Shown: one piece after another, positions 1-64,000 of the stretch
Position numbering within the stretch: position 1 is the stretch's first letter
Layout of the letters: each line of letters begins with the position of its first letter
Assembly: GCA_017881075.1 (NCBI GenBank)
Contig: JADGRH010000003.1
Location: 682-64,681, forward strand
DNA from: Minisyncoccota bacterium
GTDB lineage: Bacteria > Patescibacteriota > Minisyncoccia > Phycocordibacterales > CAJBRS01
Direction: 5' to 3'
Length of the DNA: 64,000 bases
Notes under the pieces: model-generated
What the model saw: the letters and a program-made list of their open reading frames with translations, nothing else
The model's database searches: none
Told to the model about the DNA's origin: nothing
Translations under genes and position numbers: made by a program

Positions 1-88
1 TGAAGATGGCAAAAGAAGACAAAGAACGCCATCGCTACGTCTACAAAAACGACGACCATATAGGTGGGACGATAGGCGACAGAATTCT

Positions 89-433
89 TTAAGAGATTTT
101 CGCAACTATGCGATTGAAAGTAGCGGGAGATTCTTGGGCCAGAATAGCCAGAGTTTTTCGGTCGTAAGCTAAATTATTTTTCTTCAGAGCGCCGATGAAT
201 TTACTGTATGAGAGATTGTGTTCTTTCAGAGCGGCGCTAATGCGAACATTCCATAATTTACGAAAATCGTTCTTCTTGTCGCGACGGTGAGCGAAGGCGT
301 AAGTACCGGCATGAGAAATAGCTTCAATGGCCTGACGCTCCTTGGTGCTACGTCCAAAACGATAGCCTTTAACTTGCTTTAAAACATTTCTCCTAGTTTT
401 GAGAGCGTGGACTCCCTTCTTTACTCTTGTCAT
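89..433 (-). CDS. rplT: 50S ribosomal protein L20
   Basis: The 114-aa basic protein has the typical L20 N-terminus MTRVKKGVHALKTRRNVLKQVKGYRFGRS. It is the last gene of an infC-rpmI-rplT operon. Confidence 0.9.
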   Translation of the reverse strand: MTRVKKGVHALKTRRNVLKQVKGYRFGRSTKERQAIEAISHAGTYAFAHRRDKKNDFRKLWNVRISAALKEHNLSYSKFIGALKKNNLAYDRKTLAILAQESPATFNRIVAKIS

Positions 434-438
434 GATAT

Positions 439-621
439 TTAAGCGGTGATAAACCTTGAGCGGCTTTTATTGCTAATCTTGAAAGGGACGCTTCGATTAC
501 GCGCCATTTGCTTGGAGCTTGATTCCTTAGCATTGAAATGATTTTGCCCTGGTCTACGAGCAAGAAGCTTGCCATTTTTGGTTACTCTTATTCTCTTTGA
601 ATATGATTTGTTGGTTTTCAT
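439..621 (-). CDS. rpmI: 50S ribosomal protein L35
   Basis: A 60-aa lysine/arginine-rich protein lies between infC and rplT, in the conserved operon order. Confidence 0.8.
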   Translation of the reverse strand: MKTNKSYSKRIRVTKNGKLLARRPGQNHFNAKESSSKQMARNRSVPFKISNKSRSRFITA

Positions 622-1130
622 ACTTTTTCGATAATAATACTTAAGCCCTTCGGACTTTTTTTGGCCGGATCGGCAATCTTATATTCTTCGGTTAGGAGCT
701 TTAATATACGCTCCATCCTTCCTTTTAAGAAATCTTGATCAAGGTATTTGGCTCGGCCGGGCAAGAATAAGTCTATCTTGATGCGATGCCCCTCCTTCAG
801 CCATTCGGAGGCCTTTTTTGCTTTCAGGACCAGATCGTGCTCTCCGGTGCCCAACTTTACCTGTAGGCCCTTTACTTCAACGGTATGGGTGCGGGCCTTG
901 GAATGCTTCAATTTTTTGTTTTCGTCGTATTGAAACTTACCATAATCCATTATTTTTGCAACCGGCGGCTTGGCATTCGGCGAGATCTCAATAAGATCAA
1001 GGCCCACTTCAGTGGCCCGTTTCAAGGCATCCGAGAGGCTAATAACCCCCATATTGGCTCCATCATGGTCAATGACCCGCAATTCGGCGGCTCTGATTTG
1101 ATGATTGATTCTAGTTTGAGGGGTGGCCAA
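618..1130 (-). CDS. infC: translation initiation factor IF-3
   Basis: The 170-aa protein has IF3 N- and C-domain hallmarks (RINHQIRAAELRVIDHDG, HTVEVKGLQVK). Its stop overlaps the rpmI start. Confidence 0.9.
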   Translation of the reverse strand: MATPQTRINHQIRAAELRVIDHDGANMGVISLSDALKRATEVGLDLIEISPNAKPPVAKIMDYGKFQYDENKKLKHSKARTHTVEVKGLQVKLGTGEHDLVLKAKKASEWLKEGHRIKIDLFLPGRAKYLDQDFLKGRMERILKLLTEEYKIADPAKKSPKGLSIIIEKV

Positions 1131-1265
1131 GATTTATGAAGAGGGAATTAAGATTATTGGTATCATATCACCTCGGGGTCTTTTTAGCAAAATACTTCTA
1201 TAGTAAGCCTTACGAACATTATACACTCTGCTATAATTATTGGTATCAATTGAACTTAAACTATA

Positions 1266-1871
1266 ATGCTTACTCTTAATGAGAGACATAGGTTGGGGCG
1301 GAAAACTTACTGGCTATTTTTTTTGAAGAATAGTGTCGGCGCCATCCTTTTCTTTGGCGCCGCCATTCTTTTCCTGATCCTTTCTTCTATTGGTTCAGAG
1401 ACATTGACCGGTAGTCTCAATCTCACGAATGATGGCGTTCGCACCGCGCAGGCCTTCCTCGTCTTGGGACTCTTGGCTACCTCCTCCGCTTTTATTCTTC
1501 TTGGCGCTATTTCCGCTATATGGACTTGGTATGAATATAAAAGTTACACCTTTATTTTGGATGACCATGCTCTGGAAGTTTCGCGAGGCATCATCACCAA
1601 AGAAAACATCTCTATTCCATATCATCACATTGAAGATATCAATCTTGAGCAGAGCCTTTTTTATCAGATGATTGGCGTCTGTCGATTGGTCATAATGACT
1701 GCTGGCCGAGGCACTAACCAGGACGATTACCAAGATCAATCCGAGGGAATTCTACCGGCCATTGATATTGAGATGGGGCACGAGATTCAAAAAACAATTA
1801 TGAAAAGATCAAACTATCAGGAGGTGATTAATGTTAATCCATCACCAGAGGTTAGACCTCCGATGGGATAA
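1266..1871 (+). CDS. membrane protein with bacterial PH (bPH_2/YdbT-like) domain
   Basis: Two N-terminal hydrophobic helices are followed by a conserved ...ITKENISIPYHHIEDINLEQSLFQ... segment typical of the bPH_2/DUF304 family. Confidence 0.45.
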   Translation: MLTLNERHRLGRKTYWLFFLKNSVGAILFFGAAILFLILSSIGSETLTGSLNLTNDGVRTAQAFLVLGLLATSSAFILLGAISAIWTWYEYKSYTFILDDHALEVSRGIITKENISIPYHHIEDINLEQSLFYQMIGVCRLVIMTAGRGTNQDDYQDQSEGILPAIDIEMGHEIQKTIMKRSNYQEVINVNPSPEVRPPMG

Positions 1872-1874
1872 ATC

Positions 1875-2283
1875 GGTGGAGATGGTGGAAGTTGAATCCA
1901 CGTGCAGTCAAGACTTTAAAATGTTTCTACAAAGTATAGTTAATCTTTTTGTTCAAGTATTTATTTTGAACAATTTAAGAAAGATAAGTATTAGACCAAC
2001 AGAACCTTATCTTTCCGATCTCTATTATTCGGGCTCTCTCGCAGAGCGGCGAGAGGTCCTATTCCGAAGATATAACACTCGGTGAGCGATTACGGAAGGC
2101 CCGCTCTCGGGTGTCACTTACGCTTTAGAAGCGTAGGCGAAAGCAAAGTCATTCGCCGTAAAGTACGGAGAAGCTTTAGCCACTAAGTTTTTTGCACTTA
2201 GGTTTTCTCACAGATTAAGGAGTTATGAGGGCTCCACTTTGCGCATATTTAGAGTGATTTGGCTGTCGATGCCTGTCATCCCC
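1875..2283 (-). ncRNA. ssrA: tmRNA (SsrA)
   Basis: The minus-strand 5' end GGGGAUGACAGGCAUCGACAGCC matches the tmRNA consensus GGGGnUGAnnnGGnUUCGAC. The 3' end GUGGA-UUCAACU-UCCAC-CAUCUCC-A-CC forms a T-arm. A 7-bp acceptor stem pairs 5' GGGGAUG with 3' CAUCUCC, including the G3:U70 wobble that marks alanine identity. An internal ORF GCG AAT GAC TTT GCT TTC GCC TAC GCT TCT AAA GCG TAA gives the candidate tag ANDFAFAYASKA. The gene lies immediately downstream of smpB on the same strand. Confidence 0.7.
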
Positions 2284-2353
2284 GAATTGCGAAGCAATTC
2301 GCCCCGAGTTTTTATCGAGGGGCTCCCGCACAATTCACGAATGACTGACTCAA

Positions 2354-2824
2354 CTATTGATTTTTCAAAGTCCTTCTGATCTCTCGATCAGTATCGCGTT
2401 TCTTCAGATCCTGCCGCTTATCAAATTTTTTCTTACCTCTTACGACGGCTACCTGAACCTTTATCTTACCGGCTTTATTATACACTGAAATAGGCACAAT
2501 TGTCAACCCCTTTTTAGCTTCATTATTGGCCAATTTAGTGATTTCGGACTTTGTGAGGAGCAATCGGCGGTTGCGTATCGGCTCGTATCCTTTGGGGGTG
2601 TTGGCCACTTGATATGGCGGAATCTGCATACCCAGAAGATAGGCTTCGCCACCACGTACGCTAACGTGCGCGGCGGTAAGCTCTCCGCGTTTTTGTCGCA
2701 GAGACTTCACCTCAAAACCAAATAGCTCGATCCCAGCTTCAAAGCTCTCCAGAATCTCGTAATTAAGGCCGGCTTTTTTGTTTTGGACTAAATTCGACAT
2801 ACAGGTATAATAGCAGTTTATCAT
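2354..2824 (-). CDS. smpB: SsrA-binding protein SmpB
   Basis: The 156-aa protein shows SmpB family similarity (GIELFGFEVKSLR...LLGMQIPPY) and a basic C-terminal tail. It is adjacent to the tmRNA gene. Confidence 0.9.
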   Translation of the reverse strand: MINCYYTCMSNLVQNKKAGLNYEILESFEAGIELFGFEVKSLRQKRGELTAAHVSVRGGEAYLLGMQIPPYQVANTPKGYEPIRNRRLLLTKSEITKLANNEAKKGLTIVPISVYNKAGKIKVQVAVVRGKKKFDKRQDLKKRDTDREIRRTLKNQ

Positions 2825-4763
2825 GGCTATTTTTGATCAAAAACCAAAAAAAACTCTTAGACCTTCACGTAAAAAAGGTCCGCTAAGTCGATTGCCCGGA
2901 GGGCGCAACCCTTTGTTTGGCAATGTGTTGATGACGGTTATTATCTTTATCATTTTGATCGCCTCATACGCTTTCATTACCGATAATAATTCAAATACTC
3001 AAACTATAAGTATCTCCCAACTGGCCCAAGACATCATTGGAGGAAAGGTAACGGAAGTGGCTGTAAGTGGAGACGATCTCTCTGTTACTTATGCGGATAA
3101 AAGCGTTAAGAGTTCAAAGAAAGAAGTAGCAAGTTCTTTATCACAGACTCTGGTGAATTATGGAGTGACTAAAGAAGATCTGGCCAAGGTCAACATTGCA
3201 GAGAAAAATTCCACAGGCTTTACTTATTGGCTTATCAACTTAGCTCCTTTTATTTTCCCAATTCTTTTCATTATTTTTTTCCTCTGGTTTCTGTCGCGAC
3301 AAGTGAAAGGGGCTGGCATGCAGGCCTTTACTTTCGGTCAATCAAAAGCGCGCCTGACTTCACCGACTGATAAAAAACAACGGGTTACCTTCAAAGATGT
3401 AGCTGGTGCCAAAGAAGCCAAAGAAGAACTTTCTGAAATCGTGGATTTTCTAAAAAATCCGAAAAAGTTTTTAGATATTGGTGCCAGAATTCCGAAAGGA
3501 ATTCTATTAATGGGTGCACCCGGCACGGGCAAAACCCTCCTGGCCCGTGCCGTCGCCGGCGAAGCCGGCGTGGCCTTCTTTTCTATTTCTGGATCGGAAT
3601 TTGTGGAAATGTTTGTTGGTGTCGGGGCTTCACGAGTGCGCGATCTTTTCAGTTTAGCCAAACAAGCCGCTCCGGCCATTATCTTTATGGATGAAATTGA
3701 TGCTGTAGGAAGAGTGCGGGGCAGTGGCATGGGTGGCGGAAATGATGAGAGGGAACAGACTCTAAATCAAATTCTAGTTGAGATGGATGGCTTTGAACCG
3801 AATGAAAAAGTAATCATGATGGCGGCCACCAATCGCCCTGATGTTCTGGATCCGGCCCTACTTCGTCCTGGCCGTTTTGATCGCCGAGTGACAATTGATA
3901 TGCCAGACAGAGAGGATAGGGAAGCGATTTTAAAAGTGCATTCAAAAGAGAAACCGTTCGGAGAAGATGTAAATTTGCGAGTGATTGCCGAGAGAACCCC
4001 AGGATTTTCCGGAGCGGATCTTTACTCGCTAATGAATGAAGGAGCCATCCTCGCCGCTCGCGAAAATCGTACAAAAATTACCCAATATGATCTTATCCGT
4101 TCAATTGAAAAAGTAATGCTTGGGCCAGAGAGACGCAGTCACATTCTTTCTAAAAAAGAAAAAGAAATTACTGCCTACCATGAAGCCGGTCACGCTTTGG
4201 TGGCCTCTGTGCTTCCTTACGCCGATCCGGTTCACAAAATTTCTATCATCTCCCGCGGCCGGGCTGCGGGCTACACCCTGAAGCTTCCGATAGAAGAGCG
4301 TAGGCTTCAATCAAAGAATGAATTTTTGGATGATATCGCCGTTTCTTTGGGAGGATATGTAGTGGAGAAAAAGATTTTCGGCGATCTGACTACCGGCTCA
4401 TCAAATGACCTGCAAGTCTCAACAGCTCTGGCGCGCGACATGGTTACTAAATATGGAATGTCGGACAAGATCGGACCAATTGCCCTAGAAGGTACGGGTG
4501 GCCGAACTTTGTTTGGAAGGGGAGTGGAAGAGAGAGAATATTCTGAAGATGTTGGAAAACTAATTGACTCCGAAGTCTCCAAGATTATGATGGATGCTTT
4601 CAAAAAAACTGAAACTATCATTACCGAAAAACGATCGATTCTTGACGCCATCGCCAAGGAGCTCATCGAAGCCGAAACCCTAGAACGCGAAGCTTTTGAA
4701 AAAATCTTAATTGCCAACGGCATCATTCCAAAGAAAAAGAAAGATATTGAGCATCAGGAATAA
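2823..4763 (+). CDS. ftsH: ATP-dependent zinc metalloprotease FtsH
   Basis: The 646-aa protein has an N-terminal TM region, an AAA+ Walker A GAPGTGKT, an SRH segment and the zinc motif HEAGHAL. Confidence 0.95.
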
Positions 4764-4868
4764 GGGGTTGTAATACTTTAAAAGAAGTCACGTCTCCCAT
4801 ACTGAAGCGTTTCGTTACAATAAATTTTTCAATAAATTTAATGCGCGCGAAATACTTTAATAAGCCTC

Positions 4869-4900
4869 CAAAAAGCCGCTTTATGAGCGGTTTTTTTGGT
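4869..4900 (+). terminator. rho-independent terminator after ftsH
   Basis: The GC stem GCCGCT/AGCGG around the loop TTATG is followed by a T7 tract. Confidence 0.5.
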
Positions 4901-4950
4901 GGTTTTTATCTTTTTTTGATGGAGAATTCATTGTAAATTTGTTCTAATAC

Positions 4951-4995
4951 TTGACTTTTATTATTAGAGAGACTAATATAACAATATTGTTATAT
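4951..4995 (+). promoter_or_regulatory. sigma70-like promoter with overlapping 20-nt perfect palindrome (candidate operator)
   Basis: TTGACT is followed by a 17-nt spacer and TAATAT. The palindrome ATATAACAATATTGTTATAT at 4976-4995 overlaps the -10, upstream of a toxin-like plus HTH gene pair. Confidence 0.4.
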
Positions 4996-5011
4996 ATGGT
5001 CGAAACAAATT

Positions 5012-5389
5012 ATGCTAGAAGACTCAAAAATACTCTGGATTATCGATTGGGGTGTAATAGGGCGAAAAAATTGGGCAGAAAAGGAAAGAAGAAAATATGA
5101 AAGAGTAAACGGATCAGATTATGAATTATTTGCTAGGAAACTTAAATGGTTCCAAGGCAGGCATATTTCTGATCTCATAAAGATGGAGGATATGGAACAG
5201 ATAGGCAAAAATGAGGACGGCTACAAGTTAAATCTACAAGTAAAAAAGAAAACAATAAGAATATTTGGATTCTTGGAAAAAGACCATTTGGTATTTCACC
5301 CCTTTCTTTTTCTGATAAAGAAGACTAATCAAATAACTTTAATGGATTTGAGGACTTTTGAAGAAAGAATAAAAAAATATGAAAAATAA
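5012..5389 (+). CDS. putative type II toxin, HigB/Gp49-like (RelE/ParE superfamily)
   Basis: The 125-aa protein has a C-terminal region IRIFGFLEKDHLVFHPFLFLIKKTNQITLMDLRTFEERIKKY resembling the Gp49/HigB-2 family. It overlaps the downstream XRE-HTH gene by 11 nt. Confidence 0.4.
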   Translation: MLEDSKILWIIDWGVIGRKNWAEKERRKYERVNGSDYELFARKLKWFQGRHISDLIKMEDMEQIGKNEDGYKLNLQVKKKTIRIFGFLEKDHLVFHPFLFLIKKTNQITLMDLRTFEERIKKYEK

Positions 5390-5774
5390 AAAAAGAAAAA
5401 ATAATATGGATAGGAAAGATGATTTTAGGTTTGAGGTAGCCAATCTTATCACCGAGGTACGATATCATTACAAGCTTACCCAAGTCCAACTGGCTAAGAA
5501 GATGAAAACTCAGCAGCCAAGTATTGCCCGAGTAGAGAGTGGAAATATACTGCCAAGTCTAAGCTTCTTAGAACGATTAGCTGATTCTTTAGGTACATAT
5601 CTTATCGCTCCGAAATTTGGTTTTATGGAAGAACAAATAAAAAATTTCACTCATAACATAAACACTCATAGTTCCTCAAGAGCCCAAATTCTTAATACTC
5701 ACAACGGCATTCAAATTAGCTTCATTCAGACCAGCTATTTTGAGCATTGGCCAGACGTATTAGTAATGAGATAA
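5379..5774 (+). CDS. XRE-family helix-turn-helix transcriptional regulator (HigA-like antitoxin candidate)
   Basis: The HTH motif YKLTQVQLAKKMKTQQPSIARVESGNILPSLSFLERLADSLG is translationally coupled to the upstream toxin-like ORF. Confidence 0.55.
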   Translation: MKNKKRKNNMDRKDDFRFEVANLITEVRYHYKLTQVQLAKKMKTQQPSIARVESGNILPSLSFLERLADSLGTYLIAPKFGFMEEQIKNFTHNINTHSSSRAQILNTHNGIQISFIQTSYFEHWPDVLVMR

Positions 5775-5785
5775 AGTATCTATTC

Positions 5786-6274
5786 ATGAAAAACATAAAA
5801 TCAAAGAGTAAAATCGAACATCTATGGACAATTGCATGTAGCTCATCTTCTATAGATGGAGAAACCAATAATGTTTCCCTATTTAATATTATTGAAGAGG
5901 TGGGTATACAATTACAGCCCCCTGTCGGACAAGTGATTGATTTTGAAGAAAAAAAAGCTTTTCCATTACAAATGGAGATAATTTCTTTATGGAAAAGATT
6001 GGTAAATGACGTCGACATTGCTTCGGATATAAAAATCGAACTGCTTGACCCAAATAATAAAAAGCTTCAAGAAATGCCCTATCGTCTGGAGATTAAATCC
6101 CAACACCAGAGAATGCGCATGCGCATAAGGGTTAATGGAATGAATTTTACAGGCCAAGGCGAATATCATTTTTCCGTCCTTGTTAAAGAGGAAGAGGGTG
6201 ACAACTTTCAAGAAGTGGCCAGAATCCCACTCTTGGTAAAGATTGCTTCTCTCACCGGTCCACAATCTCTGTAA
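5786..6274 (+). CDS. hypothetical protein
   Basis: This is an open frame of 162 codons from MKNIKSK, with no recognisable motifs. Confidence 0.35.
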   Translation: MKNIKSKSKIEHLWTIACSSSSIDGETNNVSLFNIIEEVGIQLQPPVGQVIDFEEKKAFPLQMEIISLWKRLVNDVDIASDIKIELLDPNNKKLQEMPYRLEIKSQHQRMRMRIRVNGMNFTGQGEYHFSVLVKEEEGDNFQEVARIPLLVKIASLTGPQSL

Positions 6275-6318
6275 AGATAAATTACAGTTTAATCTTATTG
6301 GTAGTAAACAAAATTCTC

Positions 6319-6393
6319 GGTGCGAGTGCTAGGATTCGAACCTAGGACCGGGCGTGTATAAGACGCCTGCTCTACCAACTGAGCTACACTCGC
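6319..6393 (-). tRNA. tRNA-Ile with anticodon UAU (reads AUA)
   Basis: A cloverleaf forms on the minus strand as GCGAGTG-TA-GCTCAGTTGGTAGAGC-A-GGCGT-CTTATAC-ACGCC-CGGTC-CTAGG-TTCGAAT-CCTAG-CACTCGC-A. The anticodon loop CUUAUAC gives anticodon UAU. Confidence 0.8.
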
Positions 6394-6536
6394 GATTTTC
6401 AGATATTACCATATTTTCTAAGCTAATTTCATTTATCCCCAGCCCTCTATTGACGCCCCTAGCATTTCATATCGCTCTATGCTATTCTTTTAAGTGAGGG
6501 AATTAACTCTAAGTTTTATTAATAAATATTTTTTCT

Positions 6537-9500
6537 ATGTCTAAAAATCATTACAGACTGATTTTATCAGTTTTATTTCTTGGTGCTTTCTTTTTCGCTC
6601 ACGGAACGTCGGCTCAAACTATTCCGCCGACCATTCTTACTGTAGATATGAGTGTCGGTTCCACCGACGCTTCTACAGGGGGCCAGGTAACCATGCTCCA
6701 GGATTTTTTGCGAGCGACGGGCTACTTTAATCGCTCGTCCACTGGTTACTTCGCCTCTGTTACCAAGGCTTCCGTAAAGCATTTTCAAAGAGATAATAAT
6801 ATCTCTCCGGCAGAAGGATTTGTCGGACCTATCACTAGAGCTAAGATTGCTCTTTTAAGTACTGGAGGTACGGGAGGTATTGGGATTATTGGAGGTATTG
6901 ATCCCATCACCGTCCTTACTCTACCCGCAAGTTCCTCAACAATGGTAAACGTCTCATCGCGCGCTCAAACCTTAAGTGGTGACGGTGTGGCGATTTCAGG
7001 TTTTACTATTAGTGGAAATGGAGGAGGTTGCGGCAGTGCTCTAAATAATGCTGTTAATTGTGGAGCACTATTAATAGAAAGAAAGCAAGTTCTTATTCGC
7101 GGTCTCGGACCGACTCTTCTAAACTTCGGAATCAGTAATGCATTGGTAGATCCTACAATCTCGCTCAGGGACAGTTCCGGTCATGAGATTGCTTCCAACG
7201 ATAATTGGGGAGACGCAGATAGGGCAACTATTCAAGCCAATAACTCGATTGGACCTCTCAACAATAGCGAATCTGCTATTCTCGCTACTCTTGGTCCGGG
7301 TTCTTACACCGTAATACTGTCCGGGAATAATATAAGCAACAATAATAATATTGGGACGGTGGAAGTATATGACATTGCGGGTGATGCCGAACTAACCAGT
7401 GTCAGCACCCGAGGAAGAGTTGATGGAGGTGATGATGTACTCATCAGCGGCATGATCGTCAGATCAAACACCAATCAATCACAGACCTTCGTATTCAGAG
7501 GAATTGGTCCATCCCTCGCGAGCTCTGGGTTGACCGGAGTGATGAGTGATCCGACAATAACACTTTATGATTCTGCTGGCACAGCAATTGCTACAAATAA
7601 CGATTGGATGAGCGGCGGCAACCAATCAGACGACGAAGCAAGGATCCGAGATCTGGGACTAACCCCATCGAACGACAGAGAGTCCGCTTTAATTAAAACT
7701 CTTCCGCCGGGGGCCTACACCATTGTTCAACGCGGAGCAAATAATAGTACGGGACTAGGATTGGTAGAGATCTATAAGGTAGCAGGAGTAAATGTTGTAG
7801 CTTGCATCAGCACTACTCCTCAGGGGCAGTCACAGGGGCAGTCAATAGATTGCGGGCCAGAGATAACTTCGATTAGTCCATCTAACGGTCCTGTGGGCAC
7901 CGAAGTAGTCATTTACGGCTCAGGATTGACCACCTCTACCAATGTTAAATTCGGTTCAGGAGTGATTTCTTCGCCTACTTATCTTACAGCTCCTGATACT
8001 GGTATTATTTCCATTGCTTTTCCTGTTCCAGGCTTTCTACAATTAGCATGTCACTACTTAAATCCTCCTTGTGAAGCTCTCACCCCCCAAGTAACGCCTG
8101 GCGACTATCCTGTCTCTGTCACAAATAGTAACGGCACCAGTAATTCCAAGACTTTCACAGTCACATCTGGTAGCGCAAATAGTCACACCGGCACCCTCAC
8201 AGCCAACCCTAATCCCATCATTACTAATGAAACCCTCGGCGTTACCACTTTAAGTTGGACTACCGATAGCCCATTGGTTGAAGTCCATGTCAATTCTCCT
8301 AGTGGTGCTCTTTTTGCCCGCGCTGGCGGTAGTGGCAGTGCTCCTACCGGAATGTGGGTAGGGAATAATAGCAAATTCTATCTTCAAGATGTTTCTAATA
8401 ATTATTCTCTGACAACCGAACACACCTTGGCCACTCTGACCGTGACGTTGAGTGCTCTTCCTCCCTCAAACGCTCACCCACCAGTTGGATATTTTGACAA
8501 CATCACTACAGACGGCCTCGCTCTCGGGTGGGCCTATGATCCGGATCAATCTGTCACTTCCATTCCAGTTCACTTCTATATTGACGGAACATACGCAGGA
8601 CAAACTACTACCAACACATCAAGACCGGATGTCAATCAAGCGTTCGGAATAACGGGCAATCATGGTTACTCCTGGAGTATCCCCAACTCTTATCGAAATG
8701 GAGTGACGCATCAGATGTCGGTCTATGGTATTGATATCGGTGGGAACGGCAGCACAAATAGTCAGCTGACCAATTCTCCAAGAAGTTTTAATCTCACGGT
8801 TTCTACTCCTCCTCCAACCGCCTCCTTCACCATCAATGGCTCACATGATGTTACTGTCAATGTCGGAGAGGCCCTTAATTCCAGCTGGAGCTCAACCAAC
8901 GGAATTAGCTACAGCTCAACTTATACCAATAGCTGTACCCCTGGCGGTGTCGGAACTGGAGGCATAAACACCGCTTCCGGAAACAGCATCGGCTATCCTG
9001 ACGCAAGTATGGCTGGCTGTGACTTCACTATTACTTACCGAGTAGTGGGAGCTAACGGTCAGGTGGCTACGGCTGTAGTTGTGGATCATGTTAGGCCGGC
9101 TACTACTCTCAATGCTCCCACCGCCTCCTTCACCATCAACGGCTCACACGATGTTACCGTCAATGTCGGAGAGGCCCTTAATTCTAGTTGGAGCTCAACC
9201 AACGGAATTAGTTACAGCTCAACCTATACCAATAGCTGTACACCTGGAGCTACCGGAACTTGGGGTGCAAACACTGCTTCCGGAAACAGCACCGGCTATC
9301 CCGACGCAAGTATGGCTGGCTGTGACTTCACTATTACTTACCGAGTAGTGGGAGCTAACGGTCAGGCTGCTGCCGCTTCAGCCACAGATCATGTTGTGGG
9401 TACACACGCTTCAAACATGTCTGCTCATACCCAGACCGCCAATGTCCTCGATGCTCTGAAAAGTTTTATGGCCAGTGTTGATTTTCAAAATCAAACTGCT

Positions 9501-9560
9501 AATACCACTACCGTAATTAATCAGTTACTGAACAATCTGAAATCTCTATTAACTTATTAA
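6537..9560 (+). CDS. large secreted cell-surface protein with peptidoglycan-binding domain and Ig/IPT-like repeats
   Basis: The 1007-aa protein has a signal peptide and a PG_binding_1-like segment (LQDFLRATGYF...VKHFQRDNNISPAEGFVGPITRAKI). It is Ser/Thr/Gly/Asn-rich with repeated beta-rich modules and an internal tandem duplication. Confidence 0.65.
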   Translation: MSKNHYRLILSVLFLGAFFFAHGTSAQTIPPTILTVDMSVGSTDASTGGQVTMLQDFLRATGYFNRSSTGYFASVTKASVKHFQRDNNISPAEGFVGPITRAKIALLSTGGTGGIGIIGGIDPITVLTLPASSSTMVNVSSRAQTLSGDGVAISGFTISGNGGGCGSALNNAVNCGALLIERKQVLIRGLGPTLLNFGISNALVDPTISLRDSSGHEIASNDNWGDADRATIQANNSIGPLNNSESAILATLGPGSYTVILSGNNISNNNNIGTVEVYDIAGDAELTSVSTRGRVDGGDDVLISGMIVRSNTNQSQTFVFRGIGPSLASSGLTGVMSDPTITLYDSAGTAIATNNDWMSGGNQSDDEARIRDLGLTPSNDRESALIKTLPPGAYTIVQRGANNSTGLGLVEIYKVAGVNVVACISTTPQGQSQGQSIDCGPEITSISPSNGPVGTEVVIYGSGLTTSTNVKFGSGVISSPTYLTAPDTGIISIAFPVPGFLQLACHYLNPPCEALTPQVTPGDYPVSVTNSNGTSNSKTFTVTSGSANSHTGTLTANPNPIITNETLGVTTLSWTTDSPLVEVHVNSPSGALFARAGGSGSAPTGMWVGNNSKFYLQDVSNNYSLTTEHTLATLTVTLSALPPSNAHPPVGYFDNITTDGLALGWAYDPDQSVTSIPVHFYIDGTYAGQTTTNTSRPDVNQAFGITGNHGYSWSIPNSYRNGVTHQMSVYGIDIGGNGSTNSQLTNSPRSFNLTVSTPPPTASFTINGSHDVTVNVGEALNSSWSSTNGISYSSTYTNSCTPGGVGTGGINTASGNSIGYPDASMAGCDFTITYRVVGANGQVATAVVVDHVRPATTLNAPTASFTINGSHDVTVNVGEALNSSWSSTNGISYSSTYTNSCTPGATGTWGANTASGNSTGYPDASMAGCDFTITYRVVGANGQAAAASATDHVVGTHASNMSAHTQTANVLDALKSFMASVDFQNQTANTTTVINQLLNNLKSLLTY
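8815..9414 (+). repeat. tandem duplication of about 300 nt (100-aa module) inside surface-protein gene
   Basis: Two adjacent copies begin CCACCGCCTCCTTCACCATCAA(T/C)GGCTCACA... and encode TASFTINGSHDVTVNVGEALNSSWSSTNGISYSSTYTNSCTPG.... The copies are about 90% identical at the nucleotide level. Confidence 0.7.
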
Positions 9561-9573
9561 CCAACAGATAAAA

Positions 9574-12111
9574 ATGAAAAAAATCTTCCTACTGAGTTTC
9601 GCGCTTATCGGCTTCCTGTCGCTATCTCATCTTGTTGCCGCGGAACCTATTCCTCCGACGATTCTCACTGTTGATCTGCATGATTACAGTTATCCACCAG
9701 AGGCTTCTACCGATGCCAATAGTGGGGGACAGGTGAGCATGCTTCAGAATTTTCTGAACACCGCTAATTATATGCATGGAAATGTCAGCGGATATTTCGG
9801 TTCCATTACCAAAAACGCAGTCGTTGATTTTCAGACAAGAAATGGCCTCTTTCCTGCAAATGGATATGTAGGGCCAATAACCAGAGCAAAAATTGCCACC
9901 GGAATTTATGTAGTAAATCCGGGTAATCTCAACGGACCACGAATCTCCTCTCTCTCCTCTTTCTCTGGAGCTATTGGTAGTCATTTAACAATATATGGAT
10001 CGGGATTCACATCAACCGGTAACAATGTACATATAGGTGACAATGTTGTAAACAATCTCTCATCAACTGGTAATTCTATTTCTTTCTCTGTGTCATCGTC
10101 TGTGACATTAGGATTCCATGGATTGTATGTCGAAAATAGTAACGGCGGTCCTAGCAATATAATGAACTTTATTGTCCTTAGTAACTCCCAAATTGGTGCT
10201 CCCAATCTCTCTTCTCTCTCTCCGAACCCTGCTCCCGTAAGCTCAGAGGTGGATGTTAACGGGTCTGGACAAATAATGAGCACCATCTTCTATCCCGTCT
10301 TAACAGATAACGGATGCAGCCCAGCTATAGTGCCGATTCATTTTAGTCCAACCACTGGACGGCCAATAGTTACTGTTCCTTATTCCTACCCCTGCACAAA
10401 TAGCAATCATCTAGTTGTTCCGGGAAATTATATTGTTCAAGCGCTGGATTCCGGCAACTGGCAGATAAGCAATTCAGTTAATTTTGTGGTCAATGTAGGC
10501 GGAACTTCTTCACCGATCACAGTTCTTTCTCCAAATGGAGGAGAAGGCTGGCAATCAACGCCTACAATTACAGATACCATAAGTGGTTTTGAACAATACA
10601 AGAAAGATGTTACTTGGACAGGCTCGCCGGATTATACAGATCCAACTATCGTAGAAGCTTATTTGGAAAAACAAGTAAGTGGTCAATATATAACAGTGGG
10701 TAGAATTATTCCTCTCGGGTATGGTTCTATTATGTGGGTGGTGGGTGAAGTAAGTAATACTAATTGTGCTCTAATCTTTCCTTCTAATTTGCCAAATAGT
10801 TGTTATAACACAGCGAATATGCAAATCGTTCCTCCTGGTCAATATTGGGTTCGATTGGTGGATAAATTGGCAAACACAACTGATCGTAGCGACTCATCAT
10901 TCACCATAACAGCAGGCACTCAAACTTCTGGTCCTCACATCTCATTTCTTTCTTCTTTCTCCGGTTCAGCTGGTAGTCAGCTAATTATCCGCGGAACGGG
11001 ATTCACCTCAACAGGAAACACAGTAAATTTTGACGTCGGAGGCCCTTCAGGTATCTCCAGCTTTAACGGAATATCTCTTACTGTCAATGTGCCTAACCCT
11101 CTCCCTATGGGTGTTCGTGCGGTATCAGTCTCAAATGCCAACGGTATTTCCAACCCCATCACCTTTGTGGTGACTAGCGGCTATTCGAAAGGAGCTCCCA
11201 ACATCTCTTACATCACTCCTACAGGCTCGACTGGTTCAGAAGTAAAGATTATCGGATCAGGCTTCAGCTCATCAGGAGACAACAGTGTCCTATTTTACCC
11301 TGTTCTCGTCGATGCCGGCTGCAGTCCATACGTTGCCCGATTACTTACTTTGGAAAATGGAATGATTAAATTTGTTGTCCCTGGTTATTACAAATGTTTT
11401 GACAGCGCGGGAGGAAATACCTATCACTCCGTTGTTCCAGGGAATTACATTGTTCAGGCCTTGAATGGTAATTATCAGATAAGTAATGCGGTTAACTTTG
11501 TGGTTACTGCAGGCCCTATAGTTCCGCCCAGTCTTCCATTTATTCAGATCATATCTCCAAATGGAGGAGAGGTGTTCTATCAGACCAATGTTGGCCAGAC
11601 GACAGTCAATACAATTGGTTGGACAAGAGGACTTATTTCAACCGTACATATCTTTCTTACCACAGCTGACGCGACGCCCAAAAACATTCCAAGTTTAGGC
11701 GTGATCTGGGCTGGGGCAACGACCAATTCAGATTCAGTAATGTGGGATGGAAAAACAGTTTGTCAAAACTGGACTGGTTCAAGCGGTACCAATTGTTCCA
11801 CAATTAACCCAGGGTCATACAAAGTCTATATTGTTGGTGATGTGGAAGGAGTGACCAATCAAGCGGTTAACGATCTCAGCGACGCATCTTTTACCATTAC
11901 ATCAAAGACCCCAGCTACACCTACAACTCTAAAATCAAACCCATCGATCAAATCAACGCCAAGTACTTCGACCAATAAGATGCAGAGCGCAAATGCAGTT
12001 TATGCTCTGCAGAGCTTGATCAATCAAGCAAACGGCAATAATCTAACTGCCGAAGTAAAGAACGCTATCAATCTACTATTGAAGAATCTGAAAATATTCG
12101 GCGGGCTCTAG
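9574..12111 (+). CDS. large secreted cell-surface protein, paralogue of the upstream gene
   Basis: The 845-aa protein has a signal peptide and the same PG-binding-like N-terminal module (LQNFLNTANYMHGNVSGYFGSITKNAVVDFQTRNGLFPANGYVGPITRAKI). It also carries repeated IPT/TIG-like modules of the form GSxLTIYGSGFTSTGN. Confidence 0.65.
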   Translation: MKKIFLLSFALIGFLSLSHLVAAEPIPPTILTVDLHDYSYPPEASTDANSGGQVSMLQNFLNTANYMHGNVSGYFGSITKNAVVDFQTRNGLFPANGYVGPITRAKIATGIYVVNPGNLNGPRISSLSSFSGAIGSHLTIYGSGFTSTGNNVHIGDNVVNNLSSTGNSISFSVSSSVTLGFHGLYVENSNGGPSNIMNFIVLSNSQIGAPNLSSLSPNPAPVSSEVDVNGSGQIMSTIFYPVLTDNGCSPAIVPIHFSPTTGRPIVTVPYSYPCTNSNHLVVPGNYIVQALDSGNWQISNSVNFVVNVGGTSSPITVLSPNGGEGWQSTPTITDTISGFEQYKKDVTWTGSPDYTDPTIVEAYLEKQVSGQYITVGRIIPLGYGSIMWVVGEVSNTNCALIFPSNLPNSCYNTANMQIVPPGQYWVRLVDKLANTTDRSDSSFTITAGTQTSGPHISFLSSFSGSAGSQLIIRGTGFTSTGNTVNFDVGGPSGISSFNGISLTVNVPNPLPMGVRAVSVSNANGISNPITFVVTSGYSKGAPNISYITPTGSTGSEVKIIGSGFSSSGDNSVLFYPVLVDAGCSPYVARLLTLENGMIKFVVPGYYKCFDSAGGNTYHSVVPGNYIVQALNGNYQISNAVNFVVTAGPIVPPSLPFIQIISPNGGEVFYQTNVGQTTVNTIGWTRGLISTVHIFLTTADATPKNIPSLGVIWAGATTNSDSVMWDGKTVCQNWTGSSGTNCSTINPGSYKVYIVGDVEGVTNQAVNDLSDASFTITSKTPATPTTLKSNPSIKSTPSTSTNKMQSANAVYALQSLINQANGNNLTAEVKNAINLLLKNLKIFGGL

Positions 12112-12223
12112 AAGTAATTAACGAAGTCAGACTTCGTTAATTTGGGAATTTGTGTTGTGATTCAGATAAAATATTTATAAAGTCGGTGCTTGCATCCGTC
12201 GGTACAATTATTACAATAGACGG

Positions 12224-12706
12224 ATGCAAAAGTTTGCCACGGAAGAATATGTAGATGAAAAAGCCAGTCAAATGATCGGTCATCATTTTGGCATTATTCA
12301 AGAACACTTTGATGGCGAGTTTCAGAAGGTTCGTGAAAATATAAATGGCATACACGATTGGAAGGATAGGTTTGAATTAGAAACTGGGCGACATTTTAAT
12401 TTCGTACATGAAAGACTGGATGATATGGCGATTGATCTAGTTGGTGTCAAGGAGGAAATCATTGGTGTTAAGGGAGAAGTCCTTAGTATTAAGGGAGAAG
12501 TCGTTGGTGTTAAAGAAGAAGTCGGAGGCCTTAAAAAAGAGATAATAGATGTTAAGGACGAAGTGAAAGGTATCAAAAAAGAAGCGGGTGTTATAAGAAA
12601 AGAATTAATAGAATATAGAAAAGAATCCACCAGTTTTAGGGTAGAAACAAAAGAGAATTTTAATAAAATTTTCTCAATTCTTAAAAAATTGGCTTATTCA
12701 AAATGA
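12224..12706 (+). CDS. hypothetical coiled-coil protein with heptad tandem repeats
   Basis: The 160-aa protein has a central run of 7-aa repeats, GVKEEII/GVKGEVL/SIKGEVV/GVKEEVG/GLKKEII/DVKDEVK/GIKKEAG. An inverted repeat GCATCCGTC...GACGGATGC overlaps the start codon. Confidence 0.45.
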   Translation: MQKFATEEYVDEKASQMIGHHFGIIQEHFDGEFQKVRENINGIHDWKDRFELETGRHFNFVHERLDDMAIDLVGVKEEIIGVKGEVLSIKGEVVGVKEEVGGLKKEIIDVKDEVKGIKKEAGVIRKELIEYRKESTSFRVETKENFNKIFSILKKLAYSK

Positions 12707-14847
12707 ATTTCCTTTGCTTCTGCAATATATTTGTGGAGCAGGGGATATCGTTTTAATTCCGGATCTTCGGAGATGAGGCGGCGCGCTTCTGTTCGCGCCG
12801 CCTCTACCATTTTGATGTTCTTGATTGCCTCCATGGCGATATCGGAGAGGCCCCATTGACGTCGGCCGTAAAGCTCGCCCGCGCCTCTTAGTTGTAGATC
12901 CAATTCCGACAGCTCAAAACCATTTTTAGCAGTTTTGAGCGCTTTTAGTCGTTCCAAAGTTTTTTGAGACTTGCTCTCGGCGAAAACATAGCAATAGGCC
13001 TGATGGGTACTGCGGATGATCCGGCCTCGCAATTGATGTAGTTGGGCGAGGCCGAATCTTTCTCCTCCCTCAATTATCATCATTGTGGCATTTGGGACGT
13101 TCACTCCCACTTCCACAACCGAAGTGGAAACTAAAATATCGGTCTTTCCGTTTTCAAATCTTTCCATCACTTCATCTTTTGCTTTCGGAGTCATCTTGCT
13201 GTGCATAACGTCAATGGAATATTCCGGAAAAACATCCTTCTTCAATCTTTTTGCTTCTTCCTTCGCCGACTTGGCGATTAGAGCCTGCTCCTTTTCGGGA
13301 TCGGGCTCATTGATGCGTGGGCAAATAACATAGAGCTGTCGGCCCTCCTTAAGACCGATCCTGATTTTTTCATTTATATCTTCACGTTTATTGGGAGGAA
13401 CAATCTCCGTGATGATCGGTTTGCGTCCGGCCGGCATCTCATCCAATAGAGAAAGGTCCAGATCTCCGTAAACGGTTAGGGCCAAAGTGCGGGGAATGGG
13501 AGTGGCTGTCATGGATAGAAGGTGCGGCAGAATAGCGTCTTTTTGGCGTAATTTACGTCGCTGGGATGTTCCAAAGCGATGCTGTTCATCAATGATCACG
13601 TAAGCTAGATTCTTGAATTTGACCGTTTTTTGGATGAGAGAATGAGTACCGACAAGAATAGGAATTTCTCCATTTGCCACCCATTTTAAAAGTTGAGCTC
13701 GAGAAATCGGTGTTGCTTCCGTCGGCTTTATTTTTGACGGAAATTTCAGACAACCACTGCCAGTGATAAGGCCGATATTTATTCCAAGATAGGCAAAATA
13801 TTTTATGAAAGATTGAAAATGTTGCTTGGCCAAAATTTCAGTTGGCACCATGTATGCTGTTTGTAAATTGCCAAAATCTTGTCCCTTCGGCCGAGTAGAA
13901 GTGACTGCATAAACGCTAGTGGCGGCGACGGCGGTTTTACCGCTTCCGACATCGCCCTCAAGGAGTCGCGACATTGGTTGACCACTCTTTAAATCATTTA
14001 AAATGGTAGCAATGGCTTTCTTTTGAGCGGTAGTTTCTTTAAAAGGGAAGCGTGAAGTAAAACTTTCTATACTTTTTTCATCTTCTTCAATAACGAATGA
14101 CTGCTGGTTCTCCTGTTCCTTCCTTTCTTTTTGTTTTCCCAGTTGGATGAAAAAAACTTCCTGGAAGGCGAAACGTTTTCTGGCACCCATGGCGTCGTTT
14201 TGTTTTTGAGGGGTATGGATGAAGATAAAAGAGGATTTTAAAGAGGGAAGATTATATCGGAAGAGAATCTCTTCTGGAATGGGGTCCACAACATCATCCA
14301 GAATCCCAGATTTAAATACTCGCTGAAGGGCGTGATAGAACCAATTAGAAGTAATGCCGCGGCTTTCGGGATAGACGGGATAGAGAGTGTGGGCTTCGCC
14401 CGCCGAGCCAAATAGAGAGTCGCCTACGGCGATGGGAAGTTTGGCGACATTTTCTATCTTTGGATTGCTGAAATAAAGTTCGTTTCTGCGCTCAGTCACT
14501 TTTCCTTCAATACGGACGAAACTATTCTCACCGATCATCTTGGCCAGATATGGCTGATGGAACCAAACAATTTTAATTTTTCCGGTCTCATCTTCGACGA
14601 AGGCTTCGGCCATTGGGATTTTTTTGCGGAAAGCCTTGCTTGTTTTTAATCCGCTAATCTTGCCAAAGACGACGGCGACCTCGCCTACGGCGAGGTCGCC
14701 CACATTCTTCATTGCCGAAGTATCACCGTAGCGAGTGGGGAAGTGATAAAGCAAATCACCAACAGATAAAAGGCCAATTTTCTTTAAAGCATTTTTTTGG
14801 GCTGGAACCAGACGAAAATGTTCTTCCAGTGAGTCATTTAAATCCAT
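12694..14847 (-). CDS. recG: ATP-dependent DNA helicase RecG
   Basis: The 717-aa protein has an N-terminal wedge domain, the helicase motifs GDVGSGKT and DEQHRFG, and a C-terminal helicase domain. Confidence 0.9.
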   Translation of the reverse strand: MDLNDSLEEHFRLVPAQKNALKKIGLLSVGDLLYHFPTRYGDTSAMKNVGDLAVGEVAVVFGKISGLKTSKAFRKKIPMAEAFVEDETGKIKIVWFHQPYLAKMIGENSFVRIEGKVTERRNELYFSNPKIENVAKLPIAVGDSLFGSAGEAHTLYPVYPESRGITSNWFYHALQRVFKSGILDDVVDPIPEEILFRYNLPSLKSSFIFIHTPQKQNDAMGARKRFAFQEVFFIQLGKQKERKEQENQQSFVIEEDEKSIESFTSRFPFKETTAQKKAIATILNDLKSGQPMSRLLEGDVGSGKTAVAATSVYAVTSTRPKGQDFGNLQTAYMVPTEILAKQHFQSFIKYFAYLGINIGLITGSGCLKFPSKIKPTEATPISRAQLLKWVANGEIPILVGTHSLIQKTVKFKNLAYVIIDEQHRFGTSQRRKLRQKDAILPHLLSMTATPIPRTLALTVYGDLDLSLLDEMPAGRKPIITEIVPPNKREDINEKIRIGLKEGRQLYVICPRINEPDPEKEQALIAKSAKEEAKRLKKDVFPEYSIDVMHSKMTPKAKDEVMERFENGKTDILVSTSVVEVGVNVPNATMMIIEGGERFGLAQLHQLRGRIIRSTHQAYCYVFAESKSQKTLERLKALKTAKNGFELSELDLQLRGAGELYGRRQWGLSDIAMEAIKNIKMVEAARTEARRLISEDPELKRYPLLHKYIAEAKEIHFE

Positions 14848-14870
14848 TTTTTAATTGTACCCTCATAATG

Positions 14871-15275
14871 TCAACGTGGCACGTTGACATTGCGATCCAC
14901 TATTATTCTGGGGTAGCTTAATATCGCCAAGGCTAGGGCAATACCCAGAACGGAAACATCTTCAAATAGGTTATTGAATTGGTCAAGGTTAAAAATAATG
15001 CTAGCCAAAAGATAAAAAGAGGCAAGGACACTCGGAATGAATATCTTTTTGCCCCAGACGAGCCAAGCACCGAGGACGAGCTCGGAGAGACCAAAAAGAT
15101 TCAGGATGACAGCGTCGGGGAAAATACTGCGCAGAAATGAGGGGAAGTAGTTGATCCATTCAAACGGATGAAAAAAGCCCAAGATGGCAGAGTAGATAAG
15201 GGCAAAGGCCAAGGCCACTCTTAAAATGAAGGCCACTAAAAACTGTCTAGATGAGGAAAAATATTTATTATGCAT
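14871..15275 (-). CDS. DoxX-family-like small membrane protein
   Basis: The 134-aa protein has four predicted TM helices. Its composition and length are typical of DoxX/SURF4-like proteins. Confidence 0.4.
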   Translation of the reverse strand: MHNKYFSSSRQFLVAFILRVALAFALIYSAILGFFHPFEWINYFPSFLRSIFPDAVILNLFGLSELVLGAWLVWGKKIFIPSVLASFYLLASIIFNLDQFNNLFEDVSVLGIALALAILSYPRIIVDRNVNVPR

Positions 15276-15377
15276 CGAATATTAGATAAAAAGTCGCCTG
15301 TCTACTTTAGCACAGAAGCCTCATCCTCTCAATTAATGTAGTGGCGGCAATTAAAATATGCTAAAGTAGCGGCTATT

Positions 15378-15466
15378 GGAGAGTTGGCTGAGTGGTCGAA
15401 AGCGCCTCACTGCTAACGAGGTAGGGGTCTTAAAGCCCCTCGTGAGTTCGAATCTCACACTCTCCG
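15378..15466 (+). tRNA. tRNA-Ser (anticodon GCU)
   Basis: GGAGAGT-TG-GCTGAGTGGTCGAAAGC... has the anticodon loop CUGCUAA and the long variable arm GGUAGGGGUCUUAAAGCCCCUC typical of class II tRNA-Ser. The T-arm is GTGAG-TTCGAAT-CTCAC. Confidence 0.9.
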
Positions 15467-16921
15467 CATTGTCTGAAAATCAGAATCTTTTGGTACTTTT
15501 GAGAGTATTGAATACGGACTTTTAAATTGATGTTGAGCCATACTTTGGTTTTTGAAAGATAGGTTCCAAACTATGATTTCTATAATTTCTCGTTTTTCTT
15601 CGTCATTTGCTTTCAAGAAGTCTTTTCTGGCTCTGCTTGCTCGTAAAAAGATTTCTTTAGTCGGTTCCAAGGTGGAAATTTGTTTGCTGTGTTTTTCTTG
15701 TATCTCCTGAATCTGCTTACTCACCAACACCCTCTCATTCTGAACCTCGAGCATTTTTCTGTCGTAAATCTCTTTGGAAATTTGCCGGTCTAGGAATGTA
15801 TCAACTAGGCGGGATTCTTTAGCTGTGAGAGCCTCTAGGCTCATTTTTAGGGTGGATAATATGGATTTAACATAATCCTCATCTAGCCCCAATTTCTCCT
15901 TAGCGGATTGGTACAAGATTTCAATGAGATTTTCGTCAATATCAAGTTTCTCAAAGAGAGAGGCGACCATTGGGTAGAGGGTATTCTCTCGCATGTAGGT
16001 TTTGTGTTCAGTACAAACTCCTTTGCTATTGGTGCAGTAGTAATAATGATGGCCTTTTTTCAGAGCGGCGGTCAGAGAACAGCCGCAACTTTCACAGACC
16101 AGAAAACCCCGAAGCGGAAAGAAATGAGTTTGAGATCGTGGACGATTTTTGTTGTGTAGGATGTTTTGAACTTTATCAAATAATTCTTTTGAGATAAGGG
16201 GCATATGGTTGCCGATATATAGTTTTCCATCTCTTTGCATTAGGCCGGAGTAAAAAGGATTATCTATGAAGCGATGAATATTGCCAGAGTAGAATTTTTT
16301 ACCAGATTCTGCACGAAGCCCCTCTGTGTAAAGAATGTTGGAAATTTCTTTGAAACTATGGCTTCCGGTAGAATATAGTTCAAATGCTCTGATCACATAC
16401 TTTGAATTTACCGGATGAATAGCAATAGTCCTGTTTGCCTTATCATTTAAATATCCGAATGGTGCACGATTCGGCCAATCTCCTTTCTCCAGTTTCGCCC
16501 GATTACCTCGTTTAATATTACTGCTCAAATCCCGTATATACTGACTAGCCATTCCTTGCTCAATACTCATTAGGAGCACATTGTCAGAGGGCAAAAAAGT
16601 TTTCTCAAATGTTTGAATGCACTTTATTTTCTCATTTTGAAGCAACCATTGAATCTGTCCCCCATCAACGGGGTTCCGACTAAGCCTGTCAATTTTCCAA
16701 CAGAGAATTCCATCAGCTTTGCCGGAAGAAATCATTTTAATCATCTCATTAAAAACTGGTCTTCCCGGCTCTTTTGCCGATTTGCTTTCCCTAAAAACTT
16801 TGACGATATTGAGATTTGCCTTTAGAGCCAAAGCCAGTAATTCTTTCTCTTGGGAATCTAAGGAGAGCATTTGCCTGTCCTCTGATTCTGTTGATTTCCG
16901 GCAATAAAGGATAAATTTCAT
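15455..16921 (-). CDS. large serine recombinase (integrase)
   Basis: The 488-aa protein has an N-terminal resolvase-type catalytic domain (YCRKSTESEDRQMLSLDSQ...ADGILCWKIDRLSRN), a recombinase domain and a Cys-rich zinc-ribbon (CESCGCS...YYYC), followed by a coiled coil. Confidence 0.85.
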   Translation of the reverse strand: MKFILYCRKSTESEDRQMLSLDSQEKELLALALKANLNIVKVFRESKSAKEPGRPVFNEMIKMISSGKADGILCWKIDRLSRNPVDGGQIQWLLQNEKIKCIQTFEKTFLPSDNVLLMSIEQGMASQYIRDLSSNIKRGNRAKLEKGDWPNRAPFGYLNDKANRTIAIHPVNSKYVIRAFELYSTGSHSFKEISNILYTEGLRAESGKKFYSGNIHRFIDNPFYSGLMQRDGKLYIGNHMPLISKELFDKVQNILHNKNRPRSQTHFFPLRGFLVCESCGCSLTAALKKGHHYYYCTNSKGVCTEHKTYMRENTLYPMVASLFEKLDIDENLIEILYQSAKEKLGLDEDYVKSILSTLKMSLEALTAKESRLVDTFLDRQISKEIYDRKMLEVQNERVLVSKQIQEIQEKHSKQISTLEPTKEIFLRASRARKDFLKANDEEKREIIEIIVWNLSFKNQSMAQHQFKSPYSILSKVPKDSDFQTMRRV

Positions 16922-16968
16922 GGTTTTTGAATAGTATACTTTTAGTTAATAGAGTTCAAATATGACTA

Positions 16969-17877
16969 CTAAGATAAACCAAGGGAATCCGAATCGGTAA
17001 TGTAGGTGTGGATGTTTTTGTCATAGAGAATCTTGCCGATAACATCAGCCTTGACGATATTGAGACAGGCATTTTTCATCACATACGGGTTTTTAAACTT
17101 CTTCTTTTTCCAGTTCTTCGTTTTGCTTAAAGTCCACTTCCGAAAGACTCTCTGCTGTTTCCGAAAAAGGTTCATCGGTTTTGTATAGCCGTAATAAATC
17201 TCTTTTCTGATTTCTAGTAGCTTTCGTGATCGTCCCCAAAACCGGCCGACCTTTCTATACTCCTCCGGCACTATCTTCTGTTGCCATTTTTTCATATAGC
17301 TTGTGATATACCACCCCATACGGCTTCTGTCTCTTACTGCCTCAACTTTTGTGCCAGCCTTTAAATGTTTTTCATCTTTCGAACCAACGATTTCATACCA
17401 TGTCTTTGCTACCCACTGATGGGGAATATGTTTATCCACCAGAACATGAAAGTGTGGGGCCCCTCTCTCTTGAAATTCAAGTGTCCATAAATATTGATAG
17501 CCCTTTCTTTGAAGATAGATCAGAAAGAGATGTAGATGACTCTTTACCAACGTGCCATTCATTGGATATGACATTGGATAGGTCAGTGTTATGAATACTC
17601 CCAACTTATCACAGACATTCCTTGCTACCATTTCAAATCTCCTTTGCGAACTAGAGCTATACTCAATGATCTCTCCCCTAGGACTACGTTCAAAGTTTCT
17701 ATCGCCCGATTGCCCAGCACTCTGATTTGAAATGCGAATATCCTTTGGCAATTTCGTCATGGTCACGGATTCGTATTGCATTTTGTCTTTCTTTTCACTC
17801 ATCTCTAATTTTTTGATATCTCCATCTATCTTTACCGGATGGCCATAATCGTCAATCCAAAAGTATGTCCTACTCAT
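16969..17877 (-). CDS. rolling-circle replication initiator (HUH endonuclease, phiX174 gpA-like two-tyrosine type)
   Basis: The 302-aa protein carries motif I FITLTY, motif II (HUH) PHFHVLV and motif III MGWYITSYMKK. Two Tyr residues are spaced by three residues, as in Microviridae A proteins. Confidence 0.65.
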   Translation of the reverse strand: MSRTYFWIDDYGHPVKIDGDIKKLEMSEKKDKMQYESVTMTKLPKDIRISNQSAGQSGDRNFERSPRGEIIEYSSSSQRRFEMVARNVCDKLGVFITLTYPMSYPMNGTLVKSHLHLFLIYLQRKGYQYLWTLEFQERGAPHFHVLVDKHIPHQWVAKTWYEIVGSKDEKHLKAGTKVEAVRDRSRMGWYITSYMKKWQQKIVPEEYRKVGRFWGRSRKLLEIRKEIYYGYTKPMNLFRKQQRVFRKWTLSKTKNWKKKKFKNPYVMKNACLNIVKADVIGKILYDKNIHTYITDSDSLGLS

Positions 17878-18094
17878 CTCCCGTATCCTCTGAGGCTGGA
17901 GGCGTTCCGCCCCGAGACACTAAAGTGTCTTCGGGGCCGGTCCGCCTCCTATCCCCAATCTTGGCAAATATGATGAAAAGACTGGCAAATGAATTCAGAT
18001 ATTCCTCGGCTGTCTCATCGGGAATATCCAAATCATATTTTTCTTTGAAGTATGACTGGATTCTCTCCACCAGTAATTGGCTGAATTTTTTCAT
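17870..18094 (-). CDS. hypothetical small protein
   Basis: The 74-aa ORF overlaps the rep start and has no motifs. A hairpin at 18107-18128 lies on the other side of the gene, upstream of its start on the coding strand. Confidence 0.3.
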   Translation of the reverse strand: MKKFSQLLVERIQSYFKEKYDLDIPDETAEEYLNSFASLFIIFAKIGDRRRTGPEDTLVSRGGTPPASEDTGDE

Positions 18095-18173
18095 AAAAAA
18101 TCTCGCACATTGTTTGTGCGAGGCCTTTATATCTTTTCTATGAAGTCAGCAATATGGAAAGAAACTGGGTATA

Positions 18174-19091
18174 TTATGTCTCTTTATCAGTAGGGCTAAA
18201 GATAAGACGATAGCCGAATTTTTTGATGTTTAGAAAAATGTCCGGGTTGCTTGTTTTGGTGGAGGGTAAAATATTAAATCTTTCTTTAAGGTTGCGAATG
18301 ATTAAAGACAAATTATCCCGATATGTTTTTGAGGCAGTTTCCACACCGGGGTTATATGACTTTAAGAGGGTCAAATAATCTGCCTGATAGTCTGGCGAAG
18401 TGTATAGGGTTGAAAAGACCTTAAATTCTTGCGTGCCAAGGGAGAGGGTGCCTTTCAGATCATGGAATACAAAATCACCGGTGCGATTATTAAAGGAAAA
18501 AGGCATTTTTTGTTTCGGCAATTCGGGTAATACTTCTTCCCCGTCAATCCCTAGCTTTTCCAATTCAGCCAAGAAATCAAGATGAAACTTTTTCAGCTCG
18601 TCCGTGTAATACTCCCTCATACCGCCCTTAAACCAGTTGTTATACACTCTCAATTTTTCTTTACTCCATAATCCTGTTTCTTCTGTTCTCTTTAGACCTT
18701 TCACCATAAGGAGGGCAACCGGGTCTAATTTATCTTCCAGGCCAGGAGAGGGGTGGATATATTCCTCCATCGGGCTATATATCCTCACAAACAAGTCAAT
18801 GTAATGTCCGGCATACAAAGAAAGATTTTCAACACGATCGGTCAATGCCGACTGATAATCAAGTTCATACTCGGTTGATTTACGGATACGCCATATCTCA
18901 GAATGCCCCTCATGATATTCCTTTTCACTTTTATCCATGATGGCCGAAAAGACAGGAGTTTTAACAATATGGTCAATGTATGCGTGGATATTTTTATAGA
19001 ACGACGAATCAGAATCGCTTTGGAGGGCGGTTTCGTAGCGGGTTTTAAGGGTGTTTATTATGTTAGACATGATGGGCATGAGTATACACAA
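18174..19091 (-). CDS. hypothetical protein (element cargo)
   Basis: The 305-aa ORF has no recognisable motifs. A hairpin lies downstream at 18107-18128. Confidence 0.4.
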   Translation of the reverse strand: MCILMPIMSNIINTLKTRYETALQSDSDSSFYKNIHAYIDHIVKTPVFSAIMDKSEKEYHEGHSEIWRIRKSTEYELDYQSALTDRVENLSLYAGHYIDLFVRIYSPMEEYIHPSPGLEDKLDPVALLMVKGLKRTEETGLWSKEKLRVYNNWFKGGMREYYTDELKKFHLDFLAELEKLGIDGEEVLPELPKQKMPFSFNNRTGDFVFHDLKGTLSLGTQEFKVFSTLYTSPDYQADYLTLLKSYNPGVETASKTYRDNLSLIIRNLKERFNILPSTKTSNPDIFLNIKKFGYRLIFSPTDKET

Positions 19092-19123
19092 ATTGAGAGG
19101 CTGAGTGTATCAAAACGCGCCCA

Positions 19124-19153
19124 TTGACAGATGAGCCTTAACTATGATATAAT
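19124..19153 (+). promoter_or_regulatory. consensus sigma70 promoter
   Basis: TTGACA at 19124-19129 is followed by an 18-nt spacer and TATAAT at 19148-19153. Both hexamers are perfect consensus. Confidence 0.55.
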
Positions 19154-19159
19154 GCGATG

Positions 19160-19340
19160 AGCTAAGTTCTTCGTCAGAAAGCCTTACTTCGTGATCTCGC
19201 CATAGCTTAGAGCGGCTCCAATCGGGCCTTTCCAAGCTATGGCGATAATGTAGCCCCCTAGCACCCACTGTCGCATTTGCGACCCCTCAACTCACGGGTA
19301 GTGAGAAAACTCATCGGCCATCGGCCGAAGAAAGGAAGTT
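19160..19340 (+). ncRNA. structured 5' RNA segment (leader or independent ncRNA) of unknown class
   Basis: A 12-bp perfect stem TCGCCATAGCTT...AAGCTATGGCGA encloses a 25-nt loop. Further hairpins are GTCGCA-TT-TGCGAC, CTCAC-GGGTA-GTGAG and TCGGCC-A-TCGGCCGA. The segment lies directly downstream of the consensus promoter. Confidence 0.35.
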
Positions 19341-19838
19341 ATGCAAGCACAACTGAAACCAGTGGAAAGTAGTGAACGACTAGAGGCTGCGTTCCAAATG
19401 CCACAAAGCCTCACATTCGATACGGAAGTGGCGACTGAGGAAGGTTTATTCGTCTTCCGTGTCTCAGCAAGCCCGATTCACGTCGAGGGCGACTGTCTGC
19501 GGGTAGATGAATTTGCCCTCAGTAAGTCTCGGAAGGTAGAGGTTATGCGCCGAAGAATCGCTAGCTGGATTCCATTTCGCACAGAAGAATACCCCGTTGA
19601 AGTCTGCGAGTGCATCTGGCAAGTCAACGTGCGATCGTGTGGGACGTTCGTTTTGTCGAGTGAGAAGCCGGTAACGGACCGCACTCACTCATTCGGCATC
19701 CGATCGAAGTTCGTTGGAGCTCTGGCGAACCGGAACATTTTGGTTTCCGACACCCTGCTCGACCGCATGATCGGCCCTCTCGAGAGCAAAGCGATGGAGA
19801 TATTGCGGATAGTGAACCGCTTCCCGTCGTTCTCCTGA
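19341..19838 (+). CDS. hypothetical protein encoded in a GC-rich foreign segment (the coding status is uncertain)
   Basis: The 165-codon ORF follows the SD-like AAAGGAAG 6 nt before ATG. Local GC content is about 54% against about 40% in the flanks. Four antisense ORFs of 60 aa or more overlap it, so the open frames may simply reflect GC-richness. Confidence 0.35.
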   Translation: MQAQLKPVESSERLEAAFQMPQSLTFDTEVATEEGLFVFRVSASPIHVEGDCLRVDEFALSKSRKVEVMRRRIASWIPFRTEEYPVEVCECIWQVNVRSCGTFVLSSEKPVTDRTHSFGIRSKFVGALANRNILVSDTLLDRMIGPLESKAMEILRIVNRFPSFS

Positions 19839-19891
19839 TCGGCAACCCCCATCAGCCGGAAACGAGTTAAACAACCGTCCTCAAGGACAGG

Positions 19892-19929
19892 AAACCGCCT
19901 GTCATGTTGAGGGCGGTTTTTCTTTTTTT
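19892..19929 (+). terminator. rho-independent terminator
   Basis: The stem AAACCGCC/GGCGGTTT around the loop TGTCATGTTGAG is followed by TTTTCTTTTTTTG. Confidence 0.7.
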
Positions 19930-19974
19930 GCTTTCAAACCTTAATGGGATTACACTATTCTTAATAAGGTTTCA

Positions 19975-20436
19975 ATGGATAAAAAATTAATCAGAGAAAA
20001 ACTTAGTTGGTACAGAGGAAATATAATTTCAGACGCAACCGTGATAGAGGTGGCTTTAGGTTGGAAACTAAGAACCTATTTTTTCCCTAAAACGAATAGA
20101 CAGGCAGGAATTTTCTATTGGCATATTATAAACACTTCTCATTTCAATTTTGATAGAAAAATCTCTCTCTATGAGCAAATCCCATACTTTCAAAAACTGA
20201 AGCAGTATATGAAAGTAAAAAAATCCTTAAGGTTTGTTCAGCAAATAAGAAATGCGATTGCTCATTGGCAGTTAGACGAATGGGAGAGTAATGAAAATGA
20301 AATTGTTATTTACCACCCAAACCTGTTTAAAAAAATAAGACTGAATGATAAATCCATGACCGAATTCAAAGAGCATGAAAAATATCTTCTCAAAACTTTC
20401 GGTTGGGAACAGACTCTTAAGGAAAAATACGCTTAA
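19975..20436 (+). CDS. small HEPN-domain protein (Rx4H motif), putative RNase toxin / abortive-infection-like
   Basis: The 153-aa AT-rich ORF has the motif QIRNAIAHWQL at residues 92-97 (R-x4-H), the HEPN catalytic signature. It is the last gene inside the element, before attR. Confidence 0.45.
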   Translation: MDKKLIREKLSWYRGNIISDATVIEVALGWKLRTYFFPKTNRQAGIFYWHIINTSHFNFDRKISLYEQIPYFQKLKQYMKVKKSLRFVQQIRNAIAHWQLDEWESNENEIVIYHPNLFKKIRLNDKSMTEFKEHEKYLLKTFGWEQTLKEKYA

Positions 20437-20597
20437 ATGCAATCTCCTATATTCAAAAAGGTTCCAACTTCATCCCACACTCTCCGCCAAGAAAACTTAG
20501 TATTGGCATGACCCGAGTGCCTGGGATTGTGGGGCGATCTGAATAGAAAAACGGAGAGTCAATTTGGACTCTCCGTTTTGAGGCAGAGGATGAGAAA

Positions 20598-20903
20598 TCA
20601 TTTTTTCTCTTTTGGCTTCTCTTTGGGCGGCTTCGGAAGCGTGCTCTCGGAGACAAAAGTATCTTGTGGTTGCTCACCATCTCGCTTGTATTTATCCAAA
20701 GGACTTGGCGGTCCGCCTTTTTTGAACGGGTTAGGCGGTGTTCCGATGATGCCGTGCTTTTTCATGAGTTTCCTTTCGGTTGGCGGTTTGCTATTCATTC
20801 TCAATGCTACCAGAAATTTCCGTGATTGCCAGAAAGTGACCCCGACCCACATACCTCGATTCAATCTCCAAAATGATGCTAAAATAGCCTTACGGGATCT
20901 CAC
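20598..20903 (-). CDS. hypothetical basic Pro/Lys-rich protein
   Basis: The 101-aa ORF is followed on its own strand by the hairpin AAAACGGAGAGTC-AATTT-GGACTCTCCGTTTT at 20548-20580. Confidence 0.3.
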   Translation of the reverse strand: MRSRKAILASFWRLNRGMWVGVTFWQSRKFLVALRMNSKPPTERKLMKKHGIIGTPPNPFKKGGPPSPLDKYKRDGEQPQDTFVSESTLPKPPKEKPKEKK

Positions 20904-20961
20904 TGCACGGGTACCTAACTCGAGTGTCCCGCCAAGAGATAATTGCTCAACTCATTATTAA

Positions 20962-21285
20962 TTGAATAGAGATATAAAAAATATGAATCACGAAAACCCT
21001 GAAAGTTCACCTCTTACACAAGCCATTAATCTAATGCCTACAGAAATGCGTTGTATTGATGAAACGGTTGAGGGTACTTCTTTAACAGCTGATGATATAA
21101 GATTGGTTGCACTCGAACCAAAAATTGAAACAGCTCTACACGCAATGAGAGGCGATGCTATTCGTGTTGGCGATGAAAAAGCTTCCAAAGAAGAAATCAC
21201 TGAATTTGCCAAACTATTAAAAAATAAAGCAACCCAGTATTCTCAACTTGTTGATACTCTAGAAAATATTTTGACTGAGGCCTAA
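20962..21285 (+). CDS. hypothetical protein
   Basis: The 107-aa ORF is acidic and has no motifs. Confidence 0.3.
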   Translation: MNRDIKNMNHENPESSPLTQAINLMPTEMRCIDETVEGTSLTADDIRLVALEPKIETALHAMRGDAIRVGDEKASKEEITEFAKLLKNKATQYSQLVDTLENILTEA

Positions 21286-21297
21286 GTCATCTAAGTC

Positions 21298-21588
21298 ATG
21301 AACTCCATAATCAAACACCCTAGCGCCTGGCTGCCGATAGTGATATCGCTTTTAGTTTTAGCAACAATACTTATTACTATTACCGTATCCGGTCCTCCCT
21401 CACCTCAGCCGGACGAAGGAGTTGGCGCACACCTATTTCAGATCTGGTTAGCTCTAGAAGTTTTAATGATCGCATTTTTCGCAATTCAGTGGCTTCCAAA
21501 GAAACCAGAGGAAGCAGTCTTAGTTCTAGTGATTCAAATCGTTGCCGTACTTGCAGCATGTGCTCCTGTTTTCTATTTTCATTTATAA
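21298..21588 (+). CDS. hypothetical small membrane protein
   Basis: The 96-aa ORF has three predicted TM helices. Confidence 0.35.
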   Translation: MNSIIKHPSAWLPIVISLLVLATILITITVSGPPSPQPDEGVGAHLFQIWLALEVLMIAFFAIQWLPKKPEEAVLVLVIQIVAVLAACAPVFYFHL

Positions 21589-21598
21589 ATTAGGTATT

Positions 21599-22243
21599 TT
21601 AATGTGCCACCACAATAGCAATAACTTTTCTAGCCCCGGCGCGACGAAGGGTGGCGGAGGCCTCTTTTAATGTCGCGCCGGTGGTCGTGACGTCGTCTAT
21701 CAGGATAATGTTGCGGCCACGAATCTTTTCGGAGTTCTTTACTTGAAAAGAGCCGCGGAGGTTTTGAAGGCGTGACGAACGGGGGAGCGAGCTTTGCGGG
21801 GGAGTGTCTTTTGTTTTGACCAAGACTTTTATTTCGAGGGTGAAGATGTTGTTGCGGTCGAGTCGCATCATTTCTTTAGCTAGATTTTCTGTTTGGTTGT
21901 AGCCGCGCGCCTTTTGGCGCGCGGCTGACAATGGTATCGGAATCAGGATCGGCGAAACGAAGTGGCTGAATTGGCTCAAGTCTTCCAATTCAGCCACAAG
22001 TTCCGAGTAAAGTATCTCTGCCAGAAGCCGGCTGACCTTCCGATGATTTCTGTATTTGATCTGCCAGATAGCAGCTCGCACCAAAGGATCTTTATAACTG
22101 AAGATGGCCAGGACGGTTTCCTGTTTTCTCTGAACACTCTTCTCTGCCCGATGGTAAAAATCGGCCACAGAGAGCTCCTCAAGCATTCGCAATTCGCTTG
22201 ATCGGGGCAGGAAGAGGTCGATTAGATTTCGCCACCAGAGCAT
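21599..22243 (-). CDS. comF: ComF-family protein (phosphoribosyltransferase domain, competence-associated)
   Basis: The C-terminal PRTase motif is NIILIDDVTTTGATL. The length and context match ComFC, adjacent to the pilus genes. Confidence 0.75.
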   Translation of the reverse strand: MLWWRNLIDLFLPRSSELRMLEELSVADFYHRAEKSVQRKQETVLAIFSYKDPLVRAAIWQIKYRNHRKVSRLLAEILYSELVAELEDLSQFSHFVSPILIPIPLSAARQKARGYNQTENLAKEMMRLDRNNIFTLEIKVLVKTKDTPPQSSLPRSSRLQNLRGSFQVKNSEKIRGRNIILIDDVTTTGATLKEASATLRRAGARKVIAIVVAH

Positions 22244-22313
22244 CTCACCACTCTATCGGATAACCCCTGAAATTATGCTTAAAAATTGATAAAATAATGA
22301 TATAATTTTACGG

Positions 22314-23432
22314 ATGGAGAACCCATTTAAAAACTTCTTGAAAAAAACCGACCGTAGTGTTCTAGGTGTTGATATTGGCACTTCGGCCATCAAGATCGTT
22401 CAATTGCGCAAAAAGAAAGAAGTGGCCGTGCTGGAGACTTACGGTGAATTAGCCCTTGGCCCATATGCCGGTCTTTCTGTTGGCCAAGCTACCAATTTGC
22501 CCCCGGATAAGCTCGCCGAAGCCATCACTGATGTTTTGAGAGAATCCAATACCTCCACTATGAATGCTGGCATCTCCATTCCCTTTCGGTCTAGTCTGGT
22601 TACATTGATGGAATTGCCACCGGTGGCGAGCAAAAAATTGGATGAGATGATCCCGATAGAAGCGCGTAAATATATTCCAGTGCCGATCTCGGAGGTTACT
22701 CTTGACTGGTGGGTCATTCCCAAAGAGGATTCCGCCACTGATTTTGTGGAAGACGACGCGGAATCCGAAGAAAGAAAAAGTAAGACGGATGTGTTAGTTG
22801 TCTCCATTCATAATGAGGTTTTAAACGCTTATACCGACATAGTTAAAAAGGCGGCACTCAATGCCAGTTTTTTTGAAATTGAAATGTTCAGTGCTACTCG
22901 TTCCCTGATTGATCAAGAGCCTTCACCGGTGATGATTTTTGATATGGGTGCTTCATCAACCAAAATTTACATTCTGGACCACGGTATTATCAGAAACTCT
23001 CACATCATTAATAAAGGATCCCAGGAAATCACCCTAAGCATCTCAAAAGGAATGAATTTGCCAATTGCCCGAGCCGAACAAGTGAAGAGAAGTTTTGGCG
23101 GAGGATCTCTAAAACCGGAAGAGGAAAAAAATATTTCGGAAATGGTCTCCCTGACCCTGGATTTTATTTTTTCCGAAGCGAGCGGCGTCCTGCTTAGTTA
23201 TCAGAAAAAATATCAGAAAACTATCAGCAAGGTTGTACTTACCGGTGGGGGCGTAGCACTCTCAGGATTTGTAGAGTTAGCCAAGGCTAATTTCCAGACA
23301 GAGGTGGTGCTCGGGGAACCATTCACCAAGGTGGAAGCGCCGGCCTTCCTGCAGGATGTTCTAAAGGCCACAGGGCTCGAGTTTGCCGTAGCCGTGGGTA
23401 TTGCGCTCCGCAAGCTCCAGGAGATTGATTAG
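22314..23432 (+). CDS. pilM: type IV pilus assembly protein PilM
   Basis: The 372-aa actin-like ATPase fold begins VLGVDIGTSAIKIVQL. It is the first gene of the pilMNO-pilB cluster. Confidence 0.85.
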   Translation: MENPFKNFLKKTDRSVLGVDIGTSAIKIVQLRKKKEVAVLETYGELALGPYAGLSVGQATNLPPDKLAEAITDVLRESNTSTMNAGISIPFRSSLVTLMELPPVASKKLDEMIPIEARKYIPVPISEVTLDWWVIPKEDSATDFVEDDAESEERKSKTDVLVVSIHNEVLNAYTDIVKKAALNASFFEIEMFSATRSLIDQEPSPVMIFDMGASSTKIYILDHGIIRNSHIINKGSQEITLSISKGMNLPIARAEQVKRSFGGGSLKPEEEKNISEMVSLTLDFIFSEASGVLLSYQKKYQKTISKVVLTGGGVALSGFVELAKANFQTEVVLGEPFTKVEAPAFLQDVLKATGLEFAVAVGIALRKLQEID

Positions 23433-23477
23433 GGCTTCATAAGTGCTATAATTATTTTATATTGACCAGCAATTTCC

Positions 23478-24134
23478 ATGGTAGAAAGTAAATTTCAAAC
23501 ATCGTTCATTCCCAAAAAACCGATTGACAGTCGGCCGGCGCCGAGAAGTCGCCGGCCGGCCGGTCTCTTCCGTTTGCTCGCTACCCTTATTTTTTTAATC
23601 AGTCTGGCAGTTTGGGGCGGTATGTTTTTATGGAAAAGCTATCTAAACAATAAGATTGTTGGCGCTCAAGCCAGTCTTCAGGCTAGTCAGCGTGAATTTG
23701 AATCGGGAACGGTTACCACTCTCACCCGTCTGAACAATCGCCTTACTTCTTCTCAAGATATTCTCAATAACCATCTAGCTGTTTCCAAACTCTTTAGCGA
23801 ACTTCAGGCCATGACCCTGAAGAGCGTTCGTTATAACGATTTTAGTCTTGCTTACGCTGGTCCGGATAAGGGCCTCTCTCTGACAATGAAAGGGCAAGCT
23901 CAAAGTTATGCCTCTGTAGCCAAGCAGTCTGATTCATTCAGTCAGAACCGGGATTTTCACAGTCCTATTTTTTCCAATCTTGATCTGGATACAAGTGGCC
24001 GAATCGTTTTCAGTGTTAACAGTACTTTGAATGCCCGCGATTTCATCTATGGTCCGTTAGTAACCGCCGATAATGGAACGGCTTCCACAACCTCAACTCC
24101 GAGCGCCGCCAGTTCCTATTTTAATAATCAATAA
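23478..24134 (+). CDS. pilN: PilN-like pilus assembly protein
   Basis: The 218-aa bitopic protein has an N-terminal cytoplasmic segment, one TM helix and a periplasmic domain. It lies between pilM and the pilO-like gene. Confidence 0.45.
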   Translation: MVESKFQTSFIPKKPIDSRPAPRSRRPAGLFRLLATLIFLISLAVWGGMFLWKSYLNNKIVGAQASLQASQREFESGTVTTLTRLNNRLTSSQDILNNHLAVSKLFSELQAMTLKSVRYNDFSLAYAGPDKGLSLTMKGQAQSYASVAKQSDSFSQNRDFHSPIFSNLDLDTSGRIVFSVNSTLNARDFIYGPLVTADNGTASTTSTPSAASSYFNNQ

Positions 24135-24136
24135 AC

Positions 24137-24691
24137 ATGCGTTCATTTATTTCCATTGCCATGATCGTAGCCGCCGCCGGTGTTTTCTATTTTGGCATTG
24201 ATCCGGCCTACAATAGTGCCGATGGGGGGATAAAGGTTCTCCGAGCGACAGTGGCGGATTATAATACAGCATTAGACAATTCCGCAGAGCTCCGAAAAGT
24301 GCGGGGAGCATTGATCAGTAAATATAATAACTTGGACAAGACCAATCTTGATCGGCTAGCGAAACTTCTGCCAGATGGAGTGGACAACGTCAGGCTCATC
24401 CTGGATATCAACAGCATGGCGGCTAAATACGGCATGAGCATTAAAAATATTAAGATTACTCAGGATAATGTCATAGGAACGGGAGCGACACCGGCCAGTA
24501 ATCAAAATCCAGTTGGATCTATTAAACTTTCTTTTGCCGTAACCACCTCCTATGAGAATTATCTTCAGTTTCTTACTGACATGGAGAAGAGTTTAAGGAT
24601 CGTGGACGTAGTCGGATTATCCTTCGTTACTAATGATAAAGACAATACCGTCACTTACACCACCATTTTGCAAACCTATTGGCTCAAATAA
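24137..24691 (+). CDS. pilO: PilO-like pilus assembly protein
   Basis: The 184-aa protein has an N-terminal TM helix and coiled-coil, in the expected synteny. Confidence 0.45.
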   Translation: MRSFISIAMIVAAAGVFYFGIDPAYNSADGGIKVLRATVADYNTALDNSAELRKVRGALISKYNNLDKTNLDRLAKLLPDGVDNVRLILDINSMAAKYGMSIKNIKITQDNVIGTGATPASNQNPVGSIKLSFAVTTSYENYLQFLTDMEKSLRIVDVVGLSFVTNDKDNTVTYTTILQTYWLK

Positions 24692-24694
24692 TTT

Positions 24695-25096
24695 ATGATC
24701 GAAGCAATTAAAAAATATAAAAGACCTCTAACAATCATCGCTGTTTTATTCATTGCCTTTCTTGTTTATAGTTATTTTAAGGGGGGGAGTAATACTAACA
24801 ATAATGTCTTAACAGTTTCCAATCCGAGCGGTGGAACTAATAGTGCTCTGGCCCAACAATTTTTTAATCAACTCCTAACCCTCCAAAAGCTCAATCTGGA
24901 CGACCGTATTTTTGCCGACCCCCGCTTTCAGAATCTGGAGGATTTCGGCCAACCCCTCCCTGATGAGCCGCAAGGCAGACCCAATCCTTTTGCTCCGATT
25001 GGGGTGGATGTTTCCTACAGTCCAACGATAGGGAGTTCCACAGTTCATACTTATAATCTAAACTTCACCTCTTCCACTAGCTCTTCTTCGCAATAA
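24695..25096 (+). CDS. hypothetical membrane-anchored protein in the pilus cluster
   Basis: The 133-aa protein has an N-terminal TM helix and an S/T-rich tail. Confidence 0.3.
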   Translation: MIEAIKKYKRPLTIIAVLFIAFLVYSYFKGGSNTNNNVLTVSNPSGGTNSALAQQFFNQLLTLQKLNLDDRIFADPRFQNLEDFGQPLPDEPQGRPNPFAPIGVDVSYSPTIGSSTVHTYNLNFTSSTSSSSQ

Positions 25097-25111
25097 TCAC
25101 CAAAATCAATA

Positions 25112-26833
25112 ATGAGTTTCTTAGAAACACTAGCGGACAAAAGCCTTATTTCCCCAGATGAAATTGAGGGGATTAAAGATGAGGCTAGAACAGAAGGTAA
25201 AAGCATTGACGAGGTTTTAAGAGAAAAGGGTATTTCACCTGAGGAAATTCTAAAAGCCAAGGGCGAATATCTCCAGATTCCAGTCAGGGCACTGAACGGT
25301 CGGGAAGTGCCCTTTGAAATTATGAAGTATATTCCGGAAGAATCCGCCCTCCATTACAAGATTATTCCCCTGGGGCTCGCGGATGGAGTGTTGGAAGTGG
25401 GCTTGGTGGAGCCGGACAACATTGAGGCTCGTGATGCTCTGAATTTTATTTCCTCTAAAAACAATTTACCGTTCAAAATCTTCATCGTCAGTGAAGAAGA
25501 TTTTGAACACGTCCTTGCTTCCTACAAAGGATTTTCCGGAGAAGTGACCAAGGCTCTTACCGAACTTGAGGGGGATATGTCAGCCGAAGAGATTGAGATT
25601 GAAAAATTACAGAAAGAAAAAGTACCCCAAAAAGGGCATCAAGCCAATATCATTGAAGATGCTCCGGTGACGAAAATAGTGGCTACTATCTTACGCTACG
25701 CTCTGGATGGTGAGGCCTCCGACGTTCACATTGAACCGATGAGAGATAAGGTCCGAGTCCGTTTTAGAATGGATGGCCTTTTGAATACATCACTAATTTT
25801 ACCGCCCAATGTTCATCCGGCGGTAGTGGCCAGAATCAAAATCCTTTCTGATATGAAGCTGGACGAGAAACGAAAGCCTCAGGACGGCCGTTTCAGCGCC
25901 AGGATTGAGGGCCGAAAAATAGATTTTCGTGTTTCCACTTTCCCTGCCTACTATGGGGAGAAGGTCGTAATGAGAATTCTGGATCAGGAGAAAGGAGTCA
26001 GAAAGCTCGATTCCATGGGACTTTCAAAGCGCAACTATGAACTGATCGTTGAGGCCATCGACCGACCATACGGCTTAATTCTCATTACCGGTCCGACTGG
26101 TTCCGGAAAAAGTACCACCCTCTATTCCATGTTGAATGAAATTGACCGGGAAGGCATGAACGTCCTCTCTCTGGAAGATCCGGTCGAATATAATATTGAT
26201 GGGGTCAGTCAGTCACAAGTGCGTCCGGAGATCGGCTACACTTTTGCTACCGGTCTTCGTACCACTTTGCGTCAGGATCCGGATGTAATTATGGTCGGAG
26301 AAATTCGCGACAAGGAAACAGCGGCACTGGCTGTTCAAGCCGCTCTTACCGGTCACTTAGTGCTTTCCACCCTTCACACCAACACTGCCATGGGCGCCAT
26401 TCCTCGTTTAATTGATATGGGTATTGATCCTTATCTCATTGCTCCTACTCTCATTCTTACTATGGCCCAAAGACTGGTTGCCCAGATCTGTCCCGGCGGC
26501 GGTAAAGAGATTCCGATCGAGGGTAGTCTTAAGATGAGGATTGACAAGATATTTGAAGATCTACCGGATAAATACAAAGAGGAAATTCCGAAAGTGAAAA
26601 CAGTCCTTGAAGCTACTCCAACAGAGGAGTGTCCGAAAGGAACCCGCGGCCGCATTGCCGTCTGTGAAGCTTTCAAGATGGACAAAGAATTAGAAGAAGC
26701 CATCCTAAAGGATCCGACCGAATTAAATCTGACTAAGATTCTGCGCAGTAAAGGAATGCTTACAATGAAAGAGGACGCCATTCTTAAGGCTTTCCGCAGA
26801 GAGATCCCCTTTGAAGAAGTGAACAAACTATAA
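25112..26833 (+). CDS. pilB: type IV pilus assembly ATPase PilB (GspE family)
   Basis: The 573-aa protein has a GspE N-domain, Walker A GPTGSGKST, Asp and His boxes, and the tetracysteine motif CPGGG...C. Confidence 0.9.
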   Translation: MSFLETLADKSLISPDEIEGIKDEARTEGKSIDEVLREKGISPEEILKAKGEYLQIPVRALNGREVPFEIMKYIPEESALHYKIIPLGLADGVLEVGLVEPDNIEARDALNFISSKNNLPFKIFIVSEEDFEHVLASYKGFSGEVTKALTELEGDMSAEEIEIEKLQKEKVPQKGHQANIIEDAPVTKIVATILRYALDGEASDVHIEPMRDKVRVRFRMDGLLNTSLILPPNVHPAVVARIKILSDMKLDEKRKPQDGRFSARIEGRKIDFRVSTFPAYYGEKVVMRILDQEKGVRKLDSMGLSKRNYELIVEAIDRPYGLILITGPTGSGKSTTLYSMLNEIDREGMNVLSLEDPVEYNIDGVSQSQVRPEIGYTFATGLRTTLRQDPDVIMVGEIRDKETAALAVQAALTGHLVLSTLHTNTAMGAIPRLIDMGIDPYLIAPTLILTMAQRLVAQICPGGGKEIPIEGSLKMRIDKIFEDLPDKYKEEIPKVKTVLEATPTEECPKGTRGRIAVCEAFKMDKELEEAILKDPTELNLTKILRSKGMLTMKEDAILKAFRREIPFEEVNKL

Positions 26834-26846
26834 TAGAATAGAGTCT

Positions 26847-27233
26847 ATGCCTAAATACAAAATCCTATTAGTGGATGATGACAAGTTTCTCCTTAATATG
26901 TATGCCATGAAGTTTCAAAAGGAGGGCCTGGAAATCTTTACAGCAACCGATGGGGCGGTAGCTCTTCAACGACTCCAAGAAGGTTTGTCTCCCGATGTAA
27001 TTCTACTCGACATTATTTTACCCACTATGGATGGCCTGAAATTTCTGGAGGAATTACGTAAAAAGAAATTAGTGCCAAATGCGGCGGTTATTCTCTTAAC
27101 CAATCAAAGTGAGTCCACCGACATTGAAGAAGCCAAGAAGCTTGGAATTGACGGCTATATTGTCAAAGCGACCACCATCCCTTCAGAAGTTTTAAATGAA
27201 GTAATGAAAGTTTTAAAAGCCCGTAAGGTTTAA
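26847..27233 (+). CDS. CheY-like response-regulator receiver (PilH/PilG-like)
   Basis: This is a 128-aa receiver domain only (ILLVDDDKF...LLDIILPTMDG...K), sitting between pilB and pilT. Confidence 0.8.
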   Translation: MPKYKILLVDDDKFLLNMYAMKFQKEGLEIFTATDGAVALQRLQEGLSPDVILLDIILPTMDGLKFLEELRKKKLVPNAAVILLTNQSESTDIEEAKKLGIDGYIVKATTIPSEVLNEVMKVLKARKV

Positions 27234-27238
27234 AAAAT

Positions 27239-28300
27239 ATGGATTATAAAAAAGAACTGGACGATTTAATTACCACCGTCATTCGAGAAGGAGGGTCGGA
27301 TTTGCACCTTTCGGAAAATCGTCATCCAACCATCCGAGTCTCTGCCGAGCTGATTCCTTTGGTAAAAAAAGAACTTCTTACCAGTAAAGATACCTCTGCC
27401 TTTTTGGATATTTTGCTCTCCCCCGCAAATAAACAGCGCTTTCTGGAAATGAAAGAAGTGGACTTCTCCTATAATTTTAATGCTCAAGCTCGGTTTCGGG
27501 GAAACGGTTTTTTCCAACAAGGGAAAGTCAGTATTGCCCTCCGATTGATTCCAAAGGCTATTGCGACCATCGCTGAACTCCAGCTTCCTCCGGTTCTGGA
27601 AACTTTTTCCCGAAAGAAGCAGGGGTTTTTCTTAGTTGTCGGTCCGGTGGGGCAGGGCAAGACCACCACTTTGGCCTCTCTGATAGAACTGATCAATCAA
27701 GAGAGGGCGGAACACATCATTACCATTGAAGATCCTATTGAGTACGTCTATGAGCAGAAAAAATCTATTATTGATCAGCGGGAGGTGCGAGTAGATACTG
27801 CCGATTTCCATATTGCTCTGGCTAGCGTTTTACGCGAAGATGTCAATGTCATTCTTCTTGGAGAAATGAGAAATCCGGAGACGATGGCGGCGGCTGTCAC
27901 CGCCGCCGAAACCGGCCACCTTGTCTTTTCCACCTTGCACACCAATAATGCCGGCCAAACCATTGACCGCATCATTGATTCATTTCCAGCCGAGCAGCAA
28001 AATCAAATTCGGGTGCAATTGGCCGGAACTCTCTCTGGTGTATTTTCGCAACGGTTGGTACCAAGAATTTCCGGTGGTCTCATTCCCATCTATGAATTAC
28101 TGATTGCTAATTCTGCCGTGGCTAATCTTATTCGTGAAAAGAGGACCCATGAGATCAATACAGTGGTGGAGACGAGCTCGGAGGAAGGAATGATTGACAT
28201 GAACCGTTCCATTGTGGAGCGCGTGCGAGCCGGAGAGATAACCATTGAAAACGGATATAGACACTCATTTAATCCGAAGATATTGGAGAAAATGTTATAA
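27239..28300 (+). CDS. pilT: twitching-motility / pilus retraction ATPase PilT
   Basis: The 353-aa protein has Walker A GPVGQGKTTT and a PilT-type C-terminus. Confidence 0.9.
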   Translation: MDYKKELDDLITTVIREGGSDLHLSENRHPTIRVSAELIPLVKKELLTSKDTSAFLDILLSPANKQRFLEMKEVDFSYNFNAQARFRGNGFFQQGKVSIALRLIPKAIATIAELQLPPVLETFSRKKQGFFLVVGPVGQGKTTTLASLIELINQERAEHIITIEDPIEYVYEQKKSIIDQREVRVDTADFHIALASVLREDVNVILLGEMRNPETMAAAVTAAETGHLVFSTLHTNNAGQTIDRIIDSFPAEQQNQIRVQLAGTLSGVFSQRLVPRISGGLIPIYELLIANSAVANLIREKRTHEINTVVETSSEEGMIDMNRSIVERVRAGEITIENGYRHSFNPKILEKML

Positions 28301-28309
28301 AAATAAGTC

Positions 28310-29518
28310 ATGCTATTTAATTATAAAGCTATAGATTCAACCGGGGCAGAGAAAAGAGGCTCAATTGAGGCCATTAATGTTGATGTCGCTATTAATGGTT
28401 TGCAACGGCGAGGGTTGATTATTTCTGAAATCAAGTCTGCCGAAGAGGATGGATCTTTTTTCGGTCGGAAATTAGGCATCTTCCAACATGTTTCAAACAA
28501 AGAAGTAGTCATCTTGTCTCGTCAGATGGCCACTCTCTTTGCCGCCCAAGTCTCGGCCCTCCGGATTTTCCGCTTGCTCTCTACCGAAGTAGATAACGAT
28601 GCTCTAAAAACTATTTTAACCGAAGTATCCGACGATCTTCAAGGAGGCAGTACTATCTCTAAAGCTCTAACCAAACATCCAAAAGTTTTTTCTCCTTTTT
28701 ATGTAAATATGGTCAAGGCTGGAGAAGAATCAGGTAAACTTGATGAAACTTTTATCTATCTGGCCGACTATCTTGATAGAAATTATGCCGTTACTTCCAA
28801 AGCCCGGAACGCCTTGATTTATCCGGCTTTTGTCATTTTTACCTTTATAGCGGTTATGATTTTGATGCTTACACTGGTTATTCCAAAGATTAGTGTCATT
28901 CTTACCAGTGCCGGTCAGCAAGTGCCGCTTTATACACGCATCGTTATAGGCATTAGCGCCTTCGTGGTAGATTACGGAGTCTTTCTAATCATTGCTCTCA
29001 TTCTGCTCGGCATCTTTGGCTTCTATTACATGCGCACCTCGGCTGGTAAAGAGGCCTGGGCCAGGACTCAATTAAGCATTCCATATGTTGGCTCGCTTTA
29101 TCGTAAGCTCTATCTTTCTCGAATAGCGGACAATATGAATACGCTTCTCATTAGCGGCCTGCCTATGATCAAGGCTCTTGAGCTAAGTGCCAATGTGGTG
29201 GACAGTGTTATTTATGAGAATATCCTGCTTCAGACACTGGAATCGGTGAAAGGGGGAAGTGCTCTTTCTGACGCCTTAGGCAGACACGCTGATATTCCGA
29301 GTATTATGGTTCAAATGGTGAAGATCGGTGAAGAGACAGGAGAGCTGGGCCATATTCTGGATACTCTGGCCAAGTTCTATCAAAGAGAAGTGGTCAATGC
29401 TGTAGATACTCTGGTGGATCTTATCGAGCCGGTGATGATTGTGCTCCTCGGTCTCGGGGTAGGGTTCCTCTTGGCCTCGGTTCTAATCCCTATCTACAAC
29501 ATCAGTTCGGCTATTTAA
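28310..29518 (+). CDS. pilC: type IV pilus platform protein PilC (GspF family)
   Basis: The 402-aa protein has duplicated GspF domains and three TM segments. Confidence 0.9.
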   Translation: MLFNYKAIDSTGAEKRGSIEAINVDVAINGLQRRGLIISEIKSAEEDGSFFGRKLGIFQHVSNKEVVILSRQMATLFAAQVSALRIFRLLSTEVDNDALKTILTEVSDDLQGGSTISKALTKHPKVFSPFYVNMVKAGEESGKLDETFIYLADYLDRNYAVTSKARNALIYPAFVIFTFIAVMILMLTLVIPKISVILTSAGQQVPLYTRIVIGISAFVVDYGVFLIIALILLGIFGFYYMRTSAGKEAWARTQLSIPYVGSLYRKLYLSRIADNMNTLLISGLPMIKALELSANVVDSVIYENILLQTLESVKGGSALSDALGRHADIPSIMVQMVKIGEETGELGHILDTLAKFYQREVVNAVDTLVDLIEPVMIVLLGLGVGFLLASVLIPIYNISSAI

Positions 29519-29608
29519 CTTATCCACAAGAACCTTTCCGATAGGCTCTTTTTCCTATATAATATGCTTAAATACTAGGTCGAGCATTAAATCAAACGAA
29601 CAAAATAA

Positions 29609-30043
29609 ATGATCAAATTAAAAGATAAAAAAGGTTTTACCCTGATCGAACTCTTGGTGGTTATCGCCATCATTGGTATCCTTTCATCGGTCGTTTTGGC
29701 ATCACTCAGCACCGCCCGATCAAAAGGCAACGATGCTAAGGTCCAGGGTCAACTGGCTTCGGTTAGAAATGCTGCCGAGATCTATTACGGAACCAACGGT
29801 AATTACGGAACTACTACCTCCGCTTGTACGGGAGGAATGTTTGCCGATACCACTTCAGGTATGGCCAATCTTGTAGCTTCGGCCAACTACCCAACTGGTA
29901 GCACCGCAGTAGTATGTAACAGTAACGGTACAGCATATGCTGTCGGTGATACTTTGTCAGGCACAGGAAACTACTGGTGTGTAGACAGCACCGGCGTCTC
30001 CAAGAAGACCGGAGCAGCCCTTGGCGCAGCTACAAACTGCTAG
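29609..30043 (+). CDS. pilA: type IV pilin (major pilin candidate)
   Basis: The class III signal and N-methylation motif is KGFTLIELLVVIAIIGILSSVVLASL. A C-terminal Cys pair is present. Confidence 0.8.
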   Translation: MIKLKDKKGFTLIELLVVIAIIGILSSVVLASLSTARSKGNDAKVQGQLASVRNAAEIYYGTNGNYGTTTSACTGGMFADTTSGMANLVASANYPTGSTAVVCNSNGTAYAVGDTLSGTGNYWCVDSTGVSKKTGAALGAATNC

Positions 30044-30129
30044 TTATTTGTCTTTAAGTCTCAAATATCAAAAGAAAAACCCGGACCACAAGGTTTGGGT
30101 TTTTCTTTTTTATTGGTATAATTGGAATC

Positions 30130-30600
30130 ATGAAGTCAAAGACTACTTCTCGTGGTTTTACCCTTATTGAACTCTTAGTAGTTATCGCCATCATCGGTAT
30201 CCTTTCATCGGTGGTTTTAGCTTCTCTTAGCACCGCCCGATCAAAGGGAAATAACGCTAAAACTCAAGGGCAGTTGGCTTCGGTTAGAAATGCTGCTGAG
30301 ATCTACTATGATACCAACGGTAATTACGGAGCAGTCGCCGCTATTAGCGGAGCTACTTGCACCGGTGGTATGTGGAGTGATAGTGCCTCTGGAATGCTTA
30401 GTCTTACAACTGGAACGAATTATTATGACAGCACGGCTCCGAAATGTTCCACCGACGCAAACCCGACAACAAAATATGCTGCCTGGCATGCAATAAGCGA
30501 TGCAGCCAATCCAAACTTCTGTGTTGATAGTTCTGGAGTAGCTAAAAAAGAGCCATCTGGCTGGACTGCTCCAACTACTGCTAGCCCTATGTGTCCATAG
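30130..30600 (+). CDS. type IV pilin paralogue
   Basis: The prepilin motif RGFTLIELLVVIAIIGILSS is present and the N-terminal 60 aa are almost identical to the preceding pilin. It has its own -10 element and an upstream terminator. Confidence 0.8.
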   Translation: MKSKTTSRGFTLIELLVVIAIIGILSSVVLASLSTARSKGNNAKTQGQLASVRNAAEIYYDTNGNYGAVAAISGATCTGGMWSDSASGMLSLTTGTNYYDSTAPKCSTDANPTTKYAAWHAISDAANPNFCVDSSGVAKKEPSGWTAPTTASPMCP

Positions 30601-30702
30601 TCTACACAGGATAGTGGAGAAAAAGGGTCAGGAGCTTTTCTTGACTAACAAAAAGACCCAGCAATGGGCCTTTTTGTTTTTTTAGGCTATAATATATAGA
30701 AC

Positions 30703-31113
30703 ATGAGATTAAAGAATCGTGGTTTTACTCTCCTTGAACTCTTAGTAGTTATAGCCATTATCGGTGTTTTGGCGACCATTATTCTTGCTTCTCTTGCCAC
30801 CGCCAAGGCCAGAAGCCGTGATACCAGACGAATAGCCGACTTGAAGCAATTGCAGCAGGGGGTGGAAAATTATTTTGAGAATAATGGCACCTATCCTATT
30901 ACTTCCGACCTCACTTCTTTGTACCCCACCTATTTAGCCAGCGCTCCAAAAGATCCTTCGGGCGGCAATTACGCCTACGCTGGAACGGTTACCACTTACT
31001 GTATAGGTACCAATTTGGAAGCGAGCGTGCCCGCCGGAGTAGGTCCCTCTTCCAGTTGCACCATCTCGGGTTTTGATGCTAGCAAGGGCGCTTATAAAGT
31101 AGGTGGCCCATGA
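30703..31113 (+). CDS. pilin-like protein
   Basis: The prepilin motif is RGFTLLELLVVIAIIGVLATIILASL. Confidence 0.7.
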   Translation: MRLKNRGFTLLELLVVIAIIGVLATIILASLATAKARSRDTRRIADLKQLQQGVENYFENNGTYPITSDLTSLYPTYLASAPKDPSGGNYAYAGTVTTYCIGTNLEASVPAGVGPSSSCTISGFDASKGAYKVGGP

Positions 31114-31892
31114 TTTTAGGAGGGATTATTTTCTTTGTTTTCGGTAGCATTATCGGCAGTTTTCTTAATGTGGTTATTCTCCGATATAATACCGGCCGCG
31201 ACGTAATCCGCGGCCGGTCTTCTTGTCCTGTCTGTCGGCACGAGCTCGGATTTTTAGAGCTCGTGCCCATTATTAGTTTCATCTTTCTTCGGGCTCGTTG
31301 TAGAAAGTGTCTTTCCAAGATTTCCTGGCAGTATCCTTTGGTAGAACTTTTTACCGGAGTCATTTTTGCCGCTGTTTTTTTAAAAATGAATAATATTCCT
31401 AATTCTTTATTCCTAATTCCTTATTCTCTGGTTATTTTTAGCGTTCTCATTACCATCTTTGTCTATGACTGGAAGCATAAAATCATCCCTGACGGCTTGG
31501 TCTACGGCTTCATTACTCTAAGTTTTTTGAACACATTATTCCTCATTCCTCATTCCTCATTTTTTATTCTCGATTTATTGGCTGGCCCTATCATGTTCCT
31601 ACCCTTTTTTCTCCTCTGGTTTTTTTCCAGCGGTCGCTGGATGGGTCTTGGAGACGCTAAATTGGCGACCGGCATTGGCTGGTTTTTAGGATTTTCTGGC
31701 GCTGTTTCAGCCGTCATTCTGGGGTTTTGGATTGGTGCCGTTGTCGGGGTATTAATGCTTTTGATAAAAAGTCCAAAAAGACTTACAATAAAGAGCGAAA
31801 TACCCTTTGCTCCCTTCCTTATTATCGGACTCTGGCTCGTTTATTTCTTCGGTTTTGATATTGTGGGCCTACATCTTCTTTTGTCACATTAA
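31110..31892 (+). CDS. pilD: prepilin peptidase PilD (A24 family)
   Basis: The 260-aa polytopic membrane protein has the Cys motif CPVCRHEL...CRKC and conserved Asp residues. Confidence 0.85.
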   Translation: MILGGIIFFVFGSIIGSFLNVVILRYNTGRDVIRGRSSCPVCRHELGFLELVPIISFIFLRARCRKCLSKISWQYPLVELFTGVIFAAVFLKMNNIPNSLFLIPYSLVIFSVLITIFVYDWKHKIIPDGLVYGFITLSFLNTLFLIPHSSFFILDLLAGPIMFLPFFLLWFFSSGRWMGLGDAKLATGIGWFLGFSGAVSAVILGFWIGAVVGVLMLLIKSPKRLTIKSEIPFAPFLIIGLWLVYFFGFDIVGLHLLLSH

Positions 31893-31895
31893 TTT

Positions 31896-32606
31896 ATGAA
31901 ATTCTTATCAAATGTCATTAAGCCGAAATTAAAGCGCGGATTTACATTGATTGAGCTTCTCGTCGTCCTTGCCATCTTCATCGTCATCACCTCCGTCGTC
32001 CTCGCCCGCCAAAATCGTTTTTCCAGCGATATTCTCCTTTCCGACGTTGCCTATCAGATCGCCATCTCCATTCGCCAAGCCCAGGTTTATGGTCTGGGAG
32101 TTCGCAGTGTTGGAGGAGTGACTAAAGGAGTCGACATCACTTACGATACCGGTTACGGCATTCATTTTGAGGGTCCTTTGCCGGCAAGCTCCTACATTTT
32201 TTTCCCTGATCTTAATAAAAATGGCATAGCTGACGTGGTGAATGGTACTCTAGAAACAAGTCTATCAACACCGGGTACCATCAGTTACGATCTATCTCGA
32301 GGTCAGAAAATTGTCTCCGTTTGTGCCACTAATGCAAACGGCAATGGTTGTCTATCTGGTCTGTCTGGAGTAAAAGGAGGTTCTGGCAACGCCAGCTCCT
32401 TAAATGTGATATACATTCGTCCCGACCCTACCGCTAAAATATCAGACGATCAGGGTGTCTCTTATAACACCTTAGTTATTACTGTCGCCTCCTCCCTCGG
32501 TGATCGTTTTAAGTGCATCACTGCTTATGGCACTGGCCAGGTTTCTGTTTCCAATCCAACAGGTATTCTCCCAAATCCATGCATCTCTTCAAACCTAATA
32601 AAATAA
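31896..32606 (+). CDS. minor pilin (GspH/FimT-like)
   Basis: The prepilin motif is RGFTLIELLVVLAIFIVI. Confidence 0.6.
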   Translation: MKFLSNVIKPKLKRGFTLIELLVVLAIFIVITSVVLARQNRFSSDILLSDVAYQIAISIRQAQVYGLGVRSVGGVTKGVDITYDTGYGIHFEGPLPASSYIFFPDLNKNGIADVVNGTLETSLSTPGTISYDLSRGQKIVSVCATNANGNGCLSGLSGVKGGSGNASSLNVIYIRPDPTAKISDDQGVSYNTLVITVASSLGDRFKCITAYGTGQVSVSNPTGILPNPCISSNLIK

Positions 32607-33142
32607 ATAGAAAAAGTGGATTCACCCTCATTGAATTGATGGTAGCTTCGGCTATTTTCATTATTGTTATGGTCATTGCTATTGGTGCGGTTCTTAGCAT
32701 TGTTGACGCCAATCGAAAAGCCCAATCTCTTAATGCTGTCATGACCAATTTGAATTTTGCCGTAGAAAGTATGGTTCGAGATTTAAACACCGGCACCAAC
32801 TACTGCGACGCCGTAAACCAATGCTCTCAAGGTCCCAACGTCGGAACTTTTTCCACTCCAGAACTTAGTTTTACTAATAGCCACAATGAACCGGTCGTTT
32901 ATCGTTTTGACCAGAAGAATGGCAAGATAACTAAAGAAGTAAACAATCAAGGCCCAGAGGACATGACTGCTCCGGACACAAAGATCACCAGTATGATTTT
33001 TTATGTAGAGGGACACGGAGTGGGCGATACATTACAGCCGATTATTCTGCTCTACCTTCAGGGGCAAGTGGGGGCGAGCCCCAAAACCAAATCCACTTTC
33101 AAGCTCCAGACCCTGATTACTCAAAGAAGGTTGGATTCATAA
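32579..33142 (+). CDS. minor pilin (PilW/PilV-like)
   Basis: The start is set at MHLFKPNKINRKSGFTLIELMVASAIF, which carries the prepilin motif. The ORF-track start at 32513 is probably too early. Confidence 0.5.
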   Translation: MHLFKPNKINRKSGFTLIELMVASAIFIIVMVIAIGAVLSIVDANRKAQSLNAVMTNLNFAVESMVRDLNTGTNYCDAVNQCSQGPNVGTFSTPELSFTNSHNEPVVYRFDQKNGKITKEVNNQGPEDMTAPDTKITSMIFYVEGHGVGDTLQPIILLYLQGQVGASPKTKSTFKLQTLITQRRLDS

Positions 33143-33151
33143 TATAGGAAT

Positions 33152-33775
33152 ATGGAATATCAAATTAAAAATAAAAAGAAAGGCAGCCTCGGCTTTACCC
33201 TGATTGAAACTATGATTGCCATTGCTATTTTAGTCTTGGCCATTCTCGGCCCTCTTACTATCGCCGCCAATGCTCTCCATTCGGCCTATTTTGCCAGTGA
33301 TCAAGTGACGGCATTCTATTTGGCTCAAGAAGGCATTGAATACATGCGTTTTCTTCGGGACAATGATTTTATTGCTGACCAGTCTAGCCCCGGTTCAGTA
33401 GTATGGGATCAAGGATTGGAGAAATGTGATTCAAAGAGAGGGGGGTATACTTTCTGTGGCATGGATGCAAATAATGTCTTTTCGTCCAAAACAACTGTCT
33501 TGATTAATTGCGATAATCTGGCTGCATGTCGGCTAGTCCAGGATTCCACTGGCGCATTCCACCAACTAGATTCTGGAGGATCTTTGCCTCCCTCGGGGTT
33601 TACTCAGACCAATTTTTATCGAACTATTACAGTGAGCCAGGTCCCTGGCACTTCCAACGAGGATAAAATAACAGCGCATGTAAGCTGGACAACAGGCAAT
33701 CTTTCTTCCCCAACTAATTTCGAAATTAGCGAAAATGTTTTCAATTGGCTAGGCTCTTCACAATCACCACAATAA
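33152..33775 (+). CDS. minor pilin
   Basis: The prepilin motif is GSLGFTLIETMIAIAILVLAILG. Confidence 0.55.
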   Translation: MEYQIKNKKKGSLGFTLIETMIAIAILVLAILGPLTIAANALHSAYFASDQVTAFYLAQEGIEYMRFLRDNDFIADQSSPGSVVWDQGLEKCDSKRGGYTFCGMDANNVFSSKTTVLINCDNLAACRLVQDSTGAFHQLDSGGSLPPSGFTQTNFYRTITVSQVPGTSNEDKITAHVSWTTGNLSSPTNFEISENVFNWLGSSQSPQ

Positions 33776-33776
33776 T

Positions 33777-36420
<2,644 letters not shown>

Positions 36421-36426
36421 GGATGG

Positions 36427-36506
36427 CCCGTGTCCCCCGCATCGCTCCTGCCCGACTTTTCTCCTCTGCTGAGTAGAAAGAGTCGTTCACGAGCTCTGCG
36501 GGAACA
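36427..36506 (+). repeat. about 80-nt intergenic repeat element, copy 1
   Basis: CCGTGTCCCCCGCATCGCTCCTGCCCGAC...GTCGTTCACGAGCTCTGCGGGAACAG matches the reverse complement of 61046-61128 at roughly 85% identity. Confidence 0.7.
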
Positions 36507-36590
36507 GATGTGGACCTTTGGGTATTTCAATAAGGACTATTGTGGTGCGGCTACTCCAGGTTCTATTTGATCTCATGTTATAATTTATCA

Positions 36591-36875
36591 ATGAACATTA
36601 GAGACATCGAGAAATTGGCGGCTCTGTCGCGGATTGATTTACAGGAAGGGGAGAAGAAGAGCCTGCTTGCGGAAATGGGTGCGATTTTAAATTATGTCAA
36701 TCAGGTGAAGGAGGCAGCTGCCTTCGCCGCTGATAATATGGAAGAAAAGCCGTATTCCCGGAATATTTGGAGAGAAGATGCTAATCCGCATGAGAGCGGA
36801 ATATTTACTGATGTATTGCTCGCAAGTGCACCGGCTCGGCATGGGCAATATATTAAGGTGAAGAAGATACTCTGA
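36591..36875 (+). CDS. gatC: Asp/Glu-tRNA(Asn/Gln) amidotransferase subunit C
   Basis: The protein begins MNIRDIEKLAALSRIDLQEGEKKSL and is translationally coupled to gatA. The start was moved downstream from the ORF-track start. Confidence 0.8.
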   Translation: MNIRDIEKLAALSRIDLQEGEKKSLLAEMGAILNYVNQVKEAAAFAADNMEEKPYSRNIWREDANPHESGIFTDVLLASAPARHGQYIKVKKIL

Positions 36876-38296
36876 TGGACCTAACTACCCTGACAATTAA
36901 AAAAGCTCATGACCATTTGATCAAGGGTGATTTTTCGGTGCGCGAATTGACGCAGGCCTATCTGGAAAATATTGAGAAGAAAAATAAAAACCTCAATGCC
37001 TATTTAGAAGTTTTTGATGATTGTTTGGATCAGGCCGACGAAGCAGATAAACGTCTGAAAAATGAAAAAGATAATTTCATGCTCGGAGTGCCGATGGCTT
37101 TTAAAGATAATATGCTGATCAAGGGTAGAAATGTTTCAGCCGGCTCTAAAATTTTGGAAGGATATAAAGCTACTTATGATGCCGGCGTCATCAAGAAATT
37201 AAAAGAGGCCGGCACTATCCTCCTCGGTCGCACCAATATGGATGAATTTGCTATGGGCACTTCCACTGAAAACTCCGCATATGGAGTGACTAAAAATCCC
37301 CATGATCTCTCCAGAGTGCCTGGAGGGTCGAGCGGCGGCTCCGCCGCCGCTCTCGCCGCCAACCTCACCCTCGGCGCTCTTGGGTCCGACACTGGCGGCT
37401 CTGTCCGCCAACCAGCAAGCTTCTGCGGTGTAGTTGGGTTTAAGCCAAGTTATGGACGCGTTTCTAGGTCAGGTTTAATTGCTATGGCTTCTTCTCTTGA
37501 CCAAATTAGTCCCTTTGCCAAGACCGTAGAAGATGCCGAAATTATTTACAACATCATTAAAGGAAAGGATCCACAAGATAGTACCTCGCTCGATATCAAG
37601 GATGAGATCTACAAGAGTAAATCAAAGATGAAAATTGGCGTGCCATTTCATTTCATAAACGAAGGAACAGAGCAAGCTGTCTTAGATAATTTCAACCAAT
37701 CAATTAAAAAGATGCAGGATTTAGGTCACGAGGTTATTCCGATTACTATACCAAATATTAAATATTCTTTAGCGGTCTATTATATTATTGTGCCGGCCGA
37801 AGTCTCTTCCAACCTTGCTCGCTTTGATGGAGTAAAATATGGCCTTCATAAGGATGGCCAAGATCTTTTGGCAGACTACCTCTTAACTCGCGGAGAAGGT
37901 TTTGGAAAAGAAGTCCGTCGTAGAATCATGCTTGGTACCTATGTTCTTTCAAGCGGCTATTATGATGCTTATTATGGAAAGGCCAATCAGGTAAAGAATC
38001 TTTTGAAGGCTGATTTTAGAAAAACTTTTGAAGAAGTGAATTTTGTCATGACTCCAACTTCTCCAACAGTCGCTTTTAAGATTGGCGAAAAAGCTTCTGA
38101 CCCTTTAGCTTTATATCTTGCCGACATCTTTACCGTACCAGCCAATATCACAGGGCTTCCTTCCATCTCCATTCCTTCAGGCTTCGCCCTAACCGATGGG
38201 AAAAAATTACCGCTCGGCCTTCAATTTACCGCTCCCTTTTTGGCTGAAAGTTCATTATTTGAAATAGCTAAACAATTTGAAAAACTAAATGGTTGA
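36875..38296 (+). CDS. gatA: Asp/Glu-tRNA(Asn/Gln) amidotransferase subunit A
   Basis: The 473-aa protein has the amidase signature GGSSGGSAAALAA and the Ser-cisSer-Lys triad context. Confidence 0.9.
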   Translation: MDLTTLTIKKAHDHLIKGDFSVRELTQAYLENIEKKNKNLNAYLEVFDDCLDQADEADKRLKNEKDNFMLGVPMAFKDNMLIKGRNVSAGSKILEGYKATYDAGVIKKLKEAGTILLGRTNMDEFAMGTSTENSAYGVTKNPHDLSRVPGGSSGGSAAALAANLTLGALGSDTGGSVRQPASFCGVVGFKPSYGRVSRSGLIAMASSLDQISPFAKTVEDAEIIYNIIKGKDPQDSTSLDIKDEIYKSKSKMKIGVPFHFINEGTEQAVLDNFNQSIKKMQDLGHEVIPITIPNIKYSLAVYYIIVPAEVSSNLARFDGVKYGLHKDGQDLLADYLLTRGEGFGKEVRRRIMLGTYVLSSGYYDAYYGKANQVKNLLKADFRKTFEEVNFVMTPTSPTVAFKIGEKASDPLALYLADIFTVPANITGLPSISIPSGFALTDGKKLPLGLQFTAPFLAESSLFEIAKQFEKLNG

Positions 38297-38990
38297 AGAA
38301 AAATTCAAAGGAAAAGACAAGGAGAAGTCTGAAGTCTCGGAGGGTATTCATATCGTCGAGATCATCTTCGGTATTCTGATCCTTCTTTATTTTCTGAATC
38401 TTATTGGCAATTTTTTATCTCGTCATCTTGGCGGTGTTTCGCCGGACGGCACTAGCCCAACCGGCTTCAGCGCTTTCTCCGCTATTGGTCAGGCTATCGG
38501 CAGAACTTTTGTCAATGTCTTTCCCTCCATTCAATTTATCGCTATCTTCCTAACCCTTCTTTTTATCATGGGCATCATTTACACCTCTTTCAGATTACAT
38601 CATATAGAAAAAAAATATCATCTGGCCCAAAAAATAGAAAGAAATAAACAACTGAACGTTTATGATGAGAAAATAGTAAATCCCAAATGGCAGAAAGTTC
38701 TGGGGCATGTAAATGGTGCAAGCCCCAATGATTGGCGTTTGGCCATTCTTGAAGCCGATATTTTACTCGGTGACATGCTGGAGAAGATGGGGTACAGGGG
38801 AGAGGGGATCGGCGAGATGCTGAAATCAATAGAAGAGAATGATTTCAACACTCTTAATAATGCATGGGAGGGACACAAGATCAGAAATGCTATCGCTCAT
38901 GAAGGTTCGGATTTCATTCTTTCTCAACGTGAAGCCAAAAGGGCAATCAGCCTCTATCAGAGTGTTTTTGAGGAGTTTCATTTGATCTAA
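38289..38990 (+). CDS. membrane-anchored protein with C-terminal HEPN-like (Rx4H) domain
   Basis: The 233-aa protein has two N-terminal TM helices and the C-terminal motif HKIRNAIAHEG. It overlaps the gatA stop by 8 nt. Confidence 0.4.
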   Translation: MVEEKFKGKDKEKSEVSEGIHIVEIIFGILILLYFLNLIGNFLSRHLGGVSPDGTSPTGFSAFSAIGQAIGRTFVNVFPSIQFIAIFLTLLFIMGIIYTSFRLHHIEKKYHLAQKIERNKQLNVYDEKIVNPKWQKVLGHVNGASPNDWRLAILEADILLGDMLEKMGYRGEGIGEMLKSIEENDFNTLNNAWEGHKIRNAIAHEGSDFILSQREAKRAISLYQSVFEEFHLI

Positions 38991-39016
38991 TCTTTCCTTC
39001 GCGGGAGCTCGGGATA

Positions 39017-39066
39017 GTTAGCAAAAGTAAAGACCACTTTCTAAGGTGGTCTTTACTTTTGCTAAC
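39017..39066. other. 21-bp perfect-stem hairpin (terminator or processing structure)
   Basis: GTTAGCAAAAGTAAAGACCAC, an 8-nt loop, GTGGTCTTTACTTTTGCTAAC. It is followed by a second GC-rich hairpin at 39069-39096. No T-tract follows. Confidence 0.45.
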
Positions 39067-39307
39067 TAGTTGCGGGGCCCGGATTTGCGCCGGGGCCTGG
39101 AGGTTATGAGCCTCCCGAGCTACTGCTACTCTACCCCGCTATGTGGGTAATCTAAACTTCTACACCTTAATTCCATGGAGGTTATGAGTCTATTAGTTCT
39201 TTGCGAGCTACTGCTACTCTACTCTGCCATGAGCTTAATCGTAGTTATAGCAATATAACTCATCTTTATTTTATTTGCAATTTCCTATATATTTAACCAA
39301 CCTCAAT

Positions 39308-39382
39308 GTCGGGGTAGCTCAGTCGGTAGAGCACAGGACTCATAAGCCTGGGGTCGTGGGTTCGATTCCCACCCCCGACACC
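39308..39382 (+). tRNA. tRNA with CAU anticodon (Met or lysidine-Ile)
   Basis: GTCGGGG-TA-GCTCAGTCGGTAGAGC-A-CAGGA-CTCATAA-GCCTG-GGGTC-GTGGG-TTCGATT-CCCAC-CCCCGAC-A-CC. The GGG:CCC anticodon stem of initiator tRNAs is absent. Confidence 0.8.
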
Positions 39383-39424
39383 TTCTTATAGGTTTTTAGC
39401 AAATTCTGATAAGATATTTTCGTT

Positions 39425-39498
39425 GCGGTCATAGCTCAACTGGTTAGAGCACTCCCCTGTCACGGGAGAGGTTGCCGGTTCAAGTCCGGTTGACCGCG
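39425..39498 (+). tRNA. tRNA-Asp (anticodon GUC)
   Basis: GCGGTCA-TA-GCTCAACTGGTTAGAGC-A-CTCCC-CTGTCAC-GGGAG-AGGTT-GCCGG-TTCAAGT-CCGGT-TGACCGC-G. Confidence 0.9.
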
Positions 39499-39536
39499 CA
39501 ACTGAACGAAGTGGGAACTGTGGTAAAATTATAAAT

Positions 39537-40133
39537 ATGAAAAATTTAGGAAGAGGATTTATTGTCTCCTTGGTAATTGTGATTTTTGCTTTAGTTGTAG
39601 CGGTTGCATATATATACCATCTGAAACAATCTACAAAGGAGAAGGTGAGTGTAATGGTTGATGGACCAGGATTTGTTTCCGCTTACGATTACCCACTCAT
39701 TACCACAGGCTCTAAATTTGACCCGATTCATTACCAAGTCTGGGCTAATAACACTCTAAAGATAATTAAAAATAACGAGAGTATCCAAAGCATGTCTCTG
39801 GATGAGCAGGGGGAATTCGCACTGAATAAAGACCTTAATAAAAATATGCCTTTTATAGTAGATAAAGATGTGAATTATGATGGTTACAATGATGTTGGAG
39901 TGCTAACTTCAACAGGATATGCAGGGGTAAATTATTATTACGATTATTACATTTATAACCCGAAGACCGAAAGACTTGAAAAAAGTTCAATCTTAACTCA
40001 AATATCAAATCCAAAGTTTGATATGAATAGTAAAAAAATTATTTCATCCTATAGAAGTGGGCCGCAGTGGTACACTGAAATTTTACAATGGAACGGTTCA
40101 TCTTATGTAAGATCAAAGGCCAAATCAGAGTAA
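39537..40133 (+). CDS. hypothetical membrane-anchored protein
   Basis: The 198-aa protein has an N-terminal TM helix and an Asn/Tyr-rich extracytoplasmic region. Confidence 0.35.
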   Translation: MKNLGRGFIVSLVIVIFALVVAVAYIYHLKQSTKEKVSVMVDGPGFVSAYDYPLITTGSKFDPIHYQVWANNTLKIIKNNESIQSMSLDEQGEFALNKDLNKNMPFIVDKDVNYDGYNDVGVLTSTGYAGVNYYYDYYIYNPKTERLEKSSILTQISNPKFDMNSKKIISSYRSGPQWYTEILQWNGSSYVRSKAKSE

Positions 40134-40246
40134 TAAAATACTCAAACTGGTACAATCTGAACATAACCACTCTCTCTAATCCTAGTTCCCGCTTTATCCA
40201 CTAGCGGGGCTTGACAAAAAATACCATGTGTATATACTTATGGTAT

Positions 40247-40513
40247 ATGAAAACACAAGTAAATCTTAAAATAGATAATAATGTTAAGAAGCAAGCTCAA
40301 AGGAGGGCGGAAGAGCTCGGATTGTCTTTGAGCTCCGTGGTGAATGTTACCTTAAAGCAGTTTGCTCGCACAGGTGAGCTAGAGCTTTCTGTTGCACCTA
40401 AAATGACTCCTTATTTAGAAAGTTTGGTACGCGAAGCAAGAGAGGATTATAAAAAAGGCAAAATTAGTGGTCCTTTTACTACAGCAGCCGAACTTATAAA
40501 GTATCTCAATTAA
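40247..40513 (+). CDS. RelB/DinJ-family antitoxin (ribbon-helix-helix)
   Basis: MKTQVNLKIDNNVKKQAQRRAEELGLSLSSVVNVTLKQFARTGELE resembles DinJ. It is 3 nt upstream of a RelE/YafQ-like toxin gene. The start was moved to the internal Met. Confidence 0.55.
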   Translation: MKTQVNLKIDNNVKKQAQRRAEELGLSLSSVVNVTLKQFARTGELELSVAPKMTPYLESLVREAREDYKKGKISGPFTTAAELIKYLN

Positions 40514-40516
40514 TAA

Positions 40517-40783
40517 GTGATTATGAACGTAGTCACTTCTAGAGAGTTTAATAAACAGTTTAGTAACCAAACAAAGAAAATTAAAAGTAGATTTAATGAA
40601 AGAGTCAATTTATTTTTTGAAGATATGAGGCATTCCAGTCTGAATATCCATAAACTTTCAGGAAAGTATGAGGGGTTGTGGAGTTTTAATGTAACGGGTG
40701 ATATTAGAGTGATATTCGATTTGAATCAAAAAGACACTGTTATCTTGGTGGCAATAGGAACACATAGCAAACTATATAAATAG
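40517..40783 (+). CDS. RelE/YafQ-family mRNA interferase toxin
   Basis: The 88-aa protein has the motif ...KLSGKYEGLWSFNVTGDIRVIFDL...VILVAIGTHSKLY typical of the RelE/ParE fold. Confidence 0.6.
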   Translation: MIMNVVTSREFNKQFSNQTKKIKSRFNERVNLFFEDMRHSSLNIHKLSGKYEGLWSFNVTGDIRVIFDLNQKDTVILVAIGTHSKLYK

Positions 40784-40817
40784 TGAATCACGGGCCACCA
40801 GCAGATTGGAATGGGGT

Positions 40818-41867
40818 TTATGAATTTACGGTCAAGTGACTATCTTTCCAATCTCCGGTTTCTTGATTGAGGCTGTAGAATGTTGAACATTTTCTAATAT
40901 CCTTTTCTCCCAAGAGGTACTGCATTAATCGATCGGTGCCAATGCCATAACCGGCGTGAGGCAAGGTAGTTCCTCCATTTACAATATTCAAGTACCAGCG
41001 GAAGTCTTCAAGATCACCCCCGCGTTCTTTATGTAGACGAAACATCGTGGAACTAATTAGCCGATTCGTTAATTTTTTTCCGTCGTGTTCACGCACCGCT
41101 GAACCAACCGTTTCGCCGGAGTAGGGAAGGATGAGATCGGTAGAAAGAACAATCCGTGAATCTTTTTCGGAAACCTTCATATTGAAGAATTTTATCTCTT
41201 TCGGGTATTTCATGATGAAGACAGGACGAAGGAAAACATCTTTATTTAAGAGCTCTATTATCTTTGCTTCGTGTTCGGTTTTTAGATCGTCTCCCCAAGC
41301 GAGAGTAGAGAAGCCATTCTTTTGCAGAAGTTTAACGGCATCATCATAGGATATTCGCCAGAAAGGTTTCTCTAAACTGGCTAGAAAATTCTTACTGTCT
41401 CTCTTGTAGGAAGTGTCGAGAAGATCGCTGTGGATCTTTATCACTGTTTTGCAGATATACTTTATGACCGATTCAATATGTTGAAGAAGCGCTTCATACA
41501 TTTTTTCTTCGTTATAAGTTTCGTTCGGAGCGACCAGGCTCCAGTCAAATTCTTCCTCAATCAAACGAAATTGGCGGAGATGTCTTTGATCTTCGATTTC
41601 CTCATCCCGGCCGCTGTGAATGATGGTGTAGGCGCCTGGAATGTGCTGGAGTGCCTGTTCTAGGGATAGTTGGCCTGTCTGGGTAAAGAACAGTGGTATA
41701 TTCAATCTACTACCGACTTTAAAAAGGGTATCAACATTCTCACAGGCACCTGTAATCCCAACGATTTCCGGCACATCAACATAAGTTAGACCGGCATTTC
41801 GGTAAAATTCGTGGGTGGCGCCGGCAATGGTGTGATTTATCTCGATCAAGTTTTTTAGTTTATTCAT
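40818..41867 (-). CDS. class II aminoacyl-tRNA-synthetase-like catalytic-core protein, probably aspartate-ammonia ligase (AsnA-type)
   Basis: The 349-aa protein has no anticodon-binding domain. It shows a class II motif-3-like GYGIGTDRLMQYLLG and motif-2-like LSTDLILPYSGETVGSAVRE. Confidence 0.4.
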   Translation of the reverse strand: MNKLKNLIEINHTIAGATHEFYRNAGLTYVDVPEIVGITGACENVDTLFKVGSRLNIPLFFTQTGQLSLEQALQHIPGAYTIIHSGRDEEIEDQRHLRQFRLIEEEFDWSLVAPNETYNEEKMYEALLQHIESVIKYICKTVIKIHSDLLDTSYKRDSKNFLASLEKPFWRISYDDAVKLLQKNGFSTLAWGDDLKTEHEAKIIELLNKDVFLRPVFIMKYPKEIKFFNMKVSEKDSRIVLSTDLILPYSGETVGSAVREHDGKKLTNRLISSTMFRLHKERGGDLEDFRWYLNIVNGGTTLPHAGYGIGTDRLMQYLLGEKDIRKCSTFYSLNQETGDWKDSHLTVNS

Positions 41868-41957
41868 TTTTATTTTTTATCTTTTAAAAGGTCTCCGACA
41901 TCGGATGTCGGGGATTAACGGGGACTAAGGGGGCATCAGAATGAGAGGATTAAAAAA

Positions 41958-41980
41958 AGAGCCCCCGAAGGGGGCTCTTT
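41958..41980 (-). terminator. rho-independent terminator (bidirectional-looking) after the response-regulator gene
   Basis: AGAGCCCCC-GAAG-GGGGCTCTT is flanked by A7 upstream and TTTGG downstream. On the minus strand it is followed by a T7 tract. Confidence 0.55.
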
Positions 41981-42069
41981 GGAAAATATAATTAGTTAGC
42001 GGATTCTTTCGGCGTTTATGTGGTTGCTCTCGCATTCGTACCATTGAGAGAAAGTCTATGTAAAATTCT

Positions 42070-42741
42070 TCAACGTGTCAAATCCATTTTATAGCCTCGT
42101 CCCGGCACGGTATGAATCAATTTCTTTTTACCCGCATCTATCTTTTTCCTTAAATTGAGAACGTGCGCTTCAATAGTGTTGGAGAAAGGGTCGGTATCAA
42201 TATTCCAGACGTGCTCCATGATAAGACCGCGAGAAAGGACGTTGCCGAGGTTCCTCATGAAATATTCCAGGAGTAGGAATTCCTTTCTGGTAAGATATAT
42301 TTCTTTTTGACCACGAAAAACTTTCTGCTTCTGAATATCCACCACAAGATCTTCAAAGGTTAAGGGATTAGTCTCTAGTATATTTGGTCTTCTGGTAATG
42401 GCTCTGATGCGGGCCAGCACTTCAGCAAAGGAAAAAGGTTTGCAAACATAGTCATCAACTCCGAGATTAAGAAGATTTACTCTATCCGGAATCTCCGATC
42501 GGACCGACAACATCATAATCGGTGTCTTCTTGCCTACCTCCCGTATTTCCCGGCAGACGGCCAGACCATCCTTTTTTGGCATAATATAATCCAAAATAAT
42601 GAAATCATACTCATTGGTTCGGGCCATGTAAGAACCTCGTTCGCCATCTGCCGCTCTGTCAACCACGAAACCTTCTGCCGATAAACTCTCTTCCAGAAAA
42701 TCAGCGATCTCTACATCGTCTTCAATTATTAACATTCTCAT
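42070..42741 (-). CDS. OmpR/PhoB-family response regulator
   Basis: The receiver domain (MLIIEDDVEIADFL...ILDYIMPKKDG...K) is followed by a winged-helix DNA-binding domain (LTRKEFLLLEYFMRN...GRGYKM). No histidine kinase gene is adjacent. Confidence 0.85.
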   Translation of the reverse strand: MRMLIIEDDVEIADFLEESLSAEGFVVDRAADGERGSYMARTNEYDFIILDYIMPKKDGLAVCREIREVGKKTPIMMLSVRSEIPDRVNLLNLGVDDYVCKPFSFAEVLARIRAITRRPNILETNPLTFEDLVVDIQKQKVFRGQKEIYLTRKEFLLLEYFMRNLGNVLSRGLIMEHVWNIDTDPFSNTIEAHVLNLRKKIDAGKKKLIHTVPGRGYKMDLTR

Positions 42742-42909
42742 ATTGTCTGTAAGTATATTTAAATTTTTACTAAAAGACGATTAAAGTTGGGGATGAAAAT
42801 TGAATGAAACTTCATCTTTTCTTCATATTTATTTTATGTTCGTATTGAAAAAATGTTTGAAAAACGGCCTATTTTATAATACTATTACCAAACCATCTCG
42901 AAGAGATGT

Positions 42910-42982
42910 GCCGTTGTAGCTCAGTTGGTAGAGCATTTCCATGGTAAGGAAAAGGTCCCCAGTTCAATTCTGGGCAACGGCT
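42910..42982 (+). tRNA. tRNA-Thr (anticodon GGU)
   Basis: GCCGTTG-TA-GCTCAGTTGGTAGAGC-A-TTTCC-ATGGTAA-GGAAA-AGGTC-CCCAG-TTCAATT-CTGGG-CAACGGC-T. Confidence 0.85.
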
Positions 42983-42996
42983 CTATAAATATATAT

Positions 42997-43069
42997 GCCA
43001 CCCTAGCTCAGTTGGTAGAGCACCACTTTCGTAAAGTGGGGGTCCCGAGTTCGATTCTCGGGGGTGGCT
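42997..43069 (+). tRNA. tRNA-Thr (anticodon CGU)
   Basis: GCCACCC-TA-GCTCAGTTGGTAGAGC-A-CCACT-TTCGTAA-AGTGG-GGGTC-CCGAG-TTCGATT-CTCGG-GGGTGGC-T. Confidence 0.85.
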
Positions 43070-43078
43070 CACCAAAAT

Positions 43079-43951
43079 ATGGATGAAAACAAGAAAAAAA
43101 TAAAGGAATTGGAAACCCTGATGCAGGGTGCGGATTTTTGGCAGAATAAGGAGAAGGCCCAGAATGTAATCAAAGAGCTCCAGGATTTGAAGGCCCTGAG
43201 CTTGTCGAAGGGCGGCCCCTACGATCGGAGCTCAGCTATAATAACCATCTTCAGTGGTGCCGGTGGTGATGACTCCGAAGACTTCTCCGCCATCCTTTTC
43301 AATATGTATCGCAAATTCCTTGAACGAAAAGGATGGCCGACACATATCATTCATCAAAATGAAAATGACCACGGAGGCTTCCGCAATCTAACTTTTGAGG
43401 TGAACGGCAAAAATGCTTACGGCACTTTGAAAAATGAATCGGGCGTCCATCGCTTGGTGCGCCTCTCCCCATTCAATGCCAAAAAACTTCGCCACACCTC
43501 GTTCTCTATGGTGGAAGTCATCCCCAAATTCGAGAAGACCAGCGAGATCAATATTCCAGAAGACGAGCTGGATATCTCCTTTCAACGTTCAAGTGGCCCT
43601 GGCGGGCAGAACGTGAACAAGCGCGAGACCTCGGTGCGCATTGTCCATTTGCCGACCAAACTTTCCGTTCACGTGGATTCGGAACGCTCACAGGCCCAGA
43701 ACAGAGAAAAAGGCTTGGCAATTCTTGCCGGTAAAATATATACTCTTCGCGAAGCTGAAAGAATGTCCAAAGAAAAAGGAATGTATATTTCTAAGACCAC
43801 CGACGCCGAATGGGGTAATCAAATCCGCTCATACGTTATGCATCCTTACAAGATGGTCAAAGATCATCGCACCAACGTAGAGACCAGCAATATTAACAAG
43901 GTTCTTGACGGAGAACTTGACGATTTCATTTACGCTGAAAGAAGCCTCTAG
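43079..43951 (+). CDS. prfB: peptide chain release factor 2 (short N-terminal domain)
   Basis: The SPF tripeptide (RLSPFNAKK) and the GGQ motif (SGPGGQNVNKRETSV) are present. The protein is about 290 aa from the ATG at 43079, which is 9 nt after the tRNA-Thr. No in-frame UGA frameshift site is visible. Confidence 0.8.
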   Translation: MDENKKKIKELETLMQGADFWQNKEKAQNVIKELQDLKALSLSKGGPYDRSSAIITIFSGAGGDDSEDFSAILFNMYRKFLERKGWPTHIIHQNENDHGGFRNLTFEVNGKNAYGTLKNESGVHRLVRLSPFNAKKLRHTSFSMVEVIPKFEKTSEINIPEDELDISFQRSSGPGGQNVNKRETSVRIVHLPTKLSVHVDSERSQAQNREKGLAILAGKIYTLREAERMSKEKGMYISKTTDAEWGNQIRSYVMHPYKMVKDHRTNVETSNINKVLDGELDDFIYAERSL

Positions 43952-43997
43952 TAGAGCCATTTTTAATTCTAACTAATAATCTGTTATACTAGAAAAG

Positions 43998-44678
43998 ATG
44001 ATTTATTTTGATAAAGTTTCTAAAATTTACGGCGATAATTCAGTAGCGGTGGAGGAGATTACCTTCAATATTGAACCAAAAGAATTTGTTTCTATTGTTG
44101 GTCAATCCGGAGCAGGCAAAACAACCGTAATTAAACTAATCTTAGGCGAAGAGAAACCAACCGCTGGCACGGTATTCTTTGAATCCGTGAATGTTAACAG
44201 CTTGAGAAAGAATCAGATCACTAAATATCGTCGCCGAGTCGGGACTGTCTTTCAGGACTTTCGACTTTTGCCAGACAAGACAGCTTATGAGAATGTCGCT
44301 TTTGCCATGGAGGCGGCCGGTCGAACCGAAGAGGAAATCGCTGCCGATGTGCCGCATGTTTTGGAGTTAGTGGACCTCGGCCGAAAGATTTGGAATTTTC
44401 CGCACCAACTTTCCGGCGGAGAGAAACAGCGGGTGGCCATTGCCAGGGCGTTGGTCAACCAACCAGACCTCATCATTGCCGATGAACCAACAGGCAACCT
44501 TGATCCGGTTAACACCTATGATGTTGTCCAAATTCTGAAAAAAGTTAATGATCTTGGCACCACCGTTCTTCTGACCACTCATAACAAAGGCATTATTGAT
44601 TCGTTAGGGAAGCGGGTTATCACTCTTGAGCATGGTAAGATTATTCGCGACGATAAGTCTGGAAAATATACATTATAA
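43998..44678 (+). CDS. ftsE: cell-division ABC transporter ATP-binding protein FtsE
   Basis: Walker [10 protein letters not shown], the signature LSGGEKQR and Walker B IIADEPT are present. It is followed by ftsX. Confidence 0.9.
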
Positions 44679-44687
44679 TAATCCATT

Positions 44688-45614
44688 ATGTTTTGGACCA
44701 ACATTAAAAGAGTAATAAAAGCAGGATTCATTAGTTTCTGGAGAAACGGCTATGTCTCGCTGGCATCTGTTTTAGTAATGATTGTCACCCTCTCCGTGGC
44801 CGCCGCCATGATCTTTGTCGGGGCTCTTCTTCATTCAACTCTGGACGGTATAAAAGATAAGGTTGACGTAAATGTTTATTTTGTGACCACCACTGCCGAA
44901 GATCAGATTGTCAGTTTGAAGAATTCGATTGAAGCTCAACCTGAAGTGGCCACCGTCACCTATACTTCCCGTGAAGGAGCCCTTGATAATTTTAGGAAGA
45001 AACACGCAAACGACCAGCTCACTTTAGCCGCTTTGGATGAGCTGAACGACAATCCTCTTGGTGCCAGCCTTAACATTAAAGCCAAGGATCCGTCGCAGTA
45101 TCAGAGTATCGCTAGTTTTGTGGAGAATAAGGCCGCTTCACTTTCTCCGGAGTCGTCAATTATTGACAAGATAAATTATTCCGAAAATAAAGTAGCCATT
45201 GATGCCCTCAATCGTATTATCGATTCGTCCAACAAGATCGGCTTAATTTTAATGGCCTTCTTTATTTTTATTTCCATTCTTATCACTTTCAACACCATTC
45301 GTTTAGCCATCTATATTTCCCGTGATGAGATTGCCGTCATGCGTTTAGTGGGGGCCTCAAATATGTTTATCCGCGGGCCATTTGTCACGGTTGGTTTGAT
45401 GTATGGAGGTGTTTCGGCCATCATCACCTTACTGCTTCTCTATCCGATTACTTTTGGCCTCGGTCCTTTGACTGAAAAGCTTGGCACCGGCCTCAACGTC
45501 TTTGATTATTACATCAGCCATCTCGTGGAAGTCTCCCTCATTATTCTCGGCGCCGGCCTACTTCTCGGCGCCATATCTAGCTTCCTGGCAGTTAAGAAAT
45601 ATCTGAAAGTCTAA
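44688..45614 (+). CDS. ftsX: cell-division permease FtsX
   Basis: The 308-aa protein has four TM helices and a large periplasmic loop, immediately downstream of ftsE. Confidence 0.8.
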   Translation: MFWTNIKRVIKAGFISFWRNGYVSLASVLVMIVTLSVAAAMIFVGALLHSTLDGIKDKVDVNVYFVTTTAEDQIVSLKNSIEAQPEVATVTYTSREGALDNFRKKHANDQLTLAALDELNDNPLGASLNIKAKDPSQYQSIASFVENKAASLSPESSIIDKINYSENKVAIDALNRIIDSSNKIGLILMAFFIFISILITFNTIRLAIYISRDEIAVMRLVGASNMFIRGPFVTVGLMYGGVSAIITLLLLYPITFGLGPLTEKLGTGLNVFDYYISHLVEVSLIILGAGLLLGAISSFLAVKKYLKV

Positions 45615-47248
45615 TGAAGAAGAATCATAAATACATTTTTGTTATTGGAGGAGTGATGTCTGGTGTGGGCAAAGGTATCACCACTTCTTCCATCGGCACC
45701 ATTCTCGCCGCCAAAGGATTCAATGTGAATATTATAAAAGTTGATCCGTATCTGAATGTTGATGCGGGTACCATGAACCCCACCGAGCACGGTGAGGTTT
45801 TTGTTTTAAACTCCGGCTTGGAGACGGATCAAGACATGGGCAATTATGAGCGCTTCATGAATCGTGATCTCAATAACGGCGATTATATGACTAGCGGTAT
45901 GATATATAAGCACGTCATTGATAAAGAGCGGGCGCTTGGCTTTGGTGGCCGCTGTATTGATGCCGATACCATTCGGGATGAGATTATTCACCGATATGAA
46001 ACGGCCGCCCGCTCCAATAAATCGGATATTTCTGTGATTGAGATTGGTGGAACGGTGGGTGACTATCAAAACATTATGTTCATTGAAGCAGCTCGAGTAC
46101 TGAAAGTAAAAAATCCGGAGAATGTTTTATTTATCATGGTCAGTTTTCTACCAATTCCACACAAGCTTGGCGAGATGAAGTCAAAACCGACCCAAAATGC
46201 CATCAAACAATTAAACTCTTACGGCATTCAGACCGATATCGTCATTGCCCGAAGTGAAAAACCGCTTGATAAAAAACGAAAAGAGAAAATTGCTATTTCT
46301 TGCAATGTGCCGGCTGAAAATGTTATCTCTGCCCCGGATATCGAGAGTATCTACGATGTGCCGTTAAACTTTGAAAAAGATAAATTGGGAGATCATCTGA
46401 CTGAACTCCTCGGACTGAAGAATCGACCGACAAATCTGAAAGACTGGTCGGCTTTCGCTCGAAAGGCCAAGAATGGCAAACACACGGTCAATATTGCAGT
46501 GGTAGGGAAGTACTTTGATACTGGAGATTTTGTTCTTTCGGATGCCTATGTTTCTGTCATTGAGGCTATTAAATTCTCTGCATATGCCGCTGGGGTAAAA
46601 GCAAAACTGACATGGCTTAACTCCAAACATTTTGAGACTAATCCGGCCAAGGTTAAAGAGTTAGCCAATTATGATGGCGTTCTTGTTCCAGGAGGATTCG
46701 GAGAGACGGGCATTAAAGGCAAACTTCGGGCCATCGAATTTGTACGGGGAAATAAGATTCCATATTTAGGTCTCTGTTACGGAATGCAATTGGCGGTGAT
46801 TGAATTTGCCCGCAATGTCGCGGGGCTAAAAGATGCCAACACCACTGAGATAGATGAGAAATCAAAAAATCCGGTAATAGATATTATGGAGCATCAACGA
46901 AAACATCTAGCGGAGGGCCGTTACGGCGCCTCAATGCGACTGGGAGCTTACCCGTGCAAACTGAAGAAGGGGACGGTGGCGGGTTTCGCCTACGGCGAAA
47001 CCCGCGTCTCCGAACGTCACCGCCACCGCTACGAAGTGAATCCCACTTACATCGCTAAATTAGAAAAAGCCGGCCTTGTTTTCTCCGGCACCTCGCCCGA
47101 CGGCAAACTAATGGAAATCGCCGAACTACCAAAAGAAAAACATCCTTTTTTTGTTGGCACTCAATTCCATCCGGAATTCTTGGCTCGCCCTCTTCGCCCC
47201 CACCCCCTTTTCACCGCCTTCATCAAGGCATCAATGAAGAAGAAGTAA
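45614..47248 (+). CDS. pyrG: CTP synthase
   Basis: The 544-aa protein has an N-terminal synthetase domain (KYIFVIGGVMSGVGKG) and a C-terminal glutamine amidotransferase domain with GLCYGMQ. Confidence 0.95.
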   Translation: MKKNHKYIFVIGGVMSGVGKGITTSSIGTILAAKGFNVNIIKVDPYLNVDAGTMNPTEHGEVFVLNSGLETDQDMGNYERFMNRDLNNGDYMTSGMIYKHVIDKERALGFGGRCIDADTIRDEIIHRYETAARSNKSDISVIEIGGTVGDYQNIMFIEAARVLKVKNPENVLFIMVSFLPIPHKLGEMKSKPTQNAIKQLNSYGIQTDIVIARSEKPLDKKRKEKIAISCNVPAENVISAPDIESIYDVPLNFEKDKLGDHLTELLGLKNRPTNLKDWSAFARKAKNGKHTVNIAVVGKYFDTGDFVLSDAYVSVIEAIKFSAYAAGVKAKLTWLNSKHFETNPAKVKELANYDGVLVPGGFGETGIKGKLRAIEFVRGNKIPYLGLCYGMQLAVIEFARNVAGLKDANTTEIDEKSKNPVIDIMEHQRKHLAEGRYGASMRLGAYPCKLKKGTVAGFAYGETRVSERHRHRYEVNPTYIAKLEKAGLVFSGTSPDGKLMEIAELPKEKHPFFVGTQFHPEFLARPLRPHPLFTAFIKASMKKK

Positions 47249-47249
47249 A

Positions 47250-47837
47250 ATGGAAGAGATCGAAGTAAAATTTTTAAATATCGACCCTGCCGCTATTGAA
47301 GAAAAATTAAAAAAGATCGGAGCTAAGAAAGTGGCCGATTTTTTCTATAAACGTTACATTTTTGATTATCCCAATCTCAGCTTGCACAAGAGGGGAGCGT
47401 GGGTTCGTCTTCGAACTGATGGAAAAGAAACAACTCTTACTTACAAACAACGACTTGGTATGTCTTCTCATGACGGTTCTACCTCAGATACCGGTATGGA
47501 AGAGATCGAAGTCCTAGTAAGTGATTTTGAGAAAGCGGCTGAAATGTTTCGAAAGATGGGGTTTATGGAGAAATTCTATGAAGAAAACAAGCGAGTGCGC
47601 TGGATGAAAGACGATATTGAATTTGACCTCGATTTTTGGCCACACCTATCGCCCTATTTGGAGATTGAAGCACCTAGTTGGCAGAAGATTGATGAAGCCA
47701 TTAAAATACTTGGTCTCAACCCAGAGGATAAGAAGATCTTTTCTGTTGCCCAAGTCTATCAGCTTGCTGGTATCAATCAGATCGAATATAGTCGCATCAC
47801 TTTTAATGAGTTTACGAAGAGGGAAGACTCAGTTTGA
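47250..47837 (+). CDS. CYTH-domain protein (triphosphate tunnel metalloenzyme family)
   Basis: The N-terminal EIEVKFL motif and the overall 195-aa length match CYTH, class IV adenylate cyclase or thiamine triphosphatase-like proteins. Confidence 0.5.
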   Translation: MEEIEVKFLNIDPAAIEEKLKKIGAKKVADFFYKRYIFDYPNLSLHKRGAWVRLRTDGKETTLTYKQRLGMSSHDGSTSDTGMEEIEVLVSDFEKAAEMFRKMGFMEKFYEENKRVRWMKDDIEFDLDFWPHLSPYLEIEAPSWQKIDEAIKILGLNPEDKKIFSVAQVYQLAGINQIEYSRITFNEFTKREDSV

Positions 47838-48140
47838 CAAAGAGCTATACCAGTTTAGAATTGGGGCAGTAAAACCACGAAAGGGGGATTGTATGGCAAC
47901 GTGGAATCTTCATAAGTACGCCGGAGCTCTTCTAGAAGCTAAGATCTGGGACAGCAAAAAGGCCGAAGCCTACAAGACTTTTTGTCGGGACAAAGGTCGT
48001 GTAGAAAATACTGGAGCGAGAGAACGCATCTCTAATCCCGAGGTCTCAAGAGAAGAGTTCGAGACAGAGTGTGATAAGGACGAAAAATGACCTGGCTCCC
48101 GAGGTGGAGCCAGGTCTAATCATTCATTAATTATTAATAT

Positions 48141-48214
48141 TGCGGGATCGTCTAATGGTAGGACTGCAGATTCTGGATCTGCCTATCTTGGTTCGAGTCC
48201 AAGTCCCGCAGCCA
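48141..48214 (+). tRNA. tRNA-Gln (anticodon CUG)
   Basis: TGCGGGA...GCAGA-TTCTGGA-TCTGC...CTTGG-TTCGAGT-CCAAG-TCCCGCA-G-CCA. It has the U1:A72 pair typical of bacterial tRNA-Gln, and the 3' CCA is genomically encoded. Confidence 0.8.
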
Positions 48215-48373
48215 ACATATTACACGCCGAGTGTCAAGGGTGCCTACGGTACCAGAGCGACTGATACACATCACATAAAAATTCAATCAATACTCTCATT
48301 ATAGCACCGGTTTTTTTAATTTCGTAAAAATAAAAACCCCACTCTGATTGTGTCAGAATGGGTGTCAAAATCA

Positions 48374-49225
48374 CTACGTTATGATGATCGGAGTTATCGG
48401 TTCGATGGCTATAGGCTTATAGTATTCGCCAAAATCTCCAACGCACACTTCCCTTATTTTCCGAAGATAGCGAATCGCTTGAAGAACGTCGCAACCACAC
48501 CTTCTCATATTCTCCAGATCCTCGTTAAGTCCATCACCAATGAAATCTATGGCCTCGAGGAATCTTTCGCCATCACGGCTGTAATCTGGCCAACGGAGAT
48601 CAATTAGTACTGGAGCTCTAATTGTGATATCGAAGAAAGTTGCTTTAATCTGCCCCACCTCTTCCTGGTGCTTCACCTTTCTAACACGAAGCCAACCATA
48701 CAGAAAATAAATCCTGAATGTTTCCTTGGGGTAGAATAGGCGGCTCTTCTGAAGGATCACAGCTTTTTCACGAAGATTAAACTGGATACTCCTGGCTTTA
48801 ACAACCACCATATTATTAGGGACTTTGAATCGGACGCCGAAAGTGAAGAGCCAAACGCCATAGAGAACCACCAGCAAGGCGTAGGCGATCATGAATGGGC
48901 TAAATGAGTCGGAGTCACTGTAACGAGTATTCAAGATGAGAACCAAGGTTCCACCTCCGCAGAACAAGGCTCCAAGGACAAGAGTTTTCCCTTTCGCCGT
49001 GTTTTGGATTGGGTAGCCCTTAGCTATTGCGCCAAGAAACTGGGAACCTCCGAGGGCCGCAAGGATCAATCCGAGGCTAGCCACCACCGATTGCCAGGGA
49101 ATTAAAGGCATATGCCTGGAAGGATTCGATGGTGGCATGTGGACCATGATGATGGGCACTATTAAGAACATTAAAAGCAGGGCGACGCCTGTCGCTTTGA
49201 ATGAATTTGGAATTTTTGTTGTCAT
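48374..49225 (-). CDS. hypothetical polytopic membrane protein
   Basis: The 283-aa protein has about six TM helices in the N-terminal half and a soluble C-terminal domain. Confidence 0.4.
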   Translation of the reverse strand: MTTKIPNSFKATGVALLLMFLIVPIIMVHMPPSNPSRHMPLIPWQSVVASLGLILAALGGSQFLGAIAKGYPIQNTAKGKTLVLGALFCGGGTLVLILNTRYSDSDSFSPFMIAYALLVVLYGVWLFTFGVRFKVPNNMVVVKARSIQFNLREKAVILQKSRLFYPKETFRIYFLYGWLRVRKVKHQEEVGQIKATFFDITIRAPVLIDLRWPDYSRDGERFLEAIDFIGDGLNEDLENMRRCGCDVLQAIRYLRKIREVCVGDFGEYYKPIAIEPITPIIIT

Positions 49226-49313
49226 ATGTCAATGTTTCTATTTCTCAAATTACCTGAAATGGGTATTTTGTCAATGTTCTACTAAATGAAAAGGTGAATG
49301 ATATAATTTAACC

Positions 49314-49622
49314 ATGAAGAAAATTATCGTTTACGTTCCGTTATCTCACACAGACAAAGTGAGGGAGGCCATAGGGGATGTGGGAGGGGGTCAACTGGGA
49401 AAGTATTCTTTTTGCAGTTTTTCTATTCGAGGCACTGGTAGATTTAAACCGGAAGACGGAGCGAATCCTCATATCGGAGAGGTAGGAAAATTGGAGGAAG
49501 TGAAAGAGGAGAGAATTGAAGTAACGTGTGACGATGAAATCACAGACAAGGTCGTTAAAGCTATAAAATCCGTGCATCCATATGAAGAGGTGGCATTAGA
49601 TATTTATCCATTAGAAAATTAA
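49314..49622 (+). CDS. hypothetical small protein (CutA/PII-like fold suspected)
   Basis: The 102-aa protein has the C-terminal segment VHPYEEVALDIYPL, reminiscent of the CutA HPYE motif. Confidence 0.3.
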   Translation: MKKIIVYVPLSHTDKVREAIGDVGGGQLGKYSFCSFSIRGTGRFKPEDGANPHIGEVGKLEEVKEERIEVTCDDEITDKVVKAIKSVHPYEEVALDIYPLEN

Positions 49623-49623
49623 C

Positions 49624-49977
49624 ATGAGAGAATTTTTTCCAACTGATGACGATAGTGGAGGCGAAGAAAAACCAGTTGATCCTTTTGTTAAGGAAAGACA
49701 TACCGGAGAGCGCGTCTTAGAAACAGTAAAAGAAGTGTTAGAAAACAAAGAAGAGAATCGGAATTTAAAAGAAAGTATCAAGATACACTTAAGAAGTGCA
49801 AAAACTAACGGGGAAACCTGGAAGAGAATGATTGGTAGACTACCTCCAGAAGAAAAAGAAGTCTTTGAATATGTTCTAGCTCAAGAACTAGAAAATTTTT
49901 ATTACACCCACTACAACGCTGTAAGAAATAGACTTAATCCCGACCAATCAACAGATCAAGGATTGGAAAGAAAATAA
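49624..49977 (+). CDS. hypothetical protein
   Basis: The 117-aa protein is charged and helical, with no motifs. Confidence 0.3.
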   Translation: MREFFPTDDDSGGEEKPVDPFVKERHTGERVLETVKEVLENKEENRNLKESIKIHLRSAKTNGETWKRMIGRLPPEEKEVFEYVLAQELENFYYTHYNAVRNRLNPDQSTDQGLERK

Positions 49978-50119
49978 GATTAACTTTCACACGTATGTTT
50001 TTCAAACCTCATTTTTCGTGATATAAAGGATTTAGATTACTAAACACACGTTTAGCTGGTCTTTCATAAAACGCCAGAAACCTCATAGGTGAAAGGCAAA
50101 ACAAGAAGGAGTAATAAAA

Positions 50120-50938
50120 ATGAGCTCAAAAAAAAGCGGGTCCGCATGGACCTTGCCAGCTGGAAAGCTTAGACAAGCGGAAGCGACCCTTTATAAGGGG
50201 CTGGGAGAAAATTGGGGAGCAGACATTATGACCGAGATTGCTGATGACCAAGAAACATTACGAAAAACAGTACGATTTTTGCGTCGGCACTGTTGGGAAG
50301 ACTCAGAGCATCAACGCATAGCCAGGGCGATCATGGGCGAGAACATGCTCGATGTCGATGATGTCATGGATTGCTTCGGTGTGCGCTATTCCAAAGACAT
50401 GCTTCGCCAGATGAACGTCATTCCGTTTGGTGAACGAACACTATGTGAGAAGAGTAAAACTCATCTTCTGGTGGCTGGATATCATCTGACAATGCAGAAT
50501 CTCACACATTTCGGATTACACGAAGGAAACTGGATGAATGACAAGGTACTAGGAGACTCACCAGATGATAGGATGGCCAATCAGGTTGTAATGCGCCAGT
50601 GGCATCTTGTTCGCAAAGGTGCGGTTCCTGGAACACTAGGTCTATCATTTGAAGATCAAGCCCAAAAAATTCCACCTTGGGATGAAATCTCTCGAGTTGC
50701 TGGAGAAGTAATTACTCCAGTTGCCTTGGCGGTTTATACGACCATCTTGTATCGGGTCGTTCGTAACCGATCTTTCTATACACGAGGTTCTTTCCTCCAA
50801 TGCCGTGAATCATCGGGTAAGGGATTTCATTACGTGGTTACCCGAGCGATGGATAAAAAAGAAGTGATCGTTCAGTGTAATAACGATCACGCTTCGAGCA
50901 ACGTTGCCATGAGTTCTACGGTGATGCCGATGATCTAG
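50120..50938 (+). CDS. hypothetical protein (higher-GC gene with strong Shine-Dalgarno)
   Basis: AAGGAG lies 8 nt before the ATG. The 272-aa ORF is about 47% GC. The hairpin TCCGAA-GGACGTCT-TTCGGA plus a T-tract follows the stop. Confidence 0.4.
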   Translation: MSSKKSGSAWTLPAGKLRQAEATLYKGLGENWGADIMTEIADDQETLRKTVRFLRRHCWEDSEHQRIARAIMGENMLDVDDVMDCFGVRYSKDMLRQMNVIPFGERTLCEKSKTHLLVAGYHLTMQNLTHFGLHEGNWMNDKVLGDSPDDRMANQVVMRQWHLVRKGAVPGTLGLSFEDQAQKIPPWDEISRVAGEVITPVALAVYTTILYRVVRNRSFYTRGSFLQCRESSGKGFHYVVTRAMDKKEVIVQCNNDHASSNVAMSSTVMPMI

Positions 50939-51236
50939 TGACTCATAGTTCCGAAGGACGTCTTTCGGAGCTTTTTAATTTGAGGATCGAGAAATTCCTA
51001 AACACTGCTTAGGAGTGTCTCATCTCTACGTAAAATAAGGCTCTTTTGGAATCAAAACAAGACATACTAGACTCCGACTGAGACCCCTCAATTTGGTATG
51101 ATGAAATAGCTCAGAGAACCCTTACAAGGCCTCAACTTTTGGGGTTCACAACTGAGTCAGTCAGCCAATGTTTTTTATTTCTGTTAGAATTAGTGGTGTT
51201 ACATTATAAGCAAGATTATTATTAACTTTTAACCTT

Positions 51237-51482
51237 ATGAAAAAAGTAATTGGCGCTCTCTTTGTTGTCGGTTTTTTACTGGCTGGAACCGCTTCAGCCC
51301 AAACAGGCAACTATTATAATCCCCGAGGGATGATGAGTTATGATTTTAATTCTGGAGGGGGAATGATGGGTGGCTACAATGGTGGTTATTACTGGTTCGG
51401 TTGGGTAACTATGATTTTGGTATGGGCACTACTGATCTTGGGGATAATTGCTCTAGTTAGGTGGTTGAAGAAAAATAAATAA
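51237..51482 (+). CDS. small secreted Gly/Met/Tyr-rich protein with C-terminal TM anchor
   Basis: The 81-aa protein has a signal peptide, then GMMSYDFNSGGGMMGGYNGGYYWFGW, then a hydrophobic helix. Confidence 0.35.
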   Translation: MKKVIGALFVVGFLLAGTASAQTGNYYNPRGMMSYDFNSGGGMMGGYNGGYYWFGWVTMILVWALLILGIIALVRWLKKNK

Positions 51483-51512
51483 TATTGGTTAACAAATAGC
51501 TCTGGCCACAAA

Positions 51513-52610
51513 ATGAACATAATTTCTCAGATTGGAACGGCTCTTTTAATGTCTCTGGGAATGTTTTGGCAAGTGGGGTGGAGCTTAGCCCTTGGATTTA
51601 CTATCGCAGCAGTCATTCAAGCGGTTATTCCTAAAGAAAATATCCAAAAGAAGTTTGGTAAAAGTGGTGTTAAAGAAATTGCTCTGGCTACGGGGTTTGG
51701 GGCAATAAGCTCAAGTTGTTCCTATGCAGCAGCTTCAACCAGCAAAGCACTCTTTAAAAAAGGTGCCTCGTTTATATCCTCTATGGCATTTCTCTTTTCA
51801 TCTACCAACCTTGTTTTAGAACTTGGTATCATTCTCTATCTTTTAATGGGCTGGCAATTCGCTGTGGCCGAATGGATTGGCGGTATAGTGCTTATTTCTA
51901 TTATGGCCCTCTTAGTAAAAGCTACATATCCAAAGAACATTATTGAAGAAGCCCGCCATCATCAAGAAGAGAGAAATGAACACGACCACCACCAGGCCCA
52001 AGCTGACGGCAGATCATTTTGGGAAAAAATAAAGACAAAAGAAGCTCGGATTGCAATTTCTCAGAACTTTATAATGGAGTGGTCAATGCTTCAAAGAGAC
52101 TTAATCATTGGATTTCTTATTGCCGGATTTGTCGCAGTGTTTGTGCCGCACAGCGTCTGGGGTATTCTTTTCTTAAAAGGTTCATCATCAACTCTACAGG
52201 TTGTTATAAGTGCCTTAATTGGTCCAATAATTGCTATTCTGACATTTGTTTGCTCGATTGGTAATGTTCCACTAGCTGCCATTCTATGGTTCCAGGGAAT
52301 GAATTTTGCAGGGGTGTTATCTTTCTTATATGCAGACCTAATAGTTATTCCCTTACTATCTGTATATAAAAAGTATTATGGCTGGAAGTTGATGTGGTAC
52401 ATCCTTGGTATTTTTTTTATCACAATGGTGCTGACAGGATTGATTATGTTTGTGCCTTTTGCTCTGCTTCACCAGATACCAAATCCAACAGGTAATATTC
52501 AAGCAGAACTTACGCAGTTTAGTTTTAATTATACCTTCTGGCTTAATATTATTTTTGCCTTGGTTGTCTCATATTTCCTCTACCTCGTATCTTTCAGCAG
52601 AAAAGCGTAA
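51513..52610 (+). CDS. putative permease (DUF318/ArsP-like family)
   Basis: The 365-aa protein has about eight TM helices and a Cys-containing SSCSYAAAS segment in TM3. Confidence 0.45.
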   Translation: MNIISQIGTALLMSLGMFWQVGWSLALGFTIAAVIQAVIPKENIQKKFGKSGVKEIALATGFGAISSSCSYAAASTSKALFKKGASFISSMAFLFSSTNLVLELGIILYLLMGWQFAVAEWIGGIVLISIMALLVKATYPKNIIEEARHHQEERNEHDHHQAQADGRSFWEKIKTKEARIAISQNFIMEWSMLQRDLIIGFLIAGFVAVFVPHSVWGILFLKGSSSTLQVVISALIGPIIAILTFVCSIGNVPLAAILWFQGMNFAGVLSFLYADLIVIPLLSVYKKYYGWKLMWYILGIFFITMVLTGLIMFVPFALLHQIPNPTGNIQAELTQFSFNYTFWLNIIFALVVSYFLYLVSFSRKA

Positions 52611-53761
52611 CGCAGGCCAATTAACATAATCAGACCGAGGACAAGGAAGCTATATTTGAAGTCAAGGAAAAAAAGTGCCAGCCCCGCCAGCGCTGGCACA
52701 AAAATAAAAGGAAGATTCCTGGTTAGTCGAAAAAGACCGATCAGATGAATATTGACCAGGCTCACTTTCTTGAAAAAATAAGTCTCTGCCGAGATTTCAA
52801 TAAAACTAGCTCCGACCCTGGTAATAAAAAGCAGAACGGTCCAAAGGAGGAAATTGGCGCCGTTTATGTAGGGAATGAGAATGGTGGACACGGCCAGAAT
52901 TATAAAACCGATGATTAGTATCTCTTGCTCGCCATATTTTTTGTCCGCCAAGCGTCCGAGCGGAATCTGAAAAAAGACAAAGGGTAGGAGCATAATACTG
53001 AACATTATACCGATTGCCGGCCAACCGAAGCCAATGTAATTGTGGAGATAGATGGGCATATAAATAACCATCCAGGCGTAGTAGAAATTAAGCAAGAAGT
53101 TATCAAAAAGAATGTCGTAAACGTCCGGATTACCCATCACTTCTTTGGAAAGATTTTTAGAGTTGGTTTCGTGATAGATAGGATCTTTAAAATTTTTGAA
53201 AGTGGTAAGGATGATATAAAAGAGAGGAATAAGGAAAACTGCCCCGACAATATATACTTTCCAATATTCAGAAGCACCAAGAATGAGCCCAACCACGAGT
53301 GGCACTATTACCGGCGGAAGGCTAAGCATAGTCAGGAACATCCCCCTAATACTGCCGGTTTCCTCATCTCGGGAATAATTTTCTAAAAAAATATCTAAAT
53401 TGAAAAGAATAATCGGACTAATGGCTTGGGAAAAGATAAAGAAAAAACCGACTATGTAAATATTGCCGCCGAAAGCGATGCCGAGGAGCGAGGCAAATTC
53501 GAGGGCAATCAGCACTAGCATTAACTTGTAATTGCCCAGACGATTCAAAATCTTCCCAATGTTTATAAAGACAAAGAGATTAATGAAAGCGCCTACGCTG
53601 TAGAAAAGACCGACCGCTGAGCTCTTAACATAAAGATTTAAGTAGCTGGAGTTGATGAAATAAATAAAAAAGAAATGGATGGAAAAGAATAGAGCGGAGG
53701 CATAAATAAGAGCGAAGAGGCGAACAGTCTTCGGTTTATAAAGCACGGGCTCTTGGTCCAT
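52580..53761 (-). CDS. MFS-type transporter
   Basis: The 393-aa protein has about twelve TM helices. Confidence 0.55.
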   Translation of the reverse strand: MDQEPVLYKPKTVRLFALIYASALFFSIHFFFIYFINSSYLNLYVKSSAVGLFYSVGAFINLFVFINIGKILNRLGNYKLMLVLIALEFASLLGIAFGGNIYIVGFFFIFSQAISPIILFNLDIFLENYSRDEETGSIRGMFLTMLSLPPVIVPLVVGLILGASEYWKVYIVGAVFLIPLFYIILTTFKNFKDPIYHETNSKNLSKEVMGNPDVYDILFDNFLLNFYYAWMVIYMPIYLHNYIGFGWPAIGIMFSIMLLPFVFFQIPLGRLADKKYGEQEILIIGFIILAVSTILIPYINGANFLLWTVLLFITRVGASFIEISAETYFFKKVSLVNIHLIGLFRLTRNLPFIFVPALAGLALFFLDFKYSFLVLGLIMLIGLRYAFLLKDTR

Positions 53762-53798
53762 GCTTTAATTATATATGATTATATGGAGTGAGCCATCT

Positions 53799-54521
53799 CT
53801 ACCGTATTTTCAATTTTGTCTTCACCACCATCATGTCATCTCTCAAAATATCAAATTGATTGATCCAGTAATAACCCAATCTATCTTCTAGGTCAGTAAG
53901 GTCTTCCTTGGTTGCCATTTTACTGGAAATCTCATTAATTTTTCCATCAATCCTTTCTTCCGTATGCGCCATATTCTCATAGACTTGAATGAAACCATTA
54001 GCAGTGATGCGGGCTAGGTTATCGATTTCTCTACTCAGATCATCTTTTGTTGCAAACGATTTAAGATCCTCTCTTGTTGCAAAATGTTTAAGATCATCTT
54101 TTGTTGTAAACGATTTAAGATCCTCTCTTGTTGCAAAATGTTTAAGATCATCTCTGGTCGCAAACGATTTAAGATCATTTTTGGTAGCAAACGGTTTAAG
54201 ATCATTTCTTGTTGTAAAATGTTTGAGATCATCTTTGGTCGCAAACGGTTTAAGATCATTTCTTGTTGTAAAATGTTTGAGATCATCTTTGGTAGCAAAC
54301 GGTTTAAGATCATTTTTTGTCGTAAATCCTTTTAAATCATCCTTAATGACCATGACCTTGGTCATTCCATCGATCTTTATTGCTAGGTCTTTCACGGTTA
54401 GGGCCAAACTCTTGGTCGTTGCCGCCAAATCATCGGTTTTGGCCGCTAGTCCTTTAACAGTTACGGCCAGACTATCAGTGGTCTTTGCCAAACCTTCCAT
54501 AGTTATAACTTTTTTCTTCAT
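53799..54521 (-). CDS. tandem-repeat protein (13 copies of a 10-aa DDLKxFxTKx unit)
   Basis: The 240-aa protein has an N-terminal TTDSLAVTVKGLAAKTDDLAATTKSLALTVKDL segment and a central array TKDDLKHFTTRNDLKPFA.... The nucleotide period is 30 nt over about 54000-54340. Confidence 0.5.
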   Translation of the reverse strand: MKKKVITMEGLAKTTDSLAVTVKGLAAKTDDLAATTKSLALTVKDLAIKIDGMTKVMVIKDDLKGFTTKNDLKPFATKDDLKHFTTRNDLKPFATKDDLKHFTTRNDLKPFATKNDLKSFATRDDLKHFATREDLKSFTTKDDLKHFATREDLKSFATKDDLSREIDNLARITANGFIQVYENMAHTEERIDGKINEISSKMATKEDLTDLEDRLGYYWINQFDILRDDMMVVKTKLKIR

Positions 54522-54621
54522 GTTTTTGTTCTCTCAATTATATGAATATTAAATCTGCTGACAATATTGACAGCCTAAATAATATCTATCCGAGATGAAA
54601 TTTCGCTAAAGAATTCTTAAA

Positions 54622-56628
54622 TTATACTCCCAATAATACAGGTATAACAATCGGCCGTTTGGCGGTTTTTTGGAATAAGAATTTGCTGACGGCGTCGGTG
54701 AGATTGTTTTTGACGTAATCGAAATTAATTGGGTGCATTCCCTCGGTGTTATCTTCAATGGTTTTTTTAATCAAGAAGCGGGCTTGGCGAAGAAGATCCT
54801 GTGATTCACGAAGATAGACGGAACCGCGAGAGATGATGTCAGGAGACTTTTTCAATTTGCCGTTGGTTGCGTTTACTAGGGCGATGATCACAAAAATGCC
54901 ATCTTGAGAAAGGATCTGACGATCTCGAATAACCACTTCCTGAATGTCTCCGATTGAGAAACCATCCACCATCACTGTTCCGGATGGGGCTTTTTCTTTC
55001 AACACCTTAATTTTCTGACCTTTATCTTGAATCTCAATAATAGTACCGTCATCGGCTACTACAATATTTTCTTTAGGCACTCCCAAGTTTTCTGCAAGCT
55101 CCGCATGCAGTTTCAGCCGGAAATGATTGCCATGAACGGGGATGAAGAATTTTGGTTTCAGTTTTCGATGTAGCCACTCTATCTCGCCGCGATTACCGTG
55201 GCCAGTGGAGTGAATATAAACATCGGAGGTCTGAATGGAAATAATCTTTGCTCCAAGTCGCGCCAGGTTGTCTTTCAGTTTCTCCACAGACCTTTCATTC
55301 CCTGGAATAATAGAGGATGACAGTAGGACAGTATCCCGATCGTTGATGTGAAAATATTTATGAGTTTTGGTGCCCATTCTCATTAGGGCCGCGAACTCAT
55401 CACCCTGGGCGCCGGTGGCCAAAACTACAATCTTATCCGGGGCATAACCGGTTAGATCTTGGCCGGAAATGACCGTTCCCTTTTTCAATTCCAATAGATT
55501 GGCTTGTACCAGAATGTCAATATTATTTTTCATACTGCGACCCTCAATAACCAGCTTCTTGCCATATTTTTCGCAAGCTTCAATCACTTTTAATATTCTT
55601 AGAATGTGAGAGGCGAACATGCCGATTATTAGCCGTCCTTTAATAGTGCGAATGATTTCATCCAAGTTCTCATGCACCAATGCTTCCGGAGTGGAAAAGC
55701 CCGGATTTTCAATGTTGGTGGATTCGCCGAGAAGTAATAGCACTTTTTCTTTGGCTACGGCACCATAGGCCGCCTCTTCCTCGGCGCTTGGCTTGCCATC
55801 AACGTGAGTTAATTTGAAATCTCCAGGCGTGACGATTTGGCCATATGGAGTGTCGATAACGATTCCCATTGCGTCAGGAATACTGTGAGTGACTCCGAAA
55901 AATCGCACCGAGAGGGAGCCGATTTTGATCTGATCATTTGTTTCTACCACTTTAAAATTAATTGCTGGCAGGTGCGGAAACTCTGATTGCCTTTTTTTAA
56001 TCATTAAGGAAGTAAGATTGCGGGTATAGAGTGGGGGATTACCAATACGATCCATGATGTAAGGTATTCCACCAATATGATCGAGGTGACCATGAGTGAT
56101 AATGACCGCTCTGATTTTTTCCTTCCGTTCTTCCAGATATTTGGTATTTGGCAAGATGTAATCGATGCCGGGGGTGTCCTCCTCTTTAAATTTGAAGCCC
56201 ATGTCGATAACAATGATGTCGCCGTTTATTTCAACGACGGTCATGTTCTTACCGATCTCCTCCACGCCGCCAAGAGGAATAATGCGAATGTTTTCACCCA
56301 CAGGCGGGATTTTACCGGTCTCTTTTCGCCGCTCCTCTTCCATGGGGGAACGGGAACTGAATTTACGCCGAGGGCCCATATCTCTCTTTCGCATATGGGA
56401 TGGTGGCCGTGTCGGCTGATTATGCGGATGAGATTGAGGCTTTCGATGGGGGTTGGTCCGCCCGGGGGAATGTGGGTGGGGAGGAGTGGCCGCAGCCCGC
56501 TCCTTTTGTCGGGCTGCGGCCGCCGCGGCCGCAGCCCCTTCTACTCCTTCCTCCACAATATTATCTCTGACACTCTGAATTGCTTCTTTTAATCCCGGAC
56601 TCGGGTGTTTTCGTCTTGGTCTTCTCAT
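54622..56628 (-). CDS. rnj: ribonuclease J (metallo-beta-lactamase/beta-CASP) with an N-terminal extension of about 107 aa
   Basis: The HxHxDH motif ITHGHLDHIGG, a beta-CASP domain and a C-terminal domain are present. Canonical RNase J begins near IRIIPLGG. The upstream 107 codons are GC-rich and encode a basic His/Pro/Arg-rich segment with an Ala8 run. Confidence 0.85.
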   Translation of the reverse strand: MRRPRRKHPSPGLKEAIQSVRDNIVEEGVEGAAAAAAAARQKERAAATPPHPHSPGRTNPHRKPQSHPHNQPTRPPSHMRKRDMGPRRKFSSRSPMEEERRKETGKIPPVGENIRIIPLGGVEEIGKNMTVVEINGDIIVIDMGFKFKEEDTPGIDYILPNTKYLEERKEKIRAVIITHGHLDHIGGIPYIMDRIGNPPLYTRNLTSLMIKKRQSEFPHLPAINFKVVETNDQIKIGSLSVRFFGVTHSIPDAMGIVIDTPYGQIVTPGDFKLTHVDGKPSAEEEAAYGAVAKEKVLLLLGESTNIENPGFSTPEALVHENLDEIIRTIKGRLIIGMFASHILRILKVIEACEKYGKKLVIEGRSMKNNIDILVQANLLELKKGTVISGQDLTGYAPDKIVVLATGAQGDEFAALMRMGTKTHKYFHINDRDTVLLSSSIIPGNERSVEKLKDNLARLGAKIISIQTSDVYIHSTGHGNRGEIEWLHRKLKPKFFIPVHGNHFRLKLHAELAENLGVPKENIVVADDGTIIEIQDKGQKIKVLKEKAPSGTVMVDGFSIGDIQEVVIRDRQILSQDGIFVIIALVNATNGKLKKSPDIISRGSVYLRESQDLLRQARFLIKKTIEDNTEGMHPINFDYVKNNLTDAVSKFLFQKTAKRPIVIPVLLGV

Positions 56629-56736
56629 GATTATTATTGTTCTTTAGTGAAGCGGTTGTGACATTTTTGGTGCAGCGCAGCCTTTTTTGAAGCAAACCAA
56701 AAATGTCATAACTGCGGAGCTAAAGAATTAAACTAT

Positions 56737-58497
56737 TTAATTAGTAAATATTTTCCAAACTTTTTCTGTTTCCAAGTACCACTTTGAAATATCATTGAAA
56801 CGATCGGCTGGAACGGTAATATTGCCCAGTTTCATTCCTCCCAGGTCCTTCGGCACCGCATATATAAAATCTGGCGAATATAGAAAGACTGCCGGCACGT
56901 CATTATCAATCTCCTTTTCAAATTTTCGATAATCATCCAGGGCAATCGCTCTATCCGAAGTAGCTCTAGCTGCCTCAAGGAGCTTGTCTGCCTTGCTGTT
57001 GGTGTAGAGAGCAATATTTAAACCAGGATCAAGCCGCTCTGAAGAGTTCCAGAAACCGTAAATATCCAGACCAGCCGGAATAATTTCACCAAAAAGCAAA
57101 GCGTCATATTTTCTCGGCCGAATGACATTTTGGTTAAGATCGGAGGCCTCAAATATTTTTACTTCAACACTGGCGCCAATCGATTGCCACATCTCTTTTA
57201 CTAAGTTAGCCGTCTTGATCAAATCCGGATTATCCGCAGTGGAAATGGTCAGTTTCAGAGTCTCCGTGGACTTTTTAGAAATCTTTTGCATAACACCGTC
57301 ACTGCCCGGAGTCCAACCCGCCTTAGTTAAAATTTGTTTTGCTTTCCCGATCCGTTCATCGGCGCTTTCTTTTAAGCTGGAAGTGGAATTATTATCCAAA
57401 AGATTTGAAGGAATCGGTTCGGTTACCGCTGTGCCAAAACCGGCCAAAACCTCATTGACGATTCGTTGGCGGTCAACGGCCTCGTTCAAAGCTTGTCGGA
57501 CTTCTGGATGGATTAGAACTTGATCTTCATTTTGATTGAAAAAGATACCAAATACTCGGGGAAGGGGTGTTGTTTTGATCTCAGTATTTCGAGACTTTAG
57601 ATATTGGGTTTGTTCCGGAGAGATACCATTTACAGCCTGGATCTCATTTCTGCCATAAGCATTTATCAAGGCCTCCTCATTACTATAAAAACGAAAGATT
57701 ATGTTTTTAATGTAAGGAGTGCCACCGGCGTAATTGTTAAAAGGCACTAAATGATAATTTTGAGGAAGGCCGGCGCCAGTCGTTTGAAAACCTTTAATCA
57801 TGTAAGGACCGGCGCCGATTGGCTGTCTATTGAGATCACTTAAAGTGAAAGAATCTGCATCGGTTGCCTGGCTCCAAAGATGCTTGGGTAGAATACCAAG
57901 GGTAGTGTTTTGTAGAAAAGGACCATAAGGTTTTTTCAGATGGAATTTTATCTCTTTGGCGTTGATCTTCTCTATGGATACCCCTTGCCAATTAGCGGCC
58001 TTTGGACTATTCAATGCCGGATCCTGGGTTTTAAGAATGGTGAACTCCACATCATCGGCGGTCAAAGGAGCCCCATCCTGAAAAGTAAGATTGTTTTTGA
58101 GAATAAAGGTGTAAGTCAGACCATCGTCTGAAATGTTGTAACTTTCTGCCAGATCAGTGACCACTTCACCTGATGGTGTTGCTCTCATTAAACCGGCATA
58201 AATCAGGGCGGTGAGATCGCGACCCGGATCGGTAATAGCCAAGATCGGATTAATATAACGCGGATAGCCGATAACTCCTTCTTGAAATGTGCCTCCGGCT
58301 ACGGGCACTTCCGATAGAAAGGCATTGTTTACTCCAAGCAGGAGATAGAGAGCGCTTAAACAAAAAAGGCCGAAGAAAAAATAAAAGACCACCCTTTGAC
58401 TTAAATTAAACGAGGAAACAGTTGAAGAAAATTTCTCTGCTGAAGAAATCTCCCATTTCTTTTTAAAGATTTTTTGAAAGGTTATTTGTGATTTCAC
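56737..58497 (-). CDS. ABC transporter substrate-binding protein (family 5, oligopeptide-binding-like)
   Basis: The 586-aa protein has an N-terminal TM/signal anchor and SBP_bac_5-like architecture. Confidence 0.65.
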   Translation of the reverse strand: MKSQITFQKIFKKKWEISSAEKFSSTVSSFNLSQRVVFYFFFGLFCLSALYLLLGVNNAFLSEVPVAGGTFQEGVIGYPRYINPILAITDPGRDLTALIYAGLMRATPSGEVVTDLAESYNISDDGLTYTFILKNNLTFQDGAPLTADDVEFTILKTQDPALNSPKAANWQGVSIEKINAKEIKFHLKKPYGPFLQNTTLGILPKHLWSQATDADSFTLSDLNRQPIGAGPYMIKGFQTTGAGLPQNYHLVPFNNYAGGTPYIKNIIFRFYSNEEALINAYGRNEIQAVNGISPEQTQYLKSRNTEIKTTPLPRVFGIFFNQNEDQVLIHPEVRQALNEAVDRQRIVNEVLAGFGTAVTEPIPSNLLDNNSTSSLKESADERIGKAKQILTKAGWTPGSDGVMQKISKKSTETLKLTISTADNPDLIKTANLVKEMWQSIGASVEVKIFEASDLNQNVIRPRKYDALLFGEIIPAGLDIYGFWNSSERLDPGLNIALYTNSKADKLLEAARATSDRAIALDDYRKFEKEIDNDVPAVFLYSPDFIYAVPKDLGGMKLGNITVPADRFNDISKWYLETEKVWKIFTN

Positions 58498-58520
58498 GGA
58501 AAGAAAGAAAGCCGGAGAGT

Positions 58521-58751
58521 TTATATAATCAAAGCCAAGAAGGCGGAGATGGTAAATAGGGCGGCAATAACTATGGTAGAAATAAATAAAGTTTGATCAA
58601 AACCACGACGGGTGCGGTGAGCCGAGCTGAAACTATCGCCGCCAAAAGCACCACCAGCAGAAGCGTCGGATTGCTGTAGCAAAATTGCCGTCACCAGTAA
58701 TACGGCTAAAACAATCTCTATATAGGGAAGTATTGGGAGGAGAAACTGCAT
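58521..58751 (-). CDS. secG: preprotein translocase subunit SecG
   Basis: The 76-aa protein has two TM helices and a Gly-rich linker (SDASAGGAFGGDSF). Confidence 0.65.
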   Translation of the reverse strand: MQFLLPILPYIEIVLAVLLVTAILLQQSDASAGGAFGGDSFSSAHRTRRGFDQTLFISTIVIAALFTISAFLALII

Positions 58752-58818
58752 TTACCCCACTATATCAAATGCCAGTCTGGATTGCAAGCCTCAAAAGAAT
58801 ATATATAATGAGAGACCT

Positions 58819-59139
58819 ATGAAAAAGATAAACAATAAACTCAATATAAGACCATTGGGAGACAAAGTTTTGATTAAGGCCTTAAGTGTTGGTGAGACCG
58901 AGAAAAAGTCCAAATCAGGGATTATTATTCCGGACACCATAGACAAAGAAAAGCCGGAGCAAGGGAGGATTGTGGCTGTGGGAGGGGGTAAATACGACGA
59001 TAGCGGCAAGTTGCTGCCGATGAGTGTAAAAGTGGGCGATCGGGTCCTTTTTTCAAAATATGGTTATGATGAGATAAAAATGGATGGGGAAGAATTTTTG
59101 ATCGTCTCCGAAAGTCAGATCTTAGCAGTAATCAAATAA
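58819..59139 (+). CDS. groES: co-chaperonin GroES
   Basis: The 106-aa protein has the mobile loop GIIIPDT and a glycine-rich roof, directly upstream of groEL. Confidence 0.9.
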   Translation: MKKINNKLNIRPLGDKVLIKALSVGETEKKSKSGIIIPDTIDKEKPEQGRIVAVGGGKYDDSGKLLPMSVKVGDRVLFSKYGYDEIKMDGEEFLIVSESQILAVIK

Positions 59140-59145
59140 ACAGAA

Positions 59146-60783
59146 ATGGCAAAAAAAATAATCTATAATGAAGAAGCGAGAAAATTACTAAAGAGTGGTG
59201 TTGATCAAGTGGCTAATGCGGTCAAAATAACTATTGGTCCTCGCGGCCGAAATGTGGTTCTTGATAAAGGATACGGCGCTCCTACTATCACCAACGATGG
59301 TGTTTCCATTGCCAAAGAAATCACATTAACGGACAAATTTGAAAATATGGGAGCCGAGATCATTAAGGAAGTAGCGACGAAAACTAACGAAACGGCCGGC
59401 GATGGTACCACCACTTCCGTCATCCTGGCTCAAGCGATCATCAGAGAAGGAATGAAGCATGCCACTATGGGCGTTAATGCTATGGCTCTAAAATCCGGGA
59501 TTGAGAAGGCCACCCTTGATGTAGTGAAAGCTTTGCAGGATATTGCCAAGCCGATAAAAAATAAGGAAGAGATCCGTCAGGTGGCTACTATCTCCGCCGA
59601 ATCGGAAGATATCGGTAAAATCATTGCTTCTACTATTGATAAGGTTGGAAAGGATGGGGTAGTGACGGTGGAAGAATCAGAATCACTCGGTGTCGATTCG
59701 GAAGTAGTACAAGGGTTGGGATTTGATAAAGGATATGTTTCTGCTTACATGATTACCGATTCATCTCGCATGGAAGCCGTATACAACAATCCGGATATCT
59801 TAATTACTGATAAGAAAATAAGCTCAATTAAAGAAATTTTACCGTTGCTTGAAAAGTTGGCTCAAGAAGGTAGAAAGCAGCTTGTAATAATTGCCGAAGA
59901 TGTTGATGGAGAGGCCCTAGCCACTCTGGTGGTTAACAAGCTACGTGCCACCTTTAATACTCTTGCCCTAAAGGCTCCCGGATATGGTGATAGAAAAAAA
60001 GAAATACTGGAAGACATAGCCATTATGACTGGGGGAAAAGTGATTTCGGAAGAGACTGGACTTAAACTTGAAAATGCTGATCTTAATATGCTGGGCCGGG
60101 CTAATCGGATAATAGCCACAAAAGACAACACCATTATTGTCGGCGGAAAGGGCAAGAAAAGCGTTATTCTCGAAAGGGTGGCCTCGCTGAAAAAACAGCG
60201 CCAGGCCACCGACTCCAATTTTGATAAAGAAAAACTTGATGAAAGAATTGCCAAACTCACCGGCGGTGTCGCCGTTATTCGAGTCGGTGCCGCCACCGAA
60301 ACAGAAATGAAATATTTGAAATTGAAAATTGAAGATGCCGTTAACGCTACGAAAGCGGCTATCGCCGAAGGAGTGGTAGCGGGAGGAGGAAGCGCTCTGG
60401 TGCGGGTGGCGGAAAAAATTGGCAAGAGCAAACGGGCTACTGATGGTGGTGAGATGGAGCTTGGCTACAATATAGTCATTCGAGCTTTGGAAGAACCTCT
60501 GAAACAAATTGCCATTAATGCCGGTAAAGACGACGGTTCAGTCATTGTCGACAAGATTAAAAATGCTAAAGGAAATGCCGGCTACAACGCTCTCACCGAT
60601 GAGATTGTTTCCGACATGCTCGCCGCCGGTATCATTGACCCGGTGAAAGTAGCCAGAAGCGCCATTCAAAATGCCTCCAGCGCCGCCGCTCTCCTATTAA
60701 CTACTGAAGTCGCTATCGCCGATCTGCCCGAAGAAAAAAAAGGTGCCACCGGTATGCCAGATATGGGCGGGGGGATGTATTAA
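59146..60783 (+). CDS. groEL: chaperonin GroEL
   Basis: The 545-aa protein has the ATP site DGTTTS and a C-terminal GGM tail (GGGMY). Confidence 0.95.
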
Positions 60784-60985
60784 CGCTTCGCCAAAAGACT
60801 ATTGCGGAACCCGCATAAATCTCTGCTGAGATTTTGCTTAACTCGTCGCTCAAGAAAATTACAGAGTCAAAAAACTCCTACTCCGTCGAACTCGCTTTGC
60901 TCAAACAGTCTCCTCCGTTCTGAAGCTTTTTGACTCTTAATTTTCTAAGCTCCTGCGTGGGTTTCGCAATAGTCTTTTGGCTTCG
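60784..60985. repeat. nested long inverted repeats downstream of groEL (MITE-like or structured RNA)
   Basis: An outer inverted repeat of about 26 bp, GCCAAAAGACTATTGCGGAACCCGCA at 60790-60815 and TGCGTGGGTTTCGCAATAGTCTTTTGGC at 60955-60982, has a spacer of about 140 nt. An inner inverted repeat AGAGTCAAAAA / TTTTTGACTCT is about 50 nt apart. Confidence 0.5.
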
Positions 60986-61045
60986 CTTCTACCCAAGATA
61001 CGCCGCACCACTACACGAAAACCATGCAATACCCAATAGTCCAGG

Positions 61046-61128
61046 CTGTTCCCGGAGAGCTCGTGAACGACTTTTCGAGTCAGCAGAGGAGAAAACGTCG
61101 GGCAGGAGCGATGCGGGGGACCAGGGTT
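61046..61128 (-). repeat. about 80-nt intergenic repeat element, copy 2 (inverted relative to copy 1)
   Basis: This is the reverse complement of the 36427-36506 element. Confidence 0.7.
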
Positions 61129-61152
61129 ATAAAAATATGCTAATATAAAAAC

Positions 61153-61788
61153 ATGCAAAAAGAACGAAATGGATTCCTGCCAATGGCTATCGGATTAATG
61201 ATAATCCTCCTCGCCGTGGCCGTATATCAATACGCCAACTACAACCTTCCGTCGGTTGCGAATTATCAGGAGGCCACTTCAAGTAATCAGGTTGTATCCG
61301 ACACATCATCCTGGAAAACCTATAAAGACAATCAATCCGGATTTTCAATTAACTATCCGGCAGACTTTACTCTTCGCGATGATTCCAACGGCAACCTTGT
61401 TTTGGAAGTGCCTGTGAAAAATTATTTTAAAACAGTGTTAACGAGCGAAGCTAATCTCACCATCTCAAATCCAGCAAAAACTTGTCCAGCATCGATGGGA
61501 GAGAGGCTCGGCGCTACCACTACTGTGAGCTTCAATGGAGGAACATTCAATAAGGTATCATGGAGCGGTGTTGGTGCAGGGAATATTTACGAAGGAGCAG
61601 ATTACACTCTCATTTTAAATGCTAATTGCTACTCCATACACATGTTTCTTCATAGCGCCAATGGCGCCGGACTATATACTAGTGATCCGGCCGAGATCGT
61701 TAAAATGGATGCAGAACAAAAAAATGATAAGGCAGCATTCTTAACACTTGCCGACAAAATCGTTTCAACTTTTAAATTTACTAAATAA
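61153..61788 (+). CDS. hypothetical secreted / membrane-anchored protein
   Basis: The 211-aa protein has an N-terminal TM helix. Confidence 0.4.
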   Translation: MQKERNGFLPMAIGLMIILLAVAVYQYANYNLPSVANYQEATSSNQVVSDTSSWKTYKDNQSGFSINYPADFTLRDDSNGNLVLEVPVKNYFKTVLTSEANLTISNPAKTCPASMGERLGATTTVSFNGGTFNKVSWSGVGAGNIYEGADYTLILNANCYSIHMFLHSANGAGLYTSDPAEIVKMDAEQKNDKAAFLTLADKIVSTFKFTK

Positions 61789-61799
61789 TACAAAATACT

Positions 61800-62372
61800 A
61801 TGACCATCACATACATAATTATTGGTATCGTCGCCATTCTTCTCGGCTGGTTCGTTGCCGCCTACAACGGCTTCGTTCGTTTAGTCAATCGGGCCAAAGA
61901 AGCCTGGGCCGACATTGATGTTCAATTGAAGAGACGATACGACCTTATTCCTAACTTGGTAAATACTGTTAAGGGCTATGCCGCACACGAAGCGACCGCC
62001 TTTGAGAAAGTGACGGCGGCGCGAAGCGCCGCCATGGGGGCCGCAAGTGGTGGTCCAAATCTAGCCATGCGGGCCAAGGCAGAAGATCAGCTCTCCGGAG
62101 CTCTCGGCCGCATCTTTGCTATTGCCGAGGCCTACCCGGATCTGAAAGCCAATCAAAACTTTCTGGAGCTTCAGCGGGAATTGGAAGACACCGAAAACAA
62201 GATTCAGGCCGCTCGACGTTTTTATAACACCAATGTTCGCGATCTCAATATCAGGATTGATGTTTTTCCGGCCAGTATTATTTCCAGCATGTTTCATTTC
62301 CAAAAAATGGAATTCTTTCAGTTGGGCGAAGCTGATGCCGCCGCCAAAGAACCAGTTGAAGTGAAATTCTAA
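61800..62372 (+). CDS. lemA: LemA-family protein
   Basis: An N-terminal TM helix is followed by the conserved LemA segment NGFVRLVNRAKEAWADIDVQLKRRYDLIPNLV. Confidence 0.8.
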   Translation: MTITYIIIGIVAILLGWFVAAYNGFVRLVNRAKEAWADIDVQLKRRYDLIPNLVNTVKGYAAHEATAFEKVTAARSAAMGAASGGPNLAMRAKAEDQLSGALGRIFAIAEAYPDLKANQNFLELQRELEDTENKIQAARRFYNTNVRDLNIRIDVFPASIISSMFHFQKMEFFQLGEADAAAKEPVEVKF

Positions 62373-62375
62373 CTC

Positions 62376-62846
62376 ATGGATATTAAGGACAAGGAACTAC
62401 ATCGCATTGCTATTACAGCCATTATCTATAAAGAAGATGGCACATTCCTAATTACTAAACGTAGTCCCGACAAAAAAGCATTTCCTAATAAATGGACGGT
62501 TCCGGGTGGAGGACTTTCTGTGGATGATTATATTAATACTCCGCCGACTCACGATAATAATCAATGGTACCGCTCTCTTGAAAAAACTTTGCGGAGGGAA
62601 ATAAAAGAAGAAGTTAATCTAGAAATTGGCACACCAGACTATCTTCTCGATATTACTCTAATTCGCCCCGATAATATCCCAGTGCTTGTTTTAAGCTTCA
62701 TTGCCCCATATGTTTCCGGGGAAGTAATACTGGATAAAGATAGTGTCGAGTTTGCCTGGGTGAGCTATGAGGAAGCAAGGTCTTACGATCTGATCAGTGG
62801 TATTATCGAGGAAATCGAATTAGCAGATAAACGTCTTAAAAATTAG
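62376..62846 (+). CDS. NUDIX hydrolase
   Basis: The Nudix box is GGGLSVDDY...LRREIKEEVNLEIG. Confidence 0.8.
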   Translation: MDIKDKELHRIAITAIIYKEDGTFLITKRSPDKKAFPNKWTVPGGGLSVDDYINTPPTHDNNQWYRSLEKTLRREIKEEVNLEIGTPDYLLDITLIRPDNIPVLVLSFIAPYVSGEVILDKDSVEFAWVSYEEARSYDLISGIIEEIELADKRLKN

Positions 62847-62847
62847 T

Positions 62848-63756
62848 ATGGCATCACTTTATCATCAACAAGATTCAAATATCGCCAAGACATGGGTTCT
62901 AATGATCCTCTTTTTAATGGTGGTTATTTCCATCGGTTATTTTTTCAGTTTCTATTATCAAAGCCCGAGCATTTTATATTTTGCTGTTGTTTTTAGCCTT
63001 CTTATGAATATCGGCAGTTATTGGTTCTCCGACAAGATCGTTCTAAGAATATCTAGAGCAAGACCGGTGACTCGGGCCGAGGCGCCGGATTATTGGAATA
63101 CGGTGGAAAATCTTTCCATCACGGCGGGATTGCCGATGCCAAAGATCTATATTATTGATGATCCGGCCCCAAATGCCTTTGCCACCGGGCGCAATAAAGA
63201 GCATGCGGCTGTGGCGGCTACTACCGGTCTTTTGAATATGATGGACAAGACGGAGTTGGAAGGAGTAATTGCTCACGAGCTTTCGCATATCGGCAACAAA
63301 GATATTCTTCTTTCGACGGTAGTGGTGGTGCTTGTTGGATTGGTTACGCTACTCTCCGATTTCTTTTTGAGAATGTCTTTTTGGGGCGGCAATCGTGGAA
63401 ACAACAGGGAAGGGAATGCCGGCGCGATCCTCGCCATCATTGGCATCGTCCTGGCCATTCTCACTCCGATTATCGCTACGCTCATTCAGCTTGCCATCTC
63501 GCGCCGGCGCGAATCCCTCGCCGATGCCGATGGCGCCCTCCTCACTCGTTATCCGGAGGGCCTGGCATCGGCTCTGGAGAAGATCGCTGGCTACAAACGA
63601 CCCATGCTTCACGCCAACAACGCCACCGCCCATCTCTACATTTCCAATCCATTCGGGCCCGATAATAAAAAAGTCAGCGCCATCGCCCGCCTCTTCATGA
63701 CTCATCCGCCGCTCGCCGATCGCATTGCCGCTCTGCGCGACAGCGAAGTAAAATAA
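62848..63756 (+). CDS. htpX: protease HtpX (M48 zinc metalloprotease)
   Basis: The 302-aa protein has TM helices flanking the motif HELSHIGNKD (HExxH). The C-terminus is FMTHPPLADRIAAL. Confidence 0.9.
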   Translation: MASLYHQQDSNIAKTWVLMILFLMVVISIGYFFSFYYQSPSILYFAVVFSLLMNIGSYWFSDKIVLRISRARPVTRAEAPDYWNTVENLSITAGLPMPKIYIIDDPAPNAFATGRNKEHAAVAATTGLLNMMDKTELEGVIAHELSHIGNKDILLSTVVVVLVGLVTLLSDFFLRMSFWGGNRGNNREGNAGAILAIIGIVLAILTPIIATLIQLAISRRRESLADADGALLTRYPEGLASALEKIAGYKRPMLHANNATAHLYISNPFGPDNKKVSAIARLFMTHPPLADRIAALRDSEVK

Positions 63757-64000
63757 ATAAAATAAAAATGCCGCCCCTATTGCTTCCGGGGCGACATTGC
63801 CGCTTTCTTTTTCTTCGGTTTCGGCATGATAATGTAAATCTTGTCGAAATGGGACACACCCACCTGTCCCCAAGACGCCAAAGGCAGGCCAAACCAATGT
63901 CTGGGAACGGCATTTCTGGTTACAAGCCATTTTACCCGTTCGTGCAAAATAATAGCCCATTTCCAGGAGTCTTTGAGTTTAACGTCTTTCCGTTTCAAGG

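Follow-up and report, generated by a model that had tools for sequence, protein, structure and literature searches.

At the locus analyzed here, an intact tRNA-Ser(GCU) gene is followed by a 5,020-bp element (15468-20487 of the window, the whole 64-kb stretch of DNA under study), in which six genes lie between two copies of the end of the tRNA gene: those of a large serine recombinase (LSR), a rolling-circle initiator (Rep) and four other proteins (Table 1). The host flank, B', begins at 20488 and is common to the window and one other locus (L085). The arrangement is that of an integrative element: the integrase gene lies at one end, the target gene is intact, and the opposite end has a second copy of the target terminus. 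The repeat of the tRNA 3' end and the exact 12-mer that had been reported within it were both found where predicted: the last 16 nt of the tRNA gene and the far-end copy are identical at 15 of 16 positions, and the 12-mer CACACTCTCCGC occurs twice in 64 kb, both times in the repeats, whereas 0.09 occurrences per window would be expected by chance (two matches were reached in 1 of 100 shuffles).

Table 1. Features of the element and its tRNA target, in window coordinates.
Feature	Position	Strand	Basis and remarks
tRNA-Ser(GCU), intact	15378-15467	+	ARAGORN (GCT anticodon); Rfam tRNA, 56.2 bits; last nucleotides are the putative attB left arm and recombination core
attL direct-repeat copy ATCTCACACTCTCCGC	15452-15467		Putative crossover within terminal CCGC (15464-15467); element starts at 15468
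LSR, 488 aa when integrated	15455-16921	-	Pfam and PHROG matches; catalytic Ser in N-terminal YCRKST
HUH rolling-circle Rep, two-tyrosine, 302 aa	16969-17877	-	PF23343; PHROG 3419; invariant motif residues
Rep YxxxY..K motif, YITSYMKK	17287-17310		aa 190-197
Rep HUH motif, HFHVLV	17437-17454		aa 142-147
Rep motif I, FITLTY	17578-17595		aa 95-100
orf74, small conserved protein	17870-18094	-	Overlaps Rep start by 8 nt
Terminator-like hairpin	18102-18122	-	Between orf305 and orf74
orf305, backbone DNA-binding protein	18174-19091	-	N-terminal helical bundle; C-terminal OmpR/PhoB-type winged helix
Intergenic hairpin cluster	19092-19340		Strongest stem at 19197-19245; inverted repeats
orf165, cargo	19341-19838	+	53% GC block; GC3 0.61
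orf153, cargo	19975-20436	+	RNAIAH motif read from translation
P arm of attP: 14 codons WDEVGTFLNIGDCI and stop	20433-20477	-	Continues LSR frame only with 20487 joined to 15468; reconstruction and family-wide tail conservation
attR direct-repeat copy ATCCCACACTCTCCGC	20472-20487		Element ends at 20487

The LSR matches the Pfam families Resolvase (PF00239, 3.8e-21), Recombinase (PF07508, 8e-14) and, marginally, Zn_ribbon_recom (PF13408, 26.5 bits; cutoff 25.3), as well as PHROG 95 'integrase' (2.5e-78); its NCBIfam matches, XisF and CcrA/B/C, are below cutoff. The predicted 488-aa reading frame and its domains are thus present, but the LSR gene does not merely abut the tRNA gene: the two overlap by 13 nt, so that the stop codon and the last three codons of the LSR lie inside the tRNA/att repeat, and the TGA itself (15455-15457) is supplied by the T-arm of the tRNA.

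All three rolling-circle initiator motifs claimed for the adjacent gene are in place, and each is invariant or nearly so in 19 homologues, with H142, H144, Y190, Y194 and K197 invariant in the 19-sequence family alignment. A match to an HUH profile, which the original prediction had put forward as a check upon itself, was obtained with PF23343 (REP_ORF2-G2P; 43.7 bits, cutoff 27.8, E = 3.6e-11); the protein also matches PHROG 3419 'rolling circle DNA replication initiation' (1.2e-12) and, weakly and partially, Pfam RepSA (21.9 bits, where 34 is required). Its distant relatives are encoded on small plasmids of 5-8 kb and in inoviruses. The intergenic hairpin cluster has DNA-fold z values of -3.2 (minus strand) and -2.4 (plus strand), contains a perfect (12/12) sigma70-type promoter at 19124-19153(+), and is a candidate replication origin (dso/sso). 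Neither a nick site nor an origin was identifiable by sequence, and no conserved nick motif was found. The L004 subfamily of related elements has a conserved hairpin of approximately 260 nt with 30 compensated pairs upstream of orf74, which has the form expected of a single-strand origin; the hairpin region of the window has no homology to it.

Of the remaining genes, orf74 precedes the initiator gene in all members of the family (tblastn matches of 37-74% in L001-L011, L023 and L104-L107), has no solid match among protein family profiles, and is by position a candidate regulator or directionality factor, while orf305 is probably the element's regulator. The cargo gene orf165 accounts for the GC-rich block noted in the original prediction (maximum 0.545 at 19400-19799), which was correct as to the block but not as to a genome of roughly 40% GC, the window having 43% and the whole element 41%. 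It is a real protein-coding gene, with homologues in 13 clusters at 26-36% identity and an AF2 model of pLDDT 88.9, for which a structure search returned no significant match. The product of orf153 is a possible HEPN-domain protein, with a weak match to PF18736 (0.0055, below cutoff).

Besides the window, at least 12 Patescibacteria loci (L001-L011, L023, L100) contain the orf74-Rep-LSR module, and in more than 10 other genomes it lies against a tRNA 3' end amid different flanks and cargo; this family of elements has not been described. The 3' end of the LSR gene adjoins the 3' end of a tRNA gene in every locus with a complete LSR except L001, which has no tRNA; the targets of the relatives are tRNA-Ser (ACT, TGA, GGA, CGA, GCT), tRNA-Arg (CCG) and tRNA-Leu (GAG), and at tRNA-Ser genes the junction always reads ...CCGC|AT.... 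Eight elements could be delimited at both ends, ranging from 4.07 to 6.87 kb, with a conserved P arm and differing cargo, the smallest being L007 (4.07 kb) with a single cargo ORF; in a survey of the cargo ORFs of six relatives no gene was shared family-wide, and the ORFs of the window element are all full length relative to their homologues. Four sister elements (L104-L107) have orf305, orf74 and an LSR 72% identical to that of the window, set against tRNA-Leu(TAA), but the place of Rep is taken by Phage_CRI or, in L105-L107, Phage_rep_O, which identifies this slot as that of the replication initiator of an episome. The same Rep family is found adjoining tRNA genes in other phyla (Nitrospirota, Spirochaetota and others; L012, L031, L067, L074) at 30-42% identity, but with tyrosine integrases (Phage_integrase, 1e-20 to 1e-30) instead of an LSR.

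The 15-nt repeat had been taken as more typical of tyrosine integrases, a view that the relatives contradict. The exact core common to attL and attR is 12 nt in the window but 4-7 nt in seven relatives, and CCGC, present in every case, is the sole sequence common to attL and attR across all eight delimited elements. Such short cores fit the 2-nt crossover of serine recombinases, and the 15-nt repeat of the window is therefore incidental. A 28-nt stretch at attR is 96% identical to the attR of L002.

When the ends of the element are joined, the LSR frame is lengthened by 14 codons, from 488 to 502 aa, and enters a tail that is conserved across the family (W-D-[DE]-V...): MRRVWDEVGTFLNIGDCI followed by a stop codon in the window, MRRVWYEVGTTLL.. 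in L002, MRGVWDDVRIALS.. in L004, MRGAWDDVR.. in L005 and L009, and RALWDDIRII... in L023. The tail codons vary among relatives by synonymous and conservative changes, and the tails of the integrated forms are unrelated; part of the conservation of the P arm could stem from recombinase binding and not from coding. Since the joined ends continue the LSR frame, attP lies inside the integrase gene, and the full enzyme is encoded by the excised circle only; no arrangement other than a circular or tandem copy provides the cross-junction frame. In L007 the P arm, core and P' arm are still physically joined, and a remnant of the LSR remains in frame there.

Neither an empty attB nor a free attP of the window element was recovered by a scan of JGI metagenomes, in which L085, the one informative match, likewise has its site occupied; IMG/VR yielded neither an attP of the family nor the family itself, and none of the small contigs has terminal overlaps. 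Neither an empty site nor an excised circle, both of which the original prediction had proposed to look for, was thus recovered, and mobility is a property that we infer. Indirect support for it comes from host relatives that lack the segment, from the attP-type junction in L007 and from the conservation of the cross-junction ORF. L001 was considered as a possible circle and rejected, as it has an attL-type junction. The proposal did survive comparison of gene order: relatives of the host lack the segment, with RecG approximately 2 kb from ComF-PilM in the P0128 contig versus 6.75 kb here, and with a tRNA-Ser(GCT) in L098 that has no adjoining LSR or Rep. A rearrangement of this locus in L096, the nearest relative of the host, precludes a clean comparison of synteny. 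Taken with the recurring module, the conserved P arm and the profile match of Rep, the absence of synteny bears out the prediction of a Rep-bearing element of about 5 kb inserted by an LSR at the 3' end of tRNA-Ser(GCU).

The predicted pathway begins with recombination by the LSR between attP, in which the P arm (approximately 20446-20487) meets the P' arm that starts at 15468, and attB, the very last part of the tRNA-Ser(GCU) gene of the host. Strand exchange would take place within the last four bases, CCGC, for which reason the tRNA would be kept intact; because the recombinase gene has attP within its 3' end, the conserved 14-residue tail would be exchanged on integration for a stop encoded by the tRNA, and excision would restore it. 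The excised double-stranded circle may then be nicked by Rep at an origin, probably within the intergenic hairpin cluster, and copied by rolling-circle replication, as membership of the Rep family suggests; movement from cell to cell may also occur. The products of orf305 and orf74 would serve as accessory or regulatory proteins of the backbone, with orf165 and orf153 as cargo.

The element is probably a small plasmid-like episome of Patescibacteria in its integrated form, and not a virus. A defective or satellite inovirus-like prophage, whose Rep-made single-stranded circles would be packaged by the coat proteins of a helper phage as are RS1 and CTXphi, might be suspected because PF23343 is the Rep family of inoviruses and plectroviruses, the best phage match of the Rep is to an Inoviridae sp. 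(36% identity), Zot occurs together with this Rep family in L088, a circular IMG/VR genome of 7.6 kb, phiRSM inoviruses use a serine recombinase at the 3' end of tRNA-Ser (PMC3816273), and inoviruses have been reported in CPR bacteria (PMC6813254). Such a prophage is improbable: the element has no Zot/pI, P-loop protein or conserved small coat-like gene by searches that do detect Zot in the L088 control, the cargo ORFs of six relatives contain no Zot, the family has no conserved structural gene, L007 makes do with one cargo ORF, and the family is missing from IMG/VR. That the same backbone accepts a non-HUH initiator of the Rep_O type argues for a plasmid over a ssDNA-phage lifestyle. The ssDNA-phage-like replicon offered as an alternative in the original prediction is accordingly not supported, since the element lacks Zot and coat genes, its cargo is variable and its initiator is swappable; the lack of virion genes together with the sister elements that carry Phage_CRI or Phage_rep_O on the same backbone points to an integrative plasmid-like episome.

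It is very unlikely that the HUH protein acts mainly as a relaxase, nicking an oriT for transfer through a type IV secretion system (T4SS) of the host or a neighbor, as do RCR-type relaxases in integrative mobilisable elements (IMEs) and ICEs of Firmicutes. IMEs that combine serine integrases with such relaxases are known (PMC5704250), and VirB4-type T4SS genes are present in most CPR genomes, from which relaxases are mostly missing (10.1101/2025.01.22.634366), but the element has no coupling protein, oriT or T4SS gene, its Rep slot is filled in L105-L107 by Phage_rep_O, which is not a relaxase family, and the nearest Rep relatives of characterized type come from small plasmids and phages. Hardly any probability attaches to the reading in which there is no mobile element at all, the repeat having arisen by chance or from a tRNA, and the genes for the recombinase and Rep being resident or decaying parts of the chromosome. 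The failure to recover an excised form or an empty site would agree with it, but the comparative data speak strongly against it: the 12-mer is scarcely expected by chance, more than ten unrelated flanking contexts have the same module, junction and P arm, none of the ORFs is shortened, and the cross-junction frame is conserved.

A further and rather doubtful possibility is that these are the natural integrative plasmids of Patescibacteria, with an LSR clade that targets tRNA 3' ends and has a built-in state switch, in which the attP-spanning tail of 14 residues, made only from the circle, would govern directionality, stability or activity. Functionally different recombinases would then be made from the circle and from the integrated copy, without or alongside a separate directionality factor. 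We know of no other LSR that has attP inside its own ORF.

Like phiRSM1 and phiRSM3 of Ralstonia (Askora et al.; PMC3816273), the window element is a rolling-circle replicon that integrates at the 3' end of tRNA-Ser by means of a serine recombinase that it encodes itself; the phiRSM core TGGCGGAGAGGGT, on the tRNA strand ...CTCTCCGCCA, corresponds in its place within the tRNA to the 12-mer found here (PMC3816273). However, phiRSM is a 9-kb virus of another host phylum with structural and Zot genes, none of which are present here, and its recombinase is of the small resolvase/invertase type, whereas that of the window is a three-domain LSR. A phiRSM-type Int/attP unit was therefore rejected despite the matching target, the recombinase being of 488-502 aa with Recombinase and Zn-ribbon domains. 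Actinomycete integrative elements (AICEs) of the pSAM2 type (PMC2440964) are likewise small and reside in the 3' end of a tRNA gene, and they excise as circles and undergo rolling-circle replication through an HUH Rep of their own, as the window element would, but they have a tyrosine integrase with Xis and an FtsK-like transfer gene instead of an LSR and no transfer gene; this identity was rejected on account of the serine recombinase, the lack of an FtsK-like gene and the RepSA score below cutoff.

In domain architecture and short att cores, the LSR matches phiC31, Bxb1, A118, CcrAB and XisF. The known large serine integrases of phages and ICEs target protein-coding genes. Targeting of tRNA genes by such enzymes comes from computation only (14 of 297), and was called unreported (PMC7192596). 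The original prediction had considered a serine recombinase at a tRNA gene unusual, which holds for an LSR at a tRNA gene, a rare and only computationally inferred case (PMC7192596), but not for a serine recombinase at the 3' end of tRNA-Ser, for which the small enzyme of phiRSM is a precedent (PMC3816273). The remodeling of an element protein at its C-terminus upon integration, so that the free and integrated products differ, has parallels elsewhere. An attP within the element's own integrase gene or that of a regulator is found in Myxococcus phage Mx8 (IntP/IntX), SSV1 and the integration-dependent immunity of mycobacteriophages. ORF13 of phiRSS0 is also truncated on integration (PMC3816273). 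In these cases the proteins concerned are tyrosine integrases or repressors, whereas in the window element it is an LSR that is remodeled.

An integrated Rep element at the 3' end of tRNA-Ser(GCU), inserted by a large serine recombinase (LSR), is supported, and every feature of the original prediction (tRNA, repeat, recombinase ORF, Rep ORF and GC-rich block) is present at the coordinates in the table. The Rep ORF falls on an HUH profile as anticipated, matching PF23343 (REP_ORF2-G2P) with 43.7 bits against a Pfam threshold of 27.8, and it also matches the PHROG family "rolling circle DNA replication initiation". The three predicted initiator motifs are found at aa 95-100, 142-147 and 190-197, and H142, H144, Y190, Y194 and K197 are invariant in an alignment of 19 homologous sequences with identity down to 33%; comparison of the Rep profile with solved structures gave sub-threshold HUH matches only. 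A protein search found 625 homologues of Rep, many on contigs of 4-7 kb, and a scan with the Rep profile across species, one genome each, places the family in many phyla. Distant relatives (27-33%) are carried by small plasmids (5-8 kb) of actinomycetes and Bacillus, the best GenBank phage match is Inoviridae sp. (36%), and a Rep-profile scan of IMG/VR found distant Reps only (at most 38% identity), true inoviruses among them.

Coordinates of features in the window and in the numbered comparison loci (L)
Locus	Feature	Position	Strand	Remark
Window	tRNA-Ser(GCT)	15378-15467	+	ARAGORN; Rfam 56.2 bits
Window	LSR	15455-16921	-	
Window	Rep	16969-17877	-	
Window	Hairpin cluster	19092-19340		
Window	GC-rich block	19400-19799		GC 0.545
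Window	orf153	19975-20436	+	
Window	Right-flank hairpin	20552-20579		
Window	tRNA-Ile(TAT)	6319-6393	-	
L096	tRNA-Ile(TAT)	7632-7705		
L098	tRNA-Ile(TAT)	20531-20605		
L002	tRNA-Ser(ACT)	5209-5296		At LSR 3' end
L003	tRNA-Ser(ACT)	5191-5278		At LSR 3' end
L023	tRNA-Ser(ACT)	12446-12533		
L023	tRNA-Ser(GCT)			At LSR 3' end
L004-L007	tRNA-Ser(TGA)			At LSR 3' end
L009	tRNA-Ser(GGA)			At LSR 3' end
L011	tRNA-Ser(CGA)			At LSR 3' end
L010	tRNA-Arg(CCG)			At LSR 3' end
L100	tRNA-Leu(GAG)			At LSR 3' end
L104	Phage_CRI	4894-5937		Slot after orf74
L105	Phage_rep_O	1290-1808		Slot after orf74
L106	Phage_rep_O	1341-1859		Slot after orf74
L107	Phage_rep_O			Slot after orf74
L004	Extended hairpin	9120-9480		
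L005	Extended hairpin	1880-2240		
L006	Extended hairpin	9241-9610		
L007	Extended hairpin	9155-9500		
L009	Extended hairpin	1735-2095		
L006	Direct repeat	96-271, 6789-6964		Oriented copy
L007	P-core-P' junction	8475-8497		
L085	P arms	1825, 2614		
L012, L031, L067, L074	Rep	~10001		Integrase and tRNA (Arg, Leu or Gly) 2-5 kb downstream

The recombinase ORF encodes a three-domain LSR (Resolvase, Recombinase and Zn_ribbon_recom; PHROG 95 integrase, 2.5e-78) that is adjacent to the tRNA as predicted but does not merely abut it, its last three codons and TGA stop lying within the tRNA/att repeat. The closest relatives by Rep identity (L001, 78%; L002/L003, 75%) share the orf74-Rep-LSR block, at a nucleotide identity of about 73-75%, and differ in accessory genes. 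In the Rep-profile scan, the full module is confined to Patescibacteria-type genomes (Paceibacterota, Saccharibacteria, Taylorbacteria and unnamed bins), and in every locus with a complete LSR except L001, which has no tRNA, the LSR 3' end meets a tRNA 3' end or overlaps it. The tRNA-Ser junctions read ...CCGC followed by AT... and then the conserved P' arm (the element side at the tRNA), and the target of the LSR clade changes between Ser, Leu and Arg tRNAs over a range of 50-75% protein identity. In other phyla (Nitrospirota, Spirochaetota and further non-CPR genomes), Reps of this family are located beside tRNAs with tyrosine integrases in place of the LSR; the LSR is thus a Patescibacteria-specific solution. 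The tRNA-Ser with an ACT (ACU) anticodon that ARAGORN identifies in three loci, and that is the integration target in L002 and L003, is an A34 serine tRNA of a kind unusual in bacteria.

The last 16 nt of the tRNA (ATCTCACACTCTCCGC) recur as ATCCCACACTCTCCGC at 20472-20487, and the exact 12-mer of this repeat occurs at only two sites in the window (0.09 expected by chance). The original prediction took the 15-nt repeat as a sign more typical of tyrosine integrases, a reading that fails on comparison with the relatives. All-against-all comparison (blastn) located the far ends of eight elements of 4,073-6,870 bp (5,020 bp in the window). At its far end each element has a conserved P arm whose last bases are CCGC (window, ...CTTCATCCCACACTCTCCGC; L004, ...CATCGTCCCACACTCCCCGC), and unrelated host DNA follows. 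Exact identity between attL, at the tRNA, and attR, at the far junction, extends over 12 nt in the window, 6-7 nt in L002, 5 nt in L006 and 4-5 nt in L004, L005, L007, L009 and L023, and CCGC is contained in every one of these shared sequences. Such short cores match what would be expected of a serine recombinase with a 2-nt crossover. Since the relatives share only the 4-7 nt that a serine recombinase gives, the length of the repeat in the window is incidental, the end of tRNA-Ser(GCU) happening to resemble the P arm of the element. As the exchange takes place within the terminal bases of the gene, the tRNA body is wholly host-derived and intact. A search of the relatives for repeats of the tRNA end did not find attR because the cores are so short, and a search by inverted-repeat symmetry of P' did not find it either.

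The reconstructed attP junction (20487 joined to 15468) reads ...AAAGGTTCCAACTTCATCCCACACTCTCCGC joined to ATTGTCTGAAAATCAGAATCTTTTGGTACT, and the reconstructed attB junction (15467 joined to 20488) reads ...CCCTCGTGAGTTCGAATCTCACACTCTCCGC joined to CAAGAAAACTTAGTATTGGCATGACCCGAG; the predicted empty site consists of RecG, a 134-aa protein and tRNA-Ser(GCU), directly followed by CAAGAAAACTTAG. Comparison of the right flank (20488-21600) with all fetched loci found no similarity past roughly the first 20-55 nt, which are common to L085. The first ~470 nt of this flank (20488-20960) contain no recognisable gene. About 65 nt past attR is a terminator-like hairpin (CGGAGAGTC-AATTTG-GACTCTCCG, then TTTT), the stem of which is similar to the tRNA-Ser acceptor stem (GGAGAGT/ACTCTCC); possible readings are a terminator of the tRNA and a relic of an older insertion.

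When 20487 is joined to 15468 in silico, the tRNA-derived TGA becomes TGG and the LSR frame continues for 14 codons to end in ...MRRVWDEVGTFLNIGDCI and a stop, so that the protein has 502 aa from the circle versus 488 aa in the integrated copy. The same reconstruction produces LSR tails ...MRRVWYEVGTTLLAIIDKS for L002, ...MRGVWDDVRIALSLAYIQ for L004, ...MRGAWDDVRIALIMT for L005, ...MRGAWDDVRMALSLVWI for L009 and ...RALWDDIRIILTASSVK for L023, each before a stop, and additional P arms (in L006, in L085 and, twice, in L008) also encode the tail peptide; the integrated LSR copies end in unrelated tRNA-encoded residues (V-stop, G-stop, R-stop or WDSNPRSS...). Between subfamilies, the tail codons differ by synonymous or conservative changes (e.g., GAT/GAC, GTT/GTC, GAA/GAT), which argues that the P arm is constrained as coding sequence. 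Integration is therefore predicted to shorten the LSR from 502 to 488 aa, with attP located within the LSR gene. A frame that crosses the junction, and is conserved but available only in a circle or tandem copy, is evolutionary evidence that the circle is a regular stage of the life cycle. A P-core-P' junction is physically present in L007, where 55 nt of a second LSR gene remain in frame, and duplicated ends or extra P arms occur in L006, L008 and L085, which points to repeated or tandem use of these sites. The 176-bp perfect direct repeat that flanks the element in L006 comprises the tRNA end and a 152-bp spacer; there are two P arms in L008 and likewise in L085. The stop codon of orf153 overlaps that of the LSR tail exon on the opposite strand.

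The element is inferred to be mobile. A degenerate pattern for attB, attP, attL and attR detected neither an empty site nor a circle in JGI metagenome contigs; its four matches are three chance matches and L085, a different element that occupies the homologous site of a related host. An attP-specific pattern had no match in IMG/VR. The host is a Paceibacterota/Parcubacteria-type bacterium judging from RecG homologues, and the relatives do not all keep the segment in synteny, which would have been the counterevidence named by the original prediction: on the contig of the RecG homologue P0128, RecG is ~2 kb from ComF-PilM versus 6.75 kb in the window (1.73 kb minus the element), and L098 has a tRNA-Ser(GCT) 87% identical to that of the window with no LSR or Rep beside it. 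The closest host relative, L096, is rearranged at the element locus, and no clean attB was found in the relatives compared. A tRNA-Ile with anticodon TAT (UAU), an uncommon bacterial way to read AUA, is conserved in the host lineage. The tRNA is contained in L002, L003, L100, L105 and L106, which are thus integrated copies, and no terminal overlaps were found in L001-L003, L100-L102 or L104-L107. L001, with partial ORFs at both ends, was considered as a free circle and rejected, as its junction encodes ...TMRGHSC-stop rather than the conserved tail and is of attL type with a non-tRNA arm. Many family contigs of 4-6 kb from independent assemblies (among them L002, L003, L100, L104 and L105) end within ~50-160 nt of the element boundaries, as would be expected if the assembly graph breaks where a population contains occupied sites together with empty ones or with a free form.

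The element was originally described as either a rolling-circle plasmid or a ssDNA-phage-like replicon, of which the plasmid-like alternative is favoured. The Rep family is common to inoviruses, as in the circular 7.6-kb IMG/VR genome L088 (123-nt terminal overlap), which has this Rep type together with Zot, but no Zot, P-loop protein or recognisable coat gene was found in the window element. The accessory region has no gene common across the family, encodes proteases and secreted and membrane proteins, and consists of one ORF in the smallest member; orf305 is a backbone gene, a cargo role being ruled out by homologues (42-66% identity) in the same position in sister elements. The slot after orf74 is occupied by Phage_CRI in L104 and by Phage_rep_O in L105-L107, where it is followed by an LSR 72% identical to that of the window against tRNA-Leu(TAA). 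Because it takes three unrelated initiators, this is the replication-initiator slot of the episome, and the Rep_O-type protein fits neither a ssDNA-phage nor a relaxase reading. Thus, the lack of Zot and coat genes, the variable cargo and the swappable initiator count against a phage-like replicon. The sister elements keep orf305, orf74 and LSR while the PF23343 Rep is replaced, a modular swap of the initiator within one backbone.

In the L004 subfamily, a GC-rich (55-58%) extended hairpin of ~260 nt is directly upstream of orf74, with 88 predicted pairs, 30 of these being preserved through compensated substitutions in a set of just five sequences. It has the form expected of a single-strand origin, and could be either that or a structured RNA; Rfam has no family for it and finds none in the window element beyond the tRNA. 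The window element has no sequence homologous to this hairpin, and its candidate origin is a hairpin cluster (DNA-fold z of -3.2 and -2.4) that contains a perfect sigma70-type promoter. No conserved nick site was found upstream of orf74, where the search saw only a promoter-like box common to L001 and L002. The predicted GC-rich block is present in a window of 43% GC, rather than the ~40% supposed for the genome, and in an element of 41% GC; orf165, which makes up the 53% GC block, is a real gene, with homologues in 13 clusters, a GC3 of 0.61 and a confident structure model, and structural comparison found no informative match for it. In the product of orf153, RNAIAH forms an R-x4-H motif and PF18736 (HEPN) matches below threshold, making the protein possible toxin or abortive-infection cargo; PADLOC and NCBIfam found no match for the four non-core ORFs.

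Genome engineering values large serine integrases highly as tools, and to our knowledge all those characterised act at protein-coding or intergenic sites. Tyrosine systems offer examples of integrase or regulator genes that extend across attP (Mx8, SSV1, integration-dependent immunity), and we know of no large serine recombinase whose gene does so. ORF13 of phiRSS0 is another gene that spans attP (PMC3816273). In a survey of integrative elements, only 14 of 297 large serine integrase cases had a tRNA as target, and its authors stated that tRNA use by LSRs "has not been reported previously" and that experiments will have to prove it (PMC7192596). What stands out as unusual here is an entire clade of large serine integrases that target tRNA ends and have attP in their own coding sequence; a coherent clade of this kind would take tRNA targeting from a rare hint in computed data to a system open to experiment, since its attP and attB are predictable. 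The location of attP inside the integrase frame, with a conserved tail available only in the circle, suggests a new coupling of recombinase properties to integration state, and three unrelated initiators on one backbone, together with the same Rep beside tyrosine integrases elsewhere, are clear modular evolution of small integrative replicons. Almost no plasmids or genetic tools are known to us for Patescibacteria, for which a replicon of 4-7 kb that brings its initiator and integrase along and has defined att sites would be a natural starting point for vectors. No description of this element family, or of small integrative replicons of Patescibacteria, was found in the literature. The nearest described system is that of the phiRSM inoviruses of Ralstonia, which integrate at the 3' end of tRNA-Ser(UCG) with the core on the same part of the tRNA, but by a small rather than a large serine recombinase. 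The pSAM2-type elements of actinomycetes likewise combine a tRNA site, excision and a rolling-circle Rep, but have tyrosine integrases and a transfer gene, whereas the window element has a serine recombinase.

Follow-up and report, generated by a model that had tools for sequence, protein, structure and literature searches.

ApeA and the PrrC/RloC anticodon nucleases have no dedicated antitoxin and are found within or beside restriction-modification operons, and infection is presumed to activate them. They are several-fold larger than the protein described here and carry extra regulatory domains, an ABC-ATPase in PrrC/RloC and an N-terminal domain in ApeA. The HEPN superfamily was defined by Anantharaman et al. 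2013 (PMC3710099). In its fold the Rx4-6H motif closes helix-3 and precedes the loop that leads to helix-4, the arginine is followed by a polar residue (N, D or H) and an insert lies between helices 2 and 3 (PMC3710099). One family listed in Table 1 of that work (PDB 3jrt) is an integron-cassette HEPN described from Gammaproteobacteria, and a function as back-up to restriction-modification has been proposed for many HEPN families that cluster with such genes (PMC3710099). Integrons have been reported in Archaea, as has the recruitment of cassettes across domains (PMC9668308), and according to references cited in the latter paper toxin-antitoxin cassettes are known to stabilise integron arrays.

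The gene considered here, ORF153, is located in a window of 64,000 nucleotides, i.e. the whole stretch of DNA that was analysed, and coordinates without a locus label refer to this window. An earlier note on this DNA had proposed a small HEPN protein as terminal cargo of an integrated replicon, lacking a protein antitoxin and possibly paired with a structured RNA unit upstream. L-numbers (L008, L023 and so on) are labels of loci carrying an HEPN gene of the ORF153 family. The features of the locus are as follows.

15378-15467, plus strand: tRNA-Ser(GCT), the integration target
15452-15467, plus strand: attL, the last 16 nt of tRNA-Ser (ATCTCACACTCTCCGC)
15455-16921, minus strand: large serine recombinase (Resolvase, Recombinase, Zn_ribbon_recom), its 3' end overlapping the tRNA
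16969-17877, minus strand: rolling-circle replication initiator (HUH Rep; PF23343, 3.6e-11; phrog_3419, 1.2e-12)
19124-19929, plus strand: GC-rich transcription unit with promoter, structured transcript holding the orphan ORF165, and terminator (promoter scan, folding, searches)
19124-19153, plus strand: sigma-70 promoter, 12/12 consensus and extended TG (consensus scan)
19341-19838, plus strand: ORF165, in a GC-rich stretch (50-56% GC)
19873-19929, plus strand: terminator, a long hairpin (22 bp) with T-run (DNA fold z = -3.2)
19928-19969, plus strand: possible weak promoter of ORF153 itself, TTGCTT, 17-nt spacer, TACACT (by eye)
19966-19969, plus strand: Shine-Dalgarno sequence AAGG of ORF153 (by eye)
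19975-20436, plus strand: ORF153, 153 aa, ATG start (ORF call), a small single-domain HEPN-like protein of an unnamed family
20248-20265, plus strand: codons R92-N93-A94-I95-A96-H97, the predicted catalytic Rx4H motif (conservation and predicted helix position)
20460-20468, plus strand: 3'-flank motif GGTTCCAAC, common to the ORF153 relatives in L070, L077 and L094/L016
20472-20487, plus strand: attR, a displaced copy of the tRNA-Ser 3' end (ATCCCACACTCTCCGC), 36 nt past the ORF153 stop

The segment 15452-20487 is an integrative element of ~5 kb at tRNA-Ser(GCT), in effect an integrated small rolling-circle replicon, which holds between its att repeats the serine recombinase, Rep, two ORFs without known identity, the GC-rich unit and ORF153. 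Sequence support for the attL/attR repeat is moderate, with a score of 27 against a 95th percentile of 24 and a maximum of 28 in shuffles, and the repeat coincides exactly with the tRNA 3' end, where att sites are expected. ORF153 is indeed the terminal cargo gene, proximal to attR. The Rep protein (16969-17877) has no relatives in IMG/VR. A segment at 19099-19121 was considered as a remnant of the tRNA-Ser 5' half, reflecting a split tRNA or an older boundary, and was discarded because its score of 22 falls within shuffles (mean 20, sd 2.1). Just outside attR, 110 nt past the ORF153 stop, a perfect 13-bp hairpin (AAAACGGAGAGTC-AATTT-GGACTCTCCGTTTT) at 20546-20583 is probably a bidirectional terminator, and no gene is called in the 550 nt that separate ORF153 from the following called gene. 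Elsewhere the window carries at 6319-6393 a tRNA-Ile whose anticodon, TAT (UAU), is seldom seen in bacteria, two tRNA-Met(CAT) genes called by ARAGORN (39069-39140 and 39308-39382) and, on the minus strand at 1874-2283, a tmRNA gene (Rfam RF00023, 95.8 bits).

ORF153, which contains the stretch QIRNAIAHW as reported before (R92 codon 20248-20250, H97 codon 20263-20265), is a real gene under purifying selection, as judged by the 287 homologue clusters recovered from 5.8 billion proteins and by a mean pairwise identity of 77% and a dN/dS of ~0.12 among 18 loci, with synonymous sites near saturation. About 290 close homologues share 64-84% identity with ORF153, and the best 120 of the 287 clusters are 69-82% identical over the full length. 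A metagenome scan found 170 loci encoding the family. Similarity ends at the borders of the CDS. The wider family is small, since an exhaustive profile search gave only 112 clusters at 50% identity, 27 of them below 1e-10. A third homologue search with the divergent alignment returned only the tight ORF153 family. Residues R92, N93, A96, H97 and W98 are invariant in 26 close homologues. Among 54 relatives of 17-65% identity only K62, R92 and H97 remain invariant, while G15, E25, N93 and A96 are conserved at 90% or more in the same alignment. The conservation of R and H that had been named as a test of the motif is thereby upheld down to 17% identity, and the invariance at both depths rules out a chance occurrence of Rx4H. 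ORF153 has a GC content of 32%, as opposed to 50-56% in the stretch directly upstream. Its leader region possibly combines a weak promoter of its own, which does not appear in the consensus-scan output, with a cassette-like leader, as ~30 nt resemble the leader of cassette-type relatives (ACTATTGAGTATAGGT vs ACTATTCTTAATAAGGT).

ORF153 is probably the representative of a new family within the HEPN superfamily, outside all named families, an assignment that draws on the motif, on marginal profile matches and on the predicted helix topology. The only Pfam match of ORF153 is the HEPN profile pEK499_p136 (PF18736) at residues 84-110, which lies below threshold (E = 0.0055; 16.9 bits vs a cut-off of 26.6), and no model of Pfam, NCBIfam, PADLOC or PHROGs reaches its threshold. 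There was likewise no match to DUF86/HEPN (PF05168)-type models, nor to any curated defence protein of PADLOC-DB at E <= 1. In the 54 relatives, marginal Pfam matches are nearly all to HEPN families and fall on HEPN_RiboL-PSP (6 members), Abi_2 (4), pEK499_p136 (4), HEPN_Apea (2) and MAE_28990 (2), as well as on Csm6_HEPN, Cthe2314, Swt1 and DUF4145. Such a concentration on ~10 HEPN families out of 24,736 Pfam models is very unlikely to have arisen by chance. The AF2 model of ORF153 (pLDDT 91.3, pTM 0.85) consists of helices 3-36 and 41-52, a helical insert at 59-73, helix 78-97, a beta-hairpin and helix 125-141. RNAIAH falls at the C-terminal end of the predicted helix 78-97, which ends at H97. 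R92-N93-x-x-A96-H97 has both the spacing and the polar residue after R of the HEPN motif, and in the prediction also its position at the end of helix-3 behind an insert (PMC3710099). The conserved acidic residue E25 is found in the first long helix, while many HEPN families have been described with such a residue in helix-2. Searches of PDB sequences with the ORF153 protein and a 54-member profile gave no HEPN chain, Foldseek of the model against PDB and BFVD gave no match with E < 0.1, and hhalign of the family profile against single neighbours (the Ymh protein of L003 and a 210-aa RNxxTH protein of L017) gave no match of note. The HEPN claim of the earlier note is thus carried by the conserved R-N-x-x-A-H, the profile hints and the predicted topology, but not by structural matches in PDB or BFVD. 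Similarly, in the proposed Pfam check the marginal matches do fall on HEPN families, but none reaches a curated threshold.

Comparison of genomes and flanks establishes the family gene as a self-contained unit of horizontal transfer across many bacterial phyla and archaea. Bacterial hosts include Saccharibacteria, Paceibacterota/Parcubacteria, Dehalococcoidia, Omnitrophota, Delta- and Gammaproteobacteria, Acidobacteriota and Nitrospirota (Thermodesulfovibrionia), the archaeal host is represented by a Thermoplasmatota MAG, and the family also occurs on a contig of 727 kb whose genes for replication factor C subunits, DUF1512 and A24 peptidase are of archaeal type. The gene has a GC content of 28-36% in hosts of 32-57% and is rare, with 15 of 185,579 species genomes carrying it. 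No member of the family was found in IMG/VR, INPHARED or PLSDB, which speaks neither for nor against a role in defence. Flank comparison revealed three recurrent settings: integron cassettes, restriction-modification operons that end with the family gene, and serine-recombinase islands at tRNA genes.

In about a quarter of the loci, on bacterial and archaeal contigs, the family gene is an integron gene cassette. A leader of ~60-80 nt is common to 23 of 85 loci and a 3' flank to 12 of 84. In L008, where the array adjoins a tyrosine recombinase, three consecutive cassettes each start with a GTTRRRY core, and this core and the R'' of the cassette's 3' site are perfect reverse complements (GTTATGT/ACATAAC, GTTATAT/ATATAAC for the HEPN cassette of 677 bp, and GTTAGGC/GCCTAAC). 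L029, L032, L033 and L038 share this geometry, with the core at -57 to -60 and R'' at +55 to +69, but with a different, co-varying pair GTTGTGC/GCACAAC. It is also found with one mismatch in L009, L037 and L049, and in L060 the core is placed identically and an R''-like ATACAAC is present. At this fixed geometry, exact complementarity of core and R'' was observed 8 times against 1.55 expected. Across 11 aligned sites, pairing in the attC L''/L' stem amounts to 92.5%, 7 of 13 pairs carry compensatory changes, and none of 500 shuffles reaches the observed values. A covariance model identified 24 attC sites in 14 loci, in arrays of 2-3; on the archaeal contig L009 (the Thermoplasmatota MAG) they lie on both sides of the HEPN gene (3066-3829). 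Tyrosine recombinases flank two cassette arrays, and in L033 the HEPN gene follows a tyrosine-recombinase fragment and precedes a cassette encoding a GmrSD-type restriction enzyme. Single-ORF units with core and attC, a paired stem and arrays by a tyrosine recombinase, which mark integron cassettes, were found in L008, L029, L032, L033, L038 and others. The arrays of L008 (602-4300), L029, L033, L060, L037, L032 and L068 belong to a Dehalococcoidia MAG and several metagenome contigs. By these sequence features, one cassette is common to bacterial and archaeal integron arrays, which fits the reported archaeal integrons and cross-domain recruitment (PMC9668308).

The fixed-geometry test and the covariance model replaced two earlier attC scans, a stricter one that found nothing owing to extrahelical bases and a looser genome-wide scan for self-complementary cassettes that was too noisy (~28 found vs 21.75 expected). 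For the copy in the window, the covariance model found no attC in the whole 64 kb at E <= 10, and its only core/R'' pair is the low-complexity GTTTTTC/GAAAAAC, so this copy does not have the makeup of an integron cassette. Vestigial attC sites were also looked for around it and none were found; just the ~30 nt of cassette-like leader remain.

Restriction-modification genes, along with other defence genes, form the commonest class of functional neighbour in the family. In L014/L085, L019, L051, L055, L057 and L073 the HEPN gene immediately follows genes for a ThaI-type endonuclease and an N6/N4 methyltransferase, at a distance of ~4-30 nt. The upstream side holds 3'-end remnants of the methyltransferase in L010, L012 and L013, whereas L053/L054 have a D12 methyltransferase there and L070/L077 a MutH-like endonuclease with a methyltransferase. 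In L014 (1233-3301) endonuclease, methyltransferase and HEPN gene follow each other with gaps of 4-30 nt, as they also do in L051, L055, L057, L073 and L085; the set of L014 is placed just downstream of tRNA-Ser(GCT), with RecG and ComF nearby as in the window. The window and loci L003, L011, L017, L051, L059, L076 and L093 have a serine recombinase no more than 4.5 kb away from the HEPN gene. Such loci often carry defence genes, among them a CBASS cyclase with Cap15, TIR, a type II restriction endonuclease with Vsr, Hypoth_Ymh and SLFN_AlbA_2, and GmrSD also belongs to the defence neighbours of the family. In unannotated neighbours without Pfam match (L017 4145-4777 and 5460-6251; L011 8938-9642), RNxxxH-type motifs (LDIRNKITH, LVRNIKSVH, LRHLRNQVVH) were noticed, and on their sequence these may be further HEPN-like proteins of the same islands. 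Housekeeping genes neighbour the HEPN gene in many loci. A tRNA gene lies within 2.5 kb in 12 of 89 loci and within 300 nt in 6, nearly always on the same strand. In L023 (3691-3887) a tRNA-Ser is followed, after 48 nt, by a duplicated ~60-nt copy of its 3' half, a scar left by integration or excision, and 113 nt past this copy begins the gene most closely related to ORF153.

The promoter, the GC-rich ORF165 stretch and the terminator described upstream of ORF153 are all present (promoter scan, GC content, folding), and a repeat scan agrees that there are no tandem RNA repeats. The 771-nt transcript has an RNA fold z of -5.1 and belongs to no Rfam family, the region 18900-20700 giving nothing but chance matches. 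Nonetheless, the proposed pairing with ORF153 does not hold. ORF165 has no homologue but itself among 5.8 billion proteins, the DNA of 19100-19974 matches nothing in PLSDB plasmids, INPHARED phages or 18 other HEPN loci, and tblastn with ORF165, ORF305, ORF74 and Rep gave nothing at E <= 1e-6 in ~96 loci. The unit is absent from 98 other loci of the HEPN gene, including that of the closest relative (84% identity, L023/L102), which lies 223 nt downstream of a tRNA-Ser with a glycosyl hydrolase gene after it and has no Rep, recombinase or GC-rich unit. Co-occurrence of both units in metagenomes, suggested earlier as a check, was looked for and the upstream unit proved unique to this locus. As ORF165 is without homologue and the unit is missing from the other HEPN loci, 19124-19929 is, on comparative evidence, a separate and unrelated unit and not the partner of ORF153, which is insulated from it by a strong terminator. 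For the window the practical outcome is thus negative, in that the upstream structured RNA unit, which could be an orphan structured RNA, has to be explained alone and not as an antitoxin.

Comparison of neighbours indicates that ORF153 and its family are solo genes without a conserved partner. The lack of an MNT antitoxin was confirmed, as a Pfam scan of the window neighbours found no MNT/nucleotidyltransferase gene beside ORF153 and none recurs beside the HEPN gene in the 77 loci whose upstream flank spans 400 nt or more. The only nucleotidyltransferase among the neighbours, in L011, is the cyclase of a CBASS system and has a Cap15 effector of its own. The commonest adjacent same-strand ORF, a DNA methyltransferase, occurs in 5 of the 77 loci, and clustering of neighbours in 19 HEPN loci gave no conserved partner. 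In its cassette form the family holds the HEPN ORF only, and as sole ORF of a ~680-bp integron cassette in many loci the gene is evidently tolerated alone. The addiction module that had been suggested lacks an antitoxin and is not supported by these data.

Two toxin-antitoxin interpretations have to be considered against this background. In one, of the type III-like or reversed kind, the upstream RNA or ORF165 would neutralise a HEPN toxin and the pair would stabilise the integrated replicon. Such an arrangement would account for two adjacent units on the same strand, for the perfect promoter and unusually stable predicted fold of the first, and for the fact that HEPN toxins normally need neutralisers. 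However, a tandem-repeat RNA antitoxin conserved upstream, as expected of type III systems, is not found at ORF153, a strong terminator stands between the units, the HEPN gene exists alone in ~680-bp cassettes, and the upstream unit is missing even beside the homologue of 84% identity, as it is from the other HEPN loci, plasmids and phages searched. The absence of co-occurrence largely refutes this interpretation, which we regard as extremely improbable. Alternatively, the antitoxin of an addiction toxin could be hidden, as a cis-antisense RNA or a leader micro-ORF, or could be a factor of the host, and the gene would persist by post-segregational killing. Its persistence by att remnants of vanished islands (L023/L102, L016) would agree with this, as would the stabilising toxin-antitoxin cassettes in references cited by PMC9668308 and a 69-aa XRE-type HTH gene that ends 3 nt before the HEPN gene in L059/L076. 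Yet this HTH neighbour is restricted to 2 of 77 loci, flanks are conserved only inside sub-clades and differ between them, and entropy at synonymous sites stays level over the length of 80 distinct CDSs (0.45-0.74 of expectation), giving no sign of suppressed synonymous variation and hence of an embedded antisense RNA or internal element. A hidden antitoxin consequently appears quite improbable. The L059/L076 sub-clade itself, where the HTH gene, the HEPN gene and a predicted membrane protein of 134-144 aa overlapping the HEPN stop adjoin a divergent serine recombinase (L059 1539-2611, L076 1701-2772), may be a regulated three-gene module.

Two further interpretations question the enzyme or its role rather than its independence. 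ORF153 might be a helical protein other than HEPN, with R-x4-H kept for structure or binding, given that Foldseek found no structural neighbour in PDB or BFVD, that every HEPN profile match is below threshold and that hhalign against the neighbouring Ymh protein was empty. It would then be curious that the only invariant residues of the wider family are K62, R92 and H97, with the HEPN-typical N after R, that marginal matches cluster on so few of all Pfam models, and that the position of the motif in the modelled helix fits HEPN; this interpretation is accordingly given little weight. The other would make the protein a non-defence RNA-processing or regulatory factor, or an anti-defence factor of mobile elements, acting on a universally conserved RNA (tRNA or rRNA). 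The very strong full-length conservation in bacteria and archaea could reflect a universal interaction partner, and the gene recurs beside tRNA genes and, in many loci, housekeeping genes. Adjacency to tRNA genes is, however, expected for island cargo, as tRNA genes are integration sites that leave att repeats, defence genes predominate among the functional neighbours, and a family this rare and compositionally foreign to its hosts does not have the profile of a core function. We consider such a role unlikely, if less so than a protein outside HEPN.

The explanation preferred here, to which we give slightly better than even credence, is that ORF153 is a compact HEPN protein outside the named families and a conditionally active, stand-alone RNase of defence type, carried as solo mobile cargo and unrelated to the upstream unit. 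By analogy with other HEPN proteins that have an intact R-N-x-x-A-H, the members of this family (~150-160 aa) would be metal-independent RNases. The active site would probably form only on self-association or in response to a trigger, presumably related to infection. At low constitutive expression, for which the weak promoter-like TTGCTT-17-TACACT and AAGG behind a strong terminator may provide the setting, the protein would be harmless and a linked antitoxin would not be needed. ORF153 would thus be a stand-alone effector of the defence or abortive-infection type that is activated conditionally, and in part of the family perhaps a back-up to the adjacent restriction-modification system. We infer that it cannot be an unconditional toxin in need of a linked antitoxin, since the single-ORF unit persists on its own in hosts of very different kinds.

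Rapid evolution is the usual pattern among defence and toxin genes, for which an identity of 77% across domains is atypical, so that another, more constrained role could apply. The unusually high conservation would point to a constrained, perhaps universal, RNA target. In its boldest form, which we hold to be doubtful though worth stating, the family would be a minimal HEPN RNase that is sufficient by itself, needs no antitoxin, sensor domain or partner, and works in bacteria as well as archaea by sensing or cleaving an RNA of universal conservation. If so, a universal RNA target would explain how ~77% identity is kept despite hopping between domains as an integron cassette, and the gene would be a portable, single-domain immunity (or RNA-targeting) module that functions across domains. 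Should the predicted activity hold, the family would be among the smallest stand-alone HEPN effectors without sensor or antitoxin and would raise the question of how a bare HEPN domain stays silent and what switches it on. Independent of activity, it is a clean, traceable case of one cassette in bacterial and archaeal integron arrays, and the same family is also found in restriction-modification operons and in tRNA-targeting islands of Patescibacteria/CPR-like genomes.

Compared with the described systems, ORF153 shares with the HEPN superfamily an R-N-x-x-A-H that closes a long helix and has a polar residue behind R, an upstream acidic residue that is conserved, a small all-alpha core with an insert, and the frequent clustering with restriction-modification operons and mobile elements (PMC3710099). 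The nearest HEPN profiles are pEK499_p136 (PF18736), RiboL-PSP-HEPN (PF18735) and Abi_2 (PF07751). Unlike the named families, ORF153 matches none of them above threshold, the whole protein is one bare domain of ~150 aa, and sequence conservation in its family is far higher than in those fast-evolving families. Similarity to type III systems such as ToxIN is limited to the superficial order of promoter, structured RNA, terminator and nuclease gene, whereas tandem RNA repeats are lacking, the protein is not of ToxN/AbiQ type and the RNA unit is not conserved with the gene. HepT-MNT (type VII) likewise has a small HEPN protein with Rx4H as its toxin, but an adjacent MNT is found neither at ORF153 nor in the 77 loci with upstream flank. 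With ApeA and PrrC/RloC the family has in common, in part after PMC3710099, that it lacks a dedicated antitoxin, adjoins restriction-modification operons and would presumably be activated by infection, while it differs by having no regulatory domain. Like the 3jrt family, it is a HEPN-type protein borne on an integron gene cassette; in contrast to that family from Gammaproteobacteria, ORF153 has no detectable sequence similarity to any PDB chain and no Foldseek match, and its relatives occur in uncultivated phyla and archaea. The ORF153 family is therefore new and unnamed within a known superfamily, and its mobile lifestyle is noteworthy but not unprecedented, since there are precedents both for HEPN proteins borne on integrons and for HEPN defence proteins encoded by a single gene.
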